A stretch of 64,000 nt of DNA from an uncultured bacterium (GTDB taxonomy: Bacteria; Hydrothermota; UBA3072): positions 49,245 to 113,244 of the forward strand of contig CAZSEX010000003.1 in NCBI GenBank assembly GCA_964606065.1, given 5' to 3'. The translations under genes were made by a program, and so were the position numbers. Numbering within the stretch: position 1 is the stretch's first letter; the number at the start of each line of letters is the position of its first letter. Below are positions 1-64,000 of the stretch, piece by piece. The notes under the pieces were generated by a model. That model worked only from the letters and a program-made list of their open reading frames with translations, was not told the DNA's origin and did not search any database.

Positions 1-95
1 CTTCGCATAAAGGAAAAATTTTCGTCGATAGCAGGGAAGGAGAAGGAACCGAATTTACAATTGAATTACCTAAAAAAGGAGGAAATAATGGCTAA
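1..95 (+). CDS. Sensor histidine kinase, C-terminal fragment (HATPase_c end); 5' end lies outside the window
   Basis: Frame 3 translates to ...GKIFVDSREGEGTEFTIELPKKGGNNG*, the typical C-terminus of a histidine-kinase ATPase domain. The stop is at 93-95 and overlaps the next gene's start. Confidence 0.6.
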   Translation, partial: SHKGKIFVDSREGEGTEFTIELPKKGGNNG

Positions 96-486
96 AGTTT
101 TAGTGGCTGATGATGTCCCTTCTATTTTATATCTCTTTAAAGAATTTTTCAAACTCAAAGGTTTTGAGGTAGACACAGCGGATAACGGTTTTGAAGTTAG
201 CAAGAAACTCGGCAAAAACAACTATCATCTTTTAGTTCTTGATATTAAGATGGGAGGAAAACACGGATTGGAAGTTCTCCAGAACTTAATCGAGCGGGGT
301 CATAAACTTCCGGTAATTATTTGCACCGCGTATGAACACTTAAAAGAAGACGTAGAAATTATTGCTAAAGACAAATTAGACGTGGATTTCATAACCAAAC
401 CTCCGGATTTAGAACTTCTCTGGGAGAAAGTAGTTCGGTTGCTGAAAAAAAATGCAATTAGAGAAGAAGTGGGAAAAAATAACTGA
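88..486 (+). CDS. Single-domain response regulator (CheY-like receiver)
   Basis: MAKVLVADD...LLVLDIKMGG matches the receiver-domain acidic pocket and phospho-Asp context. SD aaaggagg lies 6 nt upstream of the ATG at 88. The track ORF 61-486 probably starts too early. Confidence 0.8.
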   Translation: MAKVLVADDVPSILYLFKEFFKLKGFEVDTADNGFEVSKKLGKNNYHLLVLDIKMGGKHGLEVLQNLIERGHKLPVIICTAYEHLKEDVEIIAKDKLDVDFITKPPDLELLWEKVVRLLKKNAIREEVGKNN

Positions 487-1951
487 AAGCGAGAATCTAA
501 ACGAACTTTTGAAAAGGATTCTCGATCTTTCTCAAGAAGTCCTTCAAAGTGAAGCCGCCACGTTATTTCTCGTGGATCATAATACCGGAGAATTAGTATT
601 TAAGATTGTAAAGGGTCCCGAAGCCGGTAAATTGCAGGGAAAAAGAATAAAAATCGGGGAAGGAATAGCCGGTAGAACCGCCATAGAAGGAAAGTCTTTT
701 GTTGTTAACAGGCCAAAGAGTTCCGGATACGCGGATCAATTTGATAAACAAACCGGTTTTAACACCGAATCTCTGCTTGCCGCCCCTCTTATTATAGACG
801 GAGAAACAATCGGAGTAATCGAGGTAATTAATAGCCGTGGTGGTAAATACAACGAAAGAAGTAAAGAAATAATAGAACAGCTTGCGGCTCAGGTTTCCTC
901 TGGACTCAAAATGACTCTTCTCAGTGAAAGACTTTCAAAATCCGAAGAGTTCCTAAATTCAATCATAAACTCTTTACCTGGAGGTATAATAATTTTAGAC
1001 GAAGAAGGAATCATAACAAAATCTAACCCGACAGCAGAAGAAATGCTTTCAATAAAAAACATTGAGGGAGAATATCTCGAGGCAATTTTACCTCACCGCG
1101 AAATATTTACAAATATAAAATCTATCGAAAACAGGGGAAGCTTCGAAGCTGTCATCCGAAAAAACGGAAAAGAAAATCATTTAAATTTCGAATTATCTAA
1201 AGCTAAAGAAATAAGTTCTTCCGGTATAGAAAAAGAATATTCGATCATTCAGATTAACGACATTACAGAAAGGGTAGAACTAAACAGGTTAAAATACTTG
1301 CAGGAAATAAACGCAAATTTTGTACTCGGTTTATCGCATCGTCTGAGAACGCCTCTTACCCCTATTCTCGGTTTATCGAGCCTTTTAAAAAACCGGGAGG
1401 ATCTTCCGGAAAATCTTAAAGAAACGGCAGAAACAATTTACGATTCGGCTATGGAAATGAAAGATATGGTAGAAAAACTTCTGGATATAGCTGAGATTGG
1501 CACGGAAAAAACAATCAAGACAGATGAAAAAATAAATTTTATCTCGGTCCTGGATTTAATTACTAAAAATTTCGTTAATTTTCACATAAAGGCTGATACC
1601 GAAAACAAGAATTTGTTCATCTATGGTAATTACAACTGGCTGGCTAAATCGCTCAGACAATTATTCGCCATCGGTTTAAAGAATGATAGCAAAAATTTAC
1701 GAGTTGAATTAGAAGAAAAAAAAGATAGTTTATATCTTAACCTTAAAGGTTCTAAATCTTTGATAGACGATTTTTCCGCTCTGGAAAACACGCCTATTCT
1801 TTCATTCGATAATCCCCTAACGGGAAATTCGGACATTAAATATTTAGATATTTCTCTTATCAGGTTAATTCTGAATAAACATAACGTTAAAATCACAGTA
1901 AAAGAAGACAAACTATTGCTTTCTTTAGGCTTCAAAAAAGCAAAATCATAA
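452..1951 (+). CDS. GAF-PAS-HisKA sensor protein with a degenerate C-terminal ATPase-like region
   Basis: GAF-like N-terminus, PAS-like middle (LPGGIIILDEEGIITKSNPTAEEML) and H-box LGLSHRLRTPLTPILGL. The C-terminus lacks clear G1 (DxGxG) and G2 (GxGLGL) boxes. Confidence 0.7.
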   Translation: MQLEKKWEKITESENLNELLKRILDLSQEVLQSEAATLFLVDHNTGELVFKIVKGPEAGKLQGKRIKIGEGIAGRTAIEGKSFVVNRPKSSGYADQFDKQTGFNTESLLAAPLIIDGETIGVIEVINSRGGKYNERSKEIIEQLAAQVSSGLKMTLLSERLSKSEEFLNSIINSLPGGIIILDEEGIITKSNPTAEEMLSIKNIEGEYLEAILPHREIFTNIKSIENRGSFEAVIRKNGKENHLNFELSKAKEISSSGIEKEYSIIQINDITERVELNRLKYLQEINANFVLGLSHRLRTPLTPILGLSSLLKNREDLPENLKETAETIYDSAMEMKDMVEKLLDIAEIGTEKTIKTDEKINFISVLDLITKNFVNFHIKADTENKNLFIYGNYNWLAKSLRQLFAIGLKNDSKNLRVELEEKKDSLYLNLKGSKSLIDDFSALENTPILSFDNPLTGNSDIKYLDISLIRLILNKHNVKITVKEDKLLLSLGFKKAKS

Positions 1952-1967
1952 ATTAAAGCGTCCAAAA

Positions 1968-3539
1968 TTAATAAAGAAAAGTACTCCCACCTATAAATTC
2001 TCTTAAAATAGAAGTTTGAGGTATCTCTTTCTCTGGAATATTCAGGAAATGGTCAAGAAAATTTAAAAGCCTGAGAGCTTCGCAATAATAAGGCGAACCA
2101 GTAGAAACACATCTCAAAGGTGTTTCCAGGAAAACTTTCAATACGGAAAGCTCATAAACAAGAGATGAATTAAACATAACATCTGCCCTTTCCTGATAAG
2201 GGAAAACAAACTGATCCTCACCCTCTTTAACTGATTCCCATTGTTTCAGAGTGTGTTCCGCATTATATCCCCTATACCTCGTATCTCTAAAAACCCTCCT
2301 CAAAAGCCGGAGGTCCCGGGTTGGTATTCTGTTAATTCTGTTAATATTCAACTGAGTAAGAGGTGAAACATATATTAGAAAAGTTTTTAGAGAAATGTTT
2401 TTCATTAATGCCGGATTGAAACAATGCAAACCCTCTATTATAAGTATATTATTTTCCTGTAAATCAAAGACCTCCTGACTTTTTTCTCTTTTACCCGTTT
2501 TAAAATTAAAATACTGCCTTTCCACTTTTTTCCCTTTGCTCAAATCATTTACATGTTTTCTAAACAGATCGATATCCAGAGCAGAAAAGGAATCGAAAAA
2601 ATGCGTCCCGTCTTTATAGTAAGGTGTTTTATCCCTTTCAAAAAAGTAGTCGTCGAGTGACATATAAACCGGTTCAATTCCGTGTACACGCAGGTGAATA
2701 CCAAGCCTCTTTGAAAAAGTGGTTTTACCCGAAGAAGAGGGTCCGGCTATCAAAACAGCCTTGATATTTTCCCCTTCTTTAAGTATTCTCTTACAAATAT
2801 CAGTTATCTTTTCGCTGTGAATAACCTCGGCTATCTTCAAAATGTCCGATATTTCGCTTCTAATTATATAATGGTTAAGCTGAGAGACATCCCAGATTTT
2901 CAAGATTTCCGCTTCTTTTCTTGCTTCTCTATAAGCATTAAACAGCTTTTCTCTCTTCTCGATTTTTCCTATACTGGAGGGGTCTTCTTTGGAAGGAAGA
3001 ATCAACAAAAACCCCCCTTTTACAGATTTCAAGTCGAAAGTGGAAAGGAATCCGGTGTTAGGAAGTAAAGGTCCGGCAAAGTAAGCGGAAAAACCATCTA
3101 TTTTATAAACAGGGATATAGGATGCCGCTAAATTTTTAAGAATATTTATATCATCTTCTCTTCCCGAAAGATAATGCATGGCTTCCAACTTCGGCAGCAT
3201 TACTTTTTCTATATTCTTGTTTTCTCTTATAAGAGCATTCACTTTTTTCTTGATTGTCCTTAAATTTAAAGGGCCCTTGAGGAATCTCCCGAAAATGGCA
3301 TTCCCGTATGAATGCTCTATTTTAATTGTAACTCCTTTTTCCTTGCAAACATAATCGAGTAAAAAAACAAGCGTTCTTTCGTAAGTTCTCATCCCTTCGG
3401 TATCCCCCAGATCGAGAAATTCGACCGAACTTCCTTCTGGTGCGCTGTTCTGAAGTGAAATATACTGATTATCTACTTTAGCTAATGTTACAGGAAACTG
3501 TAACTCGGGATATTCGTCAAGTATTTTTCGGCTCATCAA
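1968..3539 (-). CDS. Uridine kinase / phosphoribulokinase-family nucleoside kinase with N-terminal ThrRS/TGS-like extension
   Basis: P-loop AGPSSSGKTTFSKRLG, plus the PRK/UDK signatures DDYFF, ILIIEGLH and LRLLRRVFRDTRYRG. Its start overlaps the stop of the upstream GGDEF gene. Confidence 0.65.
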   Translation of the reverse strand: MMSRKILDEYPELQFPVTLAKVDNQYISLQNSAPEGSSVEFLDLGDTEGMRTYERTLVFLLDYVCKEKGVTIKIEHSYGNAIFGRFLKGPLNLRTIKKKVNALIRENKNIEKVMLPKLEAMHYLSGREDDINILKNLAASYIPVYKIDGFSAYFAGPLLPNTGFLSTFDLKSVKGGFLLILPSKEDPSSIGKIEKREKLFNAYREARKEAEILKIWDVSQLNHYIIRSEISDILKIAEVIHSEKITDICKRILKEGENIKAVLIAGPSSSGKTTFSKRLGIHLRVHGIEPVYMSLDDYFFERDKTPYYKDGTHFFDSFSALDIDLFRKHVNDLSKGKKVERQYFNFKTGKREKSQEVFDLQENNILIIEGLHCFNPALMKNISLKTFLIYVSPLTQLNINRINRIPTRDLRLLRRVFRDTRYRGYNAEHTLKQWESVKEGEDQFVFPYQERADVMFNSSLVYELSVLKVFLETPLRCVSTGSPYYCEALRLLNFLDHFLNIPEKEIPQTSILREFIGGSTFLY

Positions 3540-5088
3540 TCAAAGAGATTGCTTTTTCCACATTTATATACGCTATATTGTTTCTTCCTCTACCTTTTAC
3601 ATAATACATTGCCAGATCCGAAAGCCTCAGCAAATCATAGAAATTTCCGCTATCCATAGGATAGCAGGCTATACCAAAACTTGCCTTAATTTTAACTTTT
3701 ATTGTTTTTTTCTCATCTTTTATGCGGAATGTTTTTGTTGATATTGCATCTTTAAGTTCCTTTGTGAAATCGATTGCCTGTTTTAAATCCATCTTACGCA
3801 GAACTATAACGTACTCATCGCCACCGTAGCGGATTCCTACGTGTTGCCTGTTTTTTATCTTGCCTTGAATTTCTTTGCCCACGAGCCGCAACAACTTGCT
3901 TCCTATCAAGTGGTTGTAACTATCGTTAACATTTTTAAAATGATCCAGATCCATAAAAACCACGGCTCCTTTCCCCTCCTCTTCTTTCCATTTGTTAACA
4001 ATTGCAGGCAGGTATTCATTACAATAACGCGAGTTATACAAATCCGTAAGTTCGTCAGTAATGGTAGCCAGTCTTATTTTTTCATAAAGCCTGGCATTGT
4101 CGATAGCTATGCCAAGCTGGTAAGAAACCTCTTTGATTATTTTAGCCTCTTCTTTATTAAACGCGTATTTTTCAGGAGAACCTATAACCGTTACCCCGAT
4201 CAGTTTATCTCCCTTTTTGATTGGAATAACCATTTCGGACTTAAATTCTGCACTAAGCTCTTTAAATTTTTTACTTTTTTCCGTGTCCTGACAAATAACC
4301 ATTTCCTGCTCTTTCAACACTTCTCCAATCAGACCTTTACTCTTTAGAATTTTTTTCTCCGGCTCAACCTTTCCTTTTCCCGAAAACCCTTTTAACACCA
4401 CATAGGAACCTTCCTCGAGAGCTATTCCCACAAAATAGTAATCAAACGCTTTCTGAATTAACTCCGCACTCTTTTTCAAAAGCTTATTGAGATCAAGAAT
4501 AGAAGTAATTGTTTTGTTAATATCAAAAATAAGCGTTAATTGACCAACCTTAGATTTGAGATTTTGAACCAGATTAGCATTCTCAAGCGCGATAGCCGCA
4601 TGTTCAGCGTAATTGTTTACCAGATTCAAATCCTTTTCATTAAAAGGTTTCCCTCCTTTTTTATTTATAGCTTCTATTATACCCAATATCTTTCCCTTAC
4701 TGATTAAAGGGACAGAAAGAATGGTTCTGGTTACAAAACCCGTTTGCTTATCTATGTTCTGGAAAAATCTTTTATCTTCATAAGGATTGGTTACAATCGC
4801 AGGTTTTTTGTTTTTTACAGTCCAACCAACGACACCTTTATTGAGAGGCATCCTTTCCCCTTCTAATTTATCCTTCTTTTCTCCTATTACTTCTTTAAAA
4901 ACGAGCTCCTCTCTTTCCTTGTCCAATAAAAGCAAAGACCATGCTTCTGCATCAAGGAGACGGGAAACATTCTTCATTATCAGCTTAAGCACCTCATCGA
5001 TTTCGATATCAGGCGAATTAATCGCCTTCAGAATTTCTCCGAAGTCCTCGATTTCATTCTTCATCTTTTTCCTCAGGTACAACTTCAT
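3517..5088 (-). CDS. GAF-GAF-GGDEF diguanylate cyclase (GGDEY variant of the active-site motif)
   Basis: Two GAF-like regions followed by the GGDEF domain (VVFMDLDHFKNVND...RYGGDEYVIVL). It overlaps the upstream cyclase gene's 3' end. Confidence 0.8.
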   Translation of the reverse strand: MKLYLRKKMKNEIEDFGEILKAINSPDIEIDEVLKLIMKNVSRLLDAEAWSLLLLDKEREELVFKEVIGEKKDKLEGERMPLNKGVVGWTVKNKKPAIVTNPYEDKRFFQNIDKQTGFVTRTILSVPLISKGKILGIIEAINKKGGKPFNEKDLNLVNNYAEHAAIALENANLVQNLKSKVGQLTLIFDINKTITSILDLNKLLKKSAELIQKAFDYYFVGIALEEGSYVVLKGFSGKGKVEPEKKILKSKGLIGEVLKEQEMVICQDTEKSKKFKELSAEFKSEMVIPIKKGDKLIGVTVIGSPEKYAFNKEEAKIIKEVSYQLGIAIDNARLYEKIRLATITDELTDLYNSRYCNEYLPAIVNKWKEEEGKGAVVFMDLDHFKNVNDSYNHLIGSKLLRLVGKEIQGKIKNRQHVGIRYGGDEYVIVLRKMDLKQAIDFTKELKDAISTKTFRIKDEKKTIKVKIKASFGIACYPMDSGNFYDLLRLSDLAMYYVKGRGRNNIAYINVEKAISLIDEPKNT

Positions 5089-7570
5089 AAATTATTTTAA
5101 CTCTTCCTTTTTTAATCTCAAGTTCTCCTTCCTCATTAATAGCAAGACTCAAATCCTCAGGCATGTCGAATTTTAAAGCTTTTCTTTTATCCTGCTCATC
5201 TAAATTGTAAATACCAACGGGAGAAACACTAAAACCATCAAAGAAAAACGAACGGTCTTTATTTTCAGCTTTTAATATATAAAGAAGTTTATTAATAATT
5301 CCTTTTTCGGAGTCATCCTTTTCAAGTGGTTCTGTAAGCAAATAGTCATCCGAATTAAGTATTAAATTTATCAATGTATTATTGTCAATCAAGATAACCG
5401 AACGTTCAGGACTTCTCCCTGAAGAAAGCAACGCCGCTTCATCTACAAGTATCCCATTCAAATCAGGATCCCCAAAAGCATTAGGGGTAAAGATTAAATC
5501 CTTGCCGGGACTACCACTGGCAATTCCGATTCCAAGCCTAAACAACGACTTAAACTGAGGCGGCAACAAAGCGTAAGTTATTCCCTCGTGAAAGATTTCC
5601 TTTTCCGTTATTTCTCCAAACCATTCCCTGTATCTCACGTAATTTTCTTTAACGAATTTTTCGGCGGCTTTAACCATATTCAAAGCTGTTCTTATCGCCA
5701 TTTCGGCACTTTTCATGTGAGGTAATAGATTGAATTCGTCTTCAAGAGCCGTCGAATAGCGCACAATCGCACCCGATCTGGTCTTAGAAGTTTTGTAAAT
5801 ATTCCTGTAAAGTTTTTGAGAATTACTCCCAAACCATAGAATCCCTCCATCCCCGGTATCTTTCAATATAAAAGAAGAACCTTTTCTGGCAGCCTCAAAA
5901 ATACAGGATTGAAAAAGAGAAATAATAGACCTTTCTCTTTCGGCATCTCGCAATCTATGGGACATAAAAGTGGATCCTCTTATATCGTAAACAAGCGTGG
6001 CAACCAGAGAAGAAAATTTCTTCCGAAGAATCCTGGAAACCTTTTCTTTTAGCTCCATATCTTCTCTATCAATCTTCGGTTCAATCTTTCCCGCTTTGGA
6101 AAATCTGTAAAACTTCCCTCTCGGTAATAAATCCAACCCCACAAGGTGAATTATCCTGTCTCCGTTTATTCTCGATCTGGGGTTGTCGAAACCAACAGAA
6201 GGGGGCCATATTTCCACCATGTTACTAATAATATCTCGAACGTATATAACCTCAAGAATCTCATAAAAAACCATCTTGTAATTATATATTACTCTCTTGA
6301 TATCAGGGGAAAAAGATCTCTTTTGATCAGAGCCTAATTTAGAAAAAAGCTGATTGTCCTTCGATGTCTTTTCGGTCTTCCGCAAAAAACGAATAATAGC
6401 CCTTTCGGATGAAGGACTTATAATGGCTAAAAAAGGCTGGGCCTTCCAGAACTCCAACACAAGTTTTTCAATTTCCCATGAAGGGGCGGGGGGCAAAAAA
6501 GAAATCAAATCCTGCGGTTTAATACCCTGAAGAGCCCGGTTCTGGTCTATCTCATCTTTCAGGGCCGCACCGGAATCTTTAAGCTCTTGAACCATTCGAA
6601 GGTGCAATTTTAATGTTTCTTCAAGTTTAGTGATTTCTTCCTGAATCTTCGTGAGCGCCACAGATAAGTCCTGATTTTTAACATCTATTAAAGCCTGCAA
6701 TTTGTTAAGACTCTTTTGTAAAAATTTATTGGTTTCTTCCCGAACTTTCATGTCTTTTCCATCCAGACTTCTATCTCTTTCCACCAATTTCTTTTTTGCC
6801 TTCACCGCCTTCTGAGAAGCTATTTTAGCTAAAGTTTGCAAAACATTTTTAGAAGGAACAAAGAATTTTTCAAAAGGAAAATTTCTTAAAGATCGCATAT
6901 TGGTTATTTCAGAATTCTTGAAAAGAGAAATAATATCACTAGATTCTCTCTCTGTAAAATTTTCTATCAAAATATCGTGTATTTTCATAAAAACCGATGG
7001 CGTAAATCCATATCCGGCAAGAGAACGTTCAAAATCTACGAGGCTTAAATTTCGAACGGGAAACCCCGCAAAAAAGCATTCTTTTGTTATCAATTTCGTA
7101 AAAGGTTTTATTTTCTGCTCAGGTATCCCCTCCAAAAGGACATTGACAAGTTTTGTGCCAACCTTCTGAGCCTCACGAAAACTTCCGATTAATTCATTCG
7201 GATATAATTTGATCAATAAGGATAAAAGTATTACAAAAAAATGTTCACCTTTATCTAAAGCATTGAGAAATAAATCGCACAAAAATTTCTTGTCCTTTTT
7301 ATACAGCTTATCTTCCTTTATTCTGACAAATATGTCCCTGAGATAGGCAAGTTCTCCTTTTTCGATTTCAACAAATATTTTCACTCTGTGAGCGGCGACA
7401 AAATCCGAAAAGGTTGTTTTAATAGATCGGGGTTTGAAATACTGCGTTAAAAGTTTTTTATAGTATCTAAAGAGACTTTTCTCTCCAACGCTTTCTTCAA
7501 GAGTATCAAGAAGCTTGCTTTCGTACGTACTGGCAATTTCTAAATACGCCGGACTGAACTTTTCTTTCAT
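5054..7570 (-). CDS. 838-aa protein with C-terminal class III adenylate/guanylate-type nucleotidyl cyclase catalytic domain; large N-terminal region of unknown function with a coiled coil
   Basis: VYDIRGSTFM, ILKDTGDGGILWFG and FRLGIGIASGSPGKDLIFTPNAFGDPDLNGILVDEAALL match the CHD pattern (fxDIxGFT / KtIGDaym / RiGihxG...dvwGdxVNxAsR). The start ATG overlaps the pyrC stop (ATGA). Confidence 0.6.
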   Translation of the reverse strand: MKEKFSPAYLEIASTYESKLLDTLEESVGEKSLFRYYKKLLTQYFKPRSIKTTFSDFVAAHRVKIFVEIEKGELAYLRDIFVRIKEDKLYKKDKKFLCDLFLNALDKGEHFFVILLSLLIKLYPNELIGSFREAQKVGTKLVNVLLEGIPEQKIKPFTKLITKECFFAGFPVRNLSLVDFERSLAGYGFTPSVFMKIHDILIENFTERESSDIISLFKNSEITNMRSLRNFPFEKFFVPSKNVLQTLAKIASQKAVKAKKKLVERDRSLDGKDMKVREETNKFLQKSLNKLQALIDVKNQDLSVALTKIQEEITKLEETLKLHLRMVQELKDSGAALKDEIDQNRALQGIKPQDLISFLPPAPSWEIEKLVLEFWKAQPFLAIISPSSERAIIRFLRKTEKTSKDNQLFSKLGSDQKRSFSPDIKRVIYNYKMVFYEILEVIYVRDIISNMVEIWPPSVGFDNPRSRINGDRIIHLVGLDLLPRGKFYRFSKAGKIEPKIDREDMELKEKVSRILRKKFSSLVATLVYDIRGSTFMSHRLRDAERERSIISLFQSCIFEAARKGSSFILKDTGDGGILWFGSNSQKLYRNIYKTSKTRSGAIVRYSTALEDEFNLLPHMKSAEMAIRTALNMVKAAEKFVKENYVRYREWFGEITEKEIFHEGITYALLPPQFKSLFRLGIGIASGSPGKDLIFTPNAFGDPDLNGILVDEAALLSSGRSPERSVILIDNNTLINLILNSDDYLLTEPLEKDDSEKGIINKLLYILKAENKDRSFFFDGFSVSPVGIYNLDEQDKRKALKFDMPEDLSLAINEEGELEIKKGRVKIIYEVVPEEKDEE

Positions 7571-8850
7571 TTTTTCTTTTTCTTAAAATCACCGTTCTCA
7601 AAAACGGTTCGCCCGTCAACTATACAGTACTTAACTACTCCCTCCAATTTCCATCCCAGAAAAGGAGAGTTTTTCGATTTTGAAGCAAAAACGTCGGCGG
7701 CAACCTTCCAATTACTCTTTAGATCTACAATCGTAAAATCCGCTATTGCTCCTTCTTTTATCTCTCCAAACGGAAGATTAAATATCCTTGCGGGCGAAGA
7801 TGTCAAAACCTTAATTAATACGTTGAGAGAAATTTTACCCTTCTTGACCAATTCCGTGTACAATACCGCGAAAGAAGTTTCCAGCCCCGTAACACCAAAA
7901 GCCGCCTCTGAAAACTCGATATCTTTTTTGTAATCCGGATGCGGAGCATGATCGGTTGCTACGATTTCTATTAAACCATCTTTTATCGCTCTTTGCAAAA
8001 CTTCAACATCATACATGGTTCTTAAAGGAGGTTTCATCTTCTTGTTTGAATCAAAATCCTTAATCAATTCGTCGCTCAAAAGTAAATGGTGAGGTGTAAC
8101 CTCTGAAGTTACTCTATCGTTTTTCCATTGTTTAATCAATTTAACCGAATCCGCAGCGGAAACATGCGCAAGGTGAACCCTTCCCCGGGTAAACTTAGAC
8201 AACAAAATATCTCTTGCCACAACTGTAGATTCAGATACATCGGGTATGCCTTTGAATCCTAATCCTGCAGAAACAGAACCTTCATGCATCTGACCTTTAT
8301 TGGAAAGAGAAATATCCTCAGGATGGTCAATTATAGGGACATCAAATAACTTAGAATATTCCAAAGCATTACGCATTATTCCTGAATTTCTCACACAATC
8401 TCCGTCATCACTGAAAGCAACACAACCTGCCTGATAAAGATGCGACATCTCCGAAAGTTCCTTACCCTCTCTTTCTTTTGTAATGGTCCCTATGGGGAAA
8501 ACCCTGCAAAGCCCTACTTCCTCGCTCTTTTCCTTTATAAAACGGGCGACGCCTTCATTATCAATCGGAGGATTCGTATTAGGCATAACACAAACAGATG
8601 TATAACCTCCTTTAACCGCAGCTTTAGAACCTGATTCTATAGTCTCCGCATCTTCCGCGCCAGGCTCACGAAAATGAGAGTGTACATCAACTAAACCAGG
8701 AAAGAGATATAATCCTTCCCCGTCAATTTCCTTTCTGGCTGAAGATCCTGTCCCCTTCACAACTTTCCCTTTATCAACCAACAGAGTTCCAACCTCGTCG
8801 ATACCGCTTAAAGGATCAAAAAGGTGTATATTTTTAATTTTTATGTCCAT
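7567..8850 (-). CDS. pyrC: Dihydroorotase
   Basis: DVHSHFREPG metal-binding signature and an amidohydrolase fold sequence. It is adjacent to pyrB. Confidence 0.9.
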   Translation of the reverse strand: MDIKIKNIHLFDPLSGIDEVGTLLVDKGKVVKGTGSSARKEIDGEGLYLFPGLVDVHSHFREPGAEDAETIESGSKAAVKGGYTSVCVMPNTNPPIDNEGVARFIKEKSEEVGLCRVFPIGTITKEREGKELSEMSHLYQAGCVAFSDDGDCVRNSGIMRNALEYSKLFDVPIIDHPEDISLSNKGQMHEGSVSAGLGFKGIPDVSESTVVARDILLSKFTRGRVHLAHVSAADSVKLIKQWKNDRVTSEVTPHHLLLSDELIKDFDSNKKMKPPLRTMYDVEVLQRAIKDGLIEIVATDHAPHPDYKKDIEFSEAAFGVTGLETSFAVLYTELVKKGKISLNVLIKVLTSSPARIFNLPFGEIKEGAIADFTIVDLKSNWKVAADVFASKSKNSPFLGWKLEGVVKYCIVDGRTVFENGDFKKKKK

Positions 8851-9787
8851 TTAATTTCCTCTGGGATAACAGATAAAGAACACTCATTCTCACGGCGACT
8901 CCCGTAGCCACCTGACTTAACACGAGAGAATATTCGGAATCCGCAATCCTCGACTCGATTTCGATTCCTCTGTTAATCGGTCCTGGATGCATTATAACAA
9001 CTTCTTTAGCTGCAAATTTTTTTAGCTTTTCATATGTAAGAGAGTAATCCTTTATATATTCACGGAGAGAAGGGAACAAACTTTCCCCCTGTCTTTCTTT
9101 TTGAATCCTTAAGATATAGAGAACTTCTCTCCCGGGTAGGGTTTTTTCCAGGCTAAACTCAAACTCGACTCCAAAAGATTCCATCCAAAGAGGCAAAAGA
9201 GTGGGCGGAGCACAGACAGTAATACGGGCTCCCATTTTATTAAGCCCTAAAACCAGAGAACGGGCAACCCTGGAATGCTTAATGTCCCCAATAATAGCTA
9301 TATTCAAATCTTTAAACACGGAAAATCTTTTCTTTAAAGTCATAATATCTATCAATGCCTGAGTTGGATGCTCGTGACATCCATCTCCGGCATTTATTAT
9401 AGAAGCTGTTAATTTCTTAGACAGAAAATGAGGGCTGCCAGGCGCGGAATGCCTTATGACTATTACATCTACTTCCATCGCCTGAATATTTTTCGCGGTA
9501 TCCAACAATGTTTCCCCTTTTAAAACCGAAGAGGATGCAGCTGAAAAGTTGATGGAATCAGCTGAGAGTCGTTTCTCGGCAAGAGCAAAAGAGTTTAATG
9601 TTCTCGTACTTGGTTCGAAGAAAAGGTTGGCCACTGTAATACCCCTAAGTGTAGGAGCTTTTTTAATCGGTCGTTTCAGGATTTCTTCCATATATTCGGC
9701 TGTTGTTATGATTTCTTCTATTTCTTCGTTCGACAGCCCCTGAATTCCAAGTAAATCTTTCCTATCCATTTTTATTTGAAACCTCAA
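8834..9787 (-). CDS. pyrB: Aspartate carbamoyltransferase catalytic subunit
   Basis: STRTLNSFALAEKRL, HPTQALIDIMT and HPGP motifs. The true start may be the internal MDRKDLLGIQ Met. Confidence 0.9.
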   Translation of the reverse strand: MRFQIKMDRKDLLGIQGLSNEEIEEIITTAEYMEEILKRPIKKAPTLRGITVANLFFEPSTRTLNSFALAEKRLSADSINFSAASSSVLKGETLLDTAKNIQAMEVDVIVIRHSAPGSPHFLSKKLTASIINAGDGCHEHPTQALIDIMTLKKRFSVFKDLNIAIIGDIKHSRVARSLVLGLNKMGARITVCAPPTLLPLWMESFGVEFEFSLEKTLPGREVLYILRIQKERQGESLFPSLREYIKDYSLTYEKLKKFAAKEVVIMHPGPINRGIEIESRIADSEYSLVLSQVATGVAVRMSVLYLLSQRKLNGHKN

Positions 9788-10325
9788 TCACTCTGACCAA
9801 ATCCTCTTTATCCGTTTCCTGAAAAAGAACCTGAATTTCTTCCCCTTCCTTTAAATCCACCGGAATACCGGTATAATCAGGGATTATTGGAAGCTCTCTT
9901 CCCTCTCTTTTAACCATAACGGCAAGCTTTACCCTCAAAGGTCTTCCATAATCTATTATCTCGTCAAGAGCAGCTCTGATTGTTCTACCGGTATAAATGA
10001 CATCGTCTACCAACAGAACTTCTTTCCCTTCTATCGAGCAGGGGAAATACGTGGAACCTATAATAGGTTTGGGTCCATATAACGTCAGATCATCTCTATA
10101 TAATGTTATATCCAGAACTCCTACATTAATTTTCCACGAAGTGGACTTCTTTAAAATACGCGCCAATCTCTTGGCGAGAATATCCCCTCTTTTTCTAATA
10201 CCTATTATACACAGAAAATCGATATCAGGATCATCTTTTGCAATATCTGTTGCCAGTCTGACAACAGTTTTCCGCATCTCTTCTTTGTTTAATAAGACTC
10301 TTTTTTCTTTGAATTTAATATCCAT
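9762..10325 (-). CDS. pyrR: Bifunctional pyrimidine operon regulator / uracil phosphoribosyltransferase PyrR
   Basis: PRTase motif LLVDDVIYTGRTIRAALD and overall collinearity with Bacillus PyrR. The start is chosen at MDIKFKEKRVLL, because the track ORF starts at an upstream GTG. Confidence 0.85.
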   Translation of the reverse strand: MDIKFKEKRVLLNKEEMRKTVVRLATDIAKDDPDIDFLCIIGIRKRGDILAKRLARILKKSTSWKINVGVLDITLYRDDLTLYGPKPIIGSTYFPCSIEGKEVLLVDDVIYTGRTIRAALDEIIDYGRPLRVKLAVMVKREGRELPIIPDYTGIPVDLKEGEEIQVLFQETDKEDLVRVIEVSNKNG

Positions 10326-10456
10326 ACGAGGGATATTCCATAGATACGAGGCAGGAAACACATGCCATTTTCCCTTTCATATAGCCTCCTTCTCTATTAA
10401 TTTATTAAAAATAAATGAATAGTCAAGGTTTCTTTTGAATTTGTGTTTTTTTAAAC

Positions 10457-10484
10457 TTGACTTTTGCGAGTATAGAAATATAAT
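10457..10484 (+). promoter_or_regulatory. Sigma70-like promoter for the M42 peptidase gene
   Basis: TTGACT, 16-nt spacer, then TATAAT, ending about 18 nt upstream of the ATG at 10502. Confidence 0.4.
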
Positions 10485-10501
10485 TAAAACAGGTTAAAAA
10501 A

Positions 10502-11566
10502 ATGGACAAAGAATTAAAAAAATTTTTTCGCGATCTGGTAGAAGCCCCAAGCCCTTCCGGTTTTGAAGAACCTGCCCAAGAGGTGTATAGGCAATTCGTA
10601 AAAAAACATTCCGATGAAGTAAAAACGGATGTCCATGGTAATGTCATTGCCTTTCGTAAAGGAAACGGAAAGTTAAAAATGATGATTTCCGGACACGCTG
10701 ACGAAGTGGGATTTATGGTCAATTTTATCGACAATGATGGATTCATATACTTTCGACCTATAGGCGGCATTGATCCCTCTCTTTTACCGGGACTTAAGGT
10801 AGATATATATACAAAAAACGGTAAAATAAGAGGAGTTATCGGCAAAAAAGCCATTCACATGATGGAAAAAGAAGAAAAAGAAAAGACTCCACATATAAAG
10901 GATCTATGGGTTGATATCGGAGCAAGGGACAAAGAGCAGGCAAAAAGCATAGTTTCAATAGGGGATCCAATGACTTTCCAATTAGGAATGGAAGAGCTGC
11001 AAAACGATCTCGTACTTACCAAAGCCACTGACAACAAAACTGGTGTTTTCGCCGCGGGAGCTCTCCTTAAATATTTAGAGAAAGAAAAAATCGCGGTAAA
11101 TTTGTTCTGTGTTTCCTCCGTTCAGGAAGAAATTGGGCTTAGAGGTGCCATTACCAGCTCTTTCGGGATTGCTCCGGAATTGGGATTGGCTTTTGATGTA
11201 ACAATCACAACCGATCACCCCACTACAGAAAAAAAGAAGTATGGCGATATTTCTCTTAACAGGGGTCCGGTAATCGCGAAAGGAGCCAATATCAATCCCG
11301 TTATTTTTAATATGTTGATTGAAACTGCGGAAAAAAATAAAATTGACTATCAAATCGAAGCGGCTCCAAGAGCAACCGGAACAGACGCAAATGCTATACA
11401 ACTCTCAAGGAGCGGCGTAGCTACAGCCTTAATCAGCTTTCCCAATCGCTATATGCATACCCCTATCGAAATTATTTCCCTAAAAGATGTAGAAAACGCC
11501 GTGAAGCTTACCGGAGAATTTATCAAAACTCTGAACGATAAAATAGACTTCACTCCGGGAATGTAA
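10502..11566 (+). CDS. M42 family aminopeptidase (FrvX / glutamyl aminopeptidase-like)
   Basis: N-terminus MDKELKKFFRDLVEAPSPSGFEEP and HADEVGFMV are typical of M42 peptidases. Confidence 0.85.
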   Translation: MDKELKKFFRDLVEAPSPSGFEEPAQEVYRQFVKKHSDEVKTDVHGNVIAFRKGNGKLKMMISGHADEVGFMVNFIDNDGFIYFRPIGGIDPSLLPGLKVDIYTKNGKIRGVIGKKAIHMMEKEEKEKTPHIKDLWVDIGARDKEQAKSIVSIGDPMTFQLGMEELQNDLVLTKATDNKTGVFAAGALLKYLEKEKIAVNLFCVSSVQEEIGLRGAITSSFGIAPELGLAFDVTITTDHPTTEKKKYGDISLNRGPVIAKGANINPVIFNMLIETAEKNKIDYQIEAAPRATGTDANAIQLSRSGVATALISFPNRYMHTPIEIISLKDVENAVKLTGEFIKTLNDKIDFTPGM

Positions 11567-11571
11567 TTCTC

Positions 11572-12537
11572 TCACCTTCGTATAATCACAAAGGCTATAT
11601 AAAATATGTATAAAAGAAGGAGGATCCCTCCTTCTTTTTTAGATATTGTCCTTCTGGTGTAGGCAAACACAAGAAAAATGACAGAAACTCCAAGCACGAA
11701 CCATAAATCTTTAAATGCCACAGGAGGAAAATATAGAGGACGGATTGCTGCAGACAAACCAAGAACAAACAGGATGTTGAAGATATTGCTACCCACCACG
11801 TTACCTATAGCTATATCAGATTCTCCCTTCTTCATCGCGGCAAGAGATGTTGCCACTTCGGGCAGCGAGGTTCCAAGAGCTATTACGGTAACACCGATGA
11901 GAATTTCAGAAACGCCAAGCCTCTTTGCTATAATTACCGCGTTATCAACAATAAGATTAGCCCCGAAAAGAACTCCTGCTGTACCGAATATTAACAGAAC
12001 GCTCGCTTTAAATATTTCCCTTCCAGAATAATTAATCTTCGGAAGATCAGGATTCAAAAGAAACGATTCCCTATCCTTCTTAGCCATAGAATAAAGATAA
12101 TAGATATAAACAAAAAGAAAAATAAGAAGTATTGTTCCGTCGAACCGGGAAAGATACGCCTCCTCTTTCCCAAACCAATCGTCACAAAGCATTAACAAGA
12201 TTATTATAACAACTGCCAGACAAAAAGGCGTTTCCATTTTCAACGTCGATTCTCTGGCTTCAATGGTCCATATAAGTGCGCTAAGCCCGAGAATAAGACC
12301 CATATTCGCAATGTTGCTGCCGAGAACATTTCCGAAAGAAATCGAAGAATAGGATGAAATAGCAGCTTTAACCGATACAGCCGCCTCCGGCGCACTGGTT
12401 CCCAACGCCGCAACAGAAAGACCTATAAATAATGACGAAAGACCGAAAATCGCCGCCAGCTCTACAGCTCCGTCGATCATATAATCCGCACCCTTTACCA
12501 GCAGAACAAACCCTATAAACAAAAGAAAATAATTCAT
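11572..12537 (-). CDS. Ca2+/Na+ antiporter (CaCA / YrbG family)
   Basis: Two alpha-repeat motifs (GNVLGSNIANMGL and GNVVGSNIFNILFVLG) and about 10 TM helices. Confidence 0.8.
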   Translation of the reverse strand: MNYFLLFIGFVLLVKGADYMIDGAVELAAIFGLSSLFIGLSVAALGTSAPEAAVSVKAAISSYSSISFGNVLGSNIANMGLILGLSALIWTIEARESTLKMETPFCLAVVIIILLMLCDDWFGKEEAYLSRFDGTILLIFLFVYIYYLYSMAKKDRESFLLNPDLPKINYSGREIFKASVLLIFGTAGVLFGANLIVDNAVIIAKRLGVSEILIGVTVIALGTSLPEVATSLAAMKKGESDIAIGNVVGSNIFNILFVLGLSAAIRPLYFPPVAFKDLWFVLGVSVIFLVFAYTRRTISKKEGGILLLLYIFYIAFVIIRR

Positions 12538-12599
12538 TTAAGCGAGAATACAAATTTATTCGGTTTTTGTCAATGGGACAAAAAACTCTTTATCAGCAC

Positions 12600-12627
12600 T
12601 TGACTTATAGCAAATCTTTATTATACT
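12600..12627 (+). promoter_or_regulatory. Sigma70-like promoter upstream of rpsU
   Basis: TTGACT, 16 nt, then TATACT. It is followed by a leader of about 75 nt with an aGGGAGGGAGG purine tract. Confidence 0.4.
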
Positions 12628-12703
12628 TTTGTTGATATTATTAAAATAAAGTAAACAGGGAGGGAGGAATAAAAAAACAAAACCTTGAGAGGAGGTGTTT
12701 TTT

Positions 12704-12883
12704 TTGCCAGGAGTAACAATTAAAGACGGAGAATCTTTCGAAAAAGCTTTTAAGCGATTCAAAAGATTATGCGAAAAAGAAAAAATAAGAAGCGAAATAA
12801 AAAAGCATCAGCACTATGAAAAACCAAGCGAAAAAAGACAGAGAAAACGTAAAGATTTTAGTAAAGGAAGGAAAAATAATTAG
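12704..12883 (+). CDS. rpsU: 30S ribosomal protein S21
   Basis: (M)[49 protein letters not shown] matches S21. TTG is taken as the start, 8 nt after GGAGG. The track ORF starts at an upstream GTG. Confidence 0.8.
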
Positions 12884-12953
12884 ATACAAAGTTCTTCTCG
12901 CTATCCCCTGAACCGAGTTTCTTTTACAAAAAACTATTTTCAAATAAATTATA

Positions 12954-13505
12954 ATGAATTTATTTGATTTATGTTCTCTGATAGTTATCATTGGTTTCTG
13001 TTTGTGGGGAATGATAAAGGGCTTCATCATCGAAATTTCTGAAATCGGGGGATTAATACTTTCTTTTATCCTGGCGCTTTATTTCCCTTTGGGCTTAGAT
13101 ATTGGAGGAATTAAATATGTCGTAAGCTTTGTTGCTTACTTTTTTGCAATTAGTATTTTCTTTTCTATTCTTTCAAAAATTATCCACAAAACCCCTCTTG
13201 CTTTCATCGATAGAATACTCGGAGCCGCCTTAGGCGCTCTCAAAGGACTAATTGCGATAATCATACTCTTCATCATCATAAGCCTTGTCCCTTTAAATGG
13301 GGCTAAAAGTAATTTGAAGGAAAGCTTTTTCTATAAAGCAGCCCTTATCGTAAGAATTCCTCTAAAAAGCTTTTTAAAAAGAAAAACAAACGACTGGAAC
13401 AACTATAAAGAAAAAATACACCCTCTAAAAATACATACAAAAAGAGAAGAACATCTCACGGGCAAAAAAAACGTCGCTCAATGGAACAGCTTTCAAGCAA
13501 AATAG
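12954..13505 (+). CDS. cvpA: CvpA-family membrane protein (colicin V production protein-like)
   Basis: The N-terminal TM pattern MNLFDLCSLIVIIGFCLWGMIKGFI and the size are typical of CvpA. Confidence 0.65.
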   Translation: MNLFDLCSLIVIIGFCLWGMIKGFIIEISEIGGLILSFILALYFPLGLDIGGIKYVVSFVAYFFAISIFFSILSKIIHKTPLAFIDRILGAALGALKGLIAIIILFIIISLVPLNGAKSNLKESFFYKAALIVRIPLKSFLKRKTNDWNNYKEKIHPLKIHTKREEHLTGKKNVAQWNSFQAK

Positions 13506-15598
13506 GATTAAATACACTATTGAAAAAAATTTCCGGGTATGCCGACTCAGAACCCGGGAAAAAAAGGGTTCTTGACCTAACCCCATTAACCTCAAAGAAC
13601 AAAAGACAACTCTCCTTCAAACGCCAAAGAGAAATAAAACAAATATTACATCTGCTTCCTTTCCTCACGATATTGAAAAAGGAAAAAGAAATCGAAAAAG
13701 GACAGATACTATCGGGCGAACAAATACTCTATTATAGAAAATTGTTAGATCTATCAAATGATGTTAAAAATATACTGACAGAAAACAAAACGTTGAAAGA
13801 AATAGCAAACAACTTGGATCCTCTTCTTTCTTTAAGAAATGAAATAATTGAATTTATAGACGAAAACGGCGCCATTATTCCATCCTCGACTCCGGCATTA
13901 AAATCTCTCCACAGAGAAAAAACCTCTGTCGAAAATCAAATAGAAAAAAAGCTCTCCTTTTTTTTAAAAGAAAAAGAATACTTACTTCAGGATAAAATTG
14001 TCACCACTCGATTGGGGAGAACCGTACTTCCTGTTAAATACGACAGGAAAGATGAAATAGAAGGAATAATTGTAGACTTTTCCAGAACCCAAAACACGGC
14101 TTTTATAGAACCGGGAGAAATAACAACTCTCAATAACAGAATTGCCGAGTTAGAAAACGATATAAACACAGAAAAGATAAGAATCCTTAAACTTCTTACA
14201 GGGAAAATTACCGAAAAGTTTTTCCATATCAAAAAAAACACCGACATACTCACAGAGATAGATTCTCTTAAAGCCAGAACGTTATATGCCGAAGACTTTA
14301 AATGTGTTATTCCGAATTTTTCAGAAACAAGTACCTTAAGAATAAAAGAATGTTATCACCCCCTCTTGCTGGAAGGAAAAGAAAATGTCGAACCCCTCGA
14401 TTTAGAGATAGGAAAAAACGAAAGAATTCTACTTATAAGCGGACCGAATGCGGGAGGCAAAACAGTCCTTCTGAAGAATCTGGGACTTAATGTCTTATCT
14501 TCATTGGCCAGCATCCCTATTCCGGCAAAAGAAGGCAGCGAAATTGGTTTTTTTACAAATATTTCGGGAATAATAGAAGATGAACAATCTATAGAAAAAA
14601 ACCTTTCCTCCTTTTCTTCATATATAGTACGACTTAAACAAATCCTGAACAACGCCAACGAAAACAGTCTGATACTCCTTGACGAACTGGGAGGAAATAC
14701 CGACCCCAGCGAGGGCAGCGCCTTATCAATCGCGATCCTTAACGCTTTAAAGGAAAAAGGAAGTCTCGTTATCGCCACAACTCACCTAAGCCCTCTCAAA
14801 TTTTATGTCGAAGAACAGAACGGAATGATCAACGGCTCCATGGAATACGAAAATGGACCAACATATCACCTCCAAATAGGAATCCCGGGGGGTTCGAGAG
14901 CCATAGCAATTGCCGAAAAATATGGATTGCCAGAGGAAATAATCGGCGAGGCAAAAAATTTCATAGACTCAGAAATCCTGAACGCAGAAAAACTGATAGA
15001 AGAGCTTTCCGCAAGAAACAGAAACTTACGCGAAAAGGAAAAAGGAATCACACAAACAAAAGAACGCCTCTCAGCCCTTAAAAAAGAATATGAAAAATTA
15101 ATGGAAAATGCCAATAAAGAAAAAACAAAAATAATAAAGGAAGCAGAAGAAAAGGCAAACCTTATTGTAGCGGAATCACGCTCGAAAGTAGAAAGAACAA
15201 TAAAAAACATAAAAGAAACAAAAGCCTCCAAAGAATCAATCAAAAAATACAAAAAAACCTTCTCGGATATACCGCAAAAAGAAAAGAAAATAAAAAAAGA
15301 AACCATTACGCCCTCCGACAAACACCTCGAAATCAAATATGACATAGACATGGAAATCCCTTTCGAACTTTCCGTAAGAGGAATGACAAAGGAAAAAGCA
15401 TGGGAAACAGCGGATAAATTCCTTGACAAAGCGATAATCGCCGGATATAATTCGGTGAGAATAGTCCACGGAACAGGAAGCTTTATATTAAGAAACATGC
15501 TTCACAGAAAATTAAAAAAGGATAAAAGAGTAAAAAGAATAGACACTCCACCCCATTACGAAGGAGGAGAAGGCGTAACAGTAGCCTTTTTAAAATAG
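13481..15598 (+). CDS. mutS2: Endonuclease MutS2 (MutS domain V ATPase plus C-terminal Smr domain)
   Basis: Walker A ISGPNAGGKTVLLKNLGL, then a long coiled coil and a C-terminal Smr domain (VRIVHGTGSFILRNMLH). Confidence 0.85.
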   Translation: MEQLSSKIGLNTLLKKISGYADSEPGKKRVLDLTPLTSKNKRQLSFKRQREIKQILHLLPFLTILKKEKEIEKGQILSGEQILYYRKLLDLSNDVKNILTENKTLKEIANNLDPLLSLRNEIIEFIDENGAIIPSSTPALKSLHREKTSVENQIEKKLSFFLKEKEYLLQDKIVTTRLGRTVLPVKYDRKDEIEGIIVDFSRTQNTAFIEPGEITTLNNRIAELENDINTEKIRILKLLTGKITEKFFHIKKNTDILTEIDSLKARTLYAEDFKCVIPNFSETSTLRIKECYHPLLLEGKENVEPLDLEIGKNERILLISGPNAGGKTVLLKNLGLNVLSSLASIPIPAKEGSEIGFFTNISGIIEDEQSIEKNLSSFSSYIVRLKQILNNANENSLILLDELGGNTDPSEGSALSIAILNALKEKGSLVIATTHLSPLKFYVEEQNGMINGSMEYENGPTYHLQIGIPGGSRAIAIAEKYGLPEEIIGEAKNFIDSEILNAEKLIEELSARNRNLREKEKGITQTKERLSALKKEYEKLMENANKEKTKIIKEAEEKANLIVAESRSKVERTIKNIKETKASKESIKKYKKTFSDIPQKEKKIKKETITPSDKHLEIKYDIDMEIPFELSVRGMTKEKAWETADKFLDKAIIAGYNSVRIVHGTGSFILRNMLHRKLKKDKRVKRIDTPPHYEGGEGVTVAFLK

Positions 15599-15599
15599 A

Positions 15600-15995
15600 A
15601 TGTTTTATTTTCTTTTAATTTTTTCAAAATCCGCGACAACCGCAATGCTTTTAACAACAATTTTCCCGGGCGGAGGACAATTCTATACGGAAAGATACGC
15701 CAAAGGCATAATAATCGGAGGAACCCAATCCTATCTTATATACAAAGGAATCCAAACACAACTAAGACTGAATGAAATCGAAAAAAATTTAAGCGGCGCT
15801 ACACCCGAAATGATAGAAAATAAAGAAACCCTTCTCCACCAGAGAAGAATAATCACCTGGTGGATGGCGTTAGTCTGGACAATCGGAATCCTGGACGCTT
15901 ACGTAGACGCCCAGCTTTACAACTTCGAGAGCAATCTTTCTTTAGACCGAAACGGAGCCCTCAAAACAGAACTTTCTTTTAAAATAAGATATTAA
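15600..15995 (+). CDS. Small hypothetical membrane protein
   Basis: Two predicted TM segments and no recognisable family. The boundaries come from the ORF track only. Confidence 0.35.
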   Translation: MFYFLLIFSKSATTAMLLTTIFPGGGQFYTERYAKGIIIGGTQSYLIYKGIQTQLRLNEIEKNLSGATPEMIENKETLLHQRRIITWWMALVWTIGILDAYVDAQLYNFESNLSLDRNGALKTELSFKIRY

Positions 15996-16564
15996 TGTTT
16001 CACGTGAAACATTTTCTTGAAAAAACCCTGAAAGAACTGAATATCGAAACAGACGATAAAAAAACAGAAAAGTGTTTGCTTTACCTCGAAGAACTTCTGA
16101 AGTGGAACAAAAAAATAAATTTGATCTCGAGAAAACTAAAAAGGGAAGAAGTCTTCAAAAAACTGTTCTTGCCCTCTCTTCTCCCCTACAAAATAATCAA
16201 TAAGGGAGAAAAAATCCTTGATTTCGGAGCAGGCGGCGGAATCTCCAGCGTTCCCTTAAAAATCTTCAAGCCGAACATGTACCTTCATCTTTTAGAGTCA
16301 AAACAAAAAAACGCCGTATTTCTTGAACACATCAGCTTTTTGTTAAACTTGGATCTTAAAATAATAAACAAATTTGTGCAAACAAAAGAAGAAATGGAAG
16401 AAAGATACGACTGGATCTTTGCGCGAGCAGTAAACCCCGAACAAATACCGTCAGGATTAGCCAATAAAATACTGTACCACGGAGAATACACCGGAAACAA
16501 ATTTATCTGCGAAAAAAAGTTAGTTTTCAGGGAACATTCTGTTTCTGTTTTAACAACCTTATAA
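15995..16564 (+). CDS. rsmG: 16S rRNA (guanine527-N7)-methyltransferase RsmG (GidB)
   Basis: LLKWNKKINLIS and the SAM-binding ILDFGAGGGISSVPLKI motif. Confidence 0.85.
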   Translation: MFHVKHFLEKTLKELNIETDDKKTEKCLLYLEELLKWNKKINLISRKLKREEVFKKLFLPSLLPYKIINKGEKILDFGAGGGISSVPLKIFKPNMYLHLLESKQKNAVFLEHISFLLNLDLKIINKFVQTKEEMEERYDWIFARAVNPEQIPSGLANKILYHGEYTGNKFICEKKLVFREHSVSVLTTL

Positions 16565-16572
16565 ATCTATAG

Positions 16573-17475
16573 CTACCGTTTCTGTTTTTTGTACTCTATT
16601 TCAGCCAGGGCAATTGCTCCGAGCACACCAGAGTCGTCGCCAAGTTTAGGCAGAACAATATAGTCCTCTATGTTGTCCGTAATTTCAGGAGCCTGAATAT
16701 AATTGTTGAGCAAAACTTTTACTCTTTCGTGTATTAGCGGCAGCATCTGTTTTTGCTTCATAACTCCACCGCCAAGAATAATTTTCTGAGGCGACAGAGT
16801 ACATATATAATTTATTGTCGCCAGAGAAATATATTTCGCCTCCAGATCCCAGGCAGGGTGATCTTTGCCTAATTTTTCCCCCGCTTTGCCCCAACGATCG
16901 GCTACCGCTGAACCTGAAGCCAATCCTTCGAAACAATCCTTATGAAAAGAGCATTTCCCTTCATAAGGGTCCTCTTTTTTGTTATGGGGTATAAAGATGT
17001 GTCCCATTTCAGGGTGCAATAAACCGTGCAAAAAATCTCCGTTGATTATTCCCCCTCCTCCAATACCAGTACCGATCGTAATATAGATAAAATCGGATGA
17101 GTTTCGCGCCGCGCCCCATTTGTATTCTCCCAGAGCCGCCGCGTTTACATCTGTATCAAAGCCAACGGGAATATCAAAAGCCTTCTTTATTTTGCCGTAG
17201 AAATTTGTGTTTTGCCATTTGGTTTTTGGGGTAGATGTTATGTATCCGTAGGTGAAAGACTTTTTATTCAGGTCAATCGGACCGAAAGAGCCGATCCCTA
17301 TCGCCGATAATTTCTCCTCTTTGTCCCGATCCTTAAAATATTCAATTATCCTGCCGATAGTTTCGGTGGGGGTTGTGGTTACAAAACGAACTTTCTCCCG
17401 TAAGTCCTCCGGTTCTGTACCAACCGCGCAGACAATTTTTGTTCCACCTGCTTCTATTCCGCCGAATAAACTTAT
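16573..17475 (-). CDS. ROK-family glucokinase / sugar kinase, with a non-canonical or defective start
   Basis: Reading the minus strand beyond the track ORF gives uninterrupted ROK sequence: ...ISLFGGIEAGGTKIVCAV...IGIGSFGPID...IYITIGTGIGGGIIINGDFLHG...GHIFIP...CSFHKDCFEG. No in-frame ATG, GTG or TTG exists between the upstream TAA at 17479-17481 and the TTG at 17031. SD AAGGAG is followed 6 nt later by ATA at 17473-17475. Confidence 0.65.
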   Translation of the reverse strand: MSLFGGIEAGGTKIVCAVGTEPEDLREKVRFVTTTPTETIGRIIEYFKDRDKEEKLSAIGIGSFGPIDLNKKSFTYGYITSTPKTKWQNTNFYGKIKKAFDIPVGFDTDVNAAALGEYKWGAARNSSDFIYITIGTGIGGGGIINGDFLHGLLHPEMGHIFIPHNKKEDPYEGKCSFHKDCFEGLASGSAVADRWGKAGEKLGKDHPAWDLEAKYISLATINYICTLSPQKIILGGGVMKQKQMLPLIHERVKVLLNNYIQAPEITDNIEDYIVLPKLGDDSGVLGAIALAEIEYKKQKR

Positions 17476-17495
17476 GCGTTACTCCTTTTCTTTCA

Positions 17496-18356
17496 TTACC
17501 TCTTATCAAAAATTACTTCCCTCTGCATATTCAATACCTGTCCGAGCGGCCTCTCCAAAAAGCTCATCTCCATAATCACATCCTCATTAACAACAGCATA
17601 TTCAACCTGGTGATCATCCAGAGAAACCCAAAAGCTACCCCAACAACAGGACCTGCCTTTTACGCTCAAAGCTTCAGTTTTCGATTCAACCGGATTTGAA
17701 AGAGATTTAAATTCCAGCAAAGCGCACATCTCATCTTTTTTTCTGGCTATAGCAGTCCATTTTAATTTCAAATTCTTCGTTTTCAAAAGCGCAAAATTTT
17801 GAGCTTTCACCTCCTTTTGTTCTAATTCCGCGGCAAAATAAGCCCTGTTATACTCAATATCATCGATACCAACATATGCTACCTCTATCCACGGAGCATC
17901 CCAGATGAGTGCCTTCATAAAAACTCTGTCTTCTTCGGGAAAATCTCTATAAAATTCTTCAGTTAGAATTGTGTCTGAAAGGGAATAAGAAAACTTTTCC
18001 ATGTAAGCCAGCGGTTTCCCTTTCGGAAACGCTCTTGATGTATCTTTAGTCGAAAACATTCTAACATCACTCCACTCACAAAGAACTTCTCCGTTTTCTA
18101 CCGAACGAGTAAATATTCCCGTTATCTGCGTACTGTTTACGATATTCCCTTCCATATCTCGATTATAAAAAGTGGAGGTAATCCGGTATCGTTGAGGGGT
18201 TGTTTCGTCAAACTTTAGCTTTCCCTGCTTCTCAAAATATTCACTCACATTTTTCGGTTTTCCCGTCTCTTTACGACAACAAAAAAGACTGCTCGCCAAA
18301 AGAATTAACAACAATATAATTTTGGTAATTGAGCAAACGCTTTTTTTCACAATCAT
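17496..18356 (-). CDS. Hypothetical secreted protein or lipoprotein
   Basis: N-terminal signal peptide MIVKKSVCSITKIILLLILLASSLFCC. No known domain recognised. Confidence 0.45.
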   Translation of the reverse strand: MIVKKSVCSITKIILLLILLASSLFCCRKETGKPKNVSEYFEKQGKLKFDETTPQRYRITSTFYNRDMEGNIVNSTQITGIFTRSVENGEVLCEWSDVRMFSTKDTSRAFPKGKPLAYMEKFSYSLSDTILTEEFYRDFPEEDRVFMKALIWDAPWIEVAYVGIDDIEYNRAYFAAELEQKEVKAQNFALLKTKNLKLKWTAIARKKDEMCALLEFKSLSNPVESKTEALSVKGRSCCWGSFWVSLDDHQVEYAVVNEDVIMEMSFLERPLGQVLNMQREVIFDKR

Positions 18357-18485
18357 TTTATCCTCCTTACATTCTGGTACTCACTAATTTTAACAGAAAA
18401 CACCTATTCTGTCAAGGACTTTTAATTTTTGAGGCCTTGACAATTAAAGGTGTTAGTCTATATCTTATTAATCGGAGGTTGCGGT

Positions 18486-19373
18486 ATGAATTTAAAAAAA
18501 CTGGCGGAGCGACTGCGTATATCTTACGAAAAAGACATGGGGTTTTTTGTTACAGACATAAAACAAAAGTTTTCTTCAAGAGAATACCCCTTCGAAGAAA
18601 TAAATTTGATAAAACAGCTTCTTTTCCCGGCATACTGGAATTGCGGAGAAATTACGCAAAAAGAAAACAGTGCAAAATTAATCGCAAAAATCGAAGATTT
18701 GGGGAAGCTTTTCATTGACGGAATAGATCCATACATTAGAGACAAAAACAAAAAAGAAAAAATAGTGAGCAGGGTTCTGGAAAACCTGGGGAAAGTAAGA
18801 GAAAAACTAAAAAAAGATGTCGAAGCAGCATATATAGGAGATCCAGCTGCAAAAAGCTACACCGAGATAATCCGTTCTTATCCGGGATTTCTTGCAATTG
18901 AAATCCACAGGGTCTCCCATCTTCTTTACATATATGGAGCAAAAGGATACTCCAGAGAAATTTCCGAGGTCGTCCATTCTGAAACAGGAATAGATATTCA
19001 TCCTGGAGCAAAAATAGGTAAATACTTTTTTATAGATCATGGTACCGGAGTGGTAATTGGAGAAACATCTGATATCGGAGATTGGGTCAGAATTTATCAG
19101 GATGTAACTCTTGGAGTTCTGCATTTCGAAAAAGAAAAAGAAGGAGATATCAAAAAAGATTATAAAAGACATCCCGACATAGGCAACCATGTCGTAATCG
19201 GAGCTGGAGCCAAAATTTTGGGTCCGGTAAAAATCGGAAACCATGTCAATATAGGCGCCAATTCATGGATAACAGAAAATATCCCTGATTACACTTCCGT
19301 CTTTGTTGCCGAGCATCCTCGGCTGGAAAAAAGAAAAAGAAATATCCGGGACAAAGAAAAATGGAAGGCATAG
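18486..19373 (+). CDS. cysE: Serine O-acetyltransferase
   Basis: Left-handed beta-helix hexapeptide repeats with the SAT signature [41 protein letters not shown]. The ATG at 18486 has GGAGG 6 nt upstream. Confidence 0.85.
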
Positions 19374-19777
19374 GCAAAGTTATCAAAACAACCGAAAATA
19401 AAGCAACAGTTCTTATAGAAAATGCTCCGAGCTGTAAAGCCTGCGCATTTTCAAAGTTTTACCGCCTCGGCAAAGAGGAAAGAGAAATCATTTGCTGGAA
19501 TAGAAAAGACGCAAAAATTGGTGATATCGTTCAACTTTATACAAGCAATAAAAATTTCTTCATAGCCACAGCCCTGAACTTCGTTCTGCCCCTTCTGATT
19601 CTAATTGGAGGAGTATTACTCGGAAAAAATTTTTTCAGGACAGAGCTTGCCGGCTTCGCGGCAGGCATGGGAAGCATGGCTATATATTTTTTAACCTTCT
19701 TCTTTATAAACAAAAAAGCATTAAAAAAAGGCATCCTATTACCGGAAATCGAAAAAATTATCAAAAGAAAAACATAA
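19361..19777 (+). CDS. RseC/MucC-family protein (SoxR-reducing system / sigma-E regulator C-like)
   Basis: N-terminal Cys-containing beta region ([14 protein letters not shown]), two C-terminal TM helices, about 138 aa. Confidence 0.5.
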
Positions 19778-19902
19778 CCTTTTGACTATCAATAGGTTAA
19801 ACCCTGAAAACCTGAGGGCTTACTGATTGCCTGCTTTTAGATTATAATGCGGGTTGATTTTTCGATCATTTAAAGTTATCTTACCCTAAAAAAGGAAAAA
19901 CT

Positions 19903-20127
19903 ATGTGTCTGGCAATACCTATGAAGCTAATAGGTTTTGAGGGGGAAAAGGGTGTAGTCGAGCTCTCGGGAGTAAAAAAGGAAGTGAGCCTAAGTCTCCT
20001 CAAAAATTTTAAGATTGGGGATTATCTTATAATTCACGCAGGTTTCGCTATAGAAAAATTAAATAAAAAAGAAGCGAAGAAGACGCTTTCCCTCTGGGCT
20101 GAAATAGGTAACCTCCGGCAGACATGA
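19903..20127 (+). CDS. hypC: [NiFe]-hydrogenase maturation factor HypC
   Basis: Invariant N-terminal MCLAIP and 74 aa length. The stop overlaps the hypD start (ATGA). Confidence 0.85.
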   Translation: MCLAIPMKLIGFEGEKGVVELSGVKKEVSLSLLKNFKIGDYLIIHAGFAIEKLNKKEAKKTLSLWAEIGNLRQT

Positions 20128-21221
20128 AATACATAACAGAATACAGAAATAAAGATTTATCGCTGAGATTAGCCGGTAGAATAAACGATTGTATTTCAAA
20201 ATACAAGGGAAAGATTTCTTTAATGGAAATTTGCGGAACACATACACATTCTATTTTTCATTCCGGTATGATGAGTTTACTGTCAGATAAAATAGAACAC
20301 CTCTCGGGTCCGGGTTGTCCCGTTTGCGTTACTTCCAACGAATATATAGACACAGCAATCGCGTACAGCCGTCTATCCGATGTTATAATAACGTCTTTTG
20401 GAGACATGATTAAAGTTCCGGGTTCGACTTCTTCTTTAGAAAAAGAAAAGGCCTCCGGAGGAAAAGTCAAAATAGTCTATTCCCCTCTCGAAAGCCTTGA
20501 AATAGCTCGAATTAATCCCGAAAAAAAAGTCGTTTTTCTTGGTGTTGGCTTTGAAACCACCGCTCCTCTTGTAGCCTCCACAATCCTGACCGCAAATGAG
20601 AAAAAAATAAAAAATTTCTACGTCTTCTCCGGACATAAACTAATCCCTCCTGCCATGAAAGCCCTTTTAGAAAACAAGGAGTTAAAAATAGACGGTTTTA
20701 TCTGTCCCGGACACGTCAGCGCGATTATAGGAGAAGAACCTTATGAACCGATTGCCGCCGAATATGGTATACCTTCCGTTATAATCGGTTTTGAACCACT
20801 CGACTTACTGGAAGGGATAGAAATGTTAATTAAGCAAATAACAGGAGAAGAAAAACCAAAAGTAGAAAATCAATACAGAAGAGTGGTTCGAAAAAGAGGA
20901 AACCTTAAAGCGCTATCTTTAATAAACGAAGTTTTCGAGGTGAAGGATTCGGTATGGAGGGGACTCGGTTTATTGCCAAAATCGGGTTTACGCATAAAAG
21001 ATTCTTACTCTCAATACGACGCTGAAAAACAAATAAACGTGAGGGTAGAAAAAACAAAAATCCACTCAAAATGCATATGCGGAAAGGTCCTTACAGGGAC
21101 AAAAAAACCTTACGACTGCCAATTATACGGTAAACTATGTACGCCTGAGCACCCTATCGGTCCCTGCATGGTTTCCTCGGAAGGAACATGCGCCGCATAC
21201 TATAAGTTTAACAAACAATGA
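20124..21221 (+). CDS. hypD: Hydrogenase maturation factor HypD
   Basis: GPGCPVCVT, FETTAP and a C-terminal CxxH/Cys cluster. Confidence 0.9.
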   Translation: MKYITEYRNKDLSLRLAGRINDCISKYKGKISLMEICGTHTHSIFHSGMMSLLSDKIEHLSGPGCPVCVTSNEYIDTAIAYSRLSDVIITSFGDMIKVPGSTSSLEKEKASGGKVKIVYSPLESLEIARINPEKKVVFLGVGFETTAPLVASTILTANEKKIKNFYVFSGHKLIPPAMKALLENKELKIDGFICPGHVSAIIGEEPYEPIAAEYGIPSVIIGFEPLDLLEGIEMLIKQITGEEKPKVENQYRRVVRKRGNLKALSLINEVFEVKDSVWRGLGLLPKSGLRIKDSYSQYDAEKQINVRVEKTKIHSKCICGKVLTGTKKPYDCQLYGKLCTPEHPIGPCMVSSEGTCAAYYKFNKQ

Positions 21222-22216
21222 AAAAGATTCTTCTCTCTCACGGAAGCGGAGGTAAAGCGACTGCCGCTCTAATCAAAGAATTGATGCTGGATAAATTCGG
21301 TAATTCCATTCTTAATGAACTTACCGACTCAGCTGTTTTAGATTCTACGGGAAAACAAAATCTGTGTTTCACGACTGATTCATATGTTGTAAATCCTCTT
21401 TTCTTCCCGGGAGGAGACATCGCGACTTTAGCCGTAAACGGCACGGTAAACGACCTCTCGGTAATGGGAGCCAGACCTCTTTTTCTCTCTTGTTCATTTA
21501 TTATAGAAGAAGGGCTTGATTGGAAGATCTTAGACAAAATCACAACTTCTATGGCAAGAGCAATTCAAAAAGCAAAAGTAAAAATAGTCACCGGAGACAC
21601 AAAAGTTGTTGAGAAGGGAAGCGCCGATAAATTATTTATAAATACCTCAGGCGTCGGACTTCTACGGAAAGACCCGATACTTTCCAAGAACAATATAAAA
21701 GTCGGGGATCAAATTATTATAAACGGAGAAATCGGAGCTCATGGATTAGCCGTAATGAGCAAGAGAGAAAACTTCGATACAAACATAAAAAGTGATTGTG
21801 CTCCTTTGTGGTCATTAATCGAAAGTATGCTATCGGCTGGCGGAATTAAGTTTATGCGGGATCCCACAAGAGGAGGTGTAGCCACCGTATTATGTGAAAT
21901 AGCGGAAAACTCTGTTTTTGGCATTAAAATAAGCGAAAAAAAACTTCCAATTCATGAAAACGTCTTATCTTTCTCTGAAATTCTTGGTCTCGACCCTCTT
22001 TACACGGCAAACGAAGGTAAAGTTATCGCTGTGGTAGAAAAAGGAAAGGCTCAATCCATCCTCTCCAACATGAAAAAAAATGCACTGGGAAGAGAATCTG
22101 CGATAATAGGAGAAATAACAAAAAAGGATAAAGGAAAAGTTATACTCGAAACTGTTATCGGCGGGAAACGAATCATCGATCGACTCGTGGGCGATCAACT
22201 GCCACGTATCTGCTGA
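21218..22216 (+). CDS. hypE: Hydrogenase maturation factor HypE
   Basis: The AIR-synthase-like fold sequence and the C-terminal ...PRIC with terminal Cys are diagnostic of HypE. Confidence 0.9.
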   Translation: MKKILLSHGSGGKATAALIKELMLDKFGNSILNELTDSAVLDSTGKQNLCFTTDSYVVNPLFFPGGDIATLAVNGTVNDLSVMGARPLFLSCSFIIEEGLDWKILDKITTSMARAIQKAKVKIVTGDTKVVEKGSADKLFINTSGVGLLRKDPILSKNNIKVGDQIIINGEIGAHGLAVMSKRENFDTNIKSDCAPLWSLIESMLSAGGIKFMRDPTRGGVATVLCEIAENSVFGIKISEKKLPIHENVLSFSEILGLDPLYTANEGKVIAVVEKGKAQSILSNMKKNALGRESAIIGEITKKDKGKVILETVIGGKRIIDRLVGDQLPRIC

Positions 22217-22223
22217 AAAACAA

Positions 22224-22943
22224 ATGCTAATTAGAAAAGATGCGATAGTTCTCAAAAGCTATGATTTTCTAAACACAAGTAAAATAATCCACATTCTATC
22301 TTCTGATTCCCAGCGATTTTCTCTGATAGCGAAAGGAGCCCGAAGAACAAAATCCCTATTTGCCGGCAACATCGAACCACTAAACCTGGCTCAACTTGTA
22401 TACTACATAAAACCCGGGAAAAGCCTGGGAACACTAAAAGAAGCAACGGTTAAAAACGCACATCGTTTTTTAAAGAAAGACCTATACCGGATAAATATCG
22501 GCTGGAGTTTAATAGAGATAGGACGAAAAATACCCTCCCCGATGGATGGGCTATTCGGCTTAGAAAAAAGAGCCCTCAGTTTTTTAGATAGAGGTTTCAG
22601 GGAAGAAGTTTTAATTTATTTTTTTCTTTCACTTTTTAAACTCCAGGGAATATCCCCTCAAACGAATAAATGCGTGGCGTGCGGTTCAAAAAAAGCCGAA
22701 TATTTTGATATAGAAGAGGGAGGAACAAAATGCAAAAGCTGCGCATCAGAAACCGCTATTTTTTTTGCCCCATTAAAGAACGCAATGGAAATTCTTGGGA
22801 AAGGAAGATTTCAAATCTGGGAAAAAGCAACAGAAAAGGATAAAAAACTAATGTTAAATATAACCTTCAAATACGGCATTTATCATTTAGGAGACTGGTT
22901 GAACCGCATAACAGAGATATTGCCGTTTACAATTAACCCATAG
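22224..22943 (+). CDS. recO: DNA repair protein RecO
   Basis: N-terminal OB-fold region and a CVACG...CKSC zinc-finger motif. Confidence 0.8.
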   Translation: MLIRKDAIVLKSYDFLNTSKIIHILSSDSQRFSLIAKGARRTKSLFAGNIEPLNLAQLVYYIKPGKSLGTLKEATVKNAHRFLKKDLYRINIGWSLIEIGRKIPSPMDGLFGLEKRALSFLDRGFREEVLIYFFLSLFKLQGISPQTNKCVACGSKKAEYFDIEEGGTKCKSCASETAIFFAPLKNAMEILGKGRFQIWEKATEKDKKLMLNITFKYGIYHLGDWLNRITEILPFTINP

Positions 22944-23608
22944 GAACGCTCACTCTTCCAGTCACCCAATACTGCAAGTGCCTTTTTTTTTCTTCTCAAT
23001 AAATAAGGTTTATGGAAATGACCCATGATAACCGCATCGATTTTTTCTGAAAATTTTGTCTCCGCAAATTTCTCGAAGAGCTTTTCGTTCGGTTTTTGAT
23101 CTCTGGAACTGGCTTGAGAAAATCTCGACAAAACTTTTGCCATTTGAAGGCCCAGTTCAGGGTGAATTAAGGAATATAATGCCCGTGAAAACCTGTTAGC
23201 CAAAAATTTCTTCGCGATGAAATTACCGTCCATTTCATCGCCATGCTGCAACCATATTCTTTTTTCTCCAATTTTGACGATTTCTGCTCCCCTGTGTGTC
23301 ACGATTCCAAGCTCTTCGATAAAATCACCTATCCAGAAATCGTGATTTCCAATCCAGTAATGAATATCGACCCCTTTCTCTGAAGTTTTTTTTAACTCAT
23401 GGAATATATAAAAAAAGCTTTTAGGAACAAAAGATTTGTATTCGAAATAAAAATCAAAGATGTCTCCGAGCAAAAACAATGTATCTCCTTCCTTGATGAC
23501 CTTTTTAAGAAACAAAAAAAAAGATTCTATTTCTTCTTTATCCGACCAATCCTGGAAATGAGTATCCGATATTACAAATACAGTTTTGCCCTCTGAAATT
23601 TCCAACAT
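22883..23608 (-). CDS. Metallophosphoesterase, LpxH-like (UDP-2,3-diacylglucosamine pyrophosphatase family)
   Basis: Calcineurin-like motifs VFVISDTHF, LLGDIFDFYFE and GNHDFWIGDFI. Its 3' end overlaps recO by about 60 nt in a convergent arrangement. Confidence 0.6.
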   Translation of the reverse strand: MLEISEGKTVFVISDTHFQDWSDKEEIESFFLFLKKVIKEGDTLFLLGDIFDFYFEYKSFVPKSFFYIFHELKKTSEKGVDIHYWIGNHDFWIGDFIEELGIVTHRGAEIVKIGEKRIWLQHGDEMDGNFIAKKFLANRFSRALYSLIHPELGLQMAKVLSRFSQASSRDQKPNEKLFEKFAETKFSEKIDAVIMGHFHKPYLLRRKKKALAVLGDWKSERSYGLIVNGNISVMRFNQSPK

Positions 23609-23627
23609 TGAAGTATAAACTTAAAAG

Positions 23628-23924
23628 TTATTTTTTAAATTCCTCTTTCATCTCATCGATGATGCTAATAGCTTCCTCAAAATATCTCTTTGCGATAAGT
23701 TCGTTTAAAAGCTCCCTGTAGCGTTTCTCTTTGGGAATATCCGCACCTTTTTTGTCTTCCTGTTCCAGAGATATTAGTTCGGCGCCGGGTTTAGCTGCAT
23801 CTTCAAAAAAACTTTTCTCTTCATCATCAAGTGCGTCTAAAATCCCTTTCTCTTCCTCCTTTTCTTTACGGCTTTCCTCTTTCTTGAAAATTTCCTCAAA
23901 AGGAGATTTACTCTGTTCCATCAA
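23628..23924 (-). CDS. Small acidic hypothetical protein
   Basis: Low-complexity Glu/Lys-rich 98-aa ORF. It is coding-like only by context, inside a tightly packed minus-strand gene string. Confidence 0.35.
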   Translation of the reverse strand: MMEQSKSPFEEIFKKEESRKEKEEEKGILDALDDEEKSFFEDAAKPGAELISLEQEDKKGADIPKEKRYRELLNELIAKRYFEEAISIIDEMKEEFKK

Positions 23925-24910
23925 ACCTCCCTATCTTTGTATAATTTAAGCTTTTCTTCGACATCCTTTAATGTAGGATCAAGTTCTATTGCTTTCTGCC
24001 AGTTAGAAACTGCTTTATCCAACATCTCTTTTTGCTCATAAGCATATCCTAAATCGGCGTAAGTATAAGCCTCTGTTTCTTCCTTGCTGCTTGCCTGCTT
24101 AAACATTTCAATCGCTTCTTCTATATTCCCTCCTTCAAACATGATTAAACCTATCCCAACCTGAGCTTCTATCATATCCGGAGCCTCTTCTAAAATTCTG
24201 TCGAATACCTTACGAGCGTCTTTTTGTTTCCCATTCTTCGACAACGCAATCGCAAGATTTGACAAAATTTCATTAGAGGAATCATCAAGAACAGCTGCTT
24301 CTTTCAGTTGAGCAATTGATAATTCAACTTTGCCCGTATAAAAGTTCTTTACAGCCATATCGTTGAGTCTGCGCGCTTCTTCTTTGTTTCTTCTTATGTC
24401 GAATTTCTCTCTTTCAGACTTTAAATCCTCCACATATTTTCCTATCAAAGAAGTCAAGTCTTTGAACCCGCCTGAAGCTTCTTTAAACTCCATGTACATT
24501 TCCTCGAAGACCTTCTGTAAAGTTTCTCTAAGAGCGTTAATCTCTTCTTTAAAAGAAAGTTCGAGTTTTTCGAAAACCTCACCAATTTGAGATAATTCAG
24601 TACTTATAACATCTGTCGAATCTCCGATTTTCTCTGTTAACGCCTTATGAAACTCCTCTGTCTTTTCAAGCAATTTTTCAGGACTGTTTTTAACTTCTTC
24701 CGAAAGATTGTCCATATTATTCGAGAATTTTTCAAGAAGAGAAGAAATCTCTCCCAACTTCAAATCGAGCATAGCCCTTAATTCATACTGATCGTTATGC
24801 TGGGCTTTACCCAGATTTCTCAGCACCTCTATGGTTTCGTTCCGGCGTTTTATTTTTTCGTCACTCGTCGCTTTTCGTCCCTTATTTTTTTGCTTATCGT
24901 CTTCTTTCAT
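23921..24910 (-). CDS. Coiled-coil / TPR-repeat protein
   Basis: C-terminal TPR-like repeats (AIELDPTLKD, GIGLIMFEGGNIEEAIEMFKQA). Confidence 0.55.
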   Translation of the reverse strand: MKEDDKQKNKGRKATSDEKIKRRNETIEVLRNLGKAQHNDQYELRAMLDLKLGEISSLLEKFSNNMDNLSEEVKNSPEKLLEKTEEFHKALTEKIGDSTDVISTELSQIGEVFEKLELSFKEEINALRETLQKVFEEMYMEFKEASGGFKDLTSLIGKYVEDLKSEREKFDIRRNKEEARRLNDMAVKNFYTGKVELSIAQLKEAAVLDDSSNEILSNLAIALSKNGKQKDARKVFDRILEEAPDMIEAQVGIGLIMFEGGNIEEAIEMFKQASSKEETEAYTYADLGYAYEQKEMLDKAVSNWQKAIELDPTLKDVEEKLKLYKDREV

Positions 24911-24916
24911 AAAACA

Positions 24917-27900
24917 TCACCCCCTCATAAGAGGTCTTATTCTTTTGTATTTCTCTGTTGCTTCCCGTAACATTGTAGCCACATAAACTTTTTTCTTTAT
25001 GGGGTTCATATTCGTCTTTGAAAGGAGACTTAAAGAAAGCTCTGTTTTTCCGCTTTTAAAAGCAAGCAAAGCTCTTTTTTCTAAAAAATCTTCTCTTTGC
25101 TTTAACCGTGAAAGACGCTGGTATGCCTCCCAATAATTCCCCAGTTCGGCTTCCAGATCGCTTAAAAGGACCTCTTTTTTCTCATCGTTTACTTTTTCGA
25201 TTTCTTTTAATGCCTCATCGAAATCTTTTAGTTTAATGTATAAAAAGAATCTTTCTTCAGGATCATCTGTAATCTCAAGCCTATCAAGCAGTATCCTCTT
25301 TTTCATTTTCTGTATCTCCTTTAAGCCAACTTTAATATTTTTACCGAGAAACCAGGAAAGAACTTTTTCTTTCTCTTCTTGCTTTTTAACTTTTTCGAGA
25401 TAAAAACGGGCTTTTTCCTTATCTCCGGCAACAAAATAAAGATAAGCTCCTTCCTTAACAATTTCGTCATTATCTGGATACTTATCGAGCAACTGCTCGT
25501 AAAAAGGCATTTGTTCTTTTATGTCCATGTTTCTTATATATCTGATTGCCTCATCCAAATTTGAAAGACTGAGATTGATTTTAACCAGCAAAGCAACCAT
25601 TTCTTCGTCATCTGGATATATAATCGCTTTCAACTTCTCGGCAACTTCGGGAAAATCATCAAGCAATTTTTCCATTTCTATTCGACTCTTCTGTTTATCC
25701 TCTACTTGATAGCGAAGATTGGCTATTGAAAGCCTGATAGGCATGGGGATTTTTTCTTGAAACAGCTGTTCAAGTTGGTTCAACAAATATTTCCCTTTTT
25801 CTTCCGAGCCATCGAAGAACTTGTCTATTACTCCAACAAGAGGCGCGTTACGTTCTTCGTTCGCATAAATTTTCAAAAGACCTCCAGTCAGTTCCTTTGT
25901 CAGTTCCACTTTTGGTATTAAAGCTCCTATTTCCTCGTTGATTTTATTTCGTCTTTTTTCATTTGTCCAATAAGCTTCAATAAAATACTCCAAAGCCTGT
26001 AGAGCATGACCTAAATCTTTCTCGATAGAAGCCTTTAAAAAAACAATGCTTTTTTCGACTTCAGGATTTTCGAATTTTTCAAAAGCCTCTATTGCCGAAC
26101 TCTTTAATCTGGGATCGAAACGTATGCTTTTTTCTATTTCCTCGATGCCTGTTAAATCTCCAAGTCGAAGCTTAACTTTACCGTAAAAAATTCTGAGTCC
26201 GGCATGGATGGGAGCGATATCTATGAGTTTTTCACATTCTTCAAGCATTACTTCGCCCATTGTTTCCTTTTGCTCAAGCGCCTCTCCCAGGCACCTGACC
26301 GCTTTATCTATATTCCCCGCTTCTCTATATAATCTATAAAGAGTCATGACAGTTTCATATTCCGCGTTACCTTCAGCTCTTATCTCTTCAAGCAACTCTA
26401 TCGCTCTTTCAGCGAGAGAATTATCTAATCCTACAGCCCTTCTGATAAGTCCTGCCGCGTTCGACAAATTACCGATTTTCGAATTCGCTTTAGCCATAGA
26501 AATCATTAACTCTGGCTGTTCTTCTAATTCTAAAGATTCCAGAACCTGCGACCCCCACTTGATGGCTTCTTCATAATAATTGTTTTGAATTAAAATCCTG
26601 GTAAGCACTCGAGAAATAGCCTCGTTGTCTTCTCTTTTTTTTAATTCATTAATAAGAAAAGTTGTTATTTCTCCAACATAGTCAGGAAACTCCCGCGCGG
26701 CATTCTCTACTTCCCTGCAACCCTTTTTAAAATCACCCTTATAAAAGTATAAGGAGGCGATAAGCTTTCGCATCTTAGGCTCATCCCGATAACTCTGTAA
26801 ATAGGTTATAATAAATCTGAACCTTTCCGTATCCTCATTTATAGCTTCTTTGTAACTGCTCTCCGCTTTATCGAATTCGTTCGACAATCGGTATAACTCA
26901 GCTAAAGCGAATGGATACGTAAAAGGAGGAAAATCCTGTCTGTCAAGGTTCTTATAAAATTTTAAAAATTGTTCGGTAAATTCCGGCTTTGCTTTTACTC
27001 TCTTATCAAATTCCGTAAGCATCACAGGTATAGTATCTTTATTCTCGGAAATTATCAAATTGACTTTTTCCGCAACTTCTTCCGGTCCTTCTGGAATTTG
27101 AAGCATTAAAGAAATAATTTCTCCCTCGGTACTAACCGGATTTTCCTGTTTAAATTTCTGAAGTTCTTCTTTTACTTGCTCTGTTCTTTCCGGATCCAGG
27201 GATAGTTCTTTATAAATTTGGAGCGCTGCCTCGGTTTCTCCTTCTCTTGAAAGCAATCTCGCTTTCAAAAGCAAAACCGAAGAAGATAAGTCTTTACCCT
27301 CAAATATTTGATTTATCCTTTCAAGTATTACGTTCGACGCCGAAGGAGATTGTTCAAACGTTCCTTCTAAAATATGCACTACCTCCTCTTCCCAACCAAG
27401 GGTACCATAAATGCTTGCCATGTCAAGAAAACTATCCAAACCCTGAGAAAATTTCCCTCCAAGTTCTTTTACTCTTTTACCTATTTCTTCGTCCGATTCT
27501 ATTGAAACAGCCGCGAGAAATTCCTTTAACCCTTCCGCGTTTCTATCTTTTCGAATATAAGCTTCGGCCAATTGTTTATGAATTATCGGATTGTCGGGGT
27601 CTTTCTTGACCATTTTCTGATATTTTTTGATGGCATCATCTATTTCAAAAGCTCCTATAAGATCAAGCGCCTTTTCCTCTTTTCCTGACTCAATTAGCAA
27701 TTCACTTAAATAATCAATAATCTCCTTTGATTTTTTCTTACAGGGAGATAAAATAGAAATTACTTTCTCCTGGAGATCAGGTTTTGCATTCACGGATTCA
27801 CGCAACTTGGCAACGCCTTGGGTATAATTTTTGTTTTTAAGCAAAAATTCGCCCAACCCTAATTTTAAATACGCATCTCCGTAATTTTCTCTCTCTGCTC

Positions 27901-28513
27901 TTTTTAATTCTTTTGTAATGTTTTCGATTTCCTCCGGTTTCTTTTCAAATATAATTCTAAATATCCTTAAAGTCTCTTCGCTTTCTCTCCCTTCCTTCAT
28001 GATCGCATATAAATAAAAATGCGTAAAGTCTCTGGAGCTAAACTCCGATTTATTCGCAAGGATATTTTTGACAACCTCTCCCTCTCTCTGGATAAAAGAA
28101 TCCTTACTTTCATCGCTCATGTCCCTGAAAAAATCATAAACCCCGTCAAAGTCGGCCTTTTCCACCCATTTTTCCATTAAGTACTCAGCTAAACGGTCCG
28201 GCTTGCCTCTACCGTAAAACAAATCCTCTACCTCTCCAATAACCTTGCTTTTCGCTTTTGCGGAAAGCGTTGCGCCTTTCTCTGCCCAGATAATTACTTC
28301 GTTGAGTTTGTCTATAGAATGGTATAAATGCATAATTTCAAGAATAAGAGGGAGATCTGACTCATCGTTTCTTAAAGCGCCCTGCAATATTTTAATAGCT
28401 TTAAGAGAATCCCCTTTTGATGCAACCCTACGGGCTTTATCAATTAGATTGGACTGATCGCCAAAAGTAAACATAACCAACAAAGAATATAACAAAAATA
28501 AAAAGTAAGTCAA
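24917..28513 (-). CDS. Very large (1198 aa) TPR-repeat protein with N-terminal signal/TM segment
   Basis: Numerous degenerate 34-aa TPR-like units and a hydrophobic N-terminus MTYFLFLLYSLLVMFTFG. Confidence 0.6.
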   Translation of the reverse strand: MTYFLFLLYSLLVMFTFGDQSNLIDKARRVASKGDSLKAIKILQGALRNDESDLPLILEIMHLYHSIDKLNEVIIWAEKGATLSAKAKSKVIGEVEDLFYGRGKPDRLAEYLMEKWVEKADFDGVYDFFRDMSDESKDSFIQREGEVVKNILANKSEFSSRDFTHFYLYAIMKEGRESEETLRIFRIIFEKKPEEIENITKELKRAERENYGDAYLKLGLGEFLLKNKNYTQGVAKLRESVNAKPDLQEKVISILSPCKKKSKEIIDYLSELLIESGKEEKALDLIGAFEIDDAIKKYQKMVKKDPDNPIIHKQLAEAYIRKDRNAEGLKEFLAAVSIESDEEIGKRVKELGGKFSQGLDSFLDMASIYGTLGWEEEVVHILEGTFEQSPSASNVILERINQIFEGKDLSSSVLLLKARLLSREGETEAALQIYKELSLDPERTEQVKEELQKFKQENPVSTEGEIISLMLQIPEGPEEVAEKVNLIISENKDTIPVMLTEFDKRVKAKPEFTEQFLKFYKNLDRQDFPPFTYPFALAELYRLSNEFDKAESSYKEAINEDTERFRFIITYLQSYRDEPKMRKLIASLYFYKGDFKKGCREVENAAREFPDYVGEITTFLINELKKREDNEAISRVLTRILIQNNYYEEAIKWGSQVLESLELEEQPELMISMAKANSKIGNLSNAAGLIRRAVGLDNSLAERAIELLEEIRAEGNAEYETVMTLYRLYREAGNIDKAVRCLGEALEQKETMGEVMLEECEKLIDIAPIHAGLRIFYGKVKLRLGDLTGIEEIEKSIRFDPRLKSSAIEAFEKFENPEVEKSIVFLKASIEKDLGHALQALEYFIEAYWTNEKRRNKINEEIGALIPKVELTKELTGGLLKIYANEERNAPLVGVIDKFFDGSEEKGKYLLNQLEQLFQEKIPMPIRLSIANLRYQVEDKQKSRIEMEKLLDDFPEVAEKLKAIIYPDDEEMVALLVKINLSLSNLDEAIRYIRNMDIKEQMPFYEQLLDKYPDNDEIVKEGAYLYFVAGDKEKARFYLEKVKKQEEKEKVLSWFLGKNIKVGLKEIQKMKKRILLDRLEITDDPEERFFLYIKLKDFDEALKEIEKVNDEKKEVLLSDLEAELGNYWEAYQRLSRLKQREDFLEKRALLAFKSGKTELSLSLLSKTNMNPIKKKVYVATMLREATEKYKRIRPLMRG

Positions 28514-28537
28514 GACTTAAACCAAAACGAATTATTA

Positions 28538-30436
28538 TCAATATTCAGCTATTTCTGTACGGTTCTTTCCTCTTTTTTTTGCGCTATACAAACCTCTGTC
28601 AGCCGCAGCTATGAGATCTTTTTTAGTATGTGCATGCGATCCAAACTCGGCAACGCCTATTGATACCGTAATTTTAAACTTAATATCCTCCGGAGAAACA
28701 AATACTTTGTTTTCGACCGCGACACGCAGATTTTCCGCCAGGTTACATCCATCTACACCATTAGTACTTGGTAATATTATGGCAAATTCCTCTCCTCCGT
28801 ACCTTGCGAGAATATCTGAAGACCTGATTCTATCTTTCATTAACATTCCCACTTCGCGTAAAATCATATCGCCATTTTGATGTCCAAACTGATCGTTAAT
28901 CGTTTTAAAATTGTCGAGATCTATCATTAGCAAAGAAACGGGCTCGTTTTTCCGCGCGGCTTCGGCGAGTTTATTGTCCAGCATCTCCTGAAAAAAGCGG
29001 TGATTGTAGGTTTCTGTCAATCCATCCATAATAGCCTTTTTCCTTTCGTGATCATACAAAACAGCTTTTTCTACAGAAGAAGCTGCGATATCCGTAATCA
29101 AATTTAAAATCATTAAATCATTATTCCTATCAAACCAATTCTGATTATTAGAAAGAAGCAGTATTCCACCCTTTATGTCTCCACGGAAAGGCGAAAACAA
29201 TAAAGACCTCGCCTCAAAATTCCGCTCTCCGGGAAACAAAATAGGTCTTTTTGTTTCCTTAAAAAGATCCATTTTACAAAGCGCGATATTTTTTTCAAGC
29301 GCTAAAGCGATTATACTCTTTTTAAGCTCCTGGTAATATCTTCTTCCATCTTCTTCGGTCAAATGATACTCGTTTCCCTCTTTTAGCAAGAAAATTGCCC
29401 ACACTTCTTTAAAACTACTTGTTACTGTTTCAAAAATGCTTTTTCTCACTTCTTCCAATCTAATCTCACCCGCCACTTTTTCTGTGAGACTTAAAAGAGA
29501 ACGAAATCTGAAAGCTTCAAGCATTGAAACACTTATATATTTACAAAGAGCAAACAGAGTGGATAGGCTCTGGACTATACTTGTTAAAATCTCTCTATCT
29601 CTTTCATCAAAAGCTTTTTTCCCCTGTCTATCCACCACCACAATACCTATCATATCATCATCAATCCCAATTGAACTGGCCATAAAACATCCGATATGTT
29701 CTTCCTTTTGATAGTATCCCAAGTTCATAGACGAATCATTAAAGTCATTATTTACCAGAATGCCGGAGTTTTTTAGAAACCAGGAAAGAGGTCCTTTGTT
29801 TATAGCAACTATTGGTTTTATCTCTCCTTCGCTTTTCGCTATTCTTACATGAAATTCATACTTTTCCTGTTTAACCAAGAGAACAACACTGAAAGGTTTA
29901 AACAACCGGGCAATGATATCCACGCTCGCCGATAAAGAATCGTATATTTTATTCGAAATAGTAGATGGCAGTTCTTTTTTTCGAGAAAAACTTTCTCTGA
30001 TATCCAGATTTTGCCCATCTTCATTCTCTTTCTCCATAGAAACGCTCTTTTTGTTGCTTTCTTCCGGTACAACAAAATACAGCAAAGCAATTGAACCATA
30101 AAATAGCAAATAAGGCAATACATAGAACTCCTCTAATAAAGAAAATAACGGCAATATAAGCCACCAGAATTTAATCTTTAAACCTCTTTTTCGTAGTATA
30201 AAAATAACCGGTAGATACGAAGCAAAAAGCGGAGAAGAAAGTCCTCCTGCTAATTGGACAAGAAAAGCTACCGCTGTAAGAGCAAAATAAAATGAAATAT
30301 TCTCTTTCTCTATTATAAAAAAAAATAAAATTGTTAGCATTGTTACCGGTACCCAGATAGATATACTCACAGGGGAAAAAACAAGAAACAAATATCCCAG
30401 AAACAAAAACAACGAAAGCCACCTGTATAAATTCAT
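28538..30436 (-). CDS. Membrane-anchored GAF-GGDEF diguanylate cyclase
   Basis: About 5 N-terminal TM helices, a GAF-like middle and a canonical GGDEF domain (RYGGEEFAIIL) with RxxD-like context. Confidence 0.8.
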   Translation of the reverse strand: MNLYRWLSLFLFLGYLFLVFSPVSISIWVPVTMLTILFFFIIEKENISFYFALTAVAFLVQLAGGLSSPLFASYLPVIFILRKRGLKIKFWWLILPLFSLLEEFYVLPYLLFYGSIALLYFVVPEESNKKSVSMEKENEDGQNLDIRESFSRKKELPSTISNKIYDSLSASVDIIARLFKPFSVVLLVKQEKYEFHVRIAKSEGEIKPIVAINKGPLSWFLKNSGILVNNDFNDSSMNLGYYQKEEHIGCFMASSIGIDDDMIGIVVVDRQGKKAFDERDREILTSIVQSLSTLFALCKYISVSMLEAFRFRSLLSLTEKVAGEIRLEEVRKSIFETVTSSFKEVWAIFLLKEGNEYHLTEEDGRRYYQELKKSIIALALEKNIALCKMDLFKETKRPILFPGERNFEARSLLFSPFRGDIKGGILLLSNNQNWFDRNNDLMILNLITDIAASSVEKAVLYDHERKKAIMDGLTETYNHRFFQEMLDNKLAEAARKNEPVSLLMIDLDNFKTINDQFGHQNGDMILREVGMLMKDRIRSSDILARYGGEEFAIILPSTNGVDGCNLAENLRVAVENKVFVSPEDIKFKITVSIGVAEFGSHAHTKKDLIAAADRGLYSAKKRGKNRTEIAEY

Positions 30437-30563
30437 ATAAAATTATAACTCCTCATACCTATATTGTCAAGGATTACAGAACTTTTTAATTTTTTTTTTA
30501 AAAATCTATCTTCACCCTCTTGACATAATATTAATTTTGACAAATAATAAAAAATAGATTATC
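30437..30563. promoter_or_regulatory. Candidate oriC part / dnaA promoter region at the gene-strand switch
   Basis: A very AT-rich 127-nt spacer (tttttaattttttttttaaaaatc) with TTGACA elements, lying between the last minus-strand gene and dnaA. Confidence 0.4.
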
Positions 30564-31883
30564 ATGAAAGAACAATTTGACTGGAAACTCATAAAGGAAA
30601 AACTGCAAGCAGAAATAAACGAATCTGCTTATAAAGCGTGGTTCGCCAATATGGAATTGGAAGAAGTAAACGGAGAAGATGTCTATTTTAATATTCCCAA
30701 CACTTTTACACAACACTGGATAACAGAACACTTTATGGGCGAACTTAATTCGTCCATTAAAAGCGTTACGGGTAATTTTTACCGAGTGCGGTTTCTTGTT
30801 AACAAAAAAGAAGACACAGAAAGTTATCAAGAAAATGAAAAAGAGCTGCAACAGGCACAAAAACCTCTGTTACATGATAAGTACACTTTCAACAATTTTG
30901 TAGTGGGAGATAATAATAAATTTGCTTACGCTGCGGCTATGGCGGTTTCTAACGCGCCGGGCAGAGAATATAATCCTCTTTTTATCTACGGTGGAGTTGG
31001 TCTCGGTAAAACACACTTATTACAGGCGACAGGAAATAAAGTCTATTTTCAATATCCCAACCTCAAAATACTATATACCCAAACGGAAGAATTTCTCAAT
31101 GAAATGATAAAATCTATTCAAGAATATTCTACTGTGCAGTTCAAGCAAAAATATAGAGAAATAGATTTACTTTTAATCGATGATATTCATTTCCTCTCAG
31201 GCAAAGAAAGATTACAGGAAGAATTTTTTCACACGTTTAATGCTTTATTCGAAGCAAAAAAACAAATAGTTATTACTTCGGACCGTCCTCCTAAAGAAAT
31301 TTCAGGTCTGGAGGAGAGAGTTATTTCCCGTTTTCATTGGGGGCTAATGGTAGATCTTCAACCCCCTGATTTTGAAACCAGGTTGGCTATTCTTCGTTCT
31401 AAAATACAAAGCGATAATATTCAAATTAGCGATAGCGTAGTTAACTATATTGCTTCCAATATTAAATCCAATATTAGAGAATTAGAAGGTTGCCTGATAA
31501 AGTTACTGGCACATGCATCAATATATAAGACCGATATAACTGTAGAACTCGCCAAAAGAATATTAATTGACTTTATAAAAGAAAAAGAAAAAAGGATCAC
31601 ATTAGAAAGAATAATTAGCACTGTTTCTGAGTTTTATAATATAGATACAGAAGAGATAAAAGGTGATAAAAGATTAAAAAGTATTGCTCAAGCAAGACAG
31701 ATCGCCATCTATCTTGCAAGAAATTTAACAAACCTTTCCCTGAAAGAGATTGGAAATGATTTTGGTAAAAGGGATCATTCCACTATTCTACATTCTTTCA
31801 ACAAAATAGAAAATTTAACAAGGAAAAACAAGAAGATAAAAGGGGATATTGAAGCAATAAAAAGTAAACTAACCGAGGTGTGA
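30564..31883 (+). CDS. dnaA: Chromosomal replication initiator DnaA
   Basis: N-terminal domain, AAA+ Walker A GGVGLGKTHLLQA and the C-terminal DNA-binding domain (IAQARQIAIYLARNLT). Confidence 0.95.
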   Translation: MKEQFDWKLIKEKLQAEINESAYKAWFANMELEEVNGEDVYFNIPNTFTQHWITEHFMGELNSSIKSVTGNFYRVRFLVNKKEDTESYQENEKELQQAQKPLLHDKYTFNNFVVGDNNKFAYAAAMAVSNAPGREYNPLFIYGGVGLGKTHLLQATGNKVYFQYPNLKILYTQTEEFLNEMIKSIQEYSTVQFKQKYREIDLLLIDDIHFLSGKERLQEEFFHTFNALFEAKKQIVITSDRPPKEISGLEERVISRFHWGLMVDLQPPDFETRLAILRSKIQSDNIQISDSVVNYIASNIKSNIRELEGCLIKLLAHASIYKTDITVELAKRILIDFIKEKEKRITLERIISTVSEFYNIDTEEIKGDKRLKSIAQARQIAIYLARNLTNLSLKEIGNDFGKRDHSTILHSFNKIENLTRKNKKIKGDIEAIKSKLTEV

Positions 31884-32051
31884 TGAATAAACGATGGTTT
31901 ATAAACATTTTATCCACATACTATTTTTGAAAATTTATGATTAAAACAAGAATAATAAAAAGGCTTTTTAAAAATATCCACTTATCCACAGGAACTACAA
32001 AAACTACAATAATGATATATAACTATTATTAACTGTTAAAAAGGAGGAATA
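31884..32051. promoter_or_regulatory. dnaA-dnaN intergenic region with DnaA boxes (candidate oriC)
   Basis: Perfect TTATCCACA at 31910-31918 and 31982-31990, plus an adjacent partial box atatccac at 31974-31981, in an AT-rich 168-nt spacer. Confidence 0.55.
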
Positions 32052-33131
32052 ATGTTTTTTTCTATAAATGCTGAAGATTTTGTAAAAGAATTTAAAGCTG
32101 TAATTCAAATTGTACCTGTGCATACAACATTTCCTATACTATCCAATGTAAAAATAGAAGTAAAAAAAGAAAATTTGAATATTTTTGCAACCGATTTAGA
32201 CACCTCTTTGTTATATAGTACAAATTTGTGTAAAACTGAACAACCGGGAGTAATTATAGTTCCGGCAAAAACGTTATTTTCTGTAATGGGAGAAATAAAA
32301 GGGAAAACAGTTTTTCAGAAAGAAGAAAGTAGAATCAAAATCGAGCACGACAAAGGATATTTTTATCTGCCTTTAATGGAAGAAGAAGATTTTCCTTCAA
32401 AACCTGTAATAACCGAAGAAGAAACTTATGAGGTAAACTCTAAAGAATTAGAAGAAATTATAGATAAACTTGTTTTTATTGTACCTGAAGATTCATCTAA
32501 AAGAAAAATGAGTGGTATGTTGTGGGAATATCAAAATCAGAACCTAAAATTGGTTGCGACTGATAGTTTTAGTCTTGGTTATAAGGATATCAAGGTTAAT
32601 CTCGGAGAAAAATCTTTTAAAATAGTTGTTCCTCCGAAAATTTTAAAACAGTTGTCGACTTTTAATGCGCAAAGAATAAAAATAGGGGTAGATGAAAGCA
32701 AAATTTATTTCTTGGGAGAACAATTTACGCTTGTTTCTAATTTAATTAAAGTCGATTTTCCCAATTATAAAACTGTAATATCAGAAAAAAGTGATAACAT
32801 TTTATCTTTAGACAGGGAAGCTTTTCTTGATTCCTTAAAAAGAGTTTCTGTGTTTTCTAACGACAGGCCAAGAACCGTAAATTTAAATTTAGGAGAAAGT
32901 TTAACTGTGGAAGTTTTTTCTGAAATAGGAGAAAGTAGAGAGAAATTAGATGGAACATACAAAGGTAAAGAGATAAATATAGCTCTCTCTTCAAATTACT
33001 TAATTGACTTTTTAAGGAAAATTAAATCCAAAAACGTCAATTTGAGTTTTGAAGCTAAAAATAAACCTATTACTATCGAAGGAGAAGATAAAGAAATTTT
33101 TTATCTCTTAATGCCCATAACAATAGAATAA
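32052..33131 (+). CDS. dnaN: DNA polymerase III beta sliding clamp
   Basis: Three-domain clamp sequence immediately after dnaA, with an SD aaaggagg. Confidence 0.9.
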   Translation: MFFSINAEDFVKEFKAVIQIVPVHTTFPILSNVKIEVKKENLNIFATDLDTSLLYSTNLCKTEQPGVIIVPAKTLFSVMGEIKGKTVFQKEESRIKIEHDKGYFYLPLMEEEDFPSKPVITEEETYEVNSKELEEIIDKLVFIVPEDSSKRKMSGMLWEYQNQNLKLVATDSFSLGYKDIKVNLGEKSFKIVVPPKILKQLSTFNAQRIKIGVDESKIYFLGEQFTLVSNLIKVDFPNYKTVISEKSDNILSLDREAFLDSLKRVSVFSNDRPRTVNLNLGESLTVEVFSEIGESREKLDGTYKGKEINIALSSNYLIDFLRKIKSKNVNLSFEAKNKPITIEGEDKEIFYLLMPITIE

Positions 33132-33132
33132 A

Positions 33133-33324
33133 TTAGATAACTTTTTTAACTTTATTGGTTTTTAAACATTTTGAACAAACATACACTTTTTTAATCTTAT
33201 CGTTGATTAATATTTTTATACTATGTAAGTTTGGTTTTTGTTTCTTTTTGGTTTTACGTTTAGAATGACTTACCTTATTGCCAAAAGTAGTTGTCTTTCC
33301 ACAAACAAAACATTTTTTTCCCAT
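33133..33324 (-). CDS. rpmB: 50S ribosomal protein L28
   Basis: MGKKCFVCGKTTTFGNKVSHSKRKTKKKQKPNLH matches L28. The start is taken at the third Met of the track ORF. Confidence 0.8.
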   Translation of the reverse strand: MGKKCFVCGKTTTFGNKVSHSKRKTKKKQKPNLHSIKILINDKIKKVYVCSKCLKTNKVKKVI

Positions 33325-33445
33325 TAACACATCTCCTTTTTTTTTAATATAATAGAAACAATATGTTTTTTGTCAATACCATGTTTGTCTATTGACTTTT
33401 TCTTTTTTTACTTTATACTAAATATATTAAAAAAAAGGAGGTAAC

Positions 33446-34033
33446 ATGAAAAAGTTTATACTGTATGCGTTGGTTTTATTACTGTTGGTTCTCGGCTGCG
33501 CTTCAAAAGGTACAACAAAAGTTGGTGAAGTGGAAATACCCGATTGGTATCTAAATCCGCCAGAAAGCGAAGATTATATATATGGAAAAGCCACAGCTAC
33601 ATCGCAAGATTTGCAATTAGCAATAGATAAAGCAAAACAGGGAGCCAGGCTTGATATAGCTGAAAATCTTGAATCTCATATAATGGGATTAGTGAAGAAA
33701 TTCGATGAAGAGGTGGGGGGTGTAGAAGAAAGCGAACTTCTTACCCAGTTTACGCAGGTTTCTAAAAATGTTGTTGATCAAACCCTTGTGGGCTCAAGAG
33801 AAAATAAAACTAAAGTAAAGGATGAAGGTAAAGGATTTAGAGCTTTTGTGCTTATGGAATTTCCTGTAGGTAAAGCGAGGGAAGAATTGTTAAAGCAGTT
33901 GTCTTCTGCCGAAAACGAGAATTTATATACTCGTTTTAGAGCTTCACAGTCTTTTCAAGATTTAAAAGAAGAGATTGAAGCATTAAGAAAGTATAAACAA
34001 GAGGAGGAAAAGGGTTTGAGCGATTTTAAATAA
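33446..34033 (+). CDS. Hypothetical lipoprotein
   Basis: Signal peptide with lipobox LLVLGCAS. Coiled-coil-rich mature part. Confidence 0.5.
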   Translation: MKKFILYALVLLLLVLGCASKGTTKVGEVEIPDWYLNPPESEDYIYGKATATSQDLQLAIDKAKQGARLDIAENLESHIMGLVKKFDEEVGGVEESELLTQFTQVSKNVVDQTLVGSRENKTKVKDEGKGFRAFVLMEFPVGKAREELLKQLSSAENENLYTRFRASQSFQDLKEEIEALRKYKQEEEKGLSDFK

Positions 34034-34078
34034 AATATATTTTTACCTCCTTGTTTTTTAGTTTTTAACGCTTGGTTT

Positions 34079-34114
34079 TAAACGCCACGGTATAGCAAGA
34101 ATCCGTGGCGTTTA
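34079..34114 (+). terminator. Perfect 12-bp stem-loop downstream of the lipoprotein gene (terminator-like, weak U tract)
   Basis: taaacgccacgg, 12-nt loop, ccgtggcgttta, followed by ctatt rather than a clean T run. Confidence 0.35.
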
Positions 34115-34160
34115 CTATTAACCCTTGCGTAATCCAAAAACTTAAGTAAATTATAGAAGG

Positions 34161-34775
34161 ATGATTTTTGAAATAAAAAAGAGTAAAAGTTATCGTCCGA
34201 TATTAGTATTGATAATCTTTATGTTCCTTTTAATACCGTTTCCTTTTATATCTCCAACATCCAATATAAGGTGGCATAAAGAATACGGACGATTACGTCA
34301 TAAAGCTCTGCTGTATGCAAGGTCCAGTGGAGTTAGAGGCGATAGCGAAACGATAAAAAGGGCTTACGATTATTCTGTCAGATTCCGGATGAGATGGCCG
34401 TTTGTGGTTCGCTGGATTCAGGCAGAAAGCGATTTTATTCCAAATGCCACCAGTAAAGTTAACGCTAAAGGACTCACTCAAGTTATGCAAGGAACCGCTA
34501 CATATATAGGAGAAGTTCTTTTGTATTCCGGTTCTGTTGGCTTAACCGTAGAAGAAGAGCAAAAATTGAGAGAGATGAAATATAATTTATATGAAGTCGA
34601 AGACAATCTACTCTTGGGTTTTTCTTATTTAAAGTTTCTTTCTGTTTTTTCTGAGAATCCGGAAGAAGCTTTAGCGAGATATCTTGCCGGCAAGAAATGG
34701 GTCGACTTTATAAATTCCAGTTATGTTAGAAGCATCTCCGATGGAAAGCCTATAAGTCCCGATGTTTCTTTATAA
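34161..34775 (+). CDS. Lytic transglycosylase (SLT-domain protein)
   Basis: SLT catalytic motif WIQAESDFIPNATSKVNAKGLTQVMQGTA (ES...GLxQxM) and an N-terminal signal/TM segment. Confidence 0.65.
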   Translation: MIFEIKKSKSYRPILVLIIFMFLLIPFPFISPTSNIRWHKEYGRLRHKALLYARSSGVRGDSETIKRAYDYSVRFRMRWPFVVRWIQAESDFIPNATSKVNAKGLTQVMQGTATYIGEVLLYSGSVGLTVEEEQKLREMKYNLYEVEDNLLLGFSYLKFLSVFSENPEEALARYLAGKKWVDFINSSYVRSISDGKPISPDVSL

Positions 34776-34800
34776 AATCATATATTAAAAAGATAAAGAA

Positions 34801-35283
34801 TTATCTTTGCAATAATCTGATTGTAAAAAAGGCGATCATTATAAAAGATATAACAATCTTAAGAAAAGTTCCTCCGAAAAAGCCTATAACCGCTCCAGTG
34901 CCGGAGCGTAATGCCGTTTTTATTTTCTTTCCCGTTATGAGTTCTCCAAGTAAAGCTCCTAAAAGAGGACCTAAGATTATTCCCCATGGGGCGAAAAAAA
35001 CGCCGATAACAGCTCCCAGGAAAGCCCCTATAAATCCGAGTTTCGAAGCTCCGAACTTTTTAGATCCTATAGAACTTGAAATATATTCTATAACCACCGA
35101 AATAACGGTTAATATCAAGAAAATAATAATCAGATTTCTTGAAATGATTGTGAAATCGGTAAGCCATGCGTACACATAAACCCCTATAAACACCAGCGGC
35201 GTACCCGGCAACATTGGCAATATACAACCCGCAAGTCCCACGACCATAATAAGATAACAACAAATCAAAACAAACATATTCAT
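34801..35283 (-). CDS. DUF456-family small membrane protein
   Basis: Four TM helices with the characteristic N-terminal GLAGCILPMLPGTPL pattern. Confidence 0.5.
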   Translation of the reverse strand: MNMFVLICCYLIMVVGLAGCILPMLPGTPLVFIGVYVYAWLTDFTIISRNLIIIFLILTVISVVIEYISSSIGSKKFGASKLGFIGAFLGAVIGVFFAPWGIILGPLLGALLGELITGKKIKTALRSGTGAVIGFFGGTFLKIVISFIMIAFFTIRLLQR

Positions 35284-35292
35284 AATAAAGGG

Positions 35293-36600
35293 TTAATGGA
35301 AGAGAGAAGAAAGAGTGGATTGCCCTTTCCTTCCTTTCATTTGTTTCAATAGTTTTTGAGCCATTTTGAATTCTTTGAGGAGACGATTTATATCTTGAAC
35401 GGAAGTTCCGCTTCCATCAGCGATTCGTCTTCTTCGAGATGCATCCATGATTGAAGGATTTTTTCGTTCTTTTGATGTCATTGATTGAATAATAGCCTCG
35501 GTTTTTATCATCTGTTTCTCATCCATCATTTTTTTTAAACCTCTTCCCCCGGGAAACATATCGAGAAGCGCGTCCAAAGGGCCCATTCTCTTTAACTGTT
35601 TAATTTGTCCGAGGAAGTCTTCTAAATCAATTTTACCTTCTTGTATTTTGTTTTGTAACTTGACTGCGGTTTCTTTCTCAATCGCTTGTTCAGCTTTTTC
35701 CTGGAGAGTTTTTAAGTCACCCATACCAAGAATACGTGTGGCTAATCGTTCCGGATGCAAAACTTCAAGAGCATCCGCTTTTTCTCCAATCCCTATAAAT
35801 TTTATAGGTTTGCCCGTGATTTTTCTCATGGATAGAGCAGCTCCACCCCTTGCATCTCCATCCATCTTGGTAAGAATAATGCCTGTTATTCCAAGGGCTT
35901 CATCAAAATCTTTTGCAATATTTACAGCATCTTGACCCGTCATTGAGTCCGCGACAAGTAGTATTTCAGAAGGATTAACGATTTCCTTTATCTGTTTAAT
36001 CTGCCTGATCATTTCTATGTCGATGTGCAATCTGCCGGCTGTATCGAATATGAGAGTGTCGTACCTTTTAAGTATGGAACGAGTAAGCGCCTGTTTGCAG
36101 AGCTTCACTTCATCGTTAAATCTCTCGGAGAAATAAGGGAGTTCTTCCCTTTCAGCCATATCGCGCAGTTGTTCGTAAGCCGCGGGTCTTTTAACGTCCG
36201 CAGGGATTAGGAAAGGATTTCGTCCTTTATTTTTTAAAAAATATCCTAATTTTATCGCAGTTGTTGTTTTTCCGGATCCCTGCAGCCCCACGAGTAAAAT
36301 TGAACTCGGCTGTTTATCTAAAACAAGGGGATCCGCTTTTCCTATTAAGCTTATCAGTTTTTCCCCAACGATCTGGACAATCATTTCCGCGGGGGTAAAA
36401 CTTTCATATATTTTTCTCGATATTGCTTCATTCTCGATTTCCGCTGCGAAATCGGTCGCCACCTGTAAATTCACATCTGCTTCCAGCAATGCTATTCTTA
36501 TATCTCGCATACTGTCTTTAACCTGGGAAGCCGAAAGTCTTCCTTTACCGCTTAGGTTTTTTGCTATATTTCTGATTCTTTCACTTAATCTTTCAAACAT
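35293..36600 (-). CDS. ffh: Signal recognition particle protein Ffh
   Basis: N domain, G domain (LVGLQGSGKTTT, DTAGR, TKMDGD) and a Met-rich M domain. Confidence 0.95.
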   Translation of the reverse strand: MFERLSERIRNIAKNLSGKGRLSASQVKDSMRDIRIALLEADVNLQVATDFAAEIENEAISRKIYESFTPAEMIVQIVGEKLISLIGKADPLVLDKQPSSILLVGLQGSGKTTTAIKLGYFLKNKGRNPFLIPADVKRPAAYEQLRDMAEREELPYFSERFNDEVKLCKQALTRSILKRYDTLIFDTAGRLHIDIEMIRQIKQIKEIVNPSEILLVADSMTGQDAVNIAKDFDEALGITGIILTKMDGDARGGAALSMRKITGKPIKFIGIGEKADALEVLHPERLATRILGMGDLKTLQEKAEQAIEKETAVKLQNKIQEGKIDLEDFLGQIKQLKRMGPLDALLDMFPGGRGLKKMMDEKQMIKTEAIIQSMTSKERKNPSIMDASRRRRIADGSGTSVQDINRLLKEFKMAQKLLKQMKGRKGQSTLSSLFH

Positions 36601-36749
36601 ACGATTAAATATAACAGCATTTTTAGTAATTGCAAGGAGATCTTAGTGAGTAGTAAGCTAAATAGCGAGAGTCGCCGTACTTGACAATACAATAAAGTAT
36701 TTTATTATCAAAGTAAAACAGGATAAATTTTAAGAGGGAGGAGTCAATT

Positions 36750-37868
36750 ATGAAGAAGCTATTTATTAAAAGCTTTGTCAAATTATTAACGTTTATTGTT
36801 GTTCTTGGCTGCTTTAAGGAAAACGCTACATTAACTTTTTCCGCCGATATGATTCAAAGGGTAAATGATCGTAGTATGGAAGGAAAAATATTTGTGAAAG
36901 GAAACGAGTACCGAATGGATATAGTAGAGAATGGGGAAAAGCTTAGCATTTTAGTTGATCGTGCAAGTGCTAAACAGAAAGTTATTGTGCATTCTAAAAA
37001 AGTTGCGCAGGAATACTTAAATGCCAGCGAAAAAAGTCTAAACAACAATCCTTTTGAAAATTTCAAATATCAGCTTGAAATAGGCTCTGCAGATACAATA
37101 GGTTCGGAAATTATTAATGGTTACGAATGCCTAAAAATAGAGGTTTCGAATGAGAACAAAAAAATACTGACTGCCTGGATTTCTGATAAGCTAAACTGGC
37201 CGATTAAAATAGAAACTGCAGATAAACCCAATAATGATGTTGATTTAAGCAACATTAAAGAAGGTGAAGTCGTAGAGGCAGATTTTTTCAAGGTGCCTGA
37301 GGAGTATACACTTCACCCGTTTAAAGAGGAAATGCCGAAAGAGTTACCGGATATAAGAAAAATGAAAGAAGCTGTACTGGCACAAGTAGAGAAAAAGGGA
37401 ATAGAGCTGGAAACGGAGGAAGGGAAAATAGCAGTAAGAGGGTTCGGAGCAACTGTATTAGCAAGATACTTTCCGGGATGGAGATTTTTCCGGGTTGTCA
37501 GGAGTGGAGAAAAAAAGGATAGCATTCCTTTAGGATTTAAACCGGTGGGGACTGCTATTGTTAGTGGCGATATCGAAACAATTTACCTGTTGAATAGCCC
37601 CGACTCGGATTCACCCATCGATATTGGGCTTAAAATATTCCATAGTGACAGAATAAAATTGAATAATGAAAGAGAAGTAGAAACTTTTGGCAAGGCGCTG
37701 GCTATATTGTATTTTGTGGGAGTAGGGGTTAGGGAGGTAGAGCCTCTGGGTGCAAACAAATGGAAGATTTCTCTCGGAAAAACTTCCCGAGGAGAGGGTT
37801 TTTTTATAATTACATTAAACAAAAGGGGAGAAGTAAAAGGAATTGAATACAAATCAAAAGTAAAGTGA
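36750..37868 (+). CDS. Hypothetical secreted protein
   Basis: Signal peptide MKKLFIKSFVKLLTFIVVLGCF. Upstream promoter TTGACA, 16 nt, then TATTAT at about 36683-36710. Confidence 0.45.
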   Translation: MKKLFIKSFVKLLTFIVVLGCFKENATLTFSADMIQRVNDRSMEGKIFVKGNEYRMDIVENGEKLSILVDRASAKQKVIVHSKKVAQEYLNASEKSLNNNPFENFKYQLEIGSADTIGSEIINGYECLKIEVSNENKKILTAWISDKLNWPIKIETADKPNNDVDLSNIKEGEVVEADFFKVPEEYTLHPFKEEMPKELPDIRKMKEAVLAQVEKKGIELETEEGKIAVRGFGATVLARYFPGWRFFRVVRSGEKKDSIPLGFKPVGTAIVSGDIETIYLLNSPDSDSPIDIGLKIFHSDRIKLNNEREVETFGKALAILYFVGVGVREVEPLGANKWKISLGKTSRGEGFFIITLNKRGEVKGIEYKSKVK

Positions 37869-37887
37869 TAATAATAGACGAAGAAAA

Positions 37888-39147
37888 ATGAAAAGGCAAA
37901 TTGGTTTTGTTTCAACAAGACTCGCGGGTTTGGACGGGGTATCCTTAGAAACCGAGAAATGGGCAAAAATTCTTGAAGAGGAAGGGTACCGATGCTTTTA
38001 CTTTGCTGGAGAACTCGACCGTCCCGAAGAGAAATCTTTCTTGGTGGAAGAAGCTCATTTTAAGCATCCAGATATTTTAGGGATATATAATGAATGTTTC
38101 GGTTCCGATACTCGAAAAAGCGCCGTTACCAGAAAAATACATGAAATAAAAAAGAAACTTAAAAGTTCGCTTGAGGATTTTGTTAAAAAGTATGAAATTG
38201 AGTTATTGATTGCGGAAAATTCTTTAACCATACCTCTCAATATTCCTCTCGGGATAGCAATAACGGAGTTTATCGCCGAAACAAAAATGCCGACGATTGC
38301 CCATCACCATGATTTTTACTGGGAAAGGAAAAGACTTCTGGTTAATTCCGTTGGAGAATATCTGCATATGGCTTTCCCTCCCGTATTGCCTTCTATTCGC
38401 CATGTAGTGATTAACTCTTATGCAGATCGTGAGTTAAGTTACAGAACCGGTATATCCAGTACTGTAATACCAAATGTGCTTGACTTCGAAACTTCTCTTC
38501 TTTCACATGACGAATACGCATCTGACGTTAGAGAAAAATTTGGAATAAAGGAAGATGAATTACTGATTTTACAGCCAACGAGAGTTGTTCCAAGAAAAGG
38601 GATAGAGCATGCGATTGAATTAACCAGACGGTTAGAAATGAAGGCAAAACTTGTGATATCGCACGCTTCCGGTGACGAGGGTTTCGAATATGAGCAAAGA
38701 TTAAAACATTACTCTGAAATGTTAGGAGTTGATACTCTATTTATATCAAAGCGTATCGGAGAAAGCAGAAAAATCAATGATAAAGGCGAAAAAATCTATA
38801 CCATCTGGGATATTTACCCGCATGCCGATCTTGTTACCTATCCTTCGACTTATGAAGGGTTCGGGAACGCTTTTTTGGAAGCTATTTATTATCGAAAACC
38901 GATCGTGGTCAACAAATACGTGATTTATACTCTGGATATAGAACCTAAAGGTTTTAACGTTATAACTCTGGATGGTTACGTTAATGAAGAAGCGATTCTA
39001 AAAACCAGGGGAATTCTTCTTGATTCTCAGAAACGCGAAAAAATGGTAGAGCGTAATTACAGAATAGCAAAGCGATGTTTTTCTCTATCCGTGTTACGCC
39101 GTAAACTTAAAAACCTTATAAGAGAAATTCTTGTTTATAGAGATTAA
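37888..39147 (+). CDS. GT4-like glycosyltransferase (compatible-solute-type glycoside synthase-like)
   Basis: C-terminal GT-B motif EGFGNAFLEAIYYRKPIVV (E-x7-E) and an N-terminal FVSTRLAGLDGVSLE region. Confidence 0.5.
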   Translation: MKRQIGFVSTRLAGLDGVSLETEKWAKILEEEGYRCFYFAGELDRPEEKSFLVEEAHFKHPDILGIYNECFGSDTRKSAVTRKIHEIKKKLKSSLEDFVKKYEIELLIAENSLTIPLNIPLGIAITEFIAETKMPTIAHHHDFYWERKRLLVNSVGEYLHMAFPPVLPSIRHVVINSYADRELSYRTGISSTVIPNVLDFETSLLSHDEYASDVREKFGIKEDELLILQPTRVVPRKGIEHAIELTRRLEMKAKLVISHASGDEGFEYEQRLKHYSEMLGVDTLFISKRIGESRKINDKGEKIYTIWDIYPHADLVTYPSTYEGFGNAFLEAIYYRKPIVVNKYVIYTLDIEPKGFNVITLDGYVNEEAILKTRGILLDSQKREKMVERNYRIAKRCFSLSVLRRKLKNLIREILVYRD

Positions 39148-39150
39148 GGC

Positions 39151-39423
39151 ATGCAAAGAATACATATATGGGTAAGAGGTGTTGTGCAGGGAGTTGGTTT
39201 TAGATATTTTACCGTAAGAAAGGCGAGAGAATCAGGAGTATCCGGATGGGCGAGAAATACTGCGGATGGAAAGGTCGAGATTGTAGCCGAAGGAGAAAGG
39301 TGGAGATTAGAAGAATTCACTGAAAGCGTAAAAATAGGGTCGTCTCTTTCCAGCGTTACGGGAATAGAAGTTAAAGAAGAAAAATATCAAGATGAATTCG
39401 ACGAATTCGAAGTGAGGTTTTAA
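39151..39423 (+). CDS. acyP: Acylphosphatase
   Basis: [14 protein letters not shown] and [17 protein letters not shown] signatures. Confidence 0.85.
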
Positions 39424-39424
39424 A

Positions 39425-39940
39425 ATGGATGAATTAAAAAAGCATATCAGAGAAATACTCGATTTCCCCCAAAAGGGCGTTCTGTTCAGGGATATAACTA
39501 CTCTACTCAAAAATAAAGAAGCTTTCAGAGAAGCTATAGATCTTATGACAGATTTAGTAAGGGGGAAAGAAGTGGATCTTATTCTCGGTATAGAATCCAG
39601 GGGTTTTGTTTTTGCCGCGCCGATCGCTTATAATCTCGGGTTACCTTTAAATGTTATCCGGAAACCCGGAAAATTACCTGCTGAGGTTGTTCGCGAATCT
39701 TATACTCTTGAGTACGGAGAAAACGCAATCGAATTGCATAAGGATGCCATTCAAGAGGGAGAAAAAGTTGTTATAGTAGACGATTTGCTCGCCACGGGCG
39801 GTACGGCTCTTGCGAGTGCACATTTAGTTGAAAAATTCGGAGGAGAAGTAAGCACTTTTCTTTTTCTTATAGAATTGACAGAGCTTAAAGGAAGAGAAAA
39901 GTTAAAAGATTATAAGGTTGAGTCTCTGGTTAAATATTGA
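39425..39940 (+). CDS. apt: Adenine phosphoribosyltransferase
   Basis: PRPP-binding motif VVIVDDLLATGGTA and length 171 aa. Confidence 0.9.
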   Translation: MDELKKHIREILDFPQKGVLFRDITTLLKNKEAFREAIDLMTDLVRGKEVDLILGIESRGFVFAAPIAYNLGLPLNVIRKPGKLPAEVVRESYTLEYGENAIELHKDAIQEGEKVVIVDDLLATGGTALASAHLVEKFGGEVSTFLFLIELTELKGREKLKDYKVESLVKY

Positions 39941-39975
39941 TCTCGAACGGCAAAGCTGCTCCTACAATTTTAAAT

Positions 39976-40010
39976 AGCACGCAGACCATCATCCCCTGTG
40001 CTTTTTGTTT
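39976..40010 (+). terminator. Weak rho-independent terminator after apt
   Basis: Imperfect stem (agcacgcag...ctgtgct) followed by tttttgttttt. Confidence 0.3.
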
Positions 40011-40076
40011 TTCCAAATAAAAAAAATTTAAATCCCGATAGGAGTTTTATACATCAAAATTTTTTCGTTGCGTCTT

Positions 40077-40109
40077 TTAAAAAAAAGGCGAGAGCTAAAA
40101 GCTCCCGCC
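40077..40109 (-). terminator. Rho-independent terminator of the minus-strand phosphorelay operon
   Basis: ggcgagagc/gctcccgcc 9-bp stem with a taaaa loop. On the minus strand it is followed by a U run of 10 nt. Confidence 0.55.
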
Positions 40110-40117
40110 CGGAGAAA

Positions 40118-40651
40118 TTAAACACTCAGACAAAAAGACATCTCATCTTGTCCACCTATAAGTATATATATTTTTTTTAATTTGTCAACCCCTTCTTTTA
40201 AAAATTTTGTGAAATCCAAGGGTTTGACACCCTTTCTTATGCTTTGGGTGCTTTTCGCAAGTTGTTTCCAGCGTTTTCGAGTTTTTATATGCTTTTTTAT
40301 TATGGGAATCAGGGATTCTTTCTGGATGGGTTTAACCAGATAATCCACGGCTCCTAAAGATAAGGCTTTTGCCTTATCTTTGTCGCTCTCGAGAGCCGTC
40401 AGGAAGATAACGGGAATAAAAGAAGTCTCTTCATCTTCCTGTAGAATCGAACACACCTCATATCCATCCAGAGAAGGCATACTAATGTCTAGAACAACTA
40501 CATCGGGGTTTTCTTTTTTTATCCTTTCTATTCCCTCTGAAGGGTTTGTTGCCGTTAAGATTTTGTAGTCTTCATTAGAAAGTATTCTTTCTACGAGTTT
40601 AATCATATCCTGATTGTCATCTATATAAATTATACAGGATTCTTTATTCAT
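40118..40651 (-). CDS. Response regulator receiver protein with short C-terminal extension
   Basis: REC domain (IDDNQDMIKL...VVVLDISMPSLDG...LTALESDKDKAKALSLGAVDYLVKP). Confidence 0.75.
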   Translation of the reverse strand: MNKESCIIYIDDNQDMIKLVERILSNEDYKILTATNPSEGIERIKKENPDVVVLDISMPSLDGYEVCSILQEDEETSFIPVIFLTALESDKDKAKALSLGAVDYLVKPIQKESLIPIIKKHIKTRKRWKQLAKSTQSIRKGVKPLDFTKFLKEGVDKLKKIYILIGGQDEMSFCLSV

Positions 40652-40961
40652 TTATTATTTCTATTCTGTTTAAATAGTCTTTGAGTTCTGCCAGATTATT
40701 TTTAATCTGCGTGATATCTTTGTTTTTCGCGGATGTTTCAATCATTTTCCCCAACTCGGTTATTCCGTCGAATCCGTAAATAGAACCAGAACCTTTCATG
40801 CTGTGACCCAGTCTCTGGATAGTTTCAAAATCTTCTTTTTTCAAAGAATTTTCTACTTCTTTTATATCCTTTTCTCTGTTTTTTAAGAAATTAGGAACAA
40901 GCTGGACTGCATAACCGGGAACAGTAACCTTGATCTTTTCTCCGTCCGTTTTTTCACCCAT
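40644..40961 (-). CDS. Histidine phosphotransfer (HPt) domain protein
   Basis: HSMKGSGSIYGF motif (HxxKGSS) in a 105-aa four-helix-bundle-sized ORF. Confidence 0.75.
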   Translation of the reverse strand: MGEKTDGEKIKVTVPGYAVQLVPNFLKNREKDIKEVENSLKKEDFETIQRLGHSMKGSGSIYGFDGITELGKMIETSAKNKDITQIKNNLAELKDYLNRIEIINE

Positions 40962-40976
40962 TGCTATATCCTCCTG

Positions 40977-41963
40977 TTAAGTTGTAAAACCTTCTTTTAT
41001 GCAATTTCTACCGGACTGTTTTGCTTCGTATAGAGCTTTGTCTGCTTCATTTATAAATGAAGTGGGTTTTGTCTTTTCGTCTGGATTAATTGTGGCCACT
41101 CCGACACTTATAGTAACGTTTTTACTTACAGCCGAACTCTTATGAACAATTTTCAGTTTACCTGTTTCCTCGAGAAATCTTTTAGCCACAGAAAGCGCTC
41201 CCCTTCTATCTGTATCGGGAAGTACGGCGATGAATTCCTCTCCTCCGTATCGGCATAAAAAATCTCTCGGTCTTTTTAAAGCGCTGTTTAAGGTTCTTGC
41301 AATTTTTTTTAGACAGTCGTCCCCGTTCAGATGTCCGTATGTATCATTGTACGCTTTAAAGCAATCGATATCGCACATTAAAAGGGAAAGAGGATTCTTT
41401 ACTCTGATCGCGTTTTTCCATTCTCTGGCGAAAAACTCTTCAAAATATCGGCGGTTGGGAACGGCGGTCAAGCCATCCAGATAAGACATACGTGTTAATT
41501 TTTTATTAGCTGTGTCTAATTGTTCAGCCATTTCCGTCAACTCTCGTTCTCTTTCTTTTCTGCTGTCTGTTTCCATCTTCAGGCGTAGCGCTGAACGGAC
41601 TCTGGCTAATAATTCGGTTACCTTTATCGGTTTTGTTATATAATCGATAGCCCCTGCCTGAAAAGCCGCTTGAAGCTGAGTCTCTTCCCTGTTAGCTGTG
41701 ATCATTATAATTGGAGTGTCTTTGAAAGAAACTTCTCTTTTTATCCTTGAGCACGCTTCAATTCCGTTTGTTTTCGGCATTATTACATCCATAAGAATTA
41801 AATCGATGTTTGGTTTGTTTTTCTTTTTGTCTTTCAGCCCGAGAAAATCGAACGCTTCTTCAGCCGAATTAACAAGATATATACTCTTGTATCCTTTCTC
41901 GCCCAAAATCGACTTAAGCACCAATGTCTGATCTTCCGAATCGTCAACGATAAGAATATCCAT
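40977..41963 (-). CDS. Response regulator-diguanylate cyclase (REC-GGDEF, PleD/WspR-like)
   Basis: N-terminal REC (MDILIVDDSEDQ...LILMDVIMP) and C-terminal GGDEF (RYGGEEFIAVL). Confidence 0.85.
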   Translation of the reverse strand: MDILIVDDSEDQTLVLKSILGEKGYKSIYLVNSAEEAFDFLGLKDKKKNKPNIDLILMDVIMPKTNGIEACSRIKREVSFKDTPIIMITANREETQLQAAFQAGAIDYITKPIKVTELLARVRSALRLKMETDSRKERERELTEMAEQLDTANKKLTRMSYLDGLTAVPNRRYFEEFFAREWKNAIRVKNPLSLLMCDIDCFKAYNDTYGHLNGDDCLKKIARTLNSALKRPRDFLCRYGGEEFIAVLPDTDRRGALSVAKRFLEETGKLKIVHKSSAVSKNVTISVGVATINPDEKTKPTSFINEADKALYEAKQSGRNCIKEGFTT

Positions 41964-42073
41964 TTATAAAACTCTTAATATCCTTGTTTTAAAATAACGG
42001 TTTTTTTATAAAAGTAAAGGGTTTTTCTATAAAATGAAAAATTAAAGAATGTTTGGGAAAGCTTATATAAATG

Positions 42074-42784
42074 TCAGTATTTAACCTTCACGAGAAAAAG
42101 TCCCTGCGGAGGTACGACTGGTGGACGCTTTTTCTTTCCCGAAAGGATTTTTTTGACATCGGGAGGAACCAGTTTTCCTTTACCCGCGTTGATCAAAAGA
42201 CCTACTATACTCCGGACCATTCTGCGGAGAAAACGGTCGGCTTCGACCTCGATAAAAATACTGGTCTTATCTTCGGATATTTTTATCTTTTTCAAGAGGC
42301 AAATACCGCTGTCTTTAGTTGCAAGAAAATTAAAGTTTTTCTCTCCCAGAAGTTCTTTCCCCGCTTTTTTCATTTTTTTTATGTTGAGGTTTTCATCAAT
42401 TTGAAAAAAGTATCTTTTATTAAAGACAGATTTCTCTTTCGCGATTTGATATCTGTATATTCTCGAATTCGCGGAGAATCTCGCGTTAAAATCCTCCGGA
42501 ACTTTTTTGCATTGCTTAATAAGAATATCCCGTGGTATGTTTCCGTTTATCGCGTTTTTTAATTCTTTCGAGGGAAATGTTTCCGGAACGGTAAAGGAAG
42601 CGACCTGCCCCAATGCGTGAACTCCCGCGTCGGTTCTCCCCGAGCCTGTTATTCTGATTTTTTTATTAAAGATTTTCTTCAGGGCTTTTTCTAATTCCCC
42701 CTGAACGGTTCTTTTTCCCGGTTGAACCTGCCAGCCGTGAAAGCCGGTTCCGTCATATTCTACAATTATTTTTATATTCTGCAT
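42074..42784 (-). CDS. truA: tRNA pseudouridine(38-40) synthase
   Basis: GRTDAGVHALGQV catalytic Asp motif. Confidence 0.9.
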   Translation of the reverse strand: MQNIKIIVEYDGTGFHGWQVQPGKRTVQGELEKALKKIFNKKIRITGSGRTDAGVHALGQVASFTVPETFPSKELKNAINGNIPRDILIKQCKKVPEDFNARFSANSRIYRYQIAKEKSVFNKRYFFQIDENLNIKKMKKAGKELLGEKNFNFLATKDSGICLLKKIKISEDKTSIFIEVEADRFLRRMVRSIVGLLINAGKGKLVPPDVKKILSGKKKRPPVVPPQGLFLVKVKY

Positions 42785-42908
42785 ATTTCAAACATTCTTA
42801 ACCACAAGATTTCACAGATTAACCCAAGATTACCCAACAATCCCCTTCAAGTAAGCTTTTTCTATATTAACCACATATACTATATTTGCAATTCTTTTTT
42901 TTATAATC

Positions 42909-42937
42909 TTGACATCTAATTATAGGTTTATTATAAT
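42909..42937 (+). promoter_or_regulatory. Strong sigma70-like promoter for the three-gene small-protein cassette
   Basis: TTGACA, 17 nt, then TATAAT. SD aaggaggg lies before the ATG at 42960. Confidence 0.5.
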
Positions 42938-42959
42938 TAAAAATAACTAAGGAGGGTTA

Positions 42960-43163
42960 ATGAGGTACTTTACTTTCTTTCTTTTTCTGATCTTTGTTGT
43001 GAACGGATGTTCTTTTTCCAACGTTAAATATACAAAAGTTGATGAATCGTACATAGAGGTTCCTAAACCTGCTGACGCTCAGATATTATTGACCAGGGAT
43101 AAAATAAAAAGGGCTCAACATCTTAAAAATTTTTGTTTTTTGAAGGAGGTTATATTATGGTAA
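42960..43163 (+). CDS. Small hypothetical lipoprotein
   Basis: 67 aa. Signal peptide with a Cys (FVVNGCSFS). Confidence 0.4.
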   Translation: MRYFTFFLFLIFVVNGCSFSNVKYTKVDESYIEVPKPADAQILLTRDKIKRAQHLKNFCFLKEVILW

Positions 43164-43507
43164 AAAGGATTGTTATTGCTACAATATTTGGTTTAATCTT
43201 CGGTATTATTTGTTGGTTTCTGGCGTCATCTGAAGGACAGTTACCCTGGGCGCTTTCTATCTCAATTGTAACCGGAAGAATGCTGATTGGTGTTGCTATA
43301 GGTATCAGCGCAATAAAAATAAAATGGTGGTTGCATGGTCCGATTATGGGTTTTGTTTTTAGTGTCCCCATGGGATTTTCCAGCATGCTTGGTGCAGGAG
43401 GGGAGTATAGCCCTAACATGCTTTTCCTCATGACTGTGGTAATGGGTATCATTTACGGTTTTATAATAGAGTTATTCACCACAGTGGTTTTTAAAGCTAA
43501 AGCATAG
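43157..43507 (+). CDS. Small hypothetical membrane protein
   Basis: Four predicted TM helices. ATG at 43157 follows GGAGG by 8 nt. The track ORF starts upstream at a TTG. Confidence 0.45.
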   Translation: MVKRIVIATIFGLIFGIICWFLASSEGQLPWALSISIVTGRMLIGVAIGISAIKIKWWLHGPIMGFVFSVPMGFSSMLGAGGEYSPNMLFLMTVVMGIIYGFIIELFTTVVFKAKA

Positions 43508-43509
43508 TT

Positions 43510-43902
43510 ATGAGAAAGATTAGAATTCTCTCCGAGAGCATAGGAGAAGTTTTAGCTGTTTTAACAGACGAAAACCCTAAAACTGCGAAAGCTTTTTATT
43601 CCACTCTTCCTACAGAAGGAAGGGCGAACATCTGGGGAGAAGAAATTTATTTTAGAATGCCTATAGGCGTTAATAAAGAAAATGCTCGGGTTTCTGTAGA
43701 AGTGGGAGAAATAGCGATATGGATTGAAAGCCCTTCTTTTTGTATCTTCTCTGGGGAGACGCCTTCGAGCACTGAAAACGAAATACGTGCTTTCAGTGAA
43801 GTAAACGTAATAGGAAAAATAGAAGGAGATCCCTCTATTTTCAAAAAAGTGAAACAGGGTGAGATAATCAGGTTAAAAAAAGCGGTGCAGAAGCCCGGGT
43901 AG
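43510..43902 (+). CDS. Cyclophilin-like superfamily protein (DUF369/PF04126-like)
   Basis: The pattern ...LPTEGRANIWGEEIYFRMP...GEIAIWIESPSFCIFSGETPSS...VNVIGKIEG matches the conserved cyclophilin-like DUF family. Confidence 0.5.
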   Translation: MRKIRILSESIGEVLAVLTDENPKTAKAFYSTLPTEGRANIWGEEIYFRMPIGVNKENARVSVEVGEIAIWIESPSFCIFSGETPSSTENEIRAFSEVNVIGKIEGDPSIFKKVKQGEIIRLKKAVQKPG

Positions 43903-43960
43903 AATTGGTAAAAAACTCGGGTTTTTGTGGTGAATTAATTCTGATATAATCTTTGATATG

Positions 43961-45049
43961 TTAAACGTATAATCTCGGAAGTCTTTTCCCCATTCTGGAG
44001 ACAACCTCGTACGGAATTGTTCCAATTGTTTGCGCAATTTCCCAGGCGGTTATAGTTCTATTCATAACCATGACTTCATCACCGATTTTAGCTGCTTGAA
44101 TGTGGGTTACGTCTATCATCGTGGTATCCATGGTAACGTTGCCTATTACCGGAGCCTTTTTATTGCGCACCACCATCCATCCTTTATTCGATAGAGCTCT
44201 ATCATAACCATCGGCGTAACCCAGTGGTACTGTAGCCACAGTTGTTGGTTCTTTTGCGGTAAAAGTTCTCGAATAGCTAACAGAGTGTCCCGGTGGAATT
44301 GTTTTTATAAAGGAAATTTTGCTTTTTACGCTCATTACGGGTTTATATTCAGGCTGGACTACATTCTCTACGGGCGAGATTCCATACAGCAGAAGACCGA
44401 GTCTTACCATATTAAACAGAGAATTCTCATATAGGAGAAAAGCCGCCGAATTCGCCATGCTTTTTATAGGTATTTCAATTCCCATGGAGGAAGCGACTTT
44501 TATTAGTTCATTGAAATCTTTTATCTGTTTTTGAGTAAATTCTGTGTCCGAATCAGCAACAGGAAAATGAGACATCACTCCTTTGAGTTCTAAAAAATCA
44601 TTGCTTTTTATAAGTTTGATAAAATAAATAAATTCATCAGCGGAAACACCATATCTGCCCATACCGGTATCTACCATTACAAAGACTGAAACTTTTTTCT
44701 TTTGTCTCTCTCCTTCCCTTTCCAAACTTTCAAGAAAGTCACGTGAACACACCGTAGGAATTAGATTGAAAAGTACAATCTCTTCGGATCTCTCTTTTAA
44801 TTCTTGAGCGAGAATTATAATCGGAGTTTGAATGCCGGCGTTTCGCAACTCTATCCCTTCTTCGGCTATTCCAACTCCCAGATAATCTACACCCATCGCC
44901 GTAGCTCTGGAAGAAACTGCCACTGCTCCGTGTCCGTACGCGTCCGCTTTTACTACCGCAAGAAGTTTTTTGTCTCTAAGTTTTGCCTTCGCTTTTGTTA
45001 TATTGTTTTCCAGGTTTTTTAAATTTATTTCAACCCATGAAGGTCTCAT
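43961..45049 (-). CDS. alr: Alanine racemase
   Basis: PLP-lysine motif VVKADAYGHG and the C-terminal beta-domain. Confidence 0.9.
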   Translation of the reverse strand: MRPSWVEINLKNLENNITKAKAKLRDKKLLAVVKADAYGHGAVAVSSRATAMGVDYLGVGIAEEGIELRNAGIQTPIIILAQELKERSEEIVLFNLIPTVCSRDFLESLEREGERQKKKVSVFVMVDTGMGRYGVSADEFIYFIKLIKSNDFLELKGVMSHFPVADSDTEFTQKQIKDFNELIKVASSMGIEIPIKSMANSAAFLLYENSLFNMVRLGLLLYGISPVENVVQPEYKPVMSVKSKISFIKTIPPGHSVSYSRTFTAKEPTTVATVPLGYADGYDRALSNKGWMVVRNKKAPVIGNVTMDTTMIDVTHIQAAKIGDEVMVMNRTITAWEIAQTIGTIPYEVVSRMGKRLPRLYV

Positions 45050-45093
45050 AATAAGAATAATAATAATATCTCTTTCTTTTTCAAGCCTTTATC

Positions 45094-45121
45094 TTGACAG
45101 GACACTTTTTTTTTATATATA
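45094..45121 (+). promoter_or_regulatory. Sigma70-like promoter for the TPR lipoprotein gene
   Basis: TTGACA, 16 nt, then TATATA. It lies just outside the alr coding region. Confidence 0.4.
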
Positions 45122-45149
45122 TGTAAAAAAGTTTAAAAAAGGAGAGATA

Positions 45150-46199
45150 ATTAAAAAACAATTTATTTTTTATATTCTGGTTTTTCTGTATATTGCTGGG
45201 TGCACCGCAAGAGAGTATAAGTTAAGTGGGGATATTTTTCTTAAGACCGGAGAATATGAGAAGGCAGCCGTTCAGTATAAGGCATGTGCTAAAAAAGAAA
45301 AAGATAATCCGAATTGTTACGTTGCTCTGTCAGTTCCGTATTATAAAGAAGATAATTATTTGCAATCCGCAGAATATCTTAGAACTGCTTTCGAGATCAA
45401 TAGAGATTTGGCTGAAAAAACGGTATTGTTTTACGAAAACCTTTTGGGAGTCGAAAATTACAGCTGGAGTGTCTTTTATGCTGGAGCGGAAGAGGTTATG
45501 AATAATGAACAATTTGAAAAATCTATAGAGTTTATAGAAGAGGCTGAGGAAGTAGAAGATAGTACTTATAAGGCGATGTCTTATGTTCTTCACGGTAGGA
45601 TTCATTTGAAAGAAGGAGAAGAAGATAAAGCTTTAAGTTATTTTGATAAAGCGCTCGATTTTGATGAGGATAACGCGGAAGCATATCTCTATACAGGGGA
45701 AATATTCACAAATAAAAATAAATTTGATAAAGCTATTTTTAATCTCAAGGAAGCGATTTCAATTAAGCCCGACATTTTTTTAGGTTATAAGTTACTCGGG
45801 CAAAATTATCTGAAGAACAAAAAATATGATAAGGCAATCGAATCTCTTGAGAAGGCTTTTTCTATAAACAGTAGCGACCGAGTTGTTCTTCACAATCTTG
45901 CCTGTGCTTATTTGCAGAAAGAAGATTACACTCGCGCGTCCAGTATCGCCGAAAAGATTCTTAACCTACAGGAAGTAGAATCCGATAAGAAAGCAGAAGC
46001 GTATATAATTCTGGGAATGGCAGATATTTATGAAGAAAAGTACGACGAAGCTATAGAAGTTTTGAATAAGGCAATCGAAGCCGATTCTAACAATTGTGAT
46101 TCATATCAACTTATGGCGCTTGCTTATAAAAAAGCGGGAAAAGTAAGTTTTTCTAAAGAATTTTCTATAAAGTGGGAAGAATGCGTGGAGAAACAATAA
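45150..46199 (+). CDS. TPR-repeat lipoprotein (candidate AUU start)
   Basis: Lipoprotein signal (M)IKKQFIFYILVFLYIAGC, then multiple TPR repeats. There is no in-frame ATG, GTG or TTG between the promoter and the signal peptide. SD GGAG lies 5 nt before ATT at 45150. The track ORF starts at a GTG inside alr at 44970. Confidence 0.5.
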   Translation: MKKQFIFYILVFLYIAGCTAREYKLSGDIFLKTGEYEKAAVQYKACAKKEKDNPNCYVALSVPYYKEDNYLQSAEYLRTAFEINRDLAEKTVLFYENLLGVENYSWSVFYAGAEEVMNNEQFEKSIEFIEEAEEVEDSTYKAMSYVLHGRIHLKEGEEDKALSYFDKALDFDEDNAEAYLYTGEIFTNKNKFDKAIFNLKEAISIKPDIFLGYKLLGQNYLKNKKYDKAIESLEKAFSINSSDRVVLHNLACAYLQKEDYTRASSIAEKILNLQEVESDKKAEAYIILGMADIYEEKYDEAIEVLNKAIEADSNNCDSYQLMALAYKKAGKVSFSKEFSIKWEECVEKQ

Positions 46200-46228
46200 A
46201 TTTAGATTCTTTTTTGAATCGACGTATG

Positions 46229-47353
46229 CTACGATTCTTTTTTATCAAACCTTTTATCACTTTTCCCTCCTCGACCTTTCATTTTCCTTGTTTTATTTTT
46301 GAATAGAATATTAAACGTTGTGCCCTTGTTGGGGGTGCTTTCGATTTTTATTTCTCCCGAGTGTTCTTCTATCACTTTCTTAACAACTGTCATCCCCAGA
46401 CCGGTACCTTTTTTGCCGTGAGTGAAAAAAGGTTCGAAAATTCTGCTTATTATCTCCGTGGACATTCCGATACCGTTATCCCGAACGAAAAGTTTTATTC
46501 CTGTTTCGGTCTTTTCCGCTCCCAGTTCGATTTTTCCTTTTTCTTTTATTGCTTCTCTCGCGTTTTTCAAAAGATTTAACAGAACCCTTTTCATTTTGAA
46601 TGGGTCAAGTTCGTAAAAAAGATTTTCACACGGCAGAATTACTATTTCTATTTCTTTCCCATCGGAAGTTTTACCAAACAGTTCTACAACTTCTTTGAGA
46701 TACTGATAAATGTCGATCGCCCGGAAATCCAGCGAACCTCTGTCTCTACCGAATTCAAGGATATCTTCTATCATCTCGAAAGAGAAATCCACAGAATTGC
46801 CGATAGATTTTGCGTATTTCTTTATCCTCTCGTCGTTACTTATATCCTCTAAAATATCAGCGTATCCCTTGATAGCTGAAAGAGGTGATTTTAAATCGTG
46901 AATTATAGTTGCTCCGAGTTTTTCGATGGTCGCGAGTCGTTCTTCCCGAAGGGCTTTTTCCACAACTTTATCATTGATGTTACGCAGCCTGTTTGAAAGT
47001 ATTTGAAAAAGGCTGACGACAATGTTAGGATACTTTGCAAAAAGTTTATAAAAATCTTTTATGTCGCTCTTGTAAAGAACGGTTTTTTCTGCCGCTGTTA
47101 CGGTAGCCGAACGCGAACTTTCAATAAGTGACATTTCGCCAATAATGTCTCCGGGTTTAAGCTCTGCTAATAGCTCTCCCCTTTTTTTTACCAGAGCATA
47201 TCCTTCTTTTACAATAAAAAGTTCTTCACCGGGTTCGTCTTCTTTAACTATTACTTCGTTTTTTTTAAAAGTAATTTCTTCGAAGATTTTTTCGAGTGCG
47301 GCAGTTTCTTTTTCTCCTATTCCTGTAAAAGCCTTTTTCAACAAATTCCTCAT
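46229..47353 (-). CDS. Cyclic-nucleotide-binding domain sensor histidine kinase (cNMP-HisKA-HATPase)
   Basis: N-terminal CAP-family cNMP-binding domain (FIVKEGYALVKK...LKPGDIIGEMSLIESSRSATVTA), H-box IIHDLKSPLSAIKGYADIL, and G1/G2 boxes VRDNGIGM and GTGLGMTVV. Confidence 0.75.
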   Translation of the reverse strand: MRNLLKKAFTGIGEKETAALEKIFEEITFKKNEVIVKEDEPGEELFIVKEGYALVKKRGELLAELKPGDIIGEMSLIESSRSATVTAAEKTVLYKSDIKDFYKLFAKYPNIVVSLFQILSNRLRNINDKVVEKALREERLATIEKLGATIIHDLKSPLSAIKGYADILEDISNDERIKKYAKSIGNSVDFSFEMIEDILEFGRDRGSLDFRAIDIYQYLKEVVELFGKTSDGKEIEIVILPCENLFYELDPFKMKRVLLNLLKNAREAIKEKGKIELGAEKTETGIKLFVRDNGIGMSTEIISRIFEPFFTHGKKGTGLGMTVVKKVIEEHSGEIKIESTPNKGTTFNILFKNKTRKMKGRGGKSDKRFDKKES

Positions 47354-47490
47354 ACTTTAAAAATAATCTCAGGCTGTTAAATGTCAACGATAATGGTTCT
47401 TGCGAGCCGTTATAAGATAGACCGGTTTTTTTACTAATTTGAAATCTGTTTTTTGGTAGAAATTATTTGACGATGTCTTTGTTGTTAAAA

Positions 47491-48180
47491 TTAGTTTCTT
47501 ATTTCTACTATCTCCGCGCACTCCTCTAAAATCAGAGAGGTTTCTTTTATGTATCCGTCCGGATAAGATTTTATATCCGAAAACTCGGGAGAAAGAGTTT
47601 TGACATTTCTAAAATTCTGAAGAACAAATTTTTTGACTGGCCCTATTTCTTCGCAAATCTTTTTAACATCTTCTTTGTCCACGATTCCGGGTACCATCGT
47701 GGTTCTAAACTCATAACTTTTTGTTTCTTTTATAATTTCGATACTTTTTTCTATGTCTTTGAATGCAGCTTTGTCCCCGGTGGCAAGAGGATATTTTAGG
47801 GGCGAAGTTTTTACGTCCATTGCGATATAATCGATAAAAGGTAGAACTTCCTTTAGTTTCTCTGGCTGCGTTCCGTTTGTGTCTAATTTTATGTCGATGT
47901 TTACTTCGTCTTTAATCCTTGTGAAAAACCCCTTTAGTTTTTTCGATAGAAGAGGTTCTCCTCCGGTAAAAGCGACCCCGTCAATAAAACCTTTCCTGTT
48001 TTTTAATTCTTCAATTATTTTACTCTGTGAAATATCCGGGATTTCTTTTAGGAGTTCAGGTAATACAAGATCAAGGTTATGACAATACGGGCATCTTAAA
48101 TTACAACCTCCTATGAAAACTACCGAGGAAATTTTGCCGGGAAACTCTATAACGCTGGTTCCCAAAAAAGATTTAATCAT
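47491..48180 (-). CDS. nrdG: Anaerobic ribonucleoside-triphosphate reductase activating protein (radical SAM)
   Basis: CNLRCPYCHN radical-SAM cluster motif. It lies immediately downstream of nrdD. Confidence 0.85.
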   Translation of the reverse strand: MIKSFLGTSVIEFPGKISSVVFIGGCNLRCPYCHNLDLVLPELLKEIPDISQSKIIEELKNRKGFIDGVAFTGGEPLLSKKLKGFFTRIKDEVNIDIKLDTNGTQPEKLKEVLPFIDYIAMDVKTSPLKYPLATGDKAAFKDIEKSIEIIKETKSYEFRTTMVPGIVDKEDVKKICEEIGPVKKFVLQNFRNVKTLSPEFSDIKSYPDGYIKETSLILEECAEIVEIRN

Positions 48181-48187
48181 GTCAGCT

Positions 48188-48361
48188 TTATTGTTTTTCC
48201 GTTTTCAAATATTTTCTTTCTTTAAACTCTTCCTTTTTCCCTTCATTCCAGTCTTGGACAGGTCTGTAGTATCCGACTACACGGGAATATACTTCGGCTC
48301 TTATTGCGCGGACTTTTTTACTACCGTTTTCATTATCCAGTGTGTTTTTTTCTTTTTCCAT
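48188..48361 (-). CDS. Stand-alone glycyl-radical module of class III RNR (57 aa)
   Basis: Manual minus-strand translation gives MEKEKNTLDNENGSKKVRAIRAEVYSRVVGYYRPVQDWNEGKKEEFKERKYLKTEKQ. RVVGY...WNEGKKEE matches the NrdD C-terminal glycyl-radical motif (RVxGY...RWNxGKxxE). It has its own SD AGGGAGGG 9 nt upstream of the ATG. Confidence 0.5.
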   Translation of the reverse strand: MEKEKNTLDNENGSKKVRAIRAEVYSRVVGYYRPVQDWNEGKKEEFKERKYLKTEKQ

Positions 48362-48377
48362 TTTGTTTTTCCCTCCC

Positions 48378-50501
48378 TTAATTTGCTTTGTTTAAAAAAA
48401 CCTGCAGGGTTTCTTTTTCTTCCTCTTGGGGAAGCTCGTCTTCGATTCTTTTATACGATCCTTCCTTCATGGTTTTTAAAGTTTCTTCACTTAGCTCGAC
48501 AGTTTGTCCGAATTCTTCTAATTCTTCATCGGTATGAGGATAAGGACAGTAGAAGTGTTCTCCAGGTACATACCCGTGAACAGGGCATATTGAAAAAGTG
48601 GGAGTGAAACTGAAATAAGGAAGAGAAAATCTGTTGACTATTTTTCTGGTAAGATCCCGTACTGTTCTCCAATCCGTTATAGCTTCTCCGAGGAAAATGT
48701 GGACGACGGTTCCTCCGGTGAATAAAATCTGAAGAGGATCCTGATGTTCCAGAACGATGAAGGCATCATCGACTTCGTTGACTGGAGGATGCACTGAATT
48801 CGTGTAATAGGGAGCATCGGTTCCTTTTGTGTAAATATCGGGGAACCGCTCTTTGTCCTTTCTTGCCAGACGGTAAGAAGCGCTTTCTGCCGGCGAAGCT
48901 TCCAGGTTATATAAGTTCCCTGTTTCCTCCTGGAATTCCAAGAGCTTATTAGACATAAATTTAAGTATATTCTCAGCCCATTCTTTTCCTTCCCGGGACA
49001 AAACCCCTTTTCCGAACATGTTTACGCAGGCTTCATTGGTTCCTATCAAACCTATTGTCGAAAAATGATTATCCCAGTAAGAACCGGAAGTTTCTTTAAT
49101 AATTCTTAAGTAATGTTTTGTGTAAGGATACAGCCCTTCTTCCGTAAAATCTTCTACAATTTTTCTCTTAAGTTCTAAAGATTCCTTTGCGGTTTCCATA
49201 ACATTGGAGAGCCTATCAAAGAACTCATCATTATTATTAGAAAGATAGGCTATTCTGGGGAGATTTATGGTTACAACGCCTATACTGCCTGTCATTGGAT
49301 TGGAACCAAAAAGACCTCCTCCTCTTTTTCGGAGCTCTCTATTGTCTAATCTCAACCGGCAGCACATACTCCGTGCGTCTTCGGGATCCATATCCGATGA
49401 GACAAAATTACTAAAATAAGGTATTCCGTATTTACCTGTCATTTCCCATAGAGGTATAAGTTCCTCGTTTTCCCAGTCGAAGTCTTTTGTTATATTATAA
49501 GTAGGAATGGGAAAAGTAAAAATTCTCCCTTTAGCGTCTCCCGCCATCATTAATTCGGCGAGGGCTCTGTTAATCATATTCATTTCTTTTTGGAAGTCTC
49601 CGTATGTTTCATTTTTCTCCCTACCCCCGATTATAACTTTTGTTTCTTTGAAGCTCTCTGGAACTTTCAGGTCCAGAGTGATATTCGAGAAAGGTGTTTG
49701 GAACCCTACTCTCGTAGGCACATTGATATTAAATAGGAATTCCTGCAATGCTTGTTTTGTATCTGAATAATCCAGATTGTCAAAGCGAATAAAGGGAGCC
49801 AGAAGTGTGTCGAAATTGGAAAACGCCTGTGCTCCTGCCGCTTCTCCCTGAAGGGTATAAATAAAATTGACGACCTGCCCGAGCGCGCTTCTTAAGTGTT
49901 TCGCGGGAGAGGACTCAACTTTTCCGCTCATACCCCTGAACCCATCCTTTAAAAGATCCATCAAGTCCCAGCCCACACAGTAAGGTCCGAGTATGCCGAG
50001 ATCATGAATGTGAAAATCGCCGCTGCTGTGCGCTTCTCTTATTCGAGGGCTGTAGATTTTGCCGAGCCAGTACCTGGCGGTTACCGAAGAAGACACATAA
50101 AAATTTAGACCCTGAAGAGAAAAGTTCATATTGGAGTTTTCGTGAACTCTCCAATCTTCCTTTTTTAAATATTTTCCCATAATGCCTTCGACATCTTTAA
50201 AAACATCTTCAACTTTGCGGGCTTCGTTTCTCTTTTCTCGGTAAAGGATGTAGGCTCTGGCAACGTCCGGTAGTTTTCTTAACATTAGAGTTTCTTCCAC
50301 ATAATTTTGTATTTCTTCGACTGTGGGAATATTTCCCAGTCTGAAGAAATTCATATAAAGCGAGGTTTCTACCTGATTGGTTATGGCGGTGGCGTTTTCT
50401 TTTACGCCTATTGCTTTCAACGCTTTTGAAATCGCAACGTTTATCTTTTTCTTGTTATAAGGGACAACGTTACCGGACCTTTTTCTAATAAGCCATTCCA
50501 T
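48378..50501 (-). CDS. nrdD: Anaerobic ribonucleoside-triphosphate reductase (class III) catalytic protein with N-terminal ATP-cone, lacking the glycyl-radical tail
   Basis: ATP-cone MEWLIRKRSGNVVPYNKKKINVAISKA, the NrdD core, and a C-terminal Zn-ribbon-like CPVHGYVPGEHFYCPYPH. It ends in an acidic tail with no RVxGY motif. Confidence 0.9.
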   Translation of the reverse strand: MEWLIRKRSGNVVPYNKKKINVAISKALKAIGVKENATAITNQVETSLYMNFFRLGNIPTVEEIQNYVEETLMLRKLPDVARAYILYREKRNEARKVEDVFKDVEGIMGKYLKKEDWRVHENSNMNFSLQGLNFYVSSSVTARYWLGKIYSPRIREAHSSGDFHIHDLGILGPYCVGWDLMDLLKDGFRGMSGKVESSPAKHLRSALGQVVNFIYTLQGEAAGAQAFSNFDTLLAPFIRFDNLDYSDTKQALQEFLFNINVPTRVGFQTPFSNITLDLKVPESFKETKVIIGGREKNETYGDFQKEMNMINRALAELMMAGDAKGRIFTFPIPTYNITKDFDWENEELIPLWEMTGKYGIPYFSNFVSSDMDPEDARSMCCRLRLDNRELRKRGGGLFGSNPMTGSIGVVTINLPRIAYLSNNNDEFFDRLSNVMETAKESLELKRKIVEDFTEEGLYPYTKHYLRIIKETSGSYWDNHFSTIGLIGTNEACVNMFGKGVLSREGKEWAENILKFMSNKLLEFQEETGNLYNLEASPAESASYRLARKDKERFPDIYTKGTDAPYYTNSVHPPVNEVDDAFIVLEHQDPLQILFTGGTVVHIFLGEAITDWRTVRDLTRKIVNRFSLPYFSFTPTFSICPVHGYVPGEHFYCPYPHTDEELEEFGQTVELSEETLKTMKEGSYKRIEDELPQEEEKETLQVFLNKAN

Positions 50502-50746
50502 TAAATACCCTCCTTTAAGTGAAACGCAAACATTATTTTAAACGGAGAAACAAAGCCTTTACTTTTTTCGTATAACGAAAAAACCCGATATTGGCAACCA
50601 TTAATGAACAAAGATTCAAATTTCGCATTTTGTGTATCTGTATTTTATATTAAAAAAACAGCCTTATAAGTCAAGGGGCATTATTAACTTTTTTTTAAAA
50701 AAAACACAAATCTTGACTTTGCTGTTTCTTATGTTAATGTAAAAGA

Positions 50747-51340
50747 ATGAGCACCTTAAGCAAATATATTATCATAAGAAAATCGTTGCATCTCTCGACG
50801 GCTTTAGTTCCTATTGTTTATATTTTTACTCCCGGAGCTACTGTGGTTGTAAGCCTTTTTTTTCTTGCTTTTTTTTCTTTAATTATCGATTTTCTTAGAT
50901 TGAAGATAAAGCCGATAAGAAATTTTTTTGACCGTTATTTAGGAAAATTATTCTGGGAAAAAGAAAGAAATACTTTAACAGCCGCCACTCACTATGCGGT
51001 TGCAGCTTTCCTTACTGTTTATTTTTTTGATAAATGGATAGCTATCGCGGTGTTGCTTTTTCTCGCTTTCGGAGACACGGCTGCGCATGTAATCGGAGTA
51101 CGCTGGGGAAGGAATCGCATCGGTTCAAAACAATCGGAGAAAACAATCGAAGGTAGTTTTGCGTGTATTGTTATTTGCCTTAGCATTTCTTTTCTTTTGC
51201 CTCAACCCGATTTGTTTGTTCTTTTTGTCGGTTCGGTCGTGGCTTCTCTGGTGGAGTTTTTCCCTTTCGGAATCGACGACAATTTTACTCTTCCTATTAT
51301 ATCCGGAGCGGCAATGGAAATTATGGTTAAACTTTTCTAA
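50747..51340 (+). CDS. CTP-dependent lipid kinase / CdsA-like family membrane protein (dolichol/phytol kinase-like)
   Basis: N-terminal RKSLHL motif, six TM helices and a KTIEGSFA motif resembling the CTP_transf_1 family. Confidence 0.5.
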   Translation: MSTLSKYIIIRKSLHLSTALVPIVYIFTPGATVVVSLFFLAFFSLIIDFLRLKIKPIRNFFDRYLGKLFWEKERNTLTAATHYAVAAFLTVYFFDKWIAIAVLLFLAFGDTAAHVIGVRWGRNRIGSKQSEKTIEGSFACIVICLSISFLLPQPDLFVLFVGSVVASLVEFFPFGIDDNFTLPIISGAAMEIMVKLF

Positions 51341-51361
51341 AATTTGAATCTTCCGGTACTG

Positions 51362-51395
51362 AAAAAAAGCCCATATCGAGAAAAAGGATATGGGC
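51362..51395 (-). terminator. Rho-independent terminator (perfect 9-bp stem) for the minus-strand outer-membrane protein gene
   Basis: gcccatatc, gagaaaaag, gatatgggc. The A run on the plus strand becomes a U tract on the minus strand. Confidence 0.55.
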
Positions 51396-51425
51396 TACAA
51401 TGAAGAAAGTTTAAAGAGGATAATA

Positions 51426-52535
51426 TTATCTATAACTCACAGATAAATTAAAGTGATTCTCTTCTCTTAAGGAAGGTTCCTTTTTTATCAGTGTGCTGCT
51501 TGATGCCGAGAGATTCAGAACGATTCTTCCAAAATCTAATCCTAATCCTCCGGTAAGAAAGACCTGATCATAACTATCCTCGCCAAAGGTAGGCGAAGTT
51601 ACAAATGTTATCGGAGCCGGATTGGTGTAAAAACCTGCGCTGATAGACAAACAATCATTGAGTTTGTATTGTCCGCCGAGATGTATTCTGATTATATTTC
51701 TAAAATTGTCTGAATCCCATGCCTCTCCGGAATAGGCTAATTTCCAGTGCATATACTCGCCTGACAGGTTCATATATATTCTGTTTCTTATATTTATCCC
51801 GGTTCCAAAGCCCAATACGAGAGGCAACCCTTCGCCGGATTCAGCCGAAGATACTGTGCCGCTATGATTTTCTTTGTAGGCTTTCCCAAAACCTTTCTTA
51901 ATAAGAGCGCCAAAAGAAAAAATATCGTTTGCCTTATATTGCAAACCCAGGCTGGGTTCGATACCGTATTTATCCAGACTATAATAATAACCGCTATAAA
52001 CGGTATCGGCGGTTTTAAAAGACGAGCTGGAACGCATCCAGAATACAGCTATATTTAATCCCACAGAAAACTTACCGTTTATTTTTTTGGCAATTGTTGG
52101 ATTTAAAGAGTAAAACCTTATCGCATCAGATTCTTCTGCGGGAATAGACCTGAATCCATCAGGGGTAGATGAGTCGGGGACCGTAACTGTTGATGAATCT
52201 TGTTGCGCGACCATATAAGGAACAGATAGAGACATGCTCATAAAAAGATCCTTTTTAAACGGAAATGCGACACCCAGATAATCGGGAAAAGCATAATCCG
52301 TTGAAGCGGTATCCTGCGGAATGCCGACAAAAGACATCTTTCCTTTTGTTAACTTATAACCCGCAAAAACATTAAACTTTTCGGCGCCCGCAAAGGCGGC
52401 AGGATTATACAAACCGCATTCGATGTTATTATATAAGCCCACGGGAGCGCCTCCTATACCAAGAGAATAACCTCCTATGTCATTCGACTGATAGTAGCAA
52501 CCATAAGCAAAAACACACAAAGAAAAAAACCACAT
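51426..52535 (-). CDS. Outer-membrane beta-barrel transport protein, FadL/OmpP1-like
   Basis: Signal peptide, an N-terminal NPA motif (GLYNPAAFAG), and alternating amphipathic beta-strand pattern throughout. Confidence 0.4.
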   Translation of the reverse strand: MWFFSLCVFAYGCYYQSNDIGGYSLGIGGAPVGLYNNIECGLYNPAAFAGAEKFNVFAGYKLTKGKMSFVGIPQDTASTDYAFPDYLGVAFPFKKDLFMSMSLSVPYMVAQQDSSTVTVPDSSTPDGFRSIPAEESDAIRFYSLNPTIAKKINGKFSVGLNIAVFWMRSSSSFKTADTVYSGYYYSLDKYGIEPSLGLQYKANDIFSFGALIKKGFGKAYKENHSGTVSSAESGEGLPLVLGFGTGINIRNRIYMNLSGEYMHWKLAYSGEAWDSDNFRNIIRIHLGGQYKLNDCLSISAGFYTNPAPITFVTSPTFGEDSYDQVFLTGGLGLDFGRIVLNLSASSSTLIKKEPSLREENHFNLSVSYR

Positions 52536-52838
52536 AATATACCCCCTTTTTTATTTTTAACAAAAAAAACATTCTTAAAAGTATAACCGTAGCATAGGTG
52601 TTTTTTATACCTCAAAGTACTTTGTTGTTAAAAGCAATATACTTCTTTCTTGGATTTTGTCAAGGGCTTTTATTTTTTTGTAGATTAAATGACTTGTTTA
52701 TGCAGTCGTTCTGTTGTATCTGTCTTTCCGGGCGGTATTTCCTTTGGGGGTAGGAGTCTTGAGGTTGAAAATCTTTTTTTTGTAGGTAAAAAGCGGGTCA
52801 AAGGGTTTTTACGATTCCGGGAGCCTTTGGTGTGCCTC

Positions 52839-52866
52839 TTGACATATATGGAAATAAAATTATACT
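52839..52866 (+). promoter_or_regulatory. Sigma70-like promoter within the 430-nt intergenic region
   Basis: TTGACA, 16 nt, then TATACT. It would give a 5' UTR of about 95 nt for the Zn-ribbon ORF. Confidence 0.45.
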
Positions 52867-52968
52867 TTATGTAAGAAAGGTGTTGCCGATTAAGACGGAG
52901 AACGGAGAGGAATTGTTTATTGTAGTAGGCGAATGTTTACAATTTAAAACTAACAAAGGGAGGAGGAA

Positions 52969-53178
52969 GTGGATCTACCTATGCAGTATCCCAAGTGTCA
53001 AAAATGCAATTTTGGCGTGCTTGTACCTCTGTCTGATTACGGACAGGGAGGAGCATCCATACCATACAAAGCCTGGGTTTGCACAAATCCTGATTGTCAT
53101 TTTCACATCAGGATCGATAACGGGGAGCTCAGCTATGGTACGGATATAGGTATAAGCCAGAAGCAACAAAAAAGTTAA
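52969..53178 (+). CDS. Small zinc-ribbon protein of unknown function
   Basis: CxxC (PKCQKC) and CxxxxC (CTNPDC) motifs. SD aaagggaggagg precedes the GTG. Confidence 0.5.
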   Translation: MDLPMQYPKCQKCNFGVLVPLSDYGQGGASIPYKAWVCTNPDCHFHIRIDNGELSYGTDIGISQKQQKS

Positions 53179-53193
53179 ATATTTAAAAACATA

Positions 53194-54732
53194 TTGGAGC
53201 TTTCAAGGGTCTTTTCCTGTGCGCTTCAAGGAATTGAAGCAAAAATCGTTGAAGTTGAAGTAAGTCTTTCAAGAGGACTACCATCTTTTACGATAGTGGG
53301 TCTGCCGGAAACAGCGGTTAAAGAATCAAGGGAAAGAGTCGAAGCGGCAATAAAAAGTATGAGTTTTGAATTCCCGGTAAAGAAAATAACCGTTAATCTT
53401 GCTCCAGCTGATATAAGAAAGGAAGGGACTTCGCTTGATCTTCCAATAGCACTCGGTATTTTAGCCGCTTCCGGTCAGATTGACCCCGGGAGTTTAAAAA
53501 ATGCTCTAATTATTGGAGAGCTTGCTCTTGACGGGAGAATAAGAAGAGTAAAAGGGGTTTTGCCCGCTTCTATTCTGGCAAAAGAAAACAAAATAAAACG
53601 AATGGTTGTTCCCTTTTTGAATGCTGAAGAAGCGGGAGTTGTAAAGGGAGCGGAAATATATCCCGTCAATAATATAAAAGAGTGCATCGAGGTTTTAGAG
53701 GACGGACTCAGAGAACCTTTTGTTGTAGATCTGAATAAAATGTTCAGAGAAACATCGAAGTTTGAACTCGATTTTTCGGATGTTAAAGGCCAGGATGCGG
53801 CAAAAAGAGCGTTAGAAGTTGCTGTTGCCGGAGGACACAATGTTTTGATGATAGGTCCTCCCGGTTCAGGGAAAACAATGCTTTCGAAAAGGATTCCGAC
53901 AGTGTTGCCTTTAATGAGCATTGAAGAGGCTATTGAAACGACAAAGATTCATTCCGTGGCGGGAGTTTTACCTCCTAAAGTTTCTCTCGTAGCTAAACGA
54001 CCTTTTCGGTCGCCGCATCACACAATCTCATATGCCGGGCTCATTGGAGGGGGTACTTATCCTCAACCGGGGGAAGTTAGTATGGCTCACAACGGAATTT
54101 TATTTCTGGATGAGTTGCCGGAATTCAACAGGAATGTGCTTGAAGTGCTTCGCCAGCCTCTGGAAGATGGGTTTGTGACTATTTCCAGGGCTAAAAGTAC
54201 AATAACTTATCCTGCTCGTTTTATGCTAATAGGAGCTATGAATCCATGTCCCTGCGGGTATTTCGGGGACCCTTTTAGAGAGTGTACCTGCAGCCCTTCG
54301 AAGATAGACCGGTATCGTTCAAAAATTTCGGGACCTTTGCTTGACAGAATCGACATGCACATTACGGTGGGGAGAGTTAAGTACAAAGAAATTATGGATA
54401 TGAAAGAAGGAGAGAGTTCGGCATCTATCAGAGAAAGGATAGAAAAATGTCGTGGAATTCAGGAAGAAAGATATAAAAACGAAATCATATATTTTAACGC
54501 GCACCTCGATTCTAAAAAGATAAGGGAATATTGTTCAATAGGCGACAAAAGCAAGTCTCTTCTTAACGCTGCGATGGATAAATTCGGTTTTTCCGCGAGG
54601 GCAGTAGATAGAATTTTAAAAATGGCAAGGACTATTTCCGACCTGGAAGGAGAGGTAAATATACAATCGCAACACATAGCGGAGGCGATTCAGTACAGAA
54701 CCCTTGATAGGAAATTATGGTTGATGAAATAG
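53194..54732 (+). CDS. comM: Mg-chelatase-like AAA+ ATPase YifB/ComM family
   Basis: N-terminal Lon-like domain, Walker A GPPGSGKTM, MCM-like AAA core and the C-terminal ComM domain. Confidence 0.85.
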   Translation: MELSRVFSCALQGIEAKIVEVEVSLSRGLPSFTIVGLPETAVKESRERVEAAIKSMSFEFPVKKITVNLAPADIRKEGTSLDLPIALGILAASGQIDPGSLKNALIIGELALDGRIRRVKGVLPASILAKENKIKRMVVPFLNAEEAGVVKGAEIYPVNNIKECIEVLEDGLREPFVVDLNKMFRETSKFELDFSDVKGQDAAKRALEVAVAGGHNVLMIGPPGSGKTMLSKRIPTVLPLMSIEEAIETTKIHSVAGVLPPKVSLVAKRPFRSPHHTISYAGLIGGGTYPQPGEVSMAHNGILFLDELPEFNRNVLEVLRQPLEDGFVTISRAKSTITYPARFMLIGAMNPCPCGYFGDPFRECTCSPSKIDRYRSKISGPLLDRIDMHITVGRVKYKEIMDMKEGESSASIRERIEKCRGIQEERYKNEIIYFNAHLDSKKIREYCSIGDKSKSLLNAAMDKFGFSARAVDRILKMARTISDLEGEVNIQSQHIAEAIQYRTLDRKLWLMK

Positions 54733-54787
54733 TGCAGGTTTTTTTAAGGGGAACGAAAGACGTATTAAATGGGTCTAACAATTTATA

Positions 54788-55231
54788 GTGGAAAAAGATT
54801 GTAAAGGTACTAAAAACAATAAAGATATAGAAAAAATAAAGGATAATATTTCGCTTGAAGAATCTGAATCTAAAGGGAAAAGACTTTTACAGGTGTTATT
54901 TTTATTCGTTATAAGTGGAATTGTAATATCTTTAGGTATTTATTTAAGGTGGGATAAATGGATAATAGGTGTAGGGGTTTTTCTCTTTGGATTGGTATCA
55001 CAGGGCTGGTCGAGTCTTGTTTCTCTTCTGGGAGGAGTTCCTGTTATCGGGAACCTTTTAGTAAAATTTCTGGCTCTGCCTTTAATTTTTCTTGTTAATG
55101 GAATAGGAAACCTTTTAGCGTTTTTAGCTATTAAAATGGGATATAAAAGAGAAATAATGGATACAAGATTACTTACCTGGACCTTTGCCGGGGGGCTTTT
55201 GATAGGTTTCATAATAGGAGGATTAATATGA
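54788..55231 (+). CDS. Hypothetical membrane protein
   Basis: Three or four predicted TM helices. No known domain. Confidence 0.4.
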   Translation: MEKDCKGTKNNKDIEKIKDNISLEESESKGKRLLQVLFLFVISGIVISLGIYLRWDKWIIGVGVFLFGLVSQGWSSLVSLLGGVPVIGNLLVKFLALPLIFLVNGIGNLLAFLAIKMGYKREIMDTRLLTWTFAGGLLIGFIIGGLI

Positions 55232-58029
55232 TTTTTTTGCTGTTGTTAACGTCACAGTATTATTTTGAGCAAAACAAGATTCAATACAAATCGTATGAAT
55301 GGCTAATGCATGAAACAGAACATTTCGAAATATATTACTATAAAACAGAAAAGGTTTTAGTCCCTTTTGCGGCGGATGTTTTGGAAGAAAGTTACAGCAG
55401 GCTAAAAAAAAGATTTAATTATAAAGAGAGAAAGAACGAAGAGCCCATACCGGTGATTCTGTATCAATCTCATCCGGATTTTCAGGGGACCAATGTGATT
55501 CTTGACAGAATTCCTGAAGGTGTAGGAGGTTTCGCCGAGATTTTTAAGAACCGTATCGTTATTCCTTTTACCGGATCGTACTCTGATTTTCGACACGTTC
55601 TAAATCATGAATTGGTGCATATCTTTCAGTACCGTATTCTTTACGGTACAGGGATGAACGCGATCAAACGAGCAATAACTTCCAATATTCCCCTCTGGTT
55701 TATTGAAGGTATGGCGGAATTAGAATCATTGGGATGGGATCAGAGCGCTGAAACATATATAAGAGATGCCGTTTTAAACAATCGCCTATTTACAATATCT
55801 CAATTAAGCAATATCGGAGGATATCCTGTATACAAACAAGGGCAATCGATATTGTATTATATAAGGAAAACATACGGGGATGAAAAGATAGGAGAAATAA
55901 TGAGTAAGCTCAAAGTAACCAATTCCTTTGAAGGTACTTTAAATAGTATTTTAGGTATAGGTATAAAAAGTTTAAATTCAGAATGGACAAAGGAGCTAAA
56001 AAAGAATTATTGGCCCGTTATAGAAGGCAAGCAATACGTAGAGGAAATAGCGAGATCTATTGTTACTCACAGCGGATTTGACGATCTATACAATTACGCT
56101 CCCGCAGTATCTCCCGAAGGGGATAAAATAGTGTATTTTACCGATGAAGTAGGGGAAGTTCAAATTAGACTTGTTTCTTCTCTTACAAAAGAAGACCTGG
56201 GTTTGCTGGTAAAAGGCGGTCTTACTCCTATGTTCGAGTCGCTGCATTTAATGGATGGACATGCCGATTTTTCTCCAGATGGAGAAACAATTGTTTTTCC
56301 CGCCATGGTTAAGAGCAGAGATGTTCTCTATCTTTTAAGTATAAAAGACAGGAAAATAACGAGAAAAATCGAATTGGAGCTGGATAGAATCCGTTGGCCC
56401 GAGTTCTCTCCCGATGGTGAACGGATCGCTTTTGTAGGTTTGAAAAACGGTGCTTCCGATATTTACGTGTATAATTTGAAAAACGAGAAACTTGTGAACG
56501 TGACACACGATAGATATTCGGATAATTATCCTGCGTGGAAAGGCGATTCCTTGCTGTTTGTGAGCGACAGACCGGAAACGGAAAAGTGGGATTACAGCAC
56601 AACCAGTTTATATATTACGGATGTAAAGGGTATTATAAGAAAATATCTTTCCTTTGGAGAACAGATAATGGCTCTGGATGTTTACAATTCAGATGTGTAT
56701 TTTATTTCTTACAGAGATGGAGGTAACAATTTATATGTATATAAATCGGATTCTGCTGTCGTAAGACAAATAACCGATCTTATCGGATCGGTGGATGATT
56801 TTTCGATTTCGAAATCCGGGCATATAGCTCTGTCCATTTATTCGGATTTGGGCTGGGATATATATTTTGTCGATGCCGTGGAAGAACTGACGGGAAAAAA
56901 GCCAAATCCCCCAAAAGAATTAGAAATAGAGGAGAAAATTATTGTAACTTTCGAAGCTGAGGATAGGATGAAAGAAGACAAAAGGGCTCCTCTGTCGTTT
57001 GGTTTTGATTATTTTTTCGGAACACTCGGCTATTATTCCGATTATGGTGTTTATGGATATGTTACCGTTGGAATGAGCGATATGCTGGGGAACCATCAGG
57101 TTTACGCTCTGTTCAACAATACAGATCTTACCGAGAGCAGTTTCTATATTACGTATCTATATCTTAAACACAGGTTGGATTTAGCCACTTCTTTGGTAAG
57201 ACAAAGAGGTTATTATTCGGTGAGTCAGGGAGTTGTGGCGGGAGATATCTGGAATGTTAACACCGATGTGATTTTTCCTTTTGATAAATTTAAAAGAGTG
57301 GAATTGGGTTTAAGTCCTTATTATCTTACGGGAGATTTATGGGTGCCCTATCCGGCAGATTCGAATTATTGGATGAGAAAATCCCTTACCGAGCTTCCGT
57401 ATATGGGTTTATTGGGAAATATAGCTTTTATTCGGGATAATGCGGTTTGGGGTTATATGAATCCGATAAAGGGTTTCAGAGGGAGAATCTCATACAGCAG
57501 ACCACTGGTTTCAGGAAGTAATTTCTGGGATATAAATACCGTCTCTACGGATCTCAGGAATTATTTTTATTTAACTGACGATTATAGCTTTGCTTTACGT
57601 CTTTATTTATTGCACAGTTGGGGACGAGATAGCGAAAATTTCGGTACGGTCGGAATCGGAGGAGGGCGTACGGTTAGAGGCTATAATTACAACACACAGA
57701 TTGGGACCACCGCAGGGCTATTTAGCATGGAATTAAGATTGCCCTTAATAAAAAGATTGGATCTTGGTTTTCCCCCAATATCTCTGCGAGGTGTCGAAGG
57801 CGCCTTCTTCACAGATATAGGGGTAGCCACCGATAATTATAGAGATTTAGAATTTTTTACCATCGAGAATAACTGGATAAAGCTTGTCGATCCAATTATG
57901 TCCTTTGGCGTTGAGTTCAGACTCAATCTCGGCATTACGATATTAAACTTCGATATCTCTAAAGCAACTAATCTAAACACGATCTTTCCGGAAACTTATT
58001 ACGATCTTCATTTTGGGTTACCTTTTTAA
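55228..58029 (+). CDS. 933-aa fusion protein: HExxH-motif (putative zinc metallopeptidase) region, TolB-like PD40 beta-propeller repeats, C-terminal outer-membrane beta-barrel
   Basis: VLNHELVHIFQ (HExxH). PD40-like repeats (SPEGDKIVYFTD, FSPDGETIVFPA, FSPDGERIAFVGLKNGASDIYVYNL). C-terminus ...LHFGLPF ends in an aromatic residue, as in OM beta-barrels. Confidence 0.55.
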   Translation: MIFLLLLTSQYYFEQNKIQYKSYEWLMHETEHFEIYYYKTEKVLVPFAADVLEESYSRLKKRFNYKERKNEEPIPVILYQSHPDFQGTNVILDRIPEGVGGFAEIFKNRIVIPFTGSYSDFRHVLNHELVHIFQYRILYGTGMNAIKRAITSNIPLWFIEGMAELESLGWDQSAETYIRDAVLNNRLFTISQLSNIGGYPVYKQGQSILYYIRKTYGDEKIGEIMSKLKVTNSFEGTLNSILGIGIKSLNSEWTKELKKNYWPVIEGKQYVEEIARSIVTHSGFDDLYNYAPAVSPEGDKIVYFTDEVGEVQIRLVSSLTKEDLGLLVKGGLTPMFESLHLMDGHADFSPDGETIVFPAMVKSRDVLYLLSIKDRKITRKIELELDRIRWPEFSPDGERIAFVGLKNGASDIYVYNLKNEKLVNVTHDRYSDNYPAWKGDSLLFVSDRPETEKWDYSTTSLYITDVKGIIRKYLSFGEQIMALDVYNSDVYFISYRDGGNNLYVYKSDSAVVRQITDLIGSVDDFSISKSGHIALSIYSDLGWDIYFVDAVEELTGKKPNPPKELEIEEKIIVTFEAEDRMKEDKRAPLSFGFDYFFGTLGYYSDYGVYGYVTVGMSDMLGNHQVYALFNNTDLTESSFYITYLYLKHRLDLATSLVRQRGYYSVSQGVVAGDIWNVNTDVIFPFDKFKRVELGLSPYYLTGDLWVPYPADSNYWMRKSLTELPYMGLLGNIAFIRDNAVWGYMNPIKGFRGRISYSRPLVSGSNFWDINTVSTDLRNYFYLTDDYSFALRLYLLHSWGRDSENFGTVGIGGGRTVRGYNYNTQIGTTAGLFSMELRLPLIKRLDLGFPPISLRGVEGAFFTDIGVATDNYRDLEFFTIENNWIKLVDPIMSFGVEFRLNLGITILNFDISKATNLNTIFPETYYDLHFGLPF

Positions 58030-58602
58030 ATGATCGCTGGTGTAACGGGGAATACAGGTACGGGTAAAACCGTGATTTGCGCCCTTTTTAAAAAATGGGG
58101 CGCGCATCTCATTTCATGCGATGAACTGGGATGGAAAGTTTTAAGGGAGCCGCATATAGTAGAGCGAATCAAAGAGAATTTTGAAGAAGCGGTGGAAAAC
58201 GGTAAGGTTAATAGATACAAATTGGGGGCTATAGTTTTCCGCGATAAAGCGTGCCTTGAAACATTTAACGATATAGTCCATCCTGAACTTCTTAAAAAAC
58301 TTCGCGAAGCATTAGATTCGGCGAAGGGAAGAGCAGTAGTGGTTGATGGAGCTCTTATATTTGAATGGAAAATCGAAAATTGGTTCGATTATATAATACT
58401 TTTAATTTCATCCTTAGAGGATAAGAAAGAAAGACTAAAAGATAAGGGGATAAGCGAAGAGATTATAAGAGGCCGACTTGCTTCCCAGGGTGATAGTACC
58501 AGTTTTGTAAAATACGCGGATTTTATAATAGAAAATGACGGAGATTTAGAGAGTTTAAAGAATAATGCTAAATGGGTTTGGAATAAGATAACAAAAAAAT
58601 GA
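58030..58602 (+). CDS. coaE: Dephospho-CoA kinase
   Basis: MIAGVTGNTGTGKTV P-loop at the extreme N-terminus and about 190 aa length. Confidence 0.8.
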   Translation: MIAGVTGNTGTGKTVICALFKKWGAHLISCDELGWKVLREPHIVERIKENFEEAVENGKVNRYKLGAIVFRDKACLETFNDIVHPELLKKLREALDSAKGRAVVVDGALIFEWKIENWFDYIILLISSLEDKKERLKDKGISEEIIRGRLASQGDSTSFVKYADFIIENDGDLESLKNNAKWVWNKITKK

Positions 58603-58621
58603 AACAAAAAATTATGCGGTT

Positions 58622-59809
58622 TTATTTGTTAGTTTCTTTCCTCTCTTCATTTTCTTTAACGTGTATATCTAACTGTGGGAATGGAATTGCTATATTGTTT
58701 TCTTTTAAAGTTTTCCAAATAACATAACGTACGTCGCTTTCGATTTCTTTCTTTTTTAAAGCGTTATCCGTCCAGACCGAAACTTGAAAATTCAGGGAAC
58801 TCTCTCCGAAGTCGGTAAAAAAGACTATAACTTCCGGTTTCTTCAGTATATTTTCAAGTTTTGATAAACTTTCGATTAGCAGATTTTTGACTTGAAAAGG
58901 ATCGGATTTATATGAAACTCCTATGGGAACATCTATTCTGATTATCGGATCGGAATGAGTGTAGTTTATCAATTCGTTATTGACCAGGTTTGTGTTTGGA
59001 ACTATTACTTCTACGTTGTTGAATGTTTTTATAATTGTTGTTCTGATTCCTACATTTTCTACTTTTCCCAGTAAACCATTGACTTCGATAAGGTCGTTAT
59101 GCACTATTGTTTTGTCTGAAAGCAGTATAAATCCGCTAATCAGGTTGTTTACTATTTCTCGAAGGCCGAAACCGATACCTACCCCGAGTGCACCAACCAA
59201 TACTTTTAGAGTTGTAAAATCTATGTTGATGATAGAAAAGGCAACCAGAACTCCTATTATTATAATGGAATAGCGCAATAACAACGAAACAGTATTTATT
59301 CTTGTTGTATCCAGGAAAGGTACTTTTTTAAGTCGGGACTTTGCTGTTTTTTCAAATGCTTTAGACAGCCTGAGGGATAGGTAAAAAATAAGTATTGCTA
59401 CGATAAATCCGTTAAGACTGATTTTCTTATCTCCTATATTAATTCTTGGAGTAGAAAGGAAAAGAAAAATGGTATTAATATATCCTGTCTTGTGCAAAAT
59501 CGCGATTGCTATAATAAAAGCTCCAAGCATAATAATAAACTTTAGACCGTCTCTGCTTTTTCTGAAGTTTAATATTAAAGAGAGAGCAAAGAGAAAAATG
59601 AATACGTAGAAAGAAAAAAAGGAAATCTCTTTTAAGTATTCGTGCTTCAAAAAATCCGTTTTGTAAAAGACAAAGCTTAAAAGCATTAAACAAAGAGGTA
59701 AGGCAGAATAATAAATTATCCTTCTAACTTTTTCTCCCAGTTGCCTTGTTAGAAAAGCCACCAGGCAATAAAGGAAAACACTGCCTGTTAAAGTATAGAT
59801 TATTCCCAT
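58622..59809 (-). CDS. Mechanosensitive ion channel (MscS family)
   Basis: Multiple N-terminal TM helices, then the conserved MscS pore helix and beta domain (GALGVGIGFGLREIVNNLISGFILL). Confidence 0.8.
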   Translation of the reverse strand: MGIIYTLTGSVFLYCLVAFLTRQLGEKVRRIIYYSALPLCLMLLSFVFYKTDFLKHEYLKEISFFSFYVFIFLFALSLILNFRKSRDGLKFIIMLGAFIIAIAILHKTGYINTIFLFLSTPRINIGDKKISLNGFIVAILIFYLSLRLSKAFEKTAKSRLKKVPFLDTTRINTVSLLLRYSIIIIGVLVAFSIINIDFTTLKVLVGALGVGIGFGLREIVNNLISGFILLSDKTIVHNDLIEVNGLLGKVENVGIRTTIIKTFNNVEVIVPNTNLVNNELINYTHSDPIIRIDVPIGVSYKSDPFQVKNLLIESLSKLENILKKPEVIVFFTDFGESSLNFQVSVWTDNALKKKEIESDVRYVIWKTLKENNIAIPFPQLDIHVKENEERKETNK

Positions 59810-59819
59810 TTATATGTTA

Positions 59820-61484
59820 TTAACTGCTTGTAATTTTATGCAGGTTTTCAGCAATTTCGGCTGTTTCCTGAGAAGTTGTGGATAGTTCTTCTACGGAAGC
59901 GGATAACTCTTCTATAGCTGCCGATAATTCTTCTGAGGAAGCGGCATTCTCTTCGGCTATCGCCGCGATATTTTCGAGAGCTTCGGTTATTGTGTTGACT
60001 TCCTCTTCGCCTCTTTTGTTAATTTCTGCAATTTGCCTGATCCTTTTTGTGATATGATTAATTTCGGCCGCGATGTCTTTTAAAAAGTCGGCTGATTTAA
60101 GGGATGTTTCTTTTCCTTTATCGACTTCTTCAACCGTTTCCTGTGTTTTTTGCGTAACCATGTTTATGACTCCGGTAATTTCATTTGTTATCTCCGAAAT
60201 CACCCGTGTGGCTTCAGAAGATTGGTTAGCCAGTTTTCTTATTTCATCAGCTACAACTGCGAAACCTCTTCCCGTTTCTCCAGCTTTTGTGGCTTCAATG
60301 GTTGCGTTAAGCGCGAGTATGTTTGTCCGTTTACTGATCTCCCTTACTTTTTCAGTTATGCCAAGAATTTCTTCCGAATATCTGGCTATTCCCTGAATAA
60401 CTTCTTCCAATTCGTGAATCGTGTTTGTTACGTTATCCATGGCAACCCTAACCGCCTCCGAGGATTTTTTCCCTTTTGCTGAAAGTTCGGAAATATTCTC
60501 CGAGGAGCTTAAAGTCTCCTGGGCTGAGTCCAGGGATTGGCGAACGACCGTAAGAGCTTTTTGAGACATGCCCGAGGCGATTTGAGATTCCTGCGCCTGT
60601 TTTTCAGAAGCATGAGCGATCTGTTCCATAGTGGAAGAAACTTCTTCAGAAGAAGCTGTCATTTCCTCTGCGGAAGCCGACAGCTCTTCAGCCTGAGCGG
60701 AAATTCTTTCGGCTACCTGTCGAATCGCGTCTTTATCCTTTTCCAATTTATCCACAAATTGGTTAAATGAAGCCGCAAGTTCCTTGCTTTCCGCGGTCAA
60801 AAACTTTTCGGATATTCTAACATGAGTATCGGCTTTCCCTTCCGCGATATTTTTTAGATTCTCTCTCAATTTGTTTAAGGGATGGAAGAAATAATTCAAC
60901 AGCTCTAACGTCGCGAGCAGAGCCACGATCGTTATGGCAAGTAGAATTTTAATTAAAGCCGAAGAGAGTTTTTTCGTAACGGCAAAAGATTCCTGCATAG
61001 ATATGCCCACTCTGAAAACACCGATTACTTTGTCCGCTCTCATCCCACCGTAAACGGGGAAAAAGCAATCCAGAAGTTTCTCGTTTTCCAATTCCTTAAC
61101 TGTTGCGATTTTTTCTCCTTCTCTTATTTTAGCCAGTATTTCTCCGGGGAGTTTATCTTTTATTTTTGTTTTTCCTGTTTCGATGAATTTCGCGCCCGAG
61201 ATATAGTATACTTCCAAATATAAAATGTCCTTTCTTTCTGCAAGCGTGGAGAGTGAAGATTCAAGGAAAGAAGAGTTTTTGGAATCTAAACTGAATTCCA
61301 GAGTGGAATTGATGGAATTTAGTATGTTTTCCCCCCTGCTTTTTAAAAGAGTGTTAAATTCAGCTTTTACAATATTATGCGTTAATATTAAAATCAGTAT
61401 ATTTAAAGCCAAAATTATTGCGATTAAGAGAATGGAAATTTGAACTTTTAATGAATTAATTTTTATCATTAACCCTCCTAACAA
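59820..61484 (-). CDS. Methyl-accepting chemotaxis protein
   Basis: N-terminal TM/sensor region, HAMP, and the highly conserved MCP signalling domain (ILALNATIEATKAGETGRGFAVVADEIRKLA). Confidence 0.85.
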   Translation of the reverse strand: MLGGLMIKINSLKVQISILLIAIILALNILILILTHNIVKAEFNTLLKSRGENILNSINSTLEFSLDSKNSSFLESSLSTLAERKDILYLEVYYISGAKFIETGKTKIKDKLPGEILAKIREGEKIATVKELENEKLLDCFFPVYGGMRADKVIGVFRVGISMQESFAVTKKLSSALIKILLAITIVALLATLELLNYFFHPLNKLRENLKNIAEGKADTHVRISEKFLTAESKELAASFNQFVDKLEKDKDAIRQVAERISAQAEELSASAEEMTASSEEVSSTMEQIAHASEKQAQESQIASGMSQKALTVVRQSLDSAQETLSSSENISELSAKGKKSSEAVRVAMDNVTNTIHELEEVIQGIARYSEEILGITEKVREISKRTNILALNATIEATKAGETGRGFAVVADEIRKLANQSSEATRVISEITNEITGVINMVTQKTQETVEEVDKGKETSLKSADFLKDIAAEINHITKRIRQIAEINKRGEEEVNTITEALENIAAIAEENAASSEELSAAIEELSASVEELSTTSQETAEIAENLHKITSS

Positions 61485-61524
61485 TAATGTTACAAAAAAC
61501 AGTTTTGAATGTCAAGAGTTTAAA

Positions 61525-61558
61525 TAAAAAAGGTCAGAGTTTTCCCCTGACCTTTTTG
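61525..61558 (-). terminator. Rho-independent terminator after the glyA-aminotransferase operon
   Basis: aggtcag...ctgacct 7-bp stem. T tracts on both strands (bidirectional-looking). Confidence 0.5.
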
Positions 61559-61576
61559 TCCGTCTTATAATTCCTG

Positions 61577-62647
61577 TTAACCGATTATATCTTCGATTTC
61601 ACCCAGCAGCCACTTGATTTCTTCAACGGTTAAATCTCCCATGTGCGCGATTCTAAATGTTTTCTCTTTTAAAACACCGTAACCGTTGGATATATAAGCT
61701 CCTCTTTCGGATAGTTCCTTATTCAGGTCTTTAATTGAAATATCTCTGGTGTTTTCTATACAGGTTACCGTGGGAGAAAGATTTTTTTCGTCAGCAAAAA
61801 GCGCGAAGTTTTCTCTTGCCCAATTTTGTACTATAGAAGCCATTTCTTTGTGTCTTTTAAATCGATTGTCTATGCCTTCTTGATTTACGATTTTGTCTAA
61901 CTGATAGTTGAGTGCGACTATCAAGTTAAGAGCAGCTGTTATAGAAGGCTGTTTTGCCTTATCCCAGTATTTCTTAAATTGGAGGAAGTCGAAATAGTAG
62001 CCTTTATCATCCATTTCTTCGGAACGTTTTAATGCTTTTTCGCTTACCGAAGCGATTGCCAATCCCGGGGGTAGAGCAAAACATTTTTGAGACGAAGCGA
62101 CAACATAATCGATACCCAAATCGTCGACTCTAATTTCCGCTCCAGCCATTGAAGAAACGGCGTCTACGCATAAAAGAACATCGGGGAATTTGCTGACCAC
62201 ATCCGCTATTTCCTTTAGATTGTTCATTACGCCGGTCGAGGTTTCGTTATGTGTTACAAATACTGTGTCGAATTTACCGGTTTTTAGTTTTTCTTCTATG
62301 TCTTCAGGAGATATGCCTTTTCCCCATTCGTATTCTAAAACTTCAAAATTCTTATTACAGGCTTTTGATATTTCAGCCCATCTTTTCCCGAAAGCTCCGC
62401 ATACTGAATGAAGAGCTCCTTTTTTTACGCAATTTCTTACTGCGGCTTCCATCAACCCTGTTCCCGAACAGGTTCCTATAATGATAAAATTATCCGTGAA
62501 AAGGATCTTTTGTAATTTTGTAACGGTTTGGTCCATTAATTCCGAGGCCTCGGGCATTCTGTGTCCGAACATCGGAACGTCCATTGCTTTACGAACGTCT
62601 TCTCTTACTTCGGTCGGGCCGGGGATAAATAATTTTCTGTACATCAA
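61577..62647 (-). CDS. Class V aminotransferase (serine-pyruvate / alanine-glyoxylate aminotransferase family)
   Basis: Aminotran_5-like sequence with a PLP-lysine region (VVASSQKCF). Its start overlaps the glyA stop. Confidence 0.7.
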
Positions 62648-63906
62648 GCCTCCTTTTTCTCTTTTCTTATTTCCGGATATAAAGGGAATTCTTCTGCTAT
62701 TTCTTTAACTTCTCCTCTTACTTCTTCTATTACTTTATCGTTATTAATATTGGTAAGAACTTTATCAATCAGTCTGGTAATTCTTTTTATTTCTTCTTCT
62801 TTTATTCCTCTCGATGTTAAAGCAGGCGTACCTATCCTGATACCGCTTGCTATAAAAGGTTTTTCCTTATCGAAGGGAATCGTGTTTTTATTAACCGTTA
62901 TTTTCGCTTTATCGAGAGCTTCTTCTGCCTGTTTGCCTGTAATTCCTTTACTTTTAACGTCGACCAGGACTAAATGGGTGTCTGTCCCGCCGGCTACAAG
63001 CCTCCAGCCGAGTTTTTTAAACTCTTCTTCGAACGCTTTCGCGTTAAGTGTTATTTGATGCTGGTATTTTTTAAAATCTTCGGAAAGAGCTTCTTTAAAA
63101 GCCACAGCTTTCGCGGCAATGGTGTGCATATGTGGTCCTCCCTGTAAGCCCGGGAAAACGGCTTTATCAATAGCTTTTGCCCATTTTTCTTTGCATAGTA
63201 CGATGGCGCTTCTCGGTCCTCTTAGTGTTTTATGAGTGGTTGTGGAAACCGCATCCGCGTAGGGTACCGGCGATGAGTGTTCGCCCGCCACAACAAGGCC
63301 GGCGATATGAGCGATGTCAGCTACGAAATAAGCTCCCACCTCGTCGCAAATTTCTTTGAATTTATCCCAGTGCAGAGTTCTCGGATATGCGGAGGCACCG
63401 GTCATTATCAATTTCGGTTTTTTCTCGCGGGCTATTTTAAGGAGCTCGTCGTAATTTATCTGCTCGGTTTCAGGGTCGACTGTGTACTGATATGTCTCCC
63501 AGAAAGTGCCCGTAAAGCTAACTTTATATCCGTGTGAAAGATGTCCACCGTGAGAAAGAGAGAGTCCGAAAAACAGATCTCCCGGTTCAAGAAGAGCCGA
63601 GTATATAGCCAGGTTGGCGGGGACTCCCGAAAGAGGTTGAACATTTACATGTTCTGCGCCGAACAGCTTCTTGGCTCTATCAATAGCAAGATTTTCGACA
63701 ACATCCATCCATTCGCAGCCGCCGTAATATCTTTTGCCGGGATAACCTTCGGCGTATTTGTTGGTCATGACCGAACCCATTGCTTCGAGAACTGCACGCG
63801 AGACAAAATTTTCTGAAGCTATTAATTCCAGATTGTTGTGTTCCCTATCGGCTTCACCTATTATGGCTTTGTATACTTCCGGATCTGTTTTGAATAATTC
63901 ATCCAT
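62644..63906 (-). CDS. glyA: Serine hydroxymethyltransferase
   Basis: The highly conserved N-terminus ...[20 protein letters not shown] and the PLP site [11 protein letters not shown]. Confidence 0.95.
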
Positions 63907-63945
63907 TTTTTTATACCCCTCTTTTGAAAATTTATGTTCTGGCTT

Positions 63946-63973
63946 ATTATATTTTGATAATTTTCCCTGTCAA
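63946..63973 (-). promoter_or_regulatory. Sigma70-like promoter for glyA
   Basis: On the minus strand: TTGACA, 16 nt, then TATAAT, about 40 nt upstream of the ATG. SD agagggg. Confidence 0.45.
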
Positions 63974-64000
63974 GTCTAAAAAACTCCACCCTACCCTGAA

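Follow-up and report, generated by a model that had tools for sequence, protein, structure and literature searches.

A class III cyclase-like gene and its GAF-GAF-GGDEF partner within a pyrimidine gene string of a WOR-3 lineage

In a 64,000-nucleotide stretch of DNA from an uncultured WOR-3 bacterium (contig CAZSEX010000003.1, positions 49,245 to 113,244; hereafter the window), six chained open reading frames lie on the minus strand in the order pyrR-pyrB-pyrC-X-GGDEF-kinase, where X is an 838-residue cyclase-like protein. The question raised by this locus is whether pyrimidine supply and nucleotide signalling are coupled here or only share a transcript. A literature search found no description of a pyr-cyclase-GGDEF-kinase arrangement, in agreement with the first-pass annotation of this DNA, which had called it undescribed. 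The coordinates of all features are collected in Table 1.

The six frames lay where the first-pass annotation had placed them. From pyrR to the kinase gene, the five junctions overlapped by 26, 17, 4 (ATGA), 35, and 23 nt when the longest frames were used, and by 8, 17, 4, 11, and 20 nt when the starts were confirmed by exact look-up in a protein collection (pyrB 9769, GGDEF 5064, and kinase 3536), all five still overlapping. The spacings of 2 nt (pyrR/pyrB) and 5 nt (X/GGDEF) that had been offered as alternatives were discarded, as no in-frame start codon corresponded to them. Among the other same-strand junctions of the window, 8 of 31 overlapped and 14 of 31 were at 10 nt or less, with longest frames serving as gene proxies. 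Since overlaps were limited to 8 of 31 elsewhere, five out of five was tighter than the background, with a probability of about 0.26^5, or roughly 1e-3, if the junctions are independent. Close gene packing is common in genomes of this type, and unrelated genes of the relatives (htrA, sigma factor, M23 peptidase, and thiC) overlapped as well. At 1968 the string comes to an end, since a plus-strand gene converges on it with a stop at 1951. Two minus-strand frames, at 1630-1965 and 10423-10854, were rejected as spurious since real plus-strand genes overlap them. The string is real, and the single transcript proposed at first pass is plausible; its content is a composite of three probably co-transcribed modules, namely pyrRBC, X with GAF-GAF-GGDEF, and the kinase gene.

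Table 1. Positions in the window of the genes, domains, and candidate elements of the six-gene string.
Feature	Positions	Strand	Basis
Promoter-like site TTGACT-16 nt-TAAATT, upstream of pyrR	10399..10426	-	consensus scan
Possible 21-codon leader ORF (MKGKMACVSCLVSMEYPSYGY)	10315..10380	-	read from sequence
pyrR, 187 aa from ATG 10325	9762..10325	-	NCBIfam NF003549, Pfam Pribosyltran
pyrB, aspartate carbamoyltransferase catalytic chain, 311 aa	8834..9769	-	NF002032
pyrC, dihydroorotase, 427 aa	7567..8850	-	TIGR00857
N-terminal region of X (residues 1-500), helical and coiled-coil	6071..7570	-	
Class III cyclase-homology domain of X (residues about 520-745), very divergent	5336..6013	-	
X residues 746-838 and stop, family-specific beta-rich C-terminal subdomain	5054..5335	-	model secondary structure
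GAF1, residues about 13-170 of 515, cyclic-nucleotide-type by similarity	4555..5028	-	PDB sequence matches
GAF2, residues about 195-325	4090..4482	-	Pfam GAF matches two stretches of protein
GGDEF domain	3577..4062	-	Pfam GGDEF E 4.5e-32
Long-form nucleoside (uridine-type) kinase, 522 aa	1968..3536	-	Pfam PRK E 1.7e-22
ThrRS-like N-terminal domain of kinase	2817-3536	-	weak thrS match, residues 92-210
P-loop PRK/Udk domain of kinase	1971-2816	-	Pfam PF00485

The first three genes are unremarkable genes of de novo pyrimidine synthesis. Their products all scored above curated NCBIfam cut-offs: PyrR reached the equivalog NF003549 with 188.9 bits (cut-off 138), PyrB reached NF002032 with 380 bits (cut-off 263), and PyrC reached TIGR00857, which is only a subfamily-domain model, with 421 bits (cut-off 279). 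A product identical to the 311-residue PyrB was present in the protein collection, exact look-up of PyrC was also positive, and the pyrR start was placed using the sequence and orthologues of 187-188 residues, the longest frame beginning at GTG 10361. The last gene is predicted to encode a housekeeping long-form nucleoside kinase, with 80.6 bits for PF00485 (cut-off 22), a Walker A motif (GPSSSGKT), E values of about 1e-6 to 1e-7 against PDB uridine kinases, and a positive exact look-up of the 522-residue product. It scored below the Udk equivalog cut-offs (84.9 bits vs 180 for NF004018; 81.7 vs 220 for TIGR00235), and its large family, of 520-555 residues with an extra N-terminal domain, is named either nucleoside kinase or uridine kinase by the sources. 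Together with the Pfam matches to GAF-GAF-GGDEF and PRK, these scores confirmed the identities proposed earlier for pyrR, pyrB, pyrC, the GAF-GGDEF gene, and the uridine-kinase-family gene.

The promoter-like site upstream of pyrR recurred, as the same CCTTGACTATTC...ATAAATT element, 5' of pyrR in the related loci L001 and L009. The candidate leader frame has an AGGAGG ribosome-binding site and a stop that overlaps the pyrR ATG, and relatives carry another small frame at this place, e.g., one of 37 codons in L009. A further candidate promoter-like site was noted at 5094-5121, as a possible independent start for X-GGDEF. Control of the string through a PyrR-responsive leader, a possibility raised by the first-pass annotation, was not borne out. 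No PyrR-binding RNA was matched in Rfam, either at E up to 1 over window positions 1-16000 or at the gathering score over the whole window; a PyrR consensus-loop search near the leader gave no match; and the leader RNA fold was not significant (z = -1.24), with no attenuator-like fold. The clade at 53% identity has an SBP-TonB_C gene directly against pyrR, which leaves no space for a leader.

The whole pyrRBC-X-GGDEF-kinase block was found in about 17 species, confined to one WOR-3 lineage, and was retained as X identity fell from 85% to 41% and the flanks on either side changed. The linkage on which the first-pass reading depended was thus present in related genomes, and the full arrangement held for that one lineage; the ancient conserved link is that of X with GAF-GGDEF only. 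About 40 other species of WOR-3/Stahlbacteria carried X and GAF-GGDEF but neither pyr nor kinase genes, and X was beside GAF-GGDEF in the roughly 55 species-level genomes of classes A and B, where the other neighbours all differed. One sub-lineage has a PmbA/TldD peptidase gene between pyrC and X, and in other WOR-3 genomes the kinase gene is located elsewhere, after mutL. It was concluded that the X/GAF-GGDEF pair is an old conserved unit and that the pyr and kinase link is lineage-specific. X-family genes also hold conserved places beside valS or ruvX-mltG; thus, kept adjacency need not mean shared function.

These data bear on whether the pyrimidine link is adaptive, as the second of the first-pass suggestions would have it, in which case PyrR/UMP would control the transcript, or GAF2 or the X N-terminus would sense an intermediate such as N-carbamoyl-aspartate and gate c-di-GMP/cGAMP. 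The persistence of the block despite turnover of both flanks agrees with such a link, as do the overlap at every junction and the presence of two pyr enzymes that are the maker and the consumer of N-carbamoyl-aspartate. In E. coli, this intermediate modulates c-di-GMP production by DgcQ, which ties pyrimidine intermediates to c-di-GMP synthesis, according to Rossi et al. 2017, a study that PMC8956108 cites; in E. coli the effect is allosteric and involves unlinked genes, whereas the link in the window is one of gene order. However, the X-GGDEF pair dispenses with pyr and kinase genes in the 40 or so species mentioned above, the kinase gene lies elsewhere in other WOR-3 genomes, the peptidase gene splits pyrC from X in one sub-lineage, and neither a PyrR RNA site, an attenuator-like fold, an Rfam match, nor, in the 53%-identity clade, space for a leader was found. 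An adaptive link was accordingly considered unlikely.

The next point is the nature of X. The base-specifying pair of class III cyclases is Lys/Asp in adenylate cyclases, and Glu with Cys/Ser and others in guanylate cyclases, while their transition-state Asn and Arg lie on helix alpha-4. In a fold-level comparison, X showed the palm fold of class III catalytic domains. No match to Pfam PF00211 (Guanylate_cyc) was obtained for X at E up to 0.01, none of 31 diverse X-family C-domains matched that profile at E up to 10, and X had no match in NCBIfam or PADLOC. A profile search over 1.84 billion proteins returned only 52 proteins, among which there was no canonical cyclase, as judged by lengths and matched regions rather than individually. 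Compared with the class III adenylate cyclases P. aeruginosa CyaB (3r5g), M. avium Ma1120, and the mammalian C1/C2 heterodimer, X differs by its 500-residue helical N-terminus, by roughly 50 residues inserted ahead of strand beta-4, among them the invariant W650, F651, and L669-P670-P671, and by the extra C-terminal beta subdomain, which is kept in family alignments; besides lacking PF00211 matches, the X family never has Arg in the Arg slot and has Asp or Arg for Asn.

At the residue level, the metal-binding D529 and D574 of X fell on the CyaB motifs DIRGFT and GD (E 3e-5), and K570 aligned with the CyaB Lys; with D703, K570 would form a Lys/Asp pair of the adenylate-cyclase type. D703 and positions 710 and 714 were placed by motif spacing and predicted secondary structure; the spacing from D703 of +7 to the Asn slot and a further +4 to the Arg slot equals that of D157/A164/R168 in Ma1120. 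The slots of the canonical transition-state Asn and Arg, both absent, are filled by D710 and L714, and catalysis by X alone is therefore doubtful. The earlier assignment of X to the class III cyclases thus stood for the fold, and failed for the Pfam, NCBIfam, and PADLOC searches and for the transition-state pair.

In 31 X-family members with a between-group identity of just 34-43%, D529, R531, K570, D574, N697, D703, G706, and S724 were invariant. Position 714 was mostly Leu, Phe, or Val, sometimes Ile, Ala, Thr, or Met, and never Arg. At position 710, Arg was carried by X1, which is the upstream copy of the tandem, and by solitary copies and single-copy forms; class A X and X2, the copies adjacent to GGDEF, had D/N/S/A/G there. 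A second paralogue of the Arg710 type was present in at least five class A genomes, and none was found in the 64-kb window. As X lacks the Arg710 that other family paralogues keep, it is probably one half of a heterodimer.

A rival reading is that X is a pseudo-cyclase, which would bind Mg with ATP or another NTP without cyclising it and regulate the GGDEF protein by direct contact as a nucleotide-pool sensor. Against this, the metal Asp pair, the Lys/Asp pair, and Arg531 are family-invariant, and binding alone usually preserves less. Moreover, the Asn slot is dispensable in nature, as Ma1120 is an active cyclase with Ala at this place (PMC4215837), and the cNMP-type GAF of the neighbouring protein needs a ligand source. 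A pseudo-cyclase was thus rated rather improbable, though not negligible.

In that neighbouring protein, GAF1 is closest to cAMP/cGMP-binding GAFs and is a predicted cyclic-nucleotide sensor. Its top PDB matches were 5w10 (E 3e-25, 153 residues), which is the GAF domain of Lcd1 (PMC11800159), and CyaB2 1ykd (1e-23), followed by PDE5/6, PDE10A, and PDE2A. GAF2 was not of the cyclic-nucleotide type by similarity and gave weak PDB matches to fRMsr-like GAFs, e.g., 3ksg. The GGDEF motif is GGDEY (residues 414-418, nt 3811-3825), the RxxD I-site was absent by motif extraction, and Ser389 (HLIGS, nt 3898-3900) occupies the PleD-D344/GacA-S348 position, at which Ser defines Hypr GGDEFs (PMC6456294). 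Both features recurred among the 57 X-linked GGDEFs, of which 56 had Ser at the Hypr position and 56 had GGDEY, with GGDEF in the remaining one, whereas the two other GGDEF genes of the window are canonical, with Asp at the Hypr position and GD/GGEEF. Under the Goldilocks model, Ser enzymes are active with Asp third in GG[D/E]EF, and F or Y is accepted as the last residue (PMC6456294). The Hypr cross-dimer Tyr replaces an Arg conserved in 94% of diguanylate cyclases (PMC6456294); the candidate slot, 44 positions before Ser389, holds Ser345 (YNSRY), with a Tyr two residues later. Within the NRR motif, Ser345 takes the place of the first Arg, a position that in the X-linked set was S, T, V, I, A, or N, and never Arg. 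Of the diguanylate cyclase proposed at first pass, the GGDEF domain was thus retained, while the Ser-for-Asp Hypr signature indicates that the protein is not a plain diguanylate cyclase.

Two known proteins resemble this partner. GacB of Myxococcus xanthus is a GAF-Hypr GGDEF enzyme activated by cAMP on its GAF domain (EC50 about 79 nM), with cGAMP and c-di-GMP as products (bioRxiv 10.1101/600031). In both proteins, a GAF precedes a GGDEF domain whose base-reading residue is Ser, the protein of the window having a cNMP-type GAF1, Ser389, and GGDEx. Unlike GacB, it has two GAFs, GGDEY in place of GGDEF, no I-site, and a putative cross-dimer residue that is Ser and not clearly Tyr; its gene overlaps a cyclase-like gene inside a pyr string, and its product and ligand are predicted from sequence. 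Lcd1 of Leptospira interrogans (PDB 5W10), whose GAF domain matched GAF1 best among solved structures, follows the same logic from GAF to GGDEF and is described as a cAMP-dependent diguanylate cyclase, from which the window protein differs by the Ser substitution. No linked cyclase gene was described for Lcd1 in the literature searched.

The first-pass annotation had also suggested a Pycsar-class cyclase, in which case X would make cCMP or cUMP, supplied by the pyr genes and the kinase. X does share the class III-type fold with Pycsar cyclases. However, Pycsar is defined by an adjacent effector in which a cyclic-nucleotide-binding domain is fused to TIR or transmembrane helices (PMC11224242), and the neighbours of X are pyrC and GAF-GAF-GGDEF, with no CNBD-TIR or CNBD-TM effector. 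Neither X nor the GGDEF protein nor the kinase was matched by PADLOC, and the genomic context of X is vertically inherited and housekeeping-like. As the base-reading residues are also different, forming the Lys/Asp pair of adenylate cyclases, and as the neighbouring GAF is of the cAMP/cGMP type, this suggestion was abandoned, and a pyrimidine cyclase is very improbable.

The best explanation, to which we give about an even chance, takes the X and GAF-GAF-GGDEF signalling pair as the real functional unit of the string and proposes a relay from a cyclic nucleotide through GAF to GGDEF, yielding c-di-GMP and/or cGAMP and co-transcribed with the pyr genes. The cyclase-homology domain of X would make, or at least bind, a purine nucleotide, and cAMP is the likeliest product because the Lys570/Asp703 pair is of the adenylate-cyclase type. 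X would probably pair with an Arg710-type paralogue encoded elsewhere, each supplying one half of a heterodimer as in the asymmetric class III cyclases. The cyclic nucleotide would then bind GAF1 of the neighbouring protein and turn on the GGDEF domain. Since this domain has GGDEY with Ser at the base-reading position, c-di-GMP and/or 3',3'-cGAMP would be expected, as in Hypr GGDEFs. In this lineage, where pyrC and the kinase gene flank the pair, the dosage of the two proteins would depend on the pyr promoter.

A broader reading, for now speculative and doubtful, is that WOR-3 and related candidate phyla have their own unrecognised class of heterodimeric class III-type cyclases, with Arg in the Asn slot replacing the canonical Asn/Arg. 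The cNMP of such a cyclase would drive a dedicated Ser (Hypr) GAF-GGDEF protein toward 3',3'-cGAMP or another non-canonical dinucleotide, and in one lineage this system would be hard-wired into a pyrimidine operon. If true, nucleotide supply and dinucleotide signalling would be co-regulated in that lineage.

Six minus-strand ORFs spanning 1968-10361 were obtained from the ORF read-out in the order pyrR-pyrB-pyrC-X-GGDEF-kinase, where X denotes the gene for an 838-aa protein. The chain of six overlapping genes proposed in the first-pass annotation was borne out, as all five junctions overlap: by 26, 17, 4, 35, and 23 nt with the longest ORFs, and by 8, 17, 4 (ATGA), 11, and 20 nt with database-matched starts, which were taken where the product was an exact match in the public protein collection. 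The spacings of 2 and 5 nt also offered there are not fitted by any in-frame start codon. Elsewhere in the window, overlaps occur at 8 of 31 same-strand junctions (longest-ORF proxies), and the five of five in the chain are therefore tighter than the background. In relatives, overlaps also join plainly unrelated genes, and the overlap supports co-transcription but not shared function. The downstream border of the chain lies at 1968, facing a convergent GAF-PAS-HisKA gene that stops at 1951, and a divergent M42 peptidase gene starts upstream at 10502. Inclusion of two more minus-strand ORFs (1630-1965 and 10423-10854) in the operon was rejected: they have no family match, each lies across a genuine plus-strand gene (histidine kinase and M42 peptidase, respectively), and they are taken as spurious.

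Coordinates of the chain genes, leader features, and comparison genes in the window and in fetched loci of relatives (L numbers)
Feature	Sequence	Position	Strand	Remarks
pyrR	window	start ATG 10325, most likely	-	187 aa; start as in orthologues
pyrB	window	start 9769	-	311 aa; exact protein-collection match
pyrC	window		-	427 aa; exact protein-collection match
GGDEF gene	window	start 5064	-	515 aa; exact protein-collection match
Kinase gene	window	start 3536	-	522 aa; exact protein-collection match
Promoter-like site TTGACT-16-TAAATT	window	10426-10399	-	common to L001 and L009
21-codon ORF after AGGAGG site	window	10315-10380	-	stop overlaps pyrR start codon
Promoter-like site before GGDEF start	window	5121-5094	-	consensus scan
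Canonical GGDEF gene	window	28538-30436	-	internal contrast to Ser/GGDEY enzyme
Canonical GGDEF gene	window	40977-41963	-	internal contrast to Ser/GGDEY enzyme
Class B example	L028	5129-12570		X1 805 aa, X2 755 aa, then REC-GAF-GGDEF
Arg710 paralogue	L071	6975-9209		directly upstream of valS
Arg710 paralogue	L081	885-3101		directly upstream of valS
Arg710 paralogue	L067	5432-8077		directly upstream of valS

The identities of the first three products are firm: PyrR, PyrB, and PyrC matched NF003549 (188.9 bits against a cut-off of 138), NF002032 (380 against 263), and TIGR00857 (421 against 279) in NCBIfam, respectively. The kinase carries a PRK/uridine-kinase domain C-terminal to an N-terminal domain of ~240 residues with faint ThrRS similarity, and it scored below the Udk equivalog cut-off of NCBIfam. 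Its family is very large (520-555 aa, named 'nucleoside kinase' or 'uridine kinase' in the sources) and is present in Clostridium, Caldisericia, Hydrothermia, and WOR-3; in another WOR-3 genome the gene follows mutL and has neither pyr nor GGDEF genes linked to it. The kinase appears to be an ordinary salvage-type enzyme recruited to its position in the chain.

As X gave no match in Pfam, NCBIfam, or PADLOC, its identification had to come from the fold. Its relatives numbered 27 in a word-indexed search of 5.8 billion proteins and 52 in an exhaustive profile search of 1.84 billion representative proteins, with membership of the 52 judged from lengths and matched regions rather than one by one. 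No significant Pfam domain was found in 10 scanned members, and Pfam Guanylate_cyc did not match 31 diverse C-terminal domains of the family even at E up to 10. Built on a shallow alignment, the full-length AF2 model reached a pLDDT of just 61.5, and the C-terminal domain was remodelled with a deeper alignment from a second homologue search. In the fold comparison of this cyclase-homology domain, GGDEF and Cas10 palm domains scored ~10. A profile of diverse family members matched CyaB by sequence (E 3e-5), with 'YDIRGS' of the family aligned on 'SDIRGFT' and 'KDTGDGG' on 'DKFVGDC'. At the level of fold, the class III cyclase call made earlier from motifs was thus right. Residues 1-500 are helical and coiled-coil, and no informative structural match was obtained for this part.

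The residues that never vary among 31 family members, whose groups are mutually 34-43% identical, include the metal-binding D529 and D574 as well as K570 and D703. Lys/Asp is the base-reading pair of adenylate cyclases (PMC4215837). The first-pass annotation raised Pycsar-type synthesis of cCMP or cUMP by X; this is highly improbable, being contradicted by the Lys/Asp pair, a missing effector gene, and a missing defence-profile match (PADLOC), and Pycsar membership was rejected on the latter two. D703 and the slots at +7 and +11 were placed by the spacing of D157, A164, and R168 in the cyclase Ma1120 (PMC4215837) and by the predicted strand-helix boundary, not by residue-level superposition. 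On this placement, D710 and L714 of X stand in the canonical Asn and Arg slots, respectively. In none of the 31 members does the Arg slot contain Arg. The upstream tandem copies (X1), the solitary copies, and the single-copy Cloacimonadota and TA06 forms carry Arg at position 710 and Asn at 713, whereas the GGDEF-adjacent copies, namely X of the pyr-linked loci and the downstream tandem copies (X2), have D, N, S, A, or G at 710. Such a split is the pattern expected of a heterodimer, with one of its two sites competent and the other degenerate. Ma1120 is a natural active cyclase without the Asn (PMC4215837), and no comparable precedent for one without the Arg was found in the literature. That X is a pseudo-cyclase which simply binds nucleotide is rather unlikely, and the invariant metal and base-reading residues speak against it. 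No X paralogue was found in the 64-kb window.

The fifth gene encodes a GAF-GAF-GGDEF protein (Pfam). Its first GAF (GAF1) is closest to cyclic-nucleotide-binding GAFs, namely those of Lcd1 (5W10, E 3e-25), CyaB2 (1e-23), PDE5/6, PDE10A, and PDE2A; 5W10 is the GAF of Lcd1, a cAMP-dependent diguanylate cyclase (PMC11800159). The signature motif is GGDEY, Ser389 occupies the guanine-reading Asp position of canonical enzymes (PleD D344, GacA S348), Ser345 replaces the first Arg of the NRR motif, and the RxxD I-site is absent. In contrast, the other two GGDEF genes of the window are canonical, with the base-reading Asp (GD), GGEEF, and the RxxD I-site. Both the base-reading Ser and GGDEY were found in 56 of 57 X-linked GGDEFs of the fetched loci, and none of these has Arg in the NRR slot. 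In the lone exception (L026 9675-10793, Candidatus Edwardsbacteria), Gly takes the place of the base-reading Ser, and the motif is GGDEF. Hypr GGDEFs, which produce 3',3'-cGAMP as well as c-di-GMP, are recognized by Ser at the base-reading position; this Ser works in combination with GGDEx but not with GGEEx, and either F or Y is accepted as the last residue of the motif (eLife PMC6456294). GacB of M. xanthus, a GAF-Hypr GGDEF protein switched on by cAMP via its GAF (EC50 ~79 nM), is a direct precedent for a relay of the kind proposed here.

The best model, held with about even confidence, is such a relay. X, probably paired with an Arg710-type paralogue, would make a purine cyclic nucleotide; GAF1 would sense it, and the Ser-type GGDEF would then make c-di-GMP and/or cGAMP, the X-GGDEF pair being co-transcribed here with pyrRBC and the nucleoside kinase. 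The organisms are uncultured, and every functional step is deduced from their sequences, a predicted fold, and synteny. The convergent GAF-PAS-HisKA gene at the 3' border (452-1951, plus strand, 499 aa) has a GAF ~36% identical to GAF1, and the two GAFs may therefore share a ligand. Only the closest relatives (L011, L012, L019, and L022) retain the gene in this place, and no HATPase_c domain was found in its product at E up to 0.001.

A survey of species-representative genomes yielded 77 X-family loci, which come without exception from WOR-3, Stahlbacteria, TA06, Edwardsbacteria, Cloacimonadota, or unnamed MAGs, and mapping of the six proteins onto these loci separated three classes. The linkage proposed for checking in related genomes was recovered as a pyrR-pyrB-pyrC-X-GAF2GGDEF-kinase block in ~17 species (class A), with X identities from 85% down to 41%. 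The flanks of this block differ on both sides even among close relatives, and one sub-lineage has a PmbA/TldD-family peptidase gene between pyrC and X (L017 6670-7989; L084 688-2037). In ~40 species (class B), two tandem X-like genes and a REC-GAF-GGDEF gene follow ruvX-mltG (YceG) without pyr genes or the kinase; the X1/X2 and X2/GGDEF junctions overlap by 4 nt each, and the GGDEFs retain the I-site and have Asp at the PleD-N335 position. Class C consists of solitary X-like genes: those of Cloacimonadota precede valS, those present as a second, Arg710 paralogue in some class A genomes at least lie between rplQ and valS, and those of TA06 follow ruvX-mltG (L027 5765-10220). The valS-adjacent position is conserved across phyla. 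X of class A is nearer X2 (41%) than X1 (36%). From these distributions it is concluded that the conserved functional pair is X(2) and the Ser-type GGDEF with its cNMP-GAF, and that the pyr and kinase adjacency is derived, in one lineage only. Conserved adjacency is weak evidence of shared function in these genomes, because X-family genes also stay beside valS and ruvX-mltG across phyla. An adaptive, functional pyr link, for example through sensing of N-carbamoyl-aspartate, has a physiological precedent in E. coli DgcQ (Rossi et al. 2017, as cited in PMC8956108), and set beside the apparently derived adjacency it is considered unlikely.

Control of the whole string by PyrR, which the first-pass annotation put forward for testing, is unsupported, because no PyrR-binding RNA was found by Rfam, the consensus-loop pattern occurs 13 times in the window (8.4 expected) but nowhere in the leader, the leader fold is unremarkable (z = -1.24), and pyrR abuts the preceding SBP-TonB_C gene in the 53%-identity clade. 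Over the whole 64-kb window, no Rfam family reached its gathering score, and hence neither a tRNA nor a riboswitch nor any other known RNA was detected. In distant class A genomes (X identity ~42-54%; L003, L004, L014, L016, L017, and L020), pyrR comes directly after an SBP_bac_5-TonB_C fusion gene whose product ends in ...FPPEGW or a variant. As the gap is 5-39 nt, with overlap in L017, the co-directional string may begin further upstream there. At the place of the 21-codon leader ORF, relatives have a different small ORF; that of L009 has 37 codons (MDIKKVALSLFVSASLSASGC...) and looks like a lipoprotein signal sequence. From the promoter-like site ahead of the GGDEF start, the last two genes could be transcribed on their own. 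Promoter-like sites were not in excess over shuffled sequence, and the scan gave no convincing internal terminator.

The components resemble class III cyclases, GacB, and Lcd1. What is new is the cyclase-homology family, the constancy with which it is paired with a Ser-type GGDEF, and its location within a string of pyr genes; no description of any of the three was found in the literature. The position within pyrR-pyrB-pyrC and before a nucleoside kinase offers a concrete case in which nucleotide metabolism may be coupled to second-messenger output, a link to which gene order alone points at present. As Arg fills the Asn slot and the Arg slot has no Arg, the X family is a natural experiment on which catalytic residues class III enzymes need. 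If the relay is true, it would be a genetically linked cascade from cyclase through cNMP-GAF to Ser-type GGDEF, it would widen the range of Hypr-type (cGAMP-capable) GGDEF signalling to include the uncultured WOR-3/Stahlbacteria group, and it would define a cyclase-homology family wholly missed by current profile libraries.

Follow-up and report, generated by a model that had tools for sequence, protein, structure and literature searches.

A protein with a divergent class III cyclase homology domain is encoded beside a GAF-GGDEF diguanylate cyclase in an uncultured WOR-3 bacterium

Loss of the transition-state Arg or Asn strongly lowers the activity of characterized class III nucleotide cyclases (Linder & Schultz 2003, as cited in PMC6592433). 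These two belong to a set of seven canonical class III residues (PMC6592433), and the class includes the bacterial, IIIb-like enzymes CyaB (PDB 3R5G) and Spirulina CyaC (PDB 1WC0/1WC1). The same fold occurs in the pseudo-heterodimers of mammalian adenylyl cyclase (AC; C1-C2) and soluble guanylyl cyclase (GC; alpha-beta) (PDB 1AZS, 3UVJ), which have known degenerate nucleotide-binding sites (PMC6592433), and a class III-type fold is likewise found in the pyrimidine cyclase PycC of Pycsar. On the receiving side, Lcd1 of Leptospira interrogans is a GAF-GGDEF protein and a cAMP-activated diguanylate cyclase (PMC8846402) represented by PDB 5W10 (PMC11800159); it is not described as being encoded beside its cyclase (PMC8846402, PMC11800159). 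Here we describe a locus that combines a relative of these cyclases with a GAF-GGDEF protein whose first GAF domain resembles that of Lcd1.

The analyzed stretch of 64,000 nucleotides (the window) comes from an uncultured WOR-3 bacterium and contains an 838-codon gene, here referred to as gene X, at positions 5054 to 7570 of the minus strand, with an ATG at 7568-7570 and a TGA stop at 5054-5056. All features given below lie on the same strand. A preliminary description had listed this open reading frame without its strand; judged by its homologues, it is a true gene. The motifs that had drawn attention to it are present in the 838-residue protein, with VYDIRGST at residues 527-534, KDTGDGG at 570-576, and NAFGDPDLNGILVDEAALL at 697-715, while the motif given as RIGIxxG actually reads RLGIGIASG (residues 678-686). 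The protein has no signal peptide, and its most hydrophobic 19-residue segment reaches only 1.64 on the Kyte-Doolittle scale, contains charged residues, and lies inside a predicted helical bundle, so that the cytoplasmic placement proposed earlier for this soluble protein is plausible.

The C-terminal domain of protein X (residues 500-740; positions 5351-6073), in which a lead-in helix (502-519) is followed by beta1 to alpha5, is homologous to the class III cyclase homology domain. A family profile matched Pseudomonas aeruginosa CyaB (E = 4.3e-6), and hhalign aligned the family with 121 canonical domains over the whole domain (probability 95.8%, E = 7e-9, 155 columns), compared with 0.3% for a GGDEF profile. 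In an AlphaFold model containing the domain (pLDDT 86.4, pTM 0.88), the predicted fold agrees with this assignment: the top 50 Foldseek matches in the PDB were exclusively class III AC/GC domains, with target-normalized TM-scores of mostly 0.6 to 0.73 against isolated catalytic domains. The best profile and fold matches, CyaB and CyaC, share with protein X the beta1 DIRG and beta2-3 K..GD motifs, both metal-binding Asp residues, the specificity Lys, and the helix leading into the catalytic domain. In contrast to these enzymes, neither protein X nor any of 13 family members matched PF00211, even at E ≤ 10, apparently because the domain is too divergent for Pfam. Protein X further differs in carrying two inserts of about 37 and 34 residues and a C-terminal extension of about 100 residues. 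The first insert (residues 583-619, between beta3 and alpha3; positions 5714-5824) is modeled as a helix and a beta-hairpin and is missing from canonical cyclase domains. The second (residues 644-677, YRxWF...TYALLPPxFKSLF, between alpha3 and beta4; positions 5540-5641) is the most conserved part of the entire protein, with a mean identity of 59%.

The register of the active-site positions was confirmed independently by HMMER, by aligning the protein with hhalign to verified sequences of AC5-C1 and AC2-C2, and by profile-profile alignment. Four residues are invariant in 119 homologues from 84 loci: the metal-binding residues Asp529 (positions 5984-5986; D396 of AC5 C1) and Asp574 (5849-5851; D440 of AC5 C1), both named correctly in the preliminary description, and the adenine-specifying positions Lys570 (5861-5863; K938 of AC2 C2) and Asp703 (5462-5464; D1018 of AC2 C2). 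The last two, which had previously been left unread, form an ATP-type pair; Asp as the base-recognition partner is class IIIa-like, whereas the canonical profile used here has Thr. Because homologues from different clades are only about 33 to 45% identical to the window protein, this invariance speaks for a domain that has kept its metal-nucleotide chemistry and against decay. The remaining catalytic positions have diverged, and catalytic helix alpha4 is remodeled. The position of the transition-state and ribose-contacting Asn (N1025 of AC2 C2) is Asp710 (5441-5443) in the window's clade and Asn, Arg, Ala, Ser, Gly, or His elsewhere. Leu714 (5429-5431) takes the place of the transition-state Arg (R1029 of AC2 C2), and this position is hydrophobic (Leu, Phe, or Ile) in 119/119 sequences and basic in none. 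Arg678 (5537-5539) may correspond to the Arg that binds P-gamma (R484 of AC5 C1), although the R484 column in hhalign falls on the invariant Gly680, two residues downstream. The silence of PF00211 and the lack of conservation at the transition-state Asn and Arg positions are both outcomes that the preliminary description had named as counting against its class III assignment. The domain is therefore related to the class III cyclases without being a canonical member, and the earlier assignment is supported in part.

The rest of the protein is mostly helical. As had been noted, the N-terminal portion is unrecognized: its roughly 500 residues are helical and poorly conserved, have no match in Pfam, NCBIfam, PDB sequences, or PDB folds, and are unrelated to MASE2, CHASE2, and other known sensors. 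This portion comprises an all-helical region (residues 1-240; positions 6851-7570) with about 20% identity across the family, a long hairpin (241-347; 6530-6850), and a helical linker region (348-499; 6074-6529). The hairpin, with predicted helices at 241-295 and 302-347, bears out the coiled coil reported before and has sequence matches solely of the coiled-coil type, such as vimentin and tektin. Conserved IWPP (454-457) and FYR (487-489) patches in the linker lie immediately ahead of the cyclase domain. The C-terminal alpha/beta extension (741-838; 5057-5350) is confidently modeled and only about 26% conserved.

The family is rare. Protein X has 27 close homologues (E down to 0). When 1.84 billion representative proteins are considered, the family accounts for 53 clusters at 50% identity, from WOR-3, TA06, and Cloacimonadota, and relatives occur in 148 GTDB species genomes. 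At 30 loci two paralogues occur in tandem, always in the order X1-X2-GGDEF. X1 and X2 are 33% identical and carry complementary substitutions (Q678/R710 in X1 and R678 with Ala or Ser at 710 in X2), as would be expected of the two halves of a pseudo-heterodimeric cyclase in which a single site is competent, and in this they may parallel the one competent and one degenerate site of AC C1-C2 and soluble GC. Each paralogue nevertheless keeps both metal Asp residues and the Lys/Asp pair, which C1 and C2 divide between them. Moreover, unlike C1-C2 and GC alpha-beta, the window organism has a single X, which presumably forms a homodimer, and heterodimerization of X1 with X2 is suggested by their substitutions.

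Directly downstream of gene X lies a gene for a GAF-GAF-GGDEF diguanylate cyclase (positions 3517-5088, or more likely starting at 5067 behind a GAGG) with the active-site motif GGDEY, whose start overlaps the end of gene X. This partner, the main contextual clue, was not mentioned in the preliminary description. A GAF-GGDEF gene occupies this place in 66 to 67 of 80 species loci, with coding ends that overlap by 1 to 35 nucleotides. The adjacency holds even between family members with only 29% identity and survives phylum-level divergence (WOR-3, TA06, Stahlbacteria, Cloacimonadota, Edwardsbacteria, and UBP2) while every other flanking gene changes. It is not obligate, since at nine loci pyrRBC and X stand without an adjacent GGDEF gene. 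The best match of the first GAF domain (GAF-A) is that of Lcd1 (PDB 5W10; E = 8.7e-25, end-to-end alignment), followed by the GAF domains of CyaB2 and PDE5/6/10/2, all cyclic-nucleotide binders, and about 70 partners conserve N-K...F...D and GGDE[YF] motifs. GAF-A thus resembles the cAMP/cGMP-binding subfamily, within which ligand selectivity is not readable from sequence. The window partner shares the GAF-GGDEF logic of Lcd1 and differs from it in having two GAF domains and GGDEY; cAMP binding by the WOR-3 protein is putative.

In the window, both genes are part of an overlapping string, pyrR-pyrB-pyrC-X-GGDEF-udk-like. Upstream are pyrR (9762-10361), pyrB (8834-9787), and pyrC (7567-8850), whose stop codon shares bases with the ATG of gene X (ATGA). 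The last gene (1968-3539) shares 23 nucleotides with the end of the GGDEF gene. Its 523-residue product ends in a domain of the uridine-kinase/PRK type, while the N-terminal half has no assignment. X lies between pyrR-pyrB-pyrC and a uridine-kinase-like gene at 16 complete loci of this clade and at three more cut at contig ends, while 47/80 loci have no pyrimidine genes beside X. Identity with PycC, an option raised in the preliminary description and one at which the pyrimidine setting hints, is unsupported: PADLOC models, including those for Pycsar cyclases, did not match protein X, no effector gene was found nearby, and X is a conserved core-genome gene in a housekeeping operon, with 838 residues and an ATP-type Lys/Asp pair.

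We consider the chances about even that protein X is a non-canonical cAMP-forming or ATP-binding signaling protein that feeds a cAMP-type diguanylate cyclase. Several features weigh against a cAMP relay, namely the absence of the Arg in every member, the Asp in place of Asn in the window's clade, the ambiguity between R678 and G680 for the P-gamma Arg, the silence of PF00211, the nine loci without an adjoining GGDEF gene, and a canonical cyclase that could supply cAMP in at least one genome with X. The missing Arg, the variable Asn, and the uncertain P-gamma Arg would also suit a pseudo-cyclase that binds Mg-ATP or another nucleotide without turnover. Such a protein, a somewhat unlikely but serious candidate, would act as an ATP, energy-state, or signal-dependent subunit that controls the diguanylate cyclase by direct contact, with the conserved insert at 644-677 as a candidate interface. 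It would fit that the most conserved segment is this family-specific insert rather than a catalytic motif, that tightly overlapping gene pairs are typical for subunits of one complex, and that the pseudo-heterodimeric cyclases offer a precedent for degenerate sites. However, strict invariance of the metal Asp residues and the Lys/Asp pair over deep divergence is unusual for a non-catalytic domain, and a degraded metal site (YSCRGVD...ETDEGG) is confined to a single representative of the roughly 53 clusters. A pseudo-cyclase would also leave the partner's cyclic-nucleotide-type GAF without a local ligand source, and nine lineages retain X where there is no adjoining diguanylate cyclase to control.

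Turnover to another product, such as cUMP, cCMP, cGMP, or a linear or unusual nucleotide, by a cyclase or a nucleotidyl transferase of another kind, is rather improbable. The changes at 710 and 714, the two inserts, and the remodeled alpha4 would then reflect a different chemistry or substrate, in keeping with the pyrimidine setting (16 + 3 loci, and pyrRBC-X without GGDEF in nine more) and with partner GAFs of a subfamily that binds cAMP or cGMP. The invariant Lys/Asp at the base-recognition positions is an ATP signature (PMC6592433), though, and the negative PADLOC result and the 47 loci without pyrimidine genes point the same way; the pyrimidine linkage itself could be mere co-expression. 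We regard it as quite improbable that X is an independent sensor that is simply co-transcribed with the GGDEF gene. The GAF-GGDEF protein would in that case respond to another ligand or to cAMP from a canonical cyclase, and at least one genome with X indeed encodes a CHASE2-class III (PF00211) cyclase as a possible source. The nine loci lacking the GGDEF neighbor could be read likewise, but the overlapping adjacency kept in 66 to 67 of 80 species, across phylum-level divergence, speaks against an incidental association.

A cAMP relay is suggested because X nearly always precedes a diguanylate cyclase gene, and the sensor domain of that cyclase is similar to a receptor known to respond to cAMP. 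The comparisons above establish homology, fold, conservation of residues, and linkage of the genes; dimerization, the use of ATP, the formation of cAMP, its recognition by the GAF domain, and joint transcription are inferred. Protein X would comprise three layers, a variable helical N-terminal module (the presumed sensor), a long coiled coil, and a divergent cyclase domain with its two family-specific inserts and small C-terminal extension. Because the D529/D574 metal site and the K570/D703 pair are kept, the most likely activity of the domain is the conversion of Mg/Mn-ATP, bound at a dimer interface, to cAMP; with its non-canonical catalytic set, it may have a low intrinsic turnover or depend on a partner. 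The Lcd1-like GAF of the adjoining diguanylate cyclase, whose gene is probably translationally coupled to X, would sense the product, and the pair would constitute a hard-wired cAMP to c-di-GMP relay. Since the pair is embedded in an overlapping string of pyr genes in this clade, its expression there is probably tied to pyrimidine metabolism.

The candidate cyclase gene (X) is an 838-codon open reading frame on the minus strand (5054-7570) that runs from an ATG at 7568-7570 to a TGA at 5054-5056, and the plus strand across the same interval is full of stops. A preliminary description, made from the sequence alone, had placed a class III cyclase domain at the C-terminal side of the protein on the basis of several motifs, each of which we located: VYDIRGST at residues 527-534, KDTGDGG at residues 570-576, the C-terminal glycine motif in the form RLGIGIASG at residues 678-686, and the quoted NAFGDPDLNGILVDEAALL at residues 697-715. 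Close homologues number 27 (E values down to 0; identity 53 to 100%, plus one at 29%), and an exhaustive HMMER search among 1.84 billion representative proteins placed the family in 53 clusters at 50% identity. Of 185,579 GTDB species genomes, 148 contain relatives, under the names WOR-3, TA06, Stahlbacteria, Cloacimonadota, Edwardsbacteria, and UBP2; the nearest to the window are WOR-3 MAGs, in which the C-terminal domain of X is 88 to 90% identical. Judged from these sequence comparisons, X is a real gene and is under selection. Two homologues carry the JGI pipeline label "class 3 adenylate cyclase," so that the cyclase resemblance of the family is already faintly on record; other sources call the proteins hypothetical. 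Our literature searches found no paper on the family, and none on its inserts, its pattern of residues, its tandem paralogues, or its link to a diguanylate cyclase of the Lcd1 type.

The Pfam cyclase model PF00211, by which the preliminary description proposed to check its assignment, does not match X at E ≤ 1, its gathering score is not reached, and 0 of 13 family members match it at E ≤ 10. Precomputed Pfam domains are absent from all 27 homologues, an NCBIfam scan of X returned nothing, and the only Pfam or NCBIfam matches for X and the 13 family members were coiled-coil noise (for example, DFF-C and ATG17), which we discarded. A single-sequence search of the PDB gave as its best match the cyclase Ma1120 at an E value of only ~2, which is unusable alone. 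Profile comparisons used an alignment of the C-terminal 340 residues of 35 sequences drawn from the exhaustive HMMER search (alignment A2). Against PDB sequences, the top match of the A2 profile was P. aeruginosa CyaB (3R5G; E value, 4.3e-6), followed by five more class III cyclases. We then compared A2 with a canonical profile consisting of 119 bacterial PF00211 domains, seeded with the CHASE2-cyclase of one related locus (L024), and the reference domains AC5-C1 and AC2-C2, whose sequences were verified against the PDB before use; a 68-residue CyaB fragment tried as the seed for the homologue search yielded short fragments only. The hhalign alignment of the two profiles spans 155 columns (beta1 to alpha5) at a probability of 95.8% and an E value of 7.1e-9. 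Aligning the family profile to AC5-C1 or AC2-C2 as single sequences gave a low probability (~2%) in the same register as the profile-profile result.

The predicted structure leads to the same fold. AlphaFold2 run on A2 modeled residues 500-838 of X with a pLDDT of 86.4 and a pTM of 0.88, and a Foldseek search of the PDB with this model returned 142 matches at E ≤ 0.001. The best 50 of these are all catalytic domains of class III adenylyl or guanylyl cyclases at a probability of 1.00, among them CyaC, CyaB, Cya2, Ma1120, AC5-C1, soluble guanylyl cyclase, and Rv1900c, and target-normalized TM-scores against isolated catalytic domains are mostly 0.6 to 0.73. In the model, the C-terminal region has the cyclase-type palm fold with its beta-alpha-beta-beta-alpha-beta core. 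A GGDEF domain was considered for X and rejected: hhalign against a profile of the ~70 GGDEF partner proteins described below gave a probability of 0.3%, PF00990 is unmatched, and the motif is KDTGDGG, not GGDEF. Profile homology and predicted fold together indicate that the C-terminal domain of X is a class III cyclase homologue beyond the reach of Pfam. Canonical cyclases coexist with this divergent family, as a CHASE2-PF00211 class III cyclase in one WOR-3 genome (L024, 2-1876, minus strand) lies ~6 kb upstream of a string containing pyrRBC, X, and a GGDEF gene.

We compared the active site of X with the seven canonical class III cyclase residues listed in PMC6592433, using a residue register on which three independent alignments agree (HMMER against CyaB, hhalign against the verified AC5-C1 and AC2-C2 sequences, and profile against profile). 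Residues were tabulated for the window and 84 fetched loci, which together supply 119 family sequences. Both metal-binding aspartates named in the preliminary description align with their canonical counterparts and are invariant in the 119 sequences: D529, in beta1, corresponds to D396 of AC5-C1, and D574, in the beta2-beta3 turn, corresponds to D440. The base-specifying pair is Lys/Asp in ATP-using enzymes and Glu/Cys or Glu/Ala in GTP-using ones (PMC6592433), a distinction that the earlier reading could not make with confidence. In X, the positions are occupied by K570 (K938 of AC2-C2) and D703 (D1018 of AC2-C2), an ATP-type pair that is likewise invariant, as are Y528, R531, G532, G575, G576, G680, N697, and G706. 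The transition-state residues differ. The Asn of helix alpha4, which contacts the transition state and ribose (N1025 of AC2-C2), is replaced by D710, and the transition-state Arg four residues further on (R1029 of AC2-C2) is replaced by L714. Across the 119 sequences, position 714 is Leu (70), Phe (29), Ile (12), Val (5), Tyr (2), or Met (1), with no basic residue in any sequence; at position 710 the residue is Arg (35), Asn (27), Ala (21), Asp (16), Ser (16), Gly (3), or His (1). The equivalence of the P-gamma Arg at the start of beta4 ("RxGxHxG") is ambiguous, since hhalign sets the invariant G680 opposite it and R678 lies two residues upstream in RLGIG; position 678 is Arg in 82 sequences, Gln in 35, and Lys in 2.

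These alignments indicate that the two-metal site and the ATP-type pair are frozen while the canonical Arg has been lost family-wide, and that in the clade of the window the Asn has been lost as well. X is therefore homologous to class III cyclases yet lacks three features of membership: the earlier assignment stands as to homology and predicted fold and falls as to the PF00211 match, the Asn, and the Arg. One cluster representative (P0052, row 27 of A2) has a degraded metal site, with YSCRGVD... and ETDEGG replacing YDIRGS... and DTGDGG, and may be a genuinely inactivated member.

Three elements of X are absent from canonical domains: an insert at residues 583-619, modeled as a helix and hairpin; an insert at residues 644-677 (YRxWF...TYALLPPxFKSLF); and a C-terminal alpha/beta extension of ~100 residues. 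The second insert is the best-conserved stretch of the whole protein, with a mean identity of 59% versus 49% for the domain and ~20% for the N terminus. Residues 1-499 are predicted to be all helical, with residues 241-347 forming a long hairpin or coiled coil, in line with the coiled coil placed earlier at about residues 250-330. The N-terminal region had been called unrecognized, and it matched no family or fold in sequence scans, the PDB, or Foldseek on a low-confidence model. PDB sequence matches to a profile of 24 full-length members were coiled-coil proteins only, at residues 240-460, and were set aside as noise; the AlphaFold model of full-length X, based on an alignment of 13 sequences, was of poor quality, with a pLDDT of 55, and Foldseek found nothing for it at E ≤ 0.001, hence no N-terminal assignment; no N-terminal column is invariant across 24 diverse members. 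Neither a signal peptide nor a convincing membrane segment was found in X, and we rejected a membrane location. From where it lies and how much it varies, we infer that the N-terminal region may be a lineage-specific sensor or adaptor feeding the cyclase domain through the coiled coil, an arrangement seen in many class III cyclases.

In 30 loci from WOR-3 and Stahlbacteria (for example, L028, L032, L036 to L038, L040, L041, and L045 to L047), X is represented by two tandem paralogues, always with X1 (~810 to 880 aa) before X2 (~755 to 815 aa), whose cyclase domains are 33% identical. X1 carries Q678, E701, R710, and K723, and X2 carries R678, D701, Ala or Ser at 710, and R723. Such complementary substitutions are the pattern expected for a pseudo-heterodimer with one better-equipped site, and X1 and X2 may form one. 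The lead-in helix, the coiled coil, and these paralogues are indirect indications that X itself could form a head-to-tail dimer with interfacial active sites and act as a cyclase.

In the window, X is the fourth of six minus-strand genes that overlap end to end: pyrR (9762-10361), pyrB (8834-9787), pyrC (7567-8850), X (5054-7570), a GAF-GAF-GGDEF gene (3517-5088; the partner), and a uridine-kinase-like gene of 523 aa (1968-3539), with successive overlaps of 26, 17, 4, 14-35, and 23 nt. Among 80 species loci, the architecture is X1-X2-GAF-GGDEF in 30, X-GAF-GGDEF in 17, pyrRBC-X-GAF-GGDEF-PRK in 16 (with 3 more truncated at contig ends), pyrRBC-X without the GGDEF gene in 9, and other in 5. A GAF-GGDEF gene directly follows X in 66 to 67 of the 80. 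The 523-aa protein closes the pyrRBC-X-GGDEF string and is conserved in that place; its C-terminal half is uridine-kinase/PRK-like (85 bits versus an NCBIfam udk cutoff of 180), and no family matches the ~250 residues at its N terminus.

An Rfam scan of the window found no family and no PyrR-binding leader or RNA upstream of pyrR. The pyrR leader (10362-10430, minus strand) is short; within it, AAUAGAGAAGGAGGCU is no more than a loose match to the PyrR loop consensus and doubles as the ribosome-binding site, and a promoter-like TTGACT-16-TAAATT lies at 10426-10399. Counts of promoter and terminator patterns in the operon were not above those in shuffled sequence. Convergent to the operon, a plus-strand gene (452-1951) encodes a GAF-PAS-HisKA protein in which HATPase_c was undetected, and this gene also adjoins the operon in three close relatives (L007, L012, and L018). 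The window is chromosomal, with dnaA, ffh, glyA, nrdD, and mutS2 also present. The dnaA gene (30564-31883) lies beside the lowest-GC stretch (0.30 to 0.32), GC skew switches sign, negative to positive, at about 30-32 kb, and by these sequence features the interval 30000-34000 probably holds the replication origin of the chromosome. The minus-strand interval 24917-30436 encodes a second GGDEF protein (632 aa; N-terminal 460 residues without a Pfam match) directly upstream of a 1,198-aa TPR-repeat protein.

The best PDB match of the first GAF domain of the partner is the Lcd1 GAF, 5W10 (PMC11800159), with an end-to-end alignment and an E value of 8.7e-25; Lcd1 is a cAMP-activated diguanylate cyclase of Leptospira (PMC8846402). 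CyaB2 and the GAF domains of PDE5/6/10/2 follow, all of them cyclic-nucleotide binders. The GGDEF domain matches PF00990 (E value, 4.5e-32), and ~70 partners conserve the N-K...F...D motif, RYGGDEY, and the DxD..FK..ND metal-site motifs. By sequence, the partner is a cyclic-nucleotide-type GAF joined to a catalytically intact GGDEF domain. The signature of the diguanylate cyclase after X is unusual and reads RYGGDEY rather than GGDEF at nearly every locus (~70 partner genes), and no RxxD I-site five residues before the GGDEY motif was evident by eye in the window partner.

We give about even chances to a model in which X is a noncanonical ATP-utilizing cyclase making, in the simplest case, cAMP, and in which the Lcd1-like GAF of the diguanylate cyclase, probably co-translated with X, senses that product; the two genes would then form a cAMP to c-di-GMP relay, expressed in the clade of the window together with the pyrimidine genes. 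The invariant metal and base-recognition residues argue for chemistry in X. The missing Arg and Asn would imply altered or slow catalysis or, alternatively, a noncatalytic nucleotide sensor; X as such a sensor, or as a regulatory subunit of the diguanylate cyclase, is a tentative second reading that the lost transition-state residues favor, but the fact that the metal and base-recognition residues never vary speaks against it. That the X-partner adjacency has no functional meaning we regard as quite improbable; the adjacency is kept even at 29% identity to the window protein, where the other flanking genes all differ.

That X is a cyclase making something other than cAMP, pyrimidine cyclic nucleotides included, appears rather unlikely; the ATP-type Lys/Asp pair speaks against it, and the pyrimidine-synthesis genes around X speak for it. 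A Pycsar pyrimidine cyclase, one option named in the preliminary description, was dismissed, as was membership in a defense system: PADLOC matched neither X nor its two downstream neighbors, and in place of an adjacent effector the neighbors are pyrRBC, the GAF-GGDEF gene, and the udk-like gene, conserved across species. More specific, and in our estimation a long shot, is that the family is active without the canonical Arg and Asn and that its product, possibly a pyrimidine cyclic nucleotide, is the dedicated ligand of the partner GAF. Catalysis would then proceed through a relocated residue (for example, R710 in the X1 paralogues) or the conserved family-specific inserts. A pyrimidine product rather than cAMP is proposed because of the repeated embedding in pyrR-pyrBC...udk operons, and the result would be a nondefense, housekeeping relay by which WOR-3, TA06, and Cloacimonadota bacteria tie c-di-GMP to the status of their pyrimidine nucleotides.

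X defines a cyclase-homology family that is invisible to Pfam and confined to poorly studied candidate phyla, a lead that is well defined and open to experiment but neither a new principle nor a revolution. For the chemistry of class III cyclases the family amounts to a natural experiment: the metal and base residues are frozen, and the transition-state Arg is absent everywhere. If X is active, the accepted seven-residue catalytic set would need revising; if it is inactive, the family would be a widespread pseudo-cyclase regulator. Its recurrence within pyrimidine operons suggests a possible connection of nucleotide supply with c-di-GMP signaling, and its almost constant, overlapping association with a GAF-diguanylate cyclase of the Lcd1 type offers a directly testable two-gene model of cAMP/c-di-GMP cross-talk.

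Follow-up and report, generated by a model that had tools for sequence, protein, structure and literature searches.

Evidence for a class III ribonucleotide reductase whose glycyl-radical loop is encoded as a separate 57-residue subunit

Results and Discussion

The locus described here encodes, with a probability that we put at about 85%, a three-gene class III (anaerobic) ribonucleotide reductase (RNR) with a naturally split catalytic subunit. Glycyl-radical enzymes are usually described as single chains that carry the radical on a C-terminal domain. At this locus, a large subunit (NrdD-L) ends without a radical loop, and the sequence of that loop is found on a 57-residue product (NrdD-S) of a small gene that precedes nrdG, the gene for the radical-SAM activase. 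NrdD-L and NrdD-S are complementary because they cover positions 1-531 and 533-560, respectively, of the 562 positions in the Pfam NRDD profile (PF13597). All positions below refer to the window, i.e., the whole 64-kb stretch of DNA that was analyzed.

Organization of the locus

The three genes follow one another on the minus strand. The first, nrdD-L (48378..50501), encodes the large catalytic subunit of 707 aa (predicted mass, 81.6 kDa), which ends in ...QVFLNKAN ahead of a TAA stop codon. This codon and a 16-nt spacer occupy 48362..48380 (minus strand); the spacer itself (48362-48377) reads GGGAGGGAAAAACAAA in mRNA sense and combines with the last two letters (AA) of the stop codon to give the Shine-Dalgarno (SD) sequence AAGGGAGGG, located 9 nt upstream of the nrdD-S ATG (48359-48361). 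The predicted stand-alone glycyl-radical subunit encoded by nrdD-S (48188..48361, minus strand; MEKEKNTLDNENGSKKVRAIRAEVYSRVVGYYRPVQDWNEGKKEEFKERKYLKTEKQ) has 57 aa and a predicted mass of 6.8 kDa, and its reading frame differs from that of nrdD-L since 3 + 16 = 19 nt lie between the two coding sequences. A further 7 nt separate the nrdD-S stop codon from the ATG (48178-48180) of nrdG (47491..48180, minus strand), whose 229-aa product matched TIGR02495 (NrdG2; E = 7.6 × 10−54, 182 bits against a cutoff of 131) as well as Pfam Radical_SAM and Fer4_12. The coordinates given in a first-pass annotation of the window are all correct, and its description of a 707-aa NrdD without a glycyl-radical motif, followed by a 16-nt gap, a strong SD and a separate ATG for a 57-codon ORF, can be read directly in the sequence.

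A consensus scan placed a candidate sigma-70-like promoter (TTGACT-16-TAATAT; 50647..50674, minus strand) upstream of nrdD-L, and this site could serve an operon of nrdD-L, nrdD-S and nrdG. The promoter and terminator scans otherwise returned generic matches, and no promoter-like or terminator-like site in good context was present between the three genes.

The small subunit carries an NrdD-type radical loop

NrdD-S matched only the last ~30 positions of NrdD family models. The Pfam NRDD match covered residues 22-50 (E = 1.4 × 10−9; 37.6 bits against a cutoff of 26.2) and the TIGR02487 NrdD model matched with E = 5.2 × 10−9, a similarity well beyond chance that substantiates the earlier assignment of the 57-aa product to the NrdD radical-domain signature. 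In a Pfam scan that admitted matches to an E value of 0.1, NRDD was the sole family returned and Gly_radical (PF01228) was not among the matches; NCBIfam likewise returned NrdD models only. The peptide carries the motif YSRVVGY..RP..WN.GK..EF, and 14 of its residues (Y25, S26, R27, V29, G30, Y31, R33, P34, W38, N39, G41, K42, E45 and F46) are invariant across 43 small homologues. A profile of these homologues matched the YMRIVGY region of Thermotoga maritima NrdD (chain residues 613-644 of 651) weakly (E = 0.05) and in the correct register, with G30 aligned to the glycine of the RIVGY motif, while a phmmer search of the PDB sequences with the single NrdD-S peptide gave no match. From the family, this invariance and the T. 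maritima alignment, Gly30 (GGA codon at 48272..48274, minus strand, within RVVG30YY) is the predicted radical-bearing glycine.

No autonomous fold was predicted for NrdD-S alone (AF2; pLDDT 59.7, pTM 0.17). Homologues of the peptide numbered 301, the best 120 of which are all 42-87 aa long; similarly, 2,848 clusters (50% identity representatives) matched NrdD-S, with lengths of 49-106 aa for 149 of the best 150. Three phage records were recovered in a search with NrdD-S (E values up to 0.001), two of them under NrdD-annotated genes and the third unannotated. The NrdD of phage T4 is too distant for a 57-aa query in this search. Contrary to the first-pass annotation, which expected routine annotation to overlook the small ORF, IMG and NCBI do call such ORFs and name them "anaerobic ribonucleoside-triphosphate reductase" (e.g., WP_013906755.1 from Thermodesulfatator indicus DSM 15286). 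In annotations, a large subunit bears the name of a complete reductase, and a small ORF either shares that full-length name or is called "hypothetical"; RNR surveys that require a radical motif may therefore misjudge these genomes.

The large subunit retains the barrel and lacks the radical loop

In NrdD-L, Pfam identified an ATP-cone (PF03477), the allosteric activity site, at residues 5-93 (50223..50489, minus strand; E = 9.6 × 10−21) and NRDD at residues 121-659 (E = 1.1 × 10−176). The NCBIfam model NF006126 scored 992 bits against a cutoff of 548, whereas class II RNR models from NCBIfam matched the ATP-cone region only, with scores far under their cutoffs, which assigns the NrdD-L barrel to class III. 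The AF2 model of NrdD-L (pLDDT 79.5) has a class III RNR fold, and its best Foldseek matches were the NrdD structures of P. copri, S. thermophilus, T. maritima and phage T4 (E values down to 2.4 × 10−31). NrdD-L and NrdD-S were modelled as separate chains, and the models therefore say nothing direct about docking; the finger loop (residues 381-403) had a pLDDT below 50 in the model made without the small subunit. Within this loop region, the motif SMCCRLRLD is invariant in 77 split-type large subunits, and its C380-C381 pair (codons at 49359..49364, minus strand) is presumably, from what is established for NrdD, the thiyl-radical cysteine site that would receive the radical from NrdD-S.

A predicted metal-binding-type hairpin, C639-P-V-H642...C652-P-Y-P-H656 (48534..48587, minus strand), was located by homologue alignment near the end of the chain. 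All of 77 homologues share C639, P640, H642, G643, Y644, C652, P653 and H656, and the arrangement C639-x2-H642...C652-x3-H656 is compatible with a Cys2His2-type metal site. Fused relatives have C-x2-H...C-P-x-C at this point, and their stretch from hairpin to radical loop reads C.xHGY....CPxCG...EVYSR; in one relative (locus L060) all four hairpin ligands are lost. The C-terminal tail of NrdD-L (residues 657-707; 48381..48533, minus strand) contains a conserved [TS][DE]EE[LI]..[FY]G helix and an EGSY[KR] motif, followed by an acidic stretch predicted to be disordered; AF2 placed helices at residues 658-664 and 672-677 and disorder at residues 689-707. The tail alignment and the AF2 model make this segment a candidate docking module for NrdD-S. 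A motif search with R[IV][VC]GY found no match in the tail. Separately, the alignment of NrdD-L to NF006126 extended to model position 674 of 684 and so overlapped positions 650-683 matched by NrdD-S, which had suggested that the tail might hold a vestigial radical loop (EGSYKRI resembling EVYSRVV). This idea was rejected because a radical-domain profile scored ≤2 bits on all 77 tails.

The split is conserved, under selection and widely distributed

In an independent assembly of the same organism (Logan SRR8556479), an identical small ORF was flanked by a truncated upstream ORF and by nrdG, and a 2.5-Mb contig carried the order nrdD (707)-small ORF (58)-nrdG (229), with stops and starts overlapping. 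The best 120 homologues of NrdD-L (65-100% identity), from WOR-3, Fermentibacteria, Aminicenantes, Thermodesulfobacteria, Aquificota and cultured Thermodesulfatator, share CP[VI]HGY...CPYPH, and all 120 end without a radical motif. Comparison with related genomes, as proposed in the first-pass annotation, thus placed the nearest nrdD homologues uniformly in the split type, with fused genes appearing among a wider set of loci. Of the 80 best loci in species-representative genomes, 47 had a stand-alone small ORF and 33 were fused; among 80 metagenome loci found via the NrdD core, 52 were fused and 23 split. Loci were sorted into fused and split by motif, and variant motifs were reclassified by eye. 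Variants of the radical motif included RVAGY (L098) and RVVGW (L144), and those of the core motif PTFSRC, PTYTVC and PVFS. Cultured carriers of the split type belong to Thermodesulfatator, Thermosulfidibacter, Halanaerobium and Desulfuromonas; besides T. indicus, they include Thermosulfidibacter takaii, Halanaerobium congolense and Desulfuromonas sp. DDH964.

The small ORF is under purifying selection (dN/dS ~0.09 over 34 usable pairs), as illustrated by the comparison of nrdD-S with locus L005, in which 26 nucleotide differences result in only 6 amino acid differences. Together with the repeated architecture, this bears on the suspicion that a fused nrdD was broken, either by an error in sequencing or assembly or by a frameshift mutation of recent date, leaving the small ORF as a pseudogene fragment. 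A small ORF directly after nrdD in another frame is indeed what a frameshift would give. However, the junction is no simple break, having ~70 extra residues relative to that of fused relatives (CPxCG-3 aa-EVYSR; 84 nt from the core motif to the loop), an altered set of metal ligands and a dedicated SD and ATG, and the same architecture recurs in the independent assembly, in all 120 of the nearest homologues and in cultured genomes. We regard artefact or decay as so improbable that it can be neglected. A natural two-polypeptide enzyme, with the radical segment as its own gene between nrdD and nrdG, had been advanced from the window alone as a genuine split and not a mere frameshift; homologues, selection, co-occurrence and the variable spacing of the two ORFs all agree with that proposal.

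Spacing also bears on whether programmed frameshifting, stop-codon readthrough or bypass could yield a single canonical NrdD chain from the two ORFs. In favor of such recoding, the ORFs adjoin or overlap in most loci, and a few loci have both in one phase (offsets of 0, 6, 9, 15 and 24 nt). Across loci, however, stop-to-start offsets between nrdD and the small ORF range from −20 to >+100 nt and occupy all three phases, as do those from −20 to +24 nt taken alone, so recoding is unlikely. Neither a conserved slippery nor a structured element was found, an Rfam scan of positions 46000-52000 returned nothing, and in the window a TAA stop and a strong SD precede the nrdD-S ATG. In some genomes, moreover, the small ORF is separated from nrdD by nrdG or lies elsewhere (L107, L073, L011 and L038). 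A single recoded chain is accordingly a very improbable product of these genes.

In the metagenome set, a small ORF was present in all 23 of the split-type loci with enough downstream DNA; in some other genomes (L011, L038 and L054) a small ORF lies apart from nrdD, and its pairing there is presumed. This co-occurrence speaks against NrdD-S being a GrcA-like rescue factor for a full-length NrdD encoded elsewhere, with the 707-aa protein inactive or regulatory. GrcA/YfiD is a precedent for a free glycyl-radical peptide that serves an enzyme in trans (PMC12338860), and with 64 kb of the genome in view a fused nrdD could sit outside the window. Nevertheless, NrdD-L retains all conserved barrel and finger-loop residues (mean of 72% identical columns across 77 homologues), its gene forms an operon-like array with those for the peptide and the activase, and no second nrdD or second radical-loop sequence occurs within the 64-kb window, which represents only part of the genome. 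A role confined to that of a spare part is, in our estimate, improbable, albeit slightly less so than recoding.

The distribution of fused and split forms on a neighbor-joining tree of the NrdD barrel, which carries no support values, suggests several independent origins of the split. The putative docking layouts differ among splits and comprise an acidic tail, paired coiled coils or a break inside the metal hairpin.

Proposed mechanism and implications

The split enzyme that we favor would operate as follows. One mRNA would give rise to all three proteins, with NrdD-S translated from its own SD and ATG beyond the nrdD-L stop and NrdG from a start shortly beyond that of nrdD-S. NrdD-L would contribute the ATP-cone, a ten-stranded barrel with the finger-loop cysteines and the Cys2His2-type hairpin, which may bind a metal; NrdD-S would contribute the glycyl-radical loop, and NrdG would act as the radical-SAM activase. 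Gly30 of the free or bound peptide would lose a hydrogen atom to NrdG in an S-adenosylmethionine-dependent step. The RVVGYY loop, with the radical on its glycine, would then be held non-covalently in the NrdD-L barrel beside Cys381, giving rise to a thiyl radical and, in turn, to nucleotide reduction, so that the loop would act in trans as the covalent C-terminal domain does in fused NrdD. The ~70 extra residues at the junction, made up of the NrdD-L tail and the NrdD-S leader, probably keep the two chains together in a complex. As NrdD-L has no radical domain, NrdD-S would be an obligate subunit and the sole source of the radical loop.

More speculatively, NrdD-S might be an exchangeable radical carrier that is charged off-enzyme by NrdG and docks reversibly, so that only the 6.8-kDa piece would have to be replaced after oxygen cleavage at the glycine. 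We consider this extension possible, with the odds against it; if it is true, the supply of charged peptide could set RNR activity.

A multi-phylum class III RNR with its sole radical loop on a protein of 40-90 residues would mean that a radical domain can be obligately trans-acting, and that evolution reached a detached radical domain more than once. Repeated independent splits with different docking solutions, if confirmed, would mark trans-acting radical domains as a selected strategy. NrdD-S would also represent a natural minimal peptide substrate for NrdG-type activases, of use in understanding how activases reach a buried glycine, and the split system, for which cultured sources exist, would separate radical installation from catalysis.

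Comparison with known systems

Single-chain NrdD enzymes with their NrdG (T. maritima, 4COI/4U3E; phage T4, 1H78; P. copri, 8P23) resemble the present system in the ATP-cone, the barrel, the finger-loop cysteine motif, the metal hairpin before the radical loop, the RVVGY...WNxGK loop and the adjoining radical-SAM activase. They differ in that the loop is on the same chain, whereas here it is a separate 57-aa product with ~70 extra residues around the break, and in that their hairpin ends in CPxC and not in the Cys-x2-His...Cys-x3-His arrangement of NrdD-L. Phage nrdD genes are also known in pieces, such as that of T4 with a group I intron and the fragmented nrdD of Aeromonas phage phiAS4 (PMC3653736). 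Those interruptions affect single genomes and stem from introns, homing endonucleases or fragmentation of unexplained origin, unlike the conserved, selected, multi-phylum split with a dedicated small gene described here.

The split class II RNR NrdJa/NrdJb of Pseudomonas aeruginosa and Thermus phage phiYS40 is similar in that its catalytic chain is encoded by two consecutive genes divided near a C-terminal functional module, and an extra C-terminal element of the first chain has been proposed to hold the pieces together (PMC9669993; PMC3653736). It belongs, however, to another RNR class that uses adenosylcobalamin, and the detached piece is a cysteine-rich/Zn-finger reductant tail and not the radical site; the resemblance is architectural only.

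The parallel with GrcA/YfiD of pyruvate formate-lyase, drawn in the first-pass annotation, is apt insofar as both are small free-standing radical-loop proteins; in the case of GrcA/YfiD, the activase of the partner also activates the small protein, which works in trans with a large barrel enzyme (PMC12338860; PMC13450708). The parallel ends there, as GrcA/YfiD has a PFL-type domain and NrdD-S an NrdD-type one, and the partner of GrcA/YfiD has its own radical domain and is rescued after oxygen damage, whereas NrdD-L has none and NrdD-S would be an obligate subunit. A 2026 review states that no enzymes other than formate lyases are known to have small spare-part glycyl-radical proteins (PMC13450708). 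No account of an NrdD with a split-off radical domain was found in a full-text literature search, although most subscription journals lay outside it and absence is therefore unproven. While single-chain NrdD, and GrcA for formate lyases, are already known, what seems to be new here is the detached NrdD radical peptide.

Locus layout and identity of the three products

On the minus strand of the window, nrdD (48378-50501), encoding the 707-aa class III ribonucleotide reductase (RNR) large chain (NrdD-L), is followed by a 57-codon small ORF (48188-48361) encoding a glycyl-radical loop peptide (NrdD-S) and, 7 nt past its stop, by nrdG (47491-48180; 229 aa), which encodes a radical-SAM activase of the NrdG2 type (TIGR02495, 182 bits). 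NrdD-L ends in ...LQVFLNKAN and a TAA stop, after which the next 16 nt read GGGAGGGAAAAACAAA; the small ORF lies in a different frame, with a Shine-Dalgarno sequence (AAGGGAGGG) 9 nt ahead of its ATG. NrdD-L matched the ATP-cone (Pfam, E 9.6e-21), NCBIfam NF006126 (992 bits) and positions 1-531 of the 562 in Pfam NRDD (E 1.1e-176), while NrdD-S matched NRDD positions 533-560 only (E 1.4e-9, score over the gathering threshold) and the final ∼30 positions of TIGR02487. Together, the two products thus cover a single family profile in complementary parts. Apart from the defining radical domain, which is not in cis, the barrel, the finger-loop cysteine motif and the adjacent activase are those of a class III RNR. 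A profile of 43 small homologues matched Thermotoga maritima NrdD weakly (E 0.05), in register with YMRIVGY near its C-terminus; in NrdD-S, the residue predicted to bear the radical is Gly30 (codon 48272-48274). No second nrdD or second radical loop was found within the 64-kb window.

A sigma-70-like match (TTGACT-16-TAATAT; 50674-50647, minus strand) lies 5′ of nrdD. Between it and the nrdD Shine-Dalgarno sequence is an 8-bp inverted repeat (TTTTTTCG-TTATA-CGAAAAAA; 50563-50583, minus strand), a possible operator or hairpin with no match in Rfam; no Rfam RNA elements were identified in 46000-52000. Directly 3′ of nrdG (46229-47353, minus strand), a cyclic-nucleotide-binding domain is fused to a HisKA/HATPase histidine kinase in which no receiver or transmembrane segment was noted, and the same neighbor occurs in independent assembly L001. 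A 164-aa ORF on the plus strand (48113-48607), antisense to the nrdD/small ORF/nrdG junction, is most likely spurious: its translation is Phe/Leu-rich and of low complexity, and it overlaps three conserved genes.

Conservation of the split

The first-pass annotation proposed a two-polypeptide enzyme with the radical loop on a separate gene, and comparative data, in which the same architecture recurred, support this. Logan assembly SRR8556479, which is independent, holds an identical small ORF between nrdG and a cut upstream ORF of 156 aa that ends 16 nt ahead of it, and a 2.5-Mb contig from another organism reads nrdD(707)-small(58)-nrdG(229), in which the stops and starts overlap. The RVxGY motif was absent from the ends of all 120 best NrdD-L homologues (65-100% identity); these came from WOR-3, Fermentibacteria, Aegiribacteria, Aminicenantes, Thermodesulfobacteria and Aquificota, and include the cultured Thermodesulfatator indicus and T. 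autotrophicus. A word-index search with NrdD-S returned 301 homologues (the best 120 all 42-87 aa), and when 1.84 billion cluster representatives were scanned exhaustively with HMMER, 2,848 clusters matched at E ≤ 0.001 (149 of the best 150 being 49-106 aa). The small ORF core is under purifying selection (median dN/dS of 0.09 in 34 usable pairs, with synonymous sites saturated in comparisons against the window); between the small ORFs of the window and locus L005, 26 nt differences leave only 6 aa differences. These comparative data exclude a sequencing error or a pseudogene derived from a broken fused nrdD.

Among the best 80 of at least 589 loci in GTDB species representatives matching the peptide motif, 47 had a stand-alone small ORF and 33 a loop fused to nrdD. 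Metagenome contigs were searched with the conserved NrdD core, and thus independently of the peptide; the 80 loci recovered (57-86% identity) comprised 52 fused, 23 split and 5 with a contig end at the junction, and in 23/23 split loci a small radical-loop ORF came directly after nrdD or else after nrdG. This strict pairing, together with an intact and highly conserved large subunit, disfavors a role for NrdD-S as the spare part of some fused NrdD encoded outside the 64 kb. The distance from nrdD stop to small ORF start ranged from −20 to +24 nt (>100 nt at some loci), and every one of the three phases was represented, which speaks against frameshifting or readthrough as a conserved device. 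Recoding that joins nrdD and the small ORF into one chain is unlikely given this variation in phase and distance, the TAA stop and dedicated Shine-Dalgarno-ATG in the window, and the separation of the pieces by nrdG or other genes at some loci. The order nrdD-nrdG-small or nrdG-small was seen in Halanaerobium (L073, Halanaerobium saccharolyticum) and L107. In several genomes among L011, L038, L054, L046 and L048, the small ORF had unrelated neighbors (rhodanese-like, metallo-beta-lactamase-like or dehydrogenase-like genes) and no nrdD in the 600 nt upstream.

Junction types and their origins

In close fused relatives the junction reads PTFS[IV]C.xHGY..GE...CPxCG...EVYSRVVGY, with 84 nt from core motif to loop. 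In the window's type it reads PTFSICPVHGY..GE...CPYPH[TS][DE]EE[LI]..[FY]G...EGSY[KR]..., then an acidic stretch and the stop. The large chain has ∼50 new residues beyond the hairpin; the small chain has ∼20 leader residues ahead of EVYSR. NrdD-L residues C639, H642, C652 and H656 were invariant in 77 homologues, so this type retains the hairpin but with Cys2His2 as its ligand pattern, which is compatible with a metal site. In L060 (Aminicenantes MAG) the large subunit reads PTFSISPVSGY...FDPNPV, with all four ligands replaced, and keeps its tail (EGSYIKIEEEEE...) and downstream small ORF; the metal site seems dispensable in that lineage. The NrdD-L tail was considered as a degenerate radical loop, which comparison of tails with the radical-domain profile ruled out.

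Two further junction types were found. In Hippea, Elusimicrobiaceae, a Spirochaetaceae MAG and L157 (junctions L042, L070, L080, L071 and L157), the large chain retains CPxC followed by a heptad-like helix (e.g., CPICKEEKLEEIESEIQRLKRQLE), and a helix that matches it (MTRDEILKRIEELEKAKKEIKGTPCEVYSR) begins the small ORF, ahead of GTPCEVYSR; the helices look like a coiled-coil docking pair. In Desulfuromonadales-like and other loci (L074, L111, L113, L115, L119, L100 and L093; also L064, L048 and L078), with RefSeq examples in Desulfuromonas and Geopsychrobacter, the break falls within the metal hairpin, where the large chain stops ∼7-9 residues past the third ligand (CPHGHEEKAA), and the small ORF begins M..KC.AKTEVYSRVCGFF (M..KC.AKTEVYSR), retaining a cysteine at the fourth (last) ligand position of fused proteins. 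This cysteine suggests a metal site shared between, and possibly bridging, the two chains.

In an NJ tree of the barrel only, built without support values, the window's type and the hairpin-break type formed one large block with a few fused lineages nested within, and other split lineages lay among fused ones; several independent splits are therefore likely. L036 (Caldisericia MAG), a fused NrdD with the CP..H ligand type and a 20-residue insert (CPKEHSEEELKLYGRRSDEMSNELFIRPEVYSRIVGYF), sits inside the block; it either represents a stage that preceded the split or arose by re-fusion.

A CxxC redox domain sometimes lies 3′ of the radical loop, as in the small ORFs of L071 (184-195 aa; Pfam Glutaredoxin match of the stand-alone protein, E 6.7e-5) and L058 (171 aa; contains FPNCDKCE, no match in a Pfam scan), and similar extensions occur at the C-terminus of several fused NrdDs (L035, L044, L067, L069, L075, L077 and L081), which suggests a built-in reductant. 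Representative protein P0283 (348 aa) has the loop at 12-40, then peptidoglycan-binding domain PF01471 and a further region, and reflects either a fusion introduced by gene calling or an unusual architecture.

Proposed mechanism and comparison with known systems

The AF2 model of NrdD-L was confident overall (pLDDT 79.5), with low confidence in the finger loop (residues 381-403), two short helices in the tail (658-664, 672-677) and a disordered end (689-707); its best structural matches were solved NrdDs. No fold was predicted for NrdD-S alone (pLDDT 59.7, pTM 0.17). An obligate heteromeric class III RNR is the best-supported reading. Homology, complementarity, gene order, conservation, selection and co-occurrence are established; we infer NrdD-L/NrdD-S binding, radical activation, metal binding and catalysis. 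NrdG would generate the radical at Gly30 of NrdD-S, whose loop would sit in the NrdD-L barrel beside C381 and trigger catalysis as in fused enzymes, with the junction extensions keeping the two chains together. More speculatively, a detachable peptide might be cheaply replaced after cleavage by oxygen.

The expectation that routine annotation would miss the small ORF was not borne out, as such ORFs are already present in databases, where they are called hypothetical proteins or bear the name “anaerobic ribonucleoside-triphosphate reductase” through annotation transfer. Our literature search, which covered few subscription journals, found no published description of an NrdD with its radical domain on a separate chain, and a June 2026 review (PMC13450708) states that, among glycyl-radical enzymes, formate lyases alone have small spare-part proteins. 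The parallel first drawn with GrcA/YfiD, the free-standing glycyl-radical cofactor of pyruvate formate-lyase, stands insofar as NrdD-S is also a free peptide predicted to carry the radical; however, GrcA/YfiD has a PFL-type domain, whereas NrdD-S belongs to the NRDD family and is thus not a GrcA member, and its partner NrdD-L itself lacks a radical domain. In architecture, NrdD-L/NrdD-S parallels the split, two-gene class II RNR NrdJa/NrdJb.
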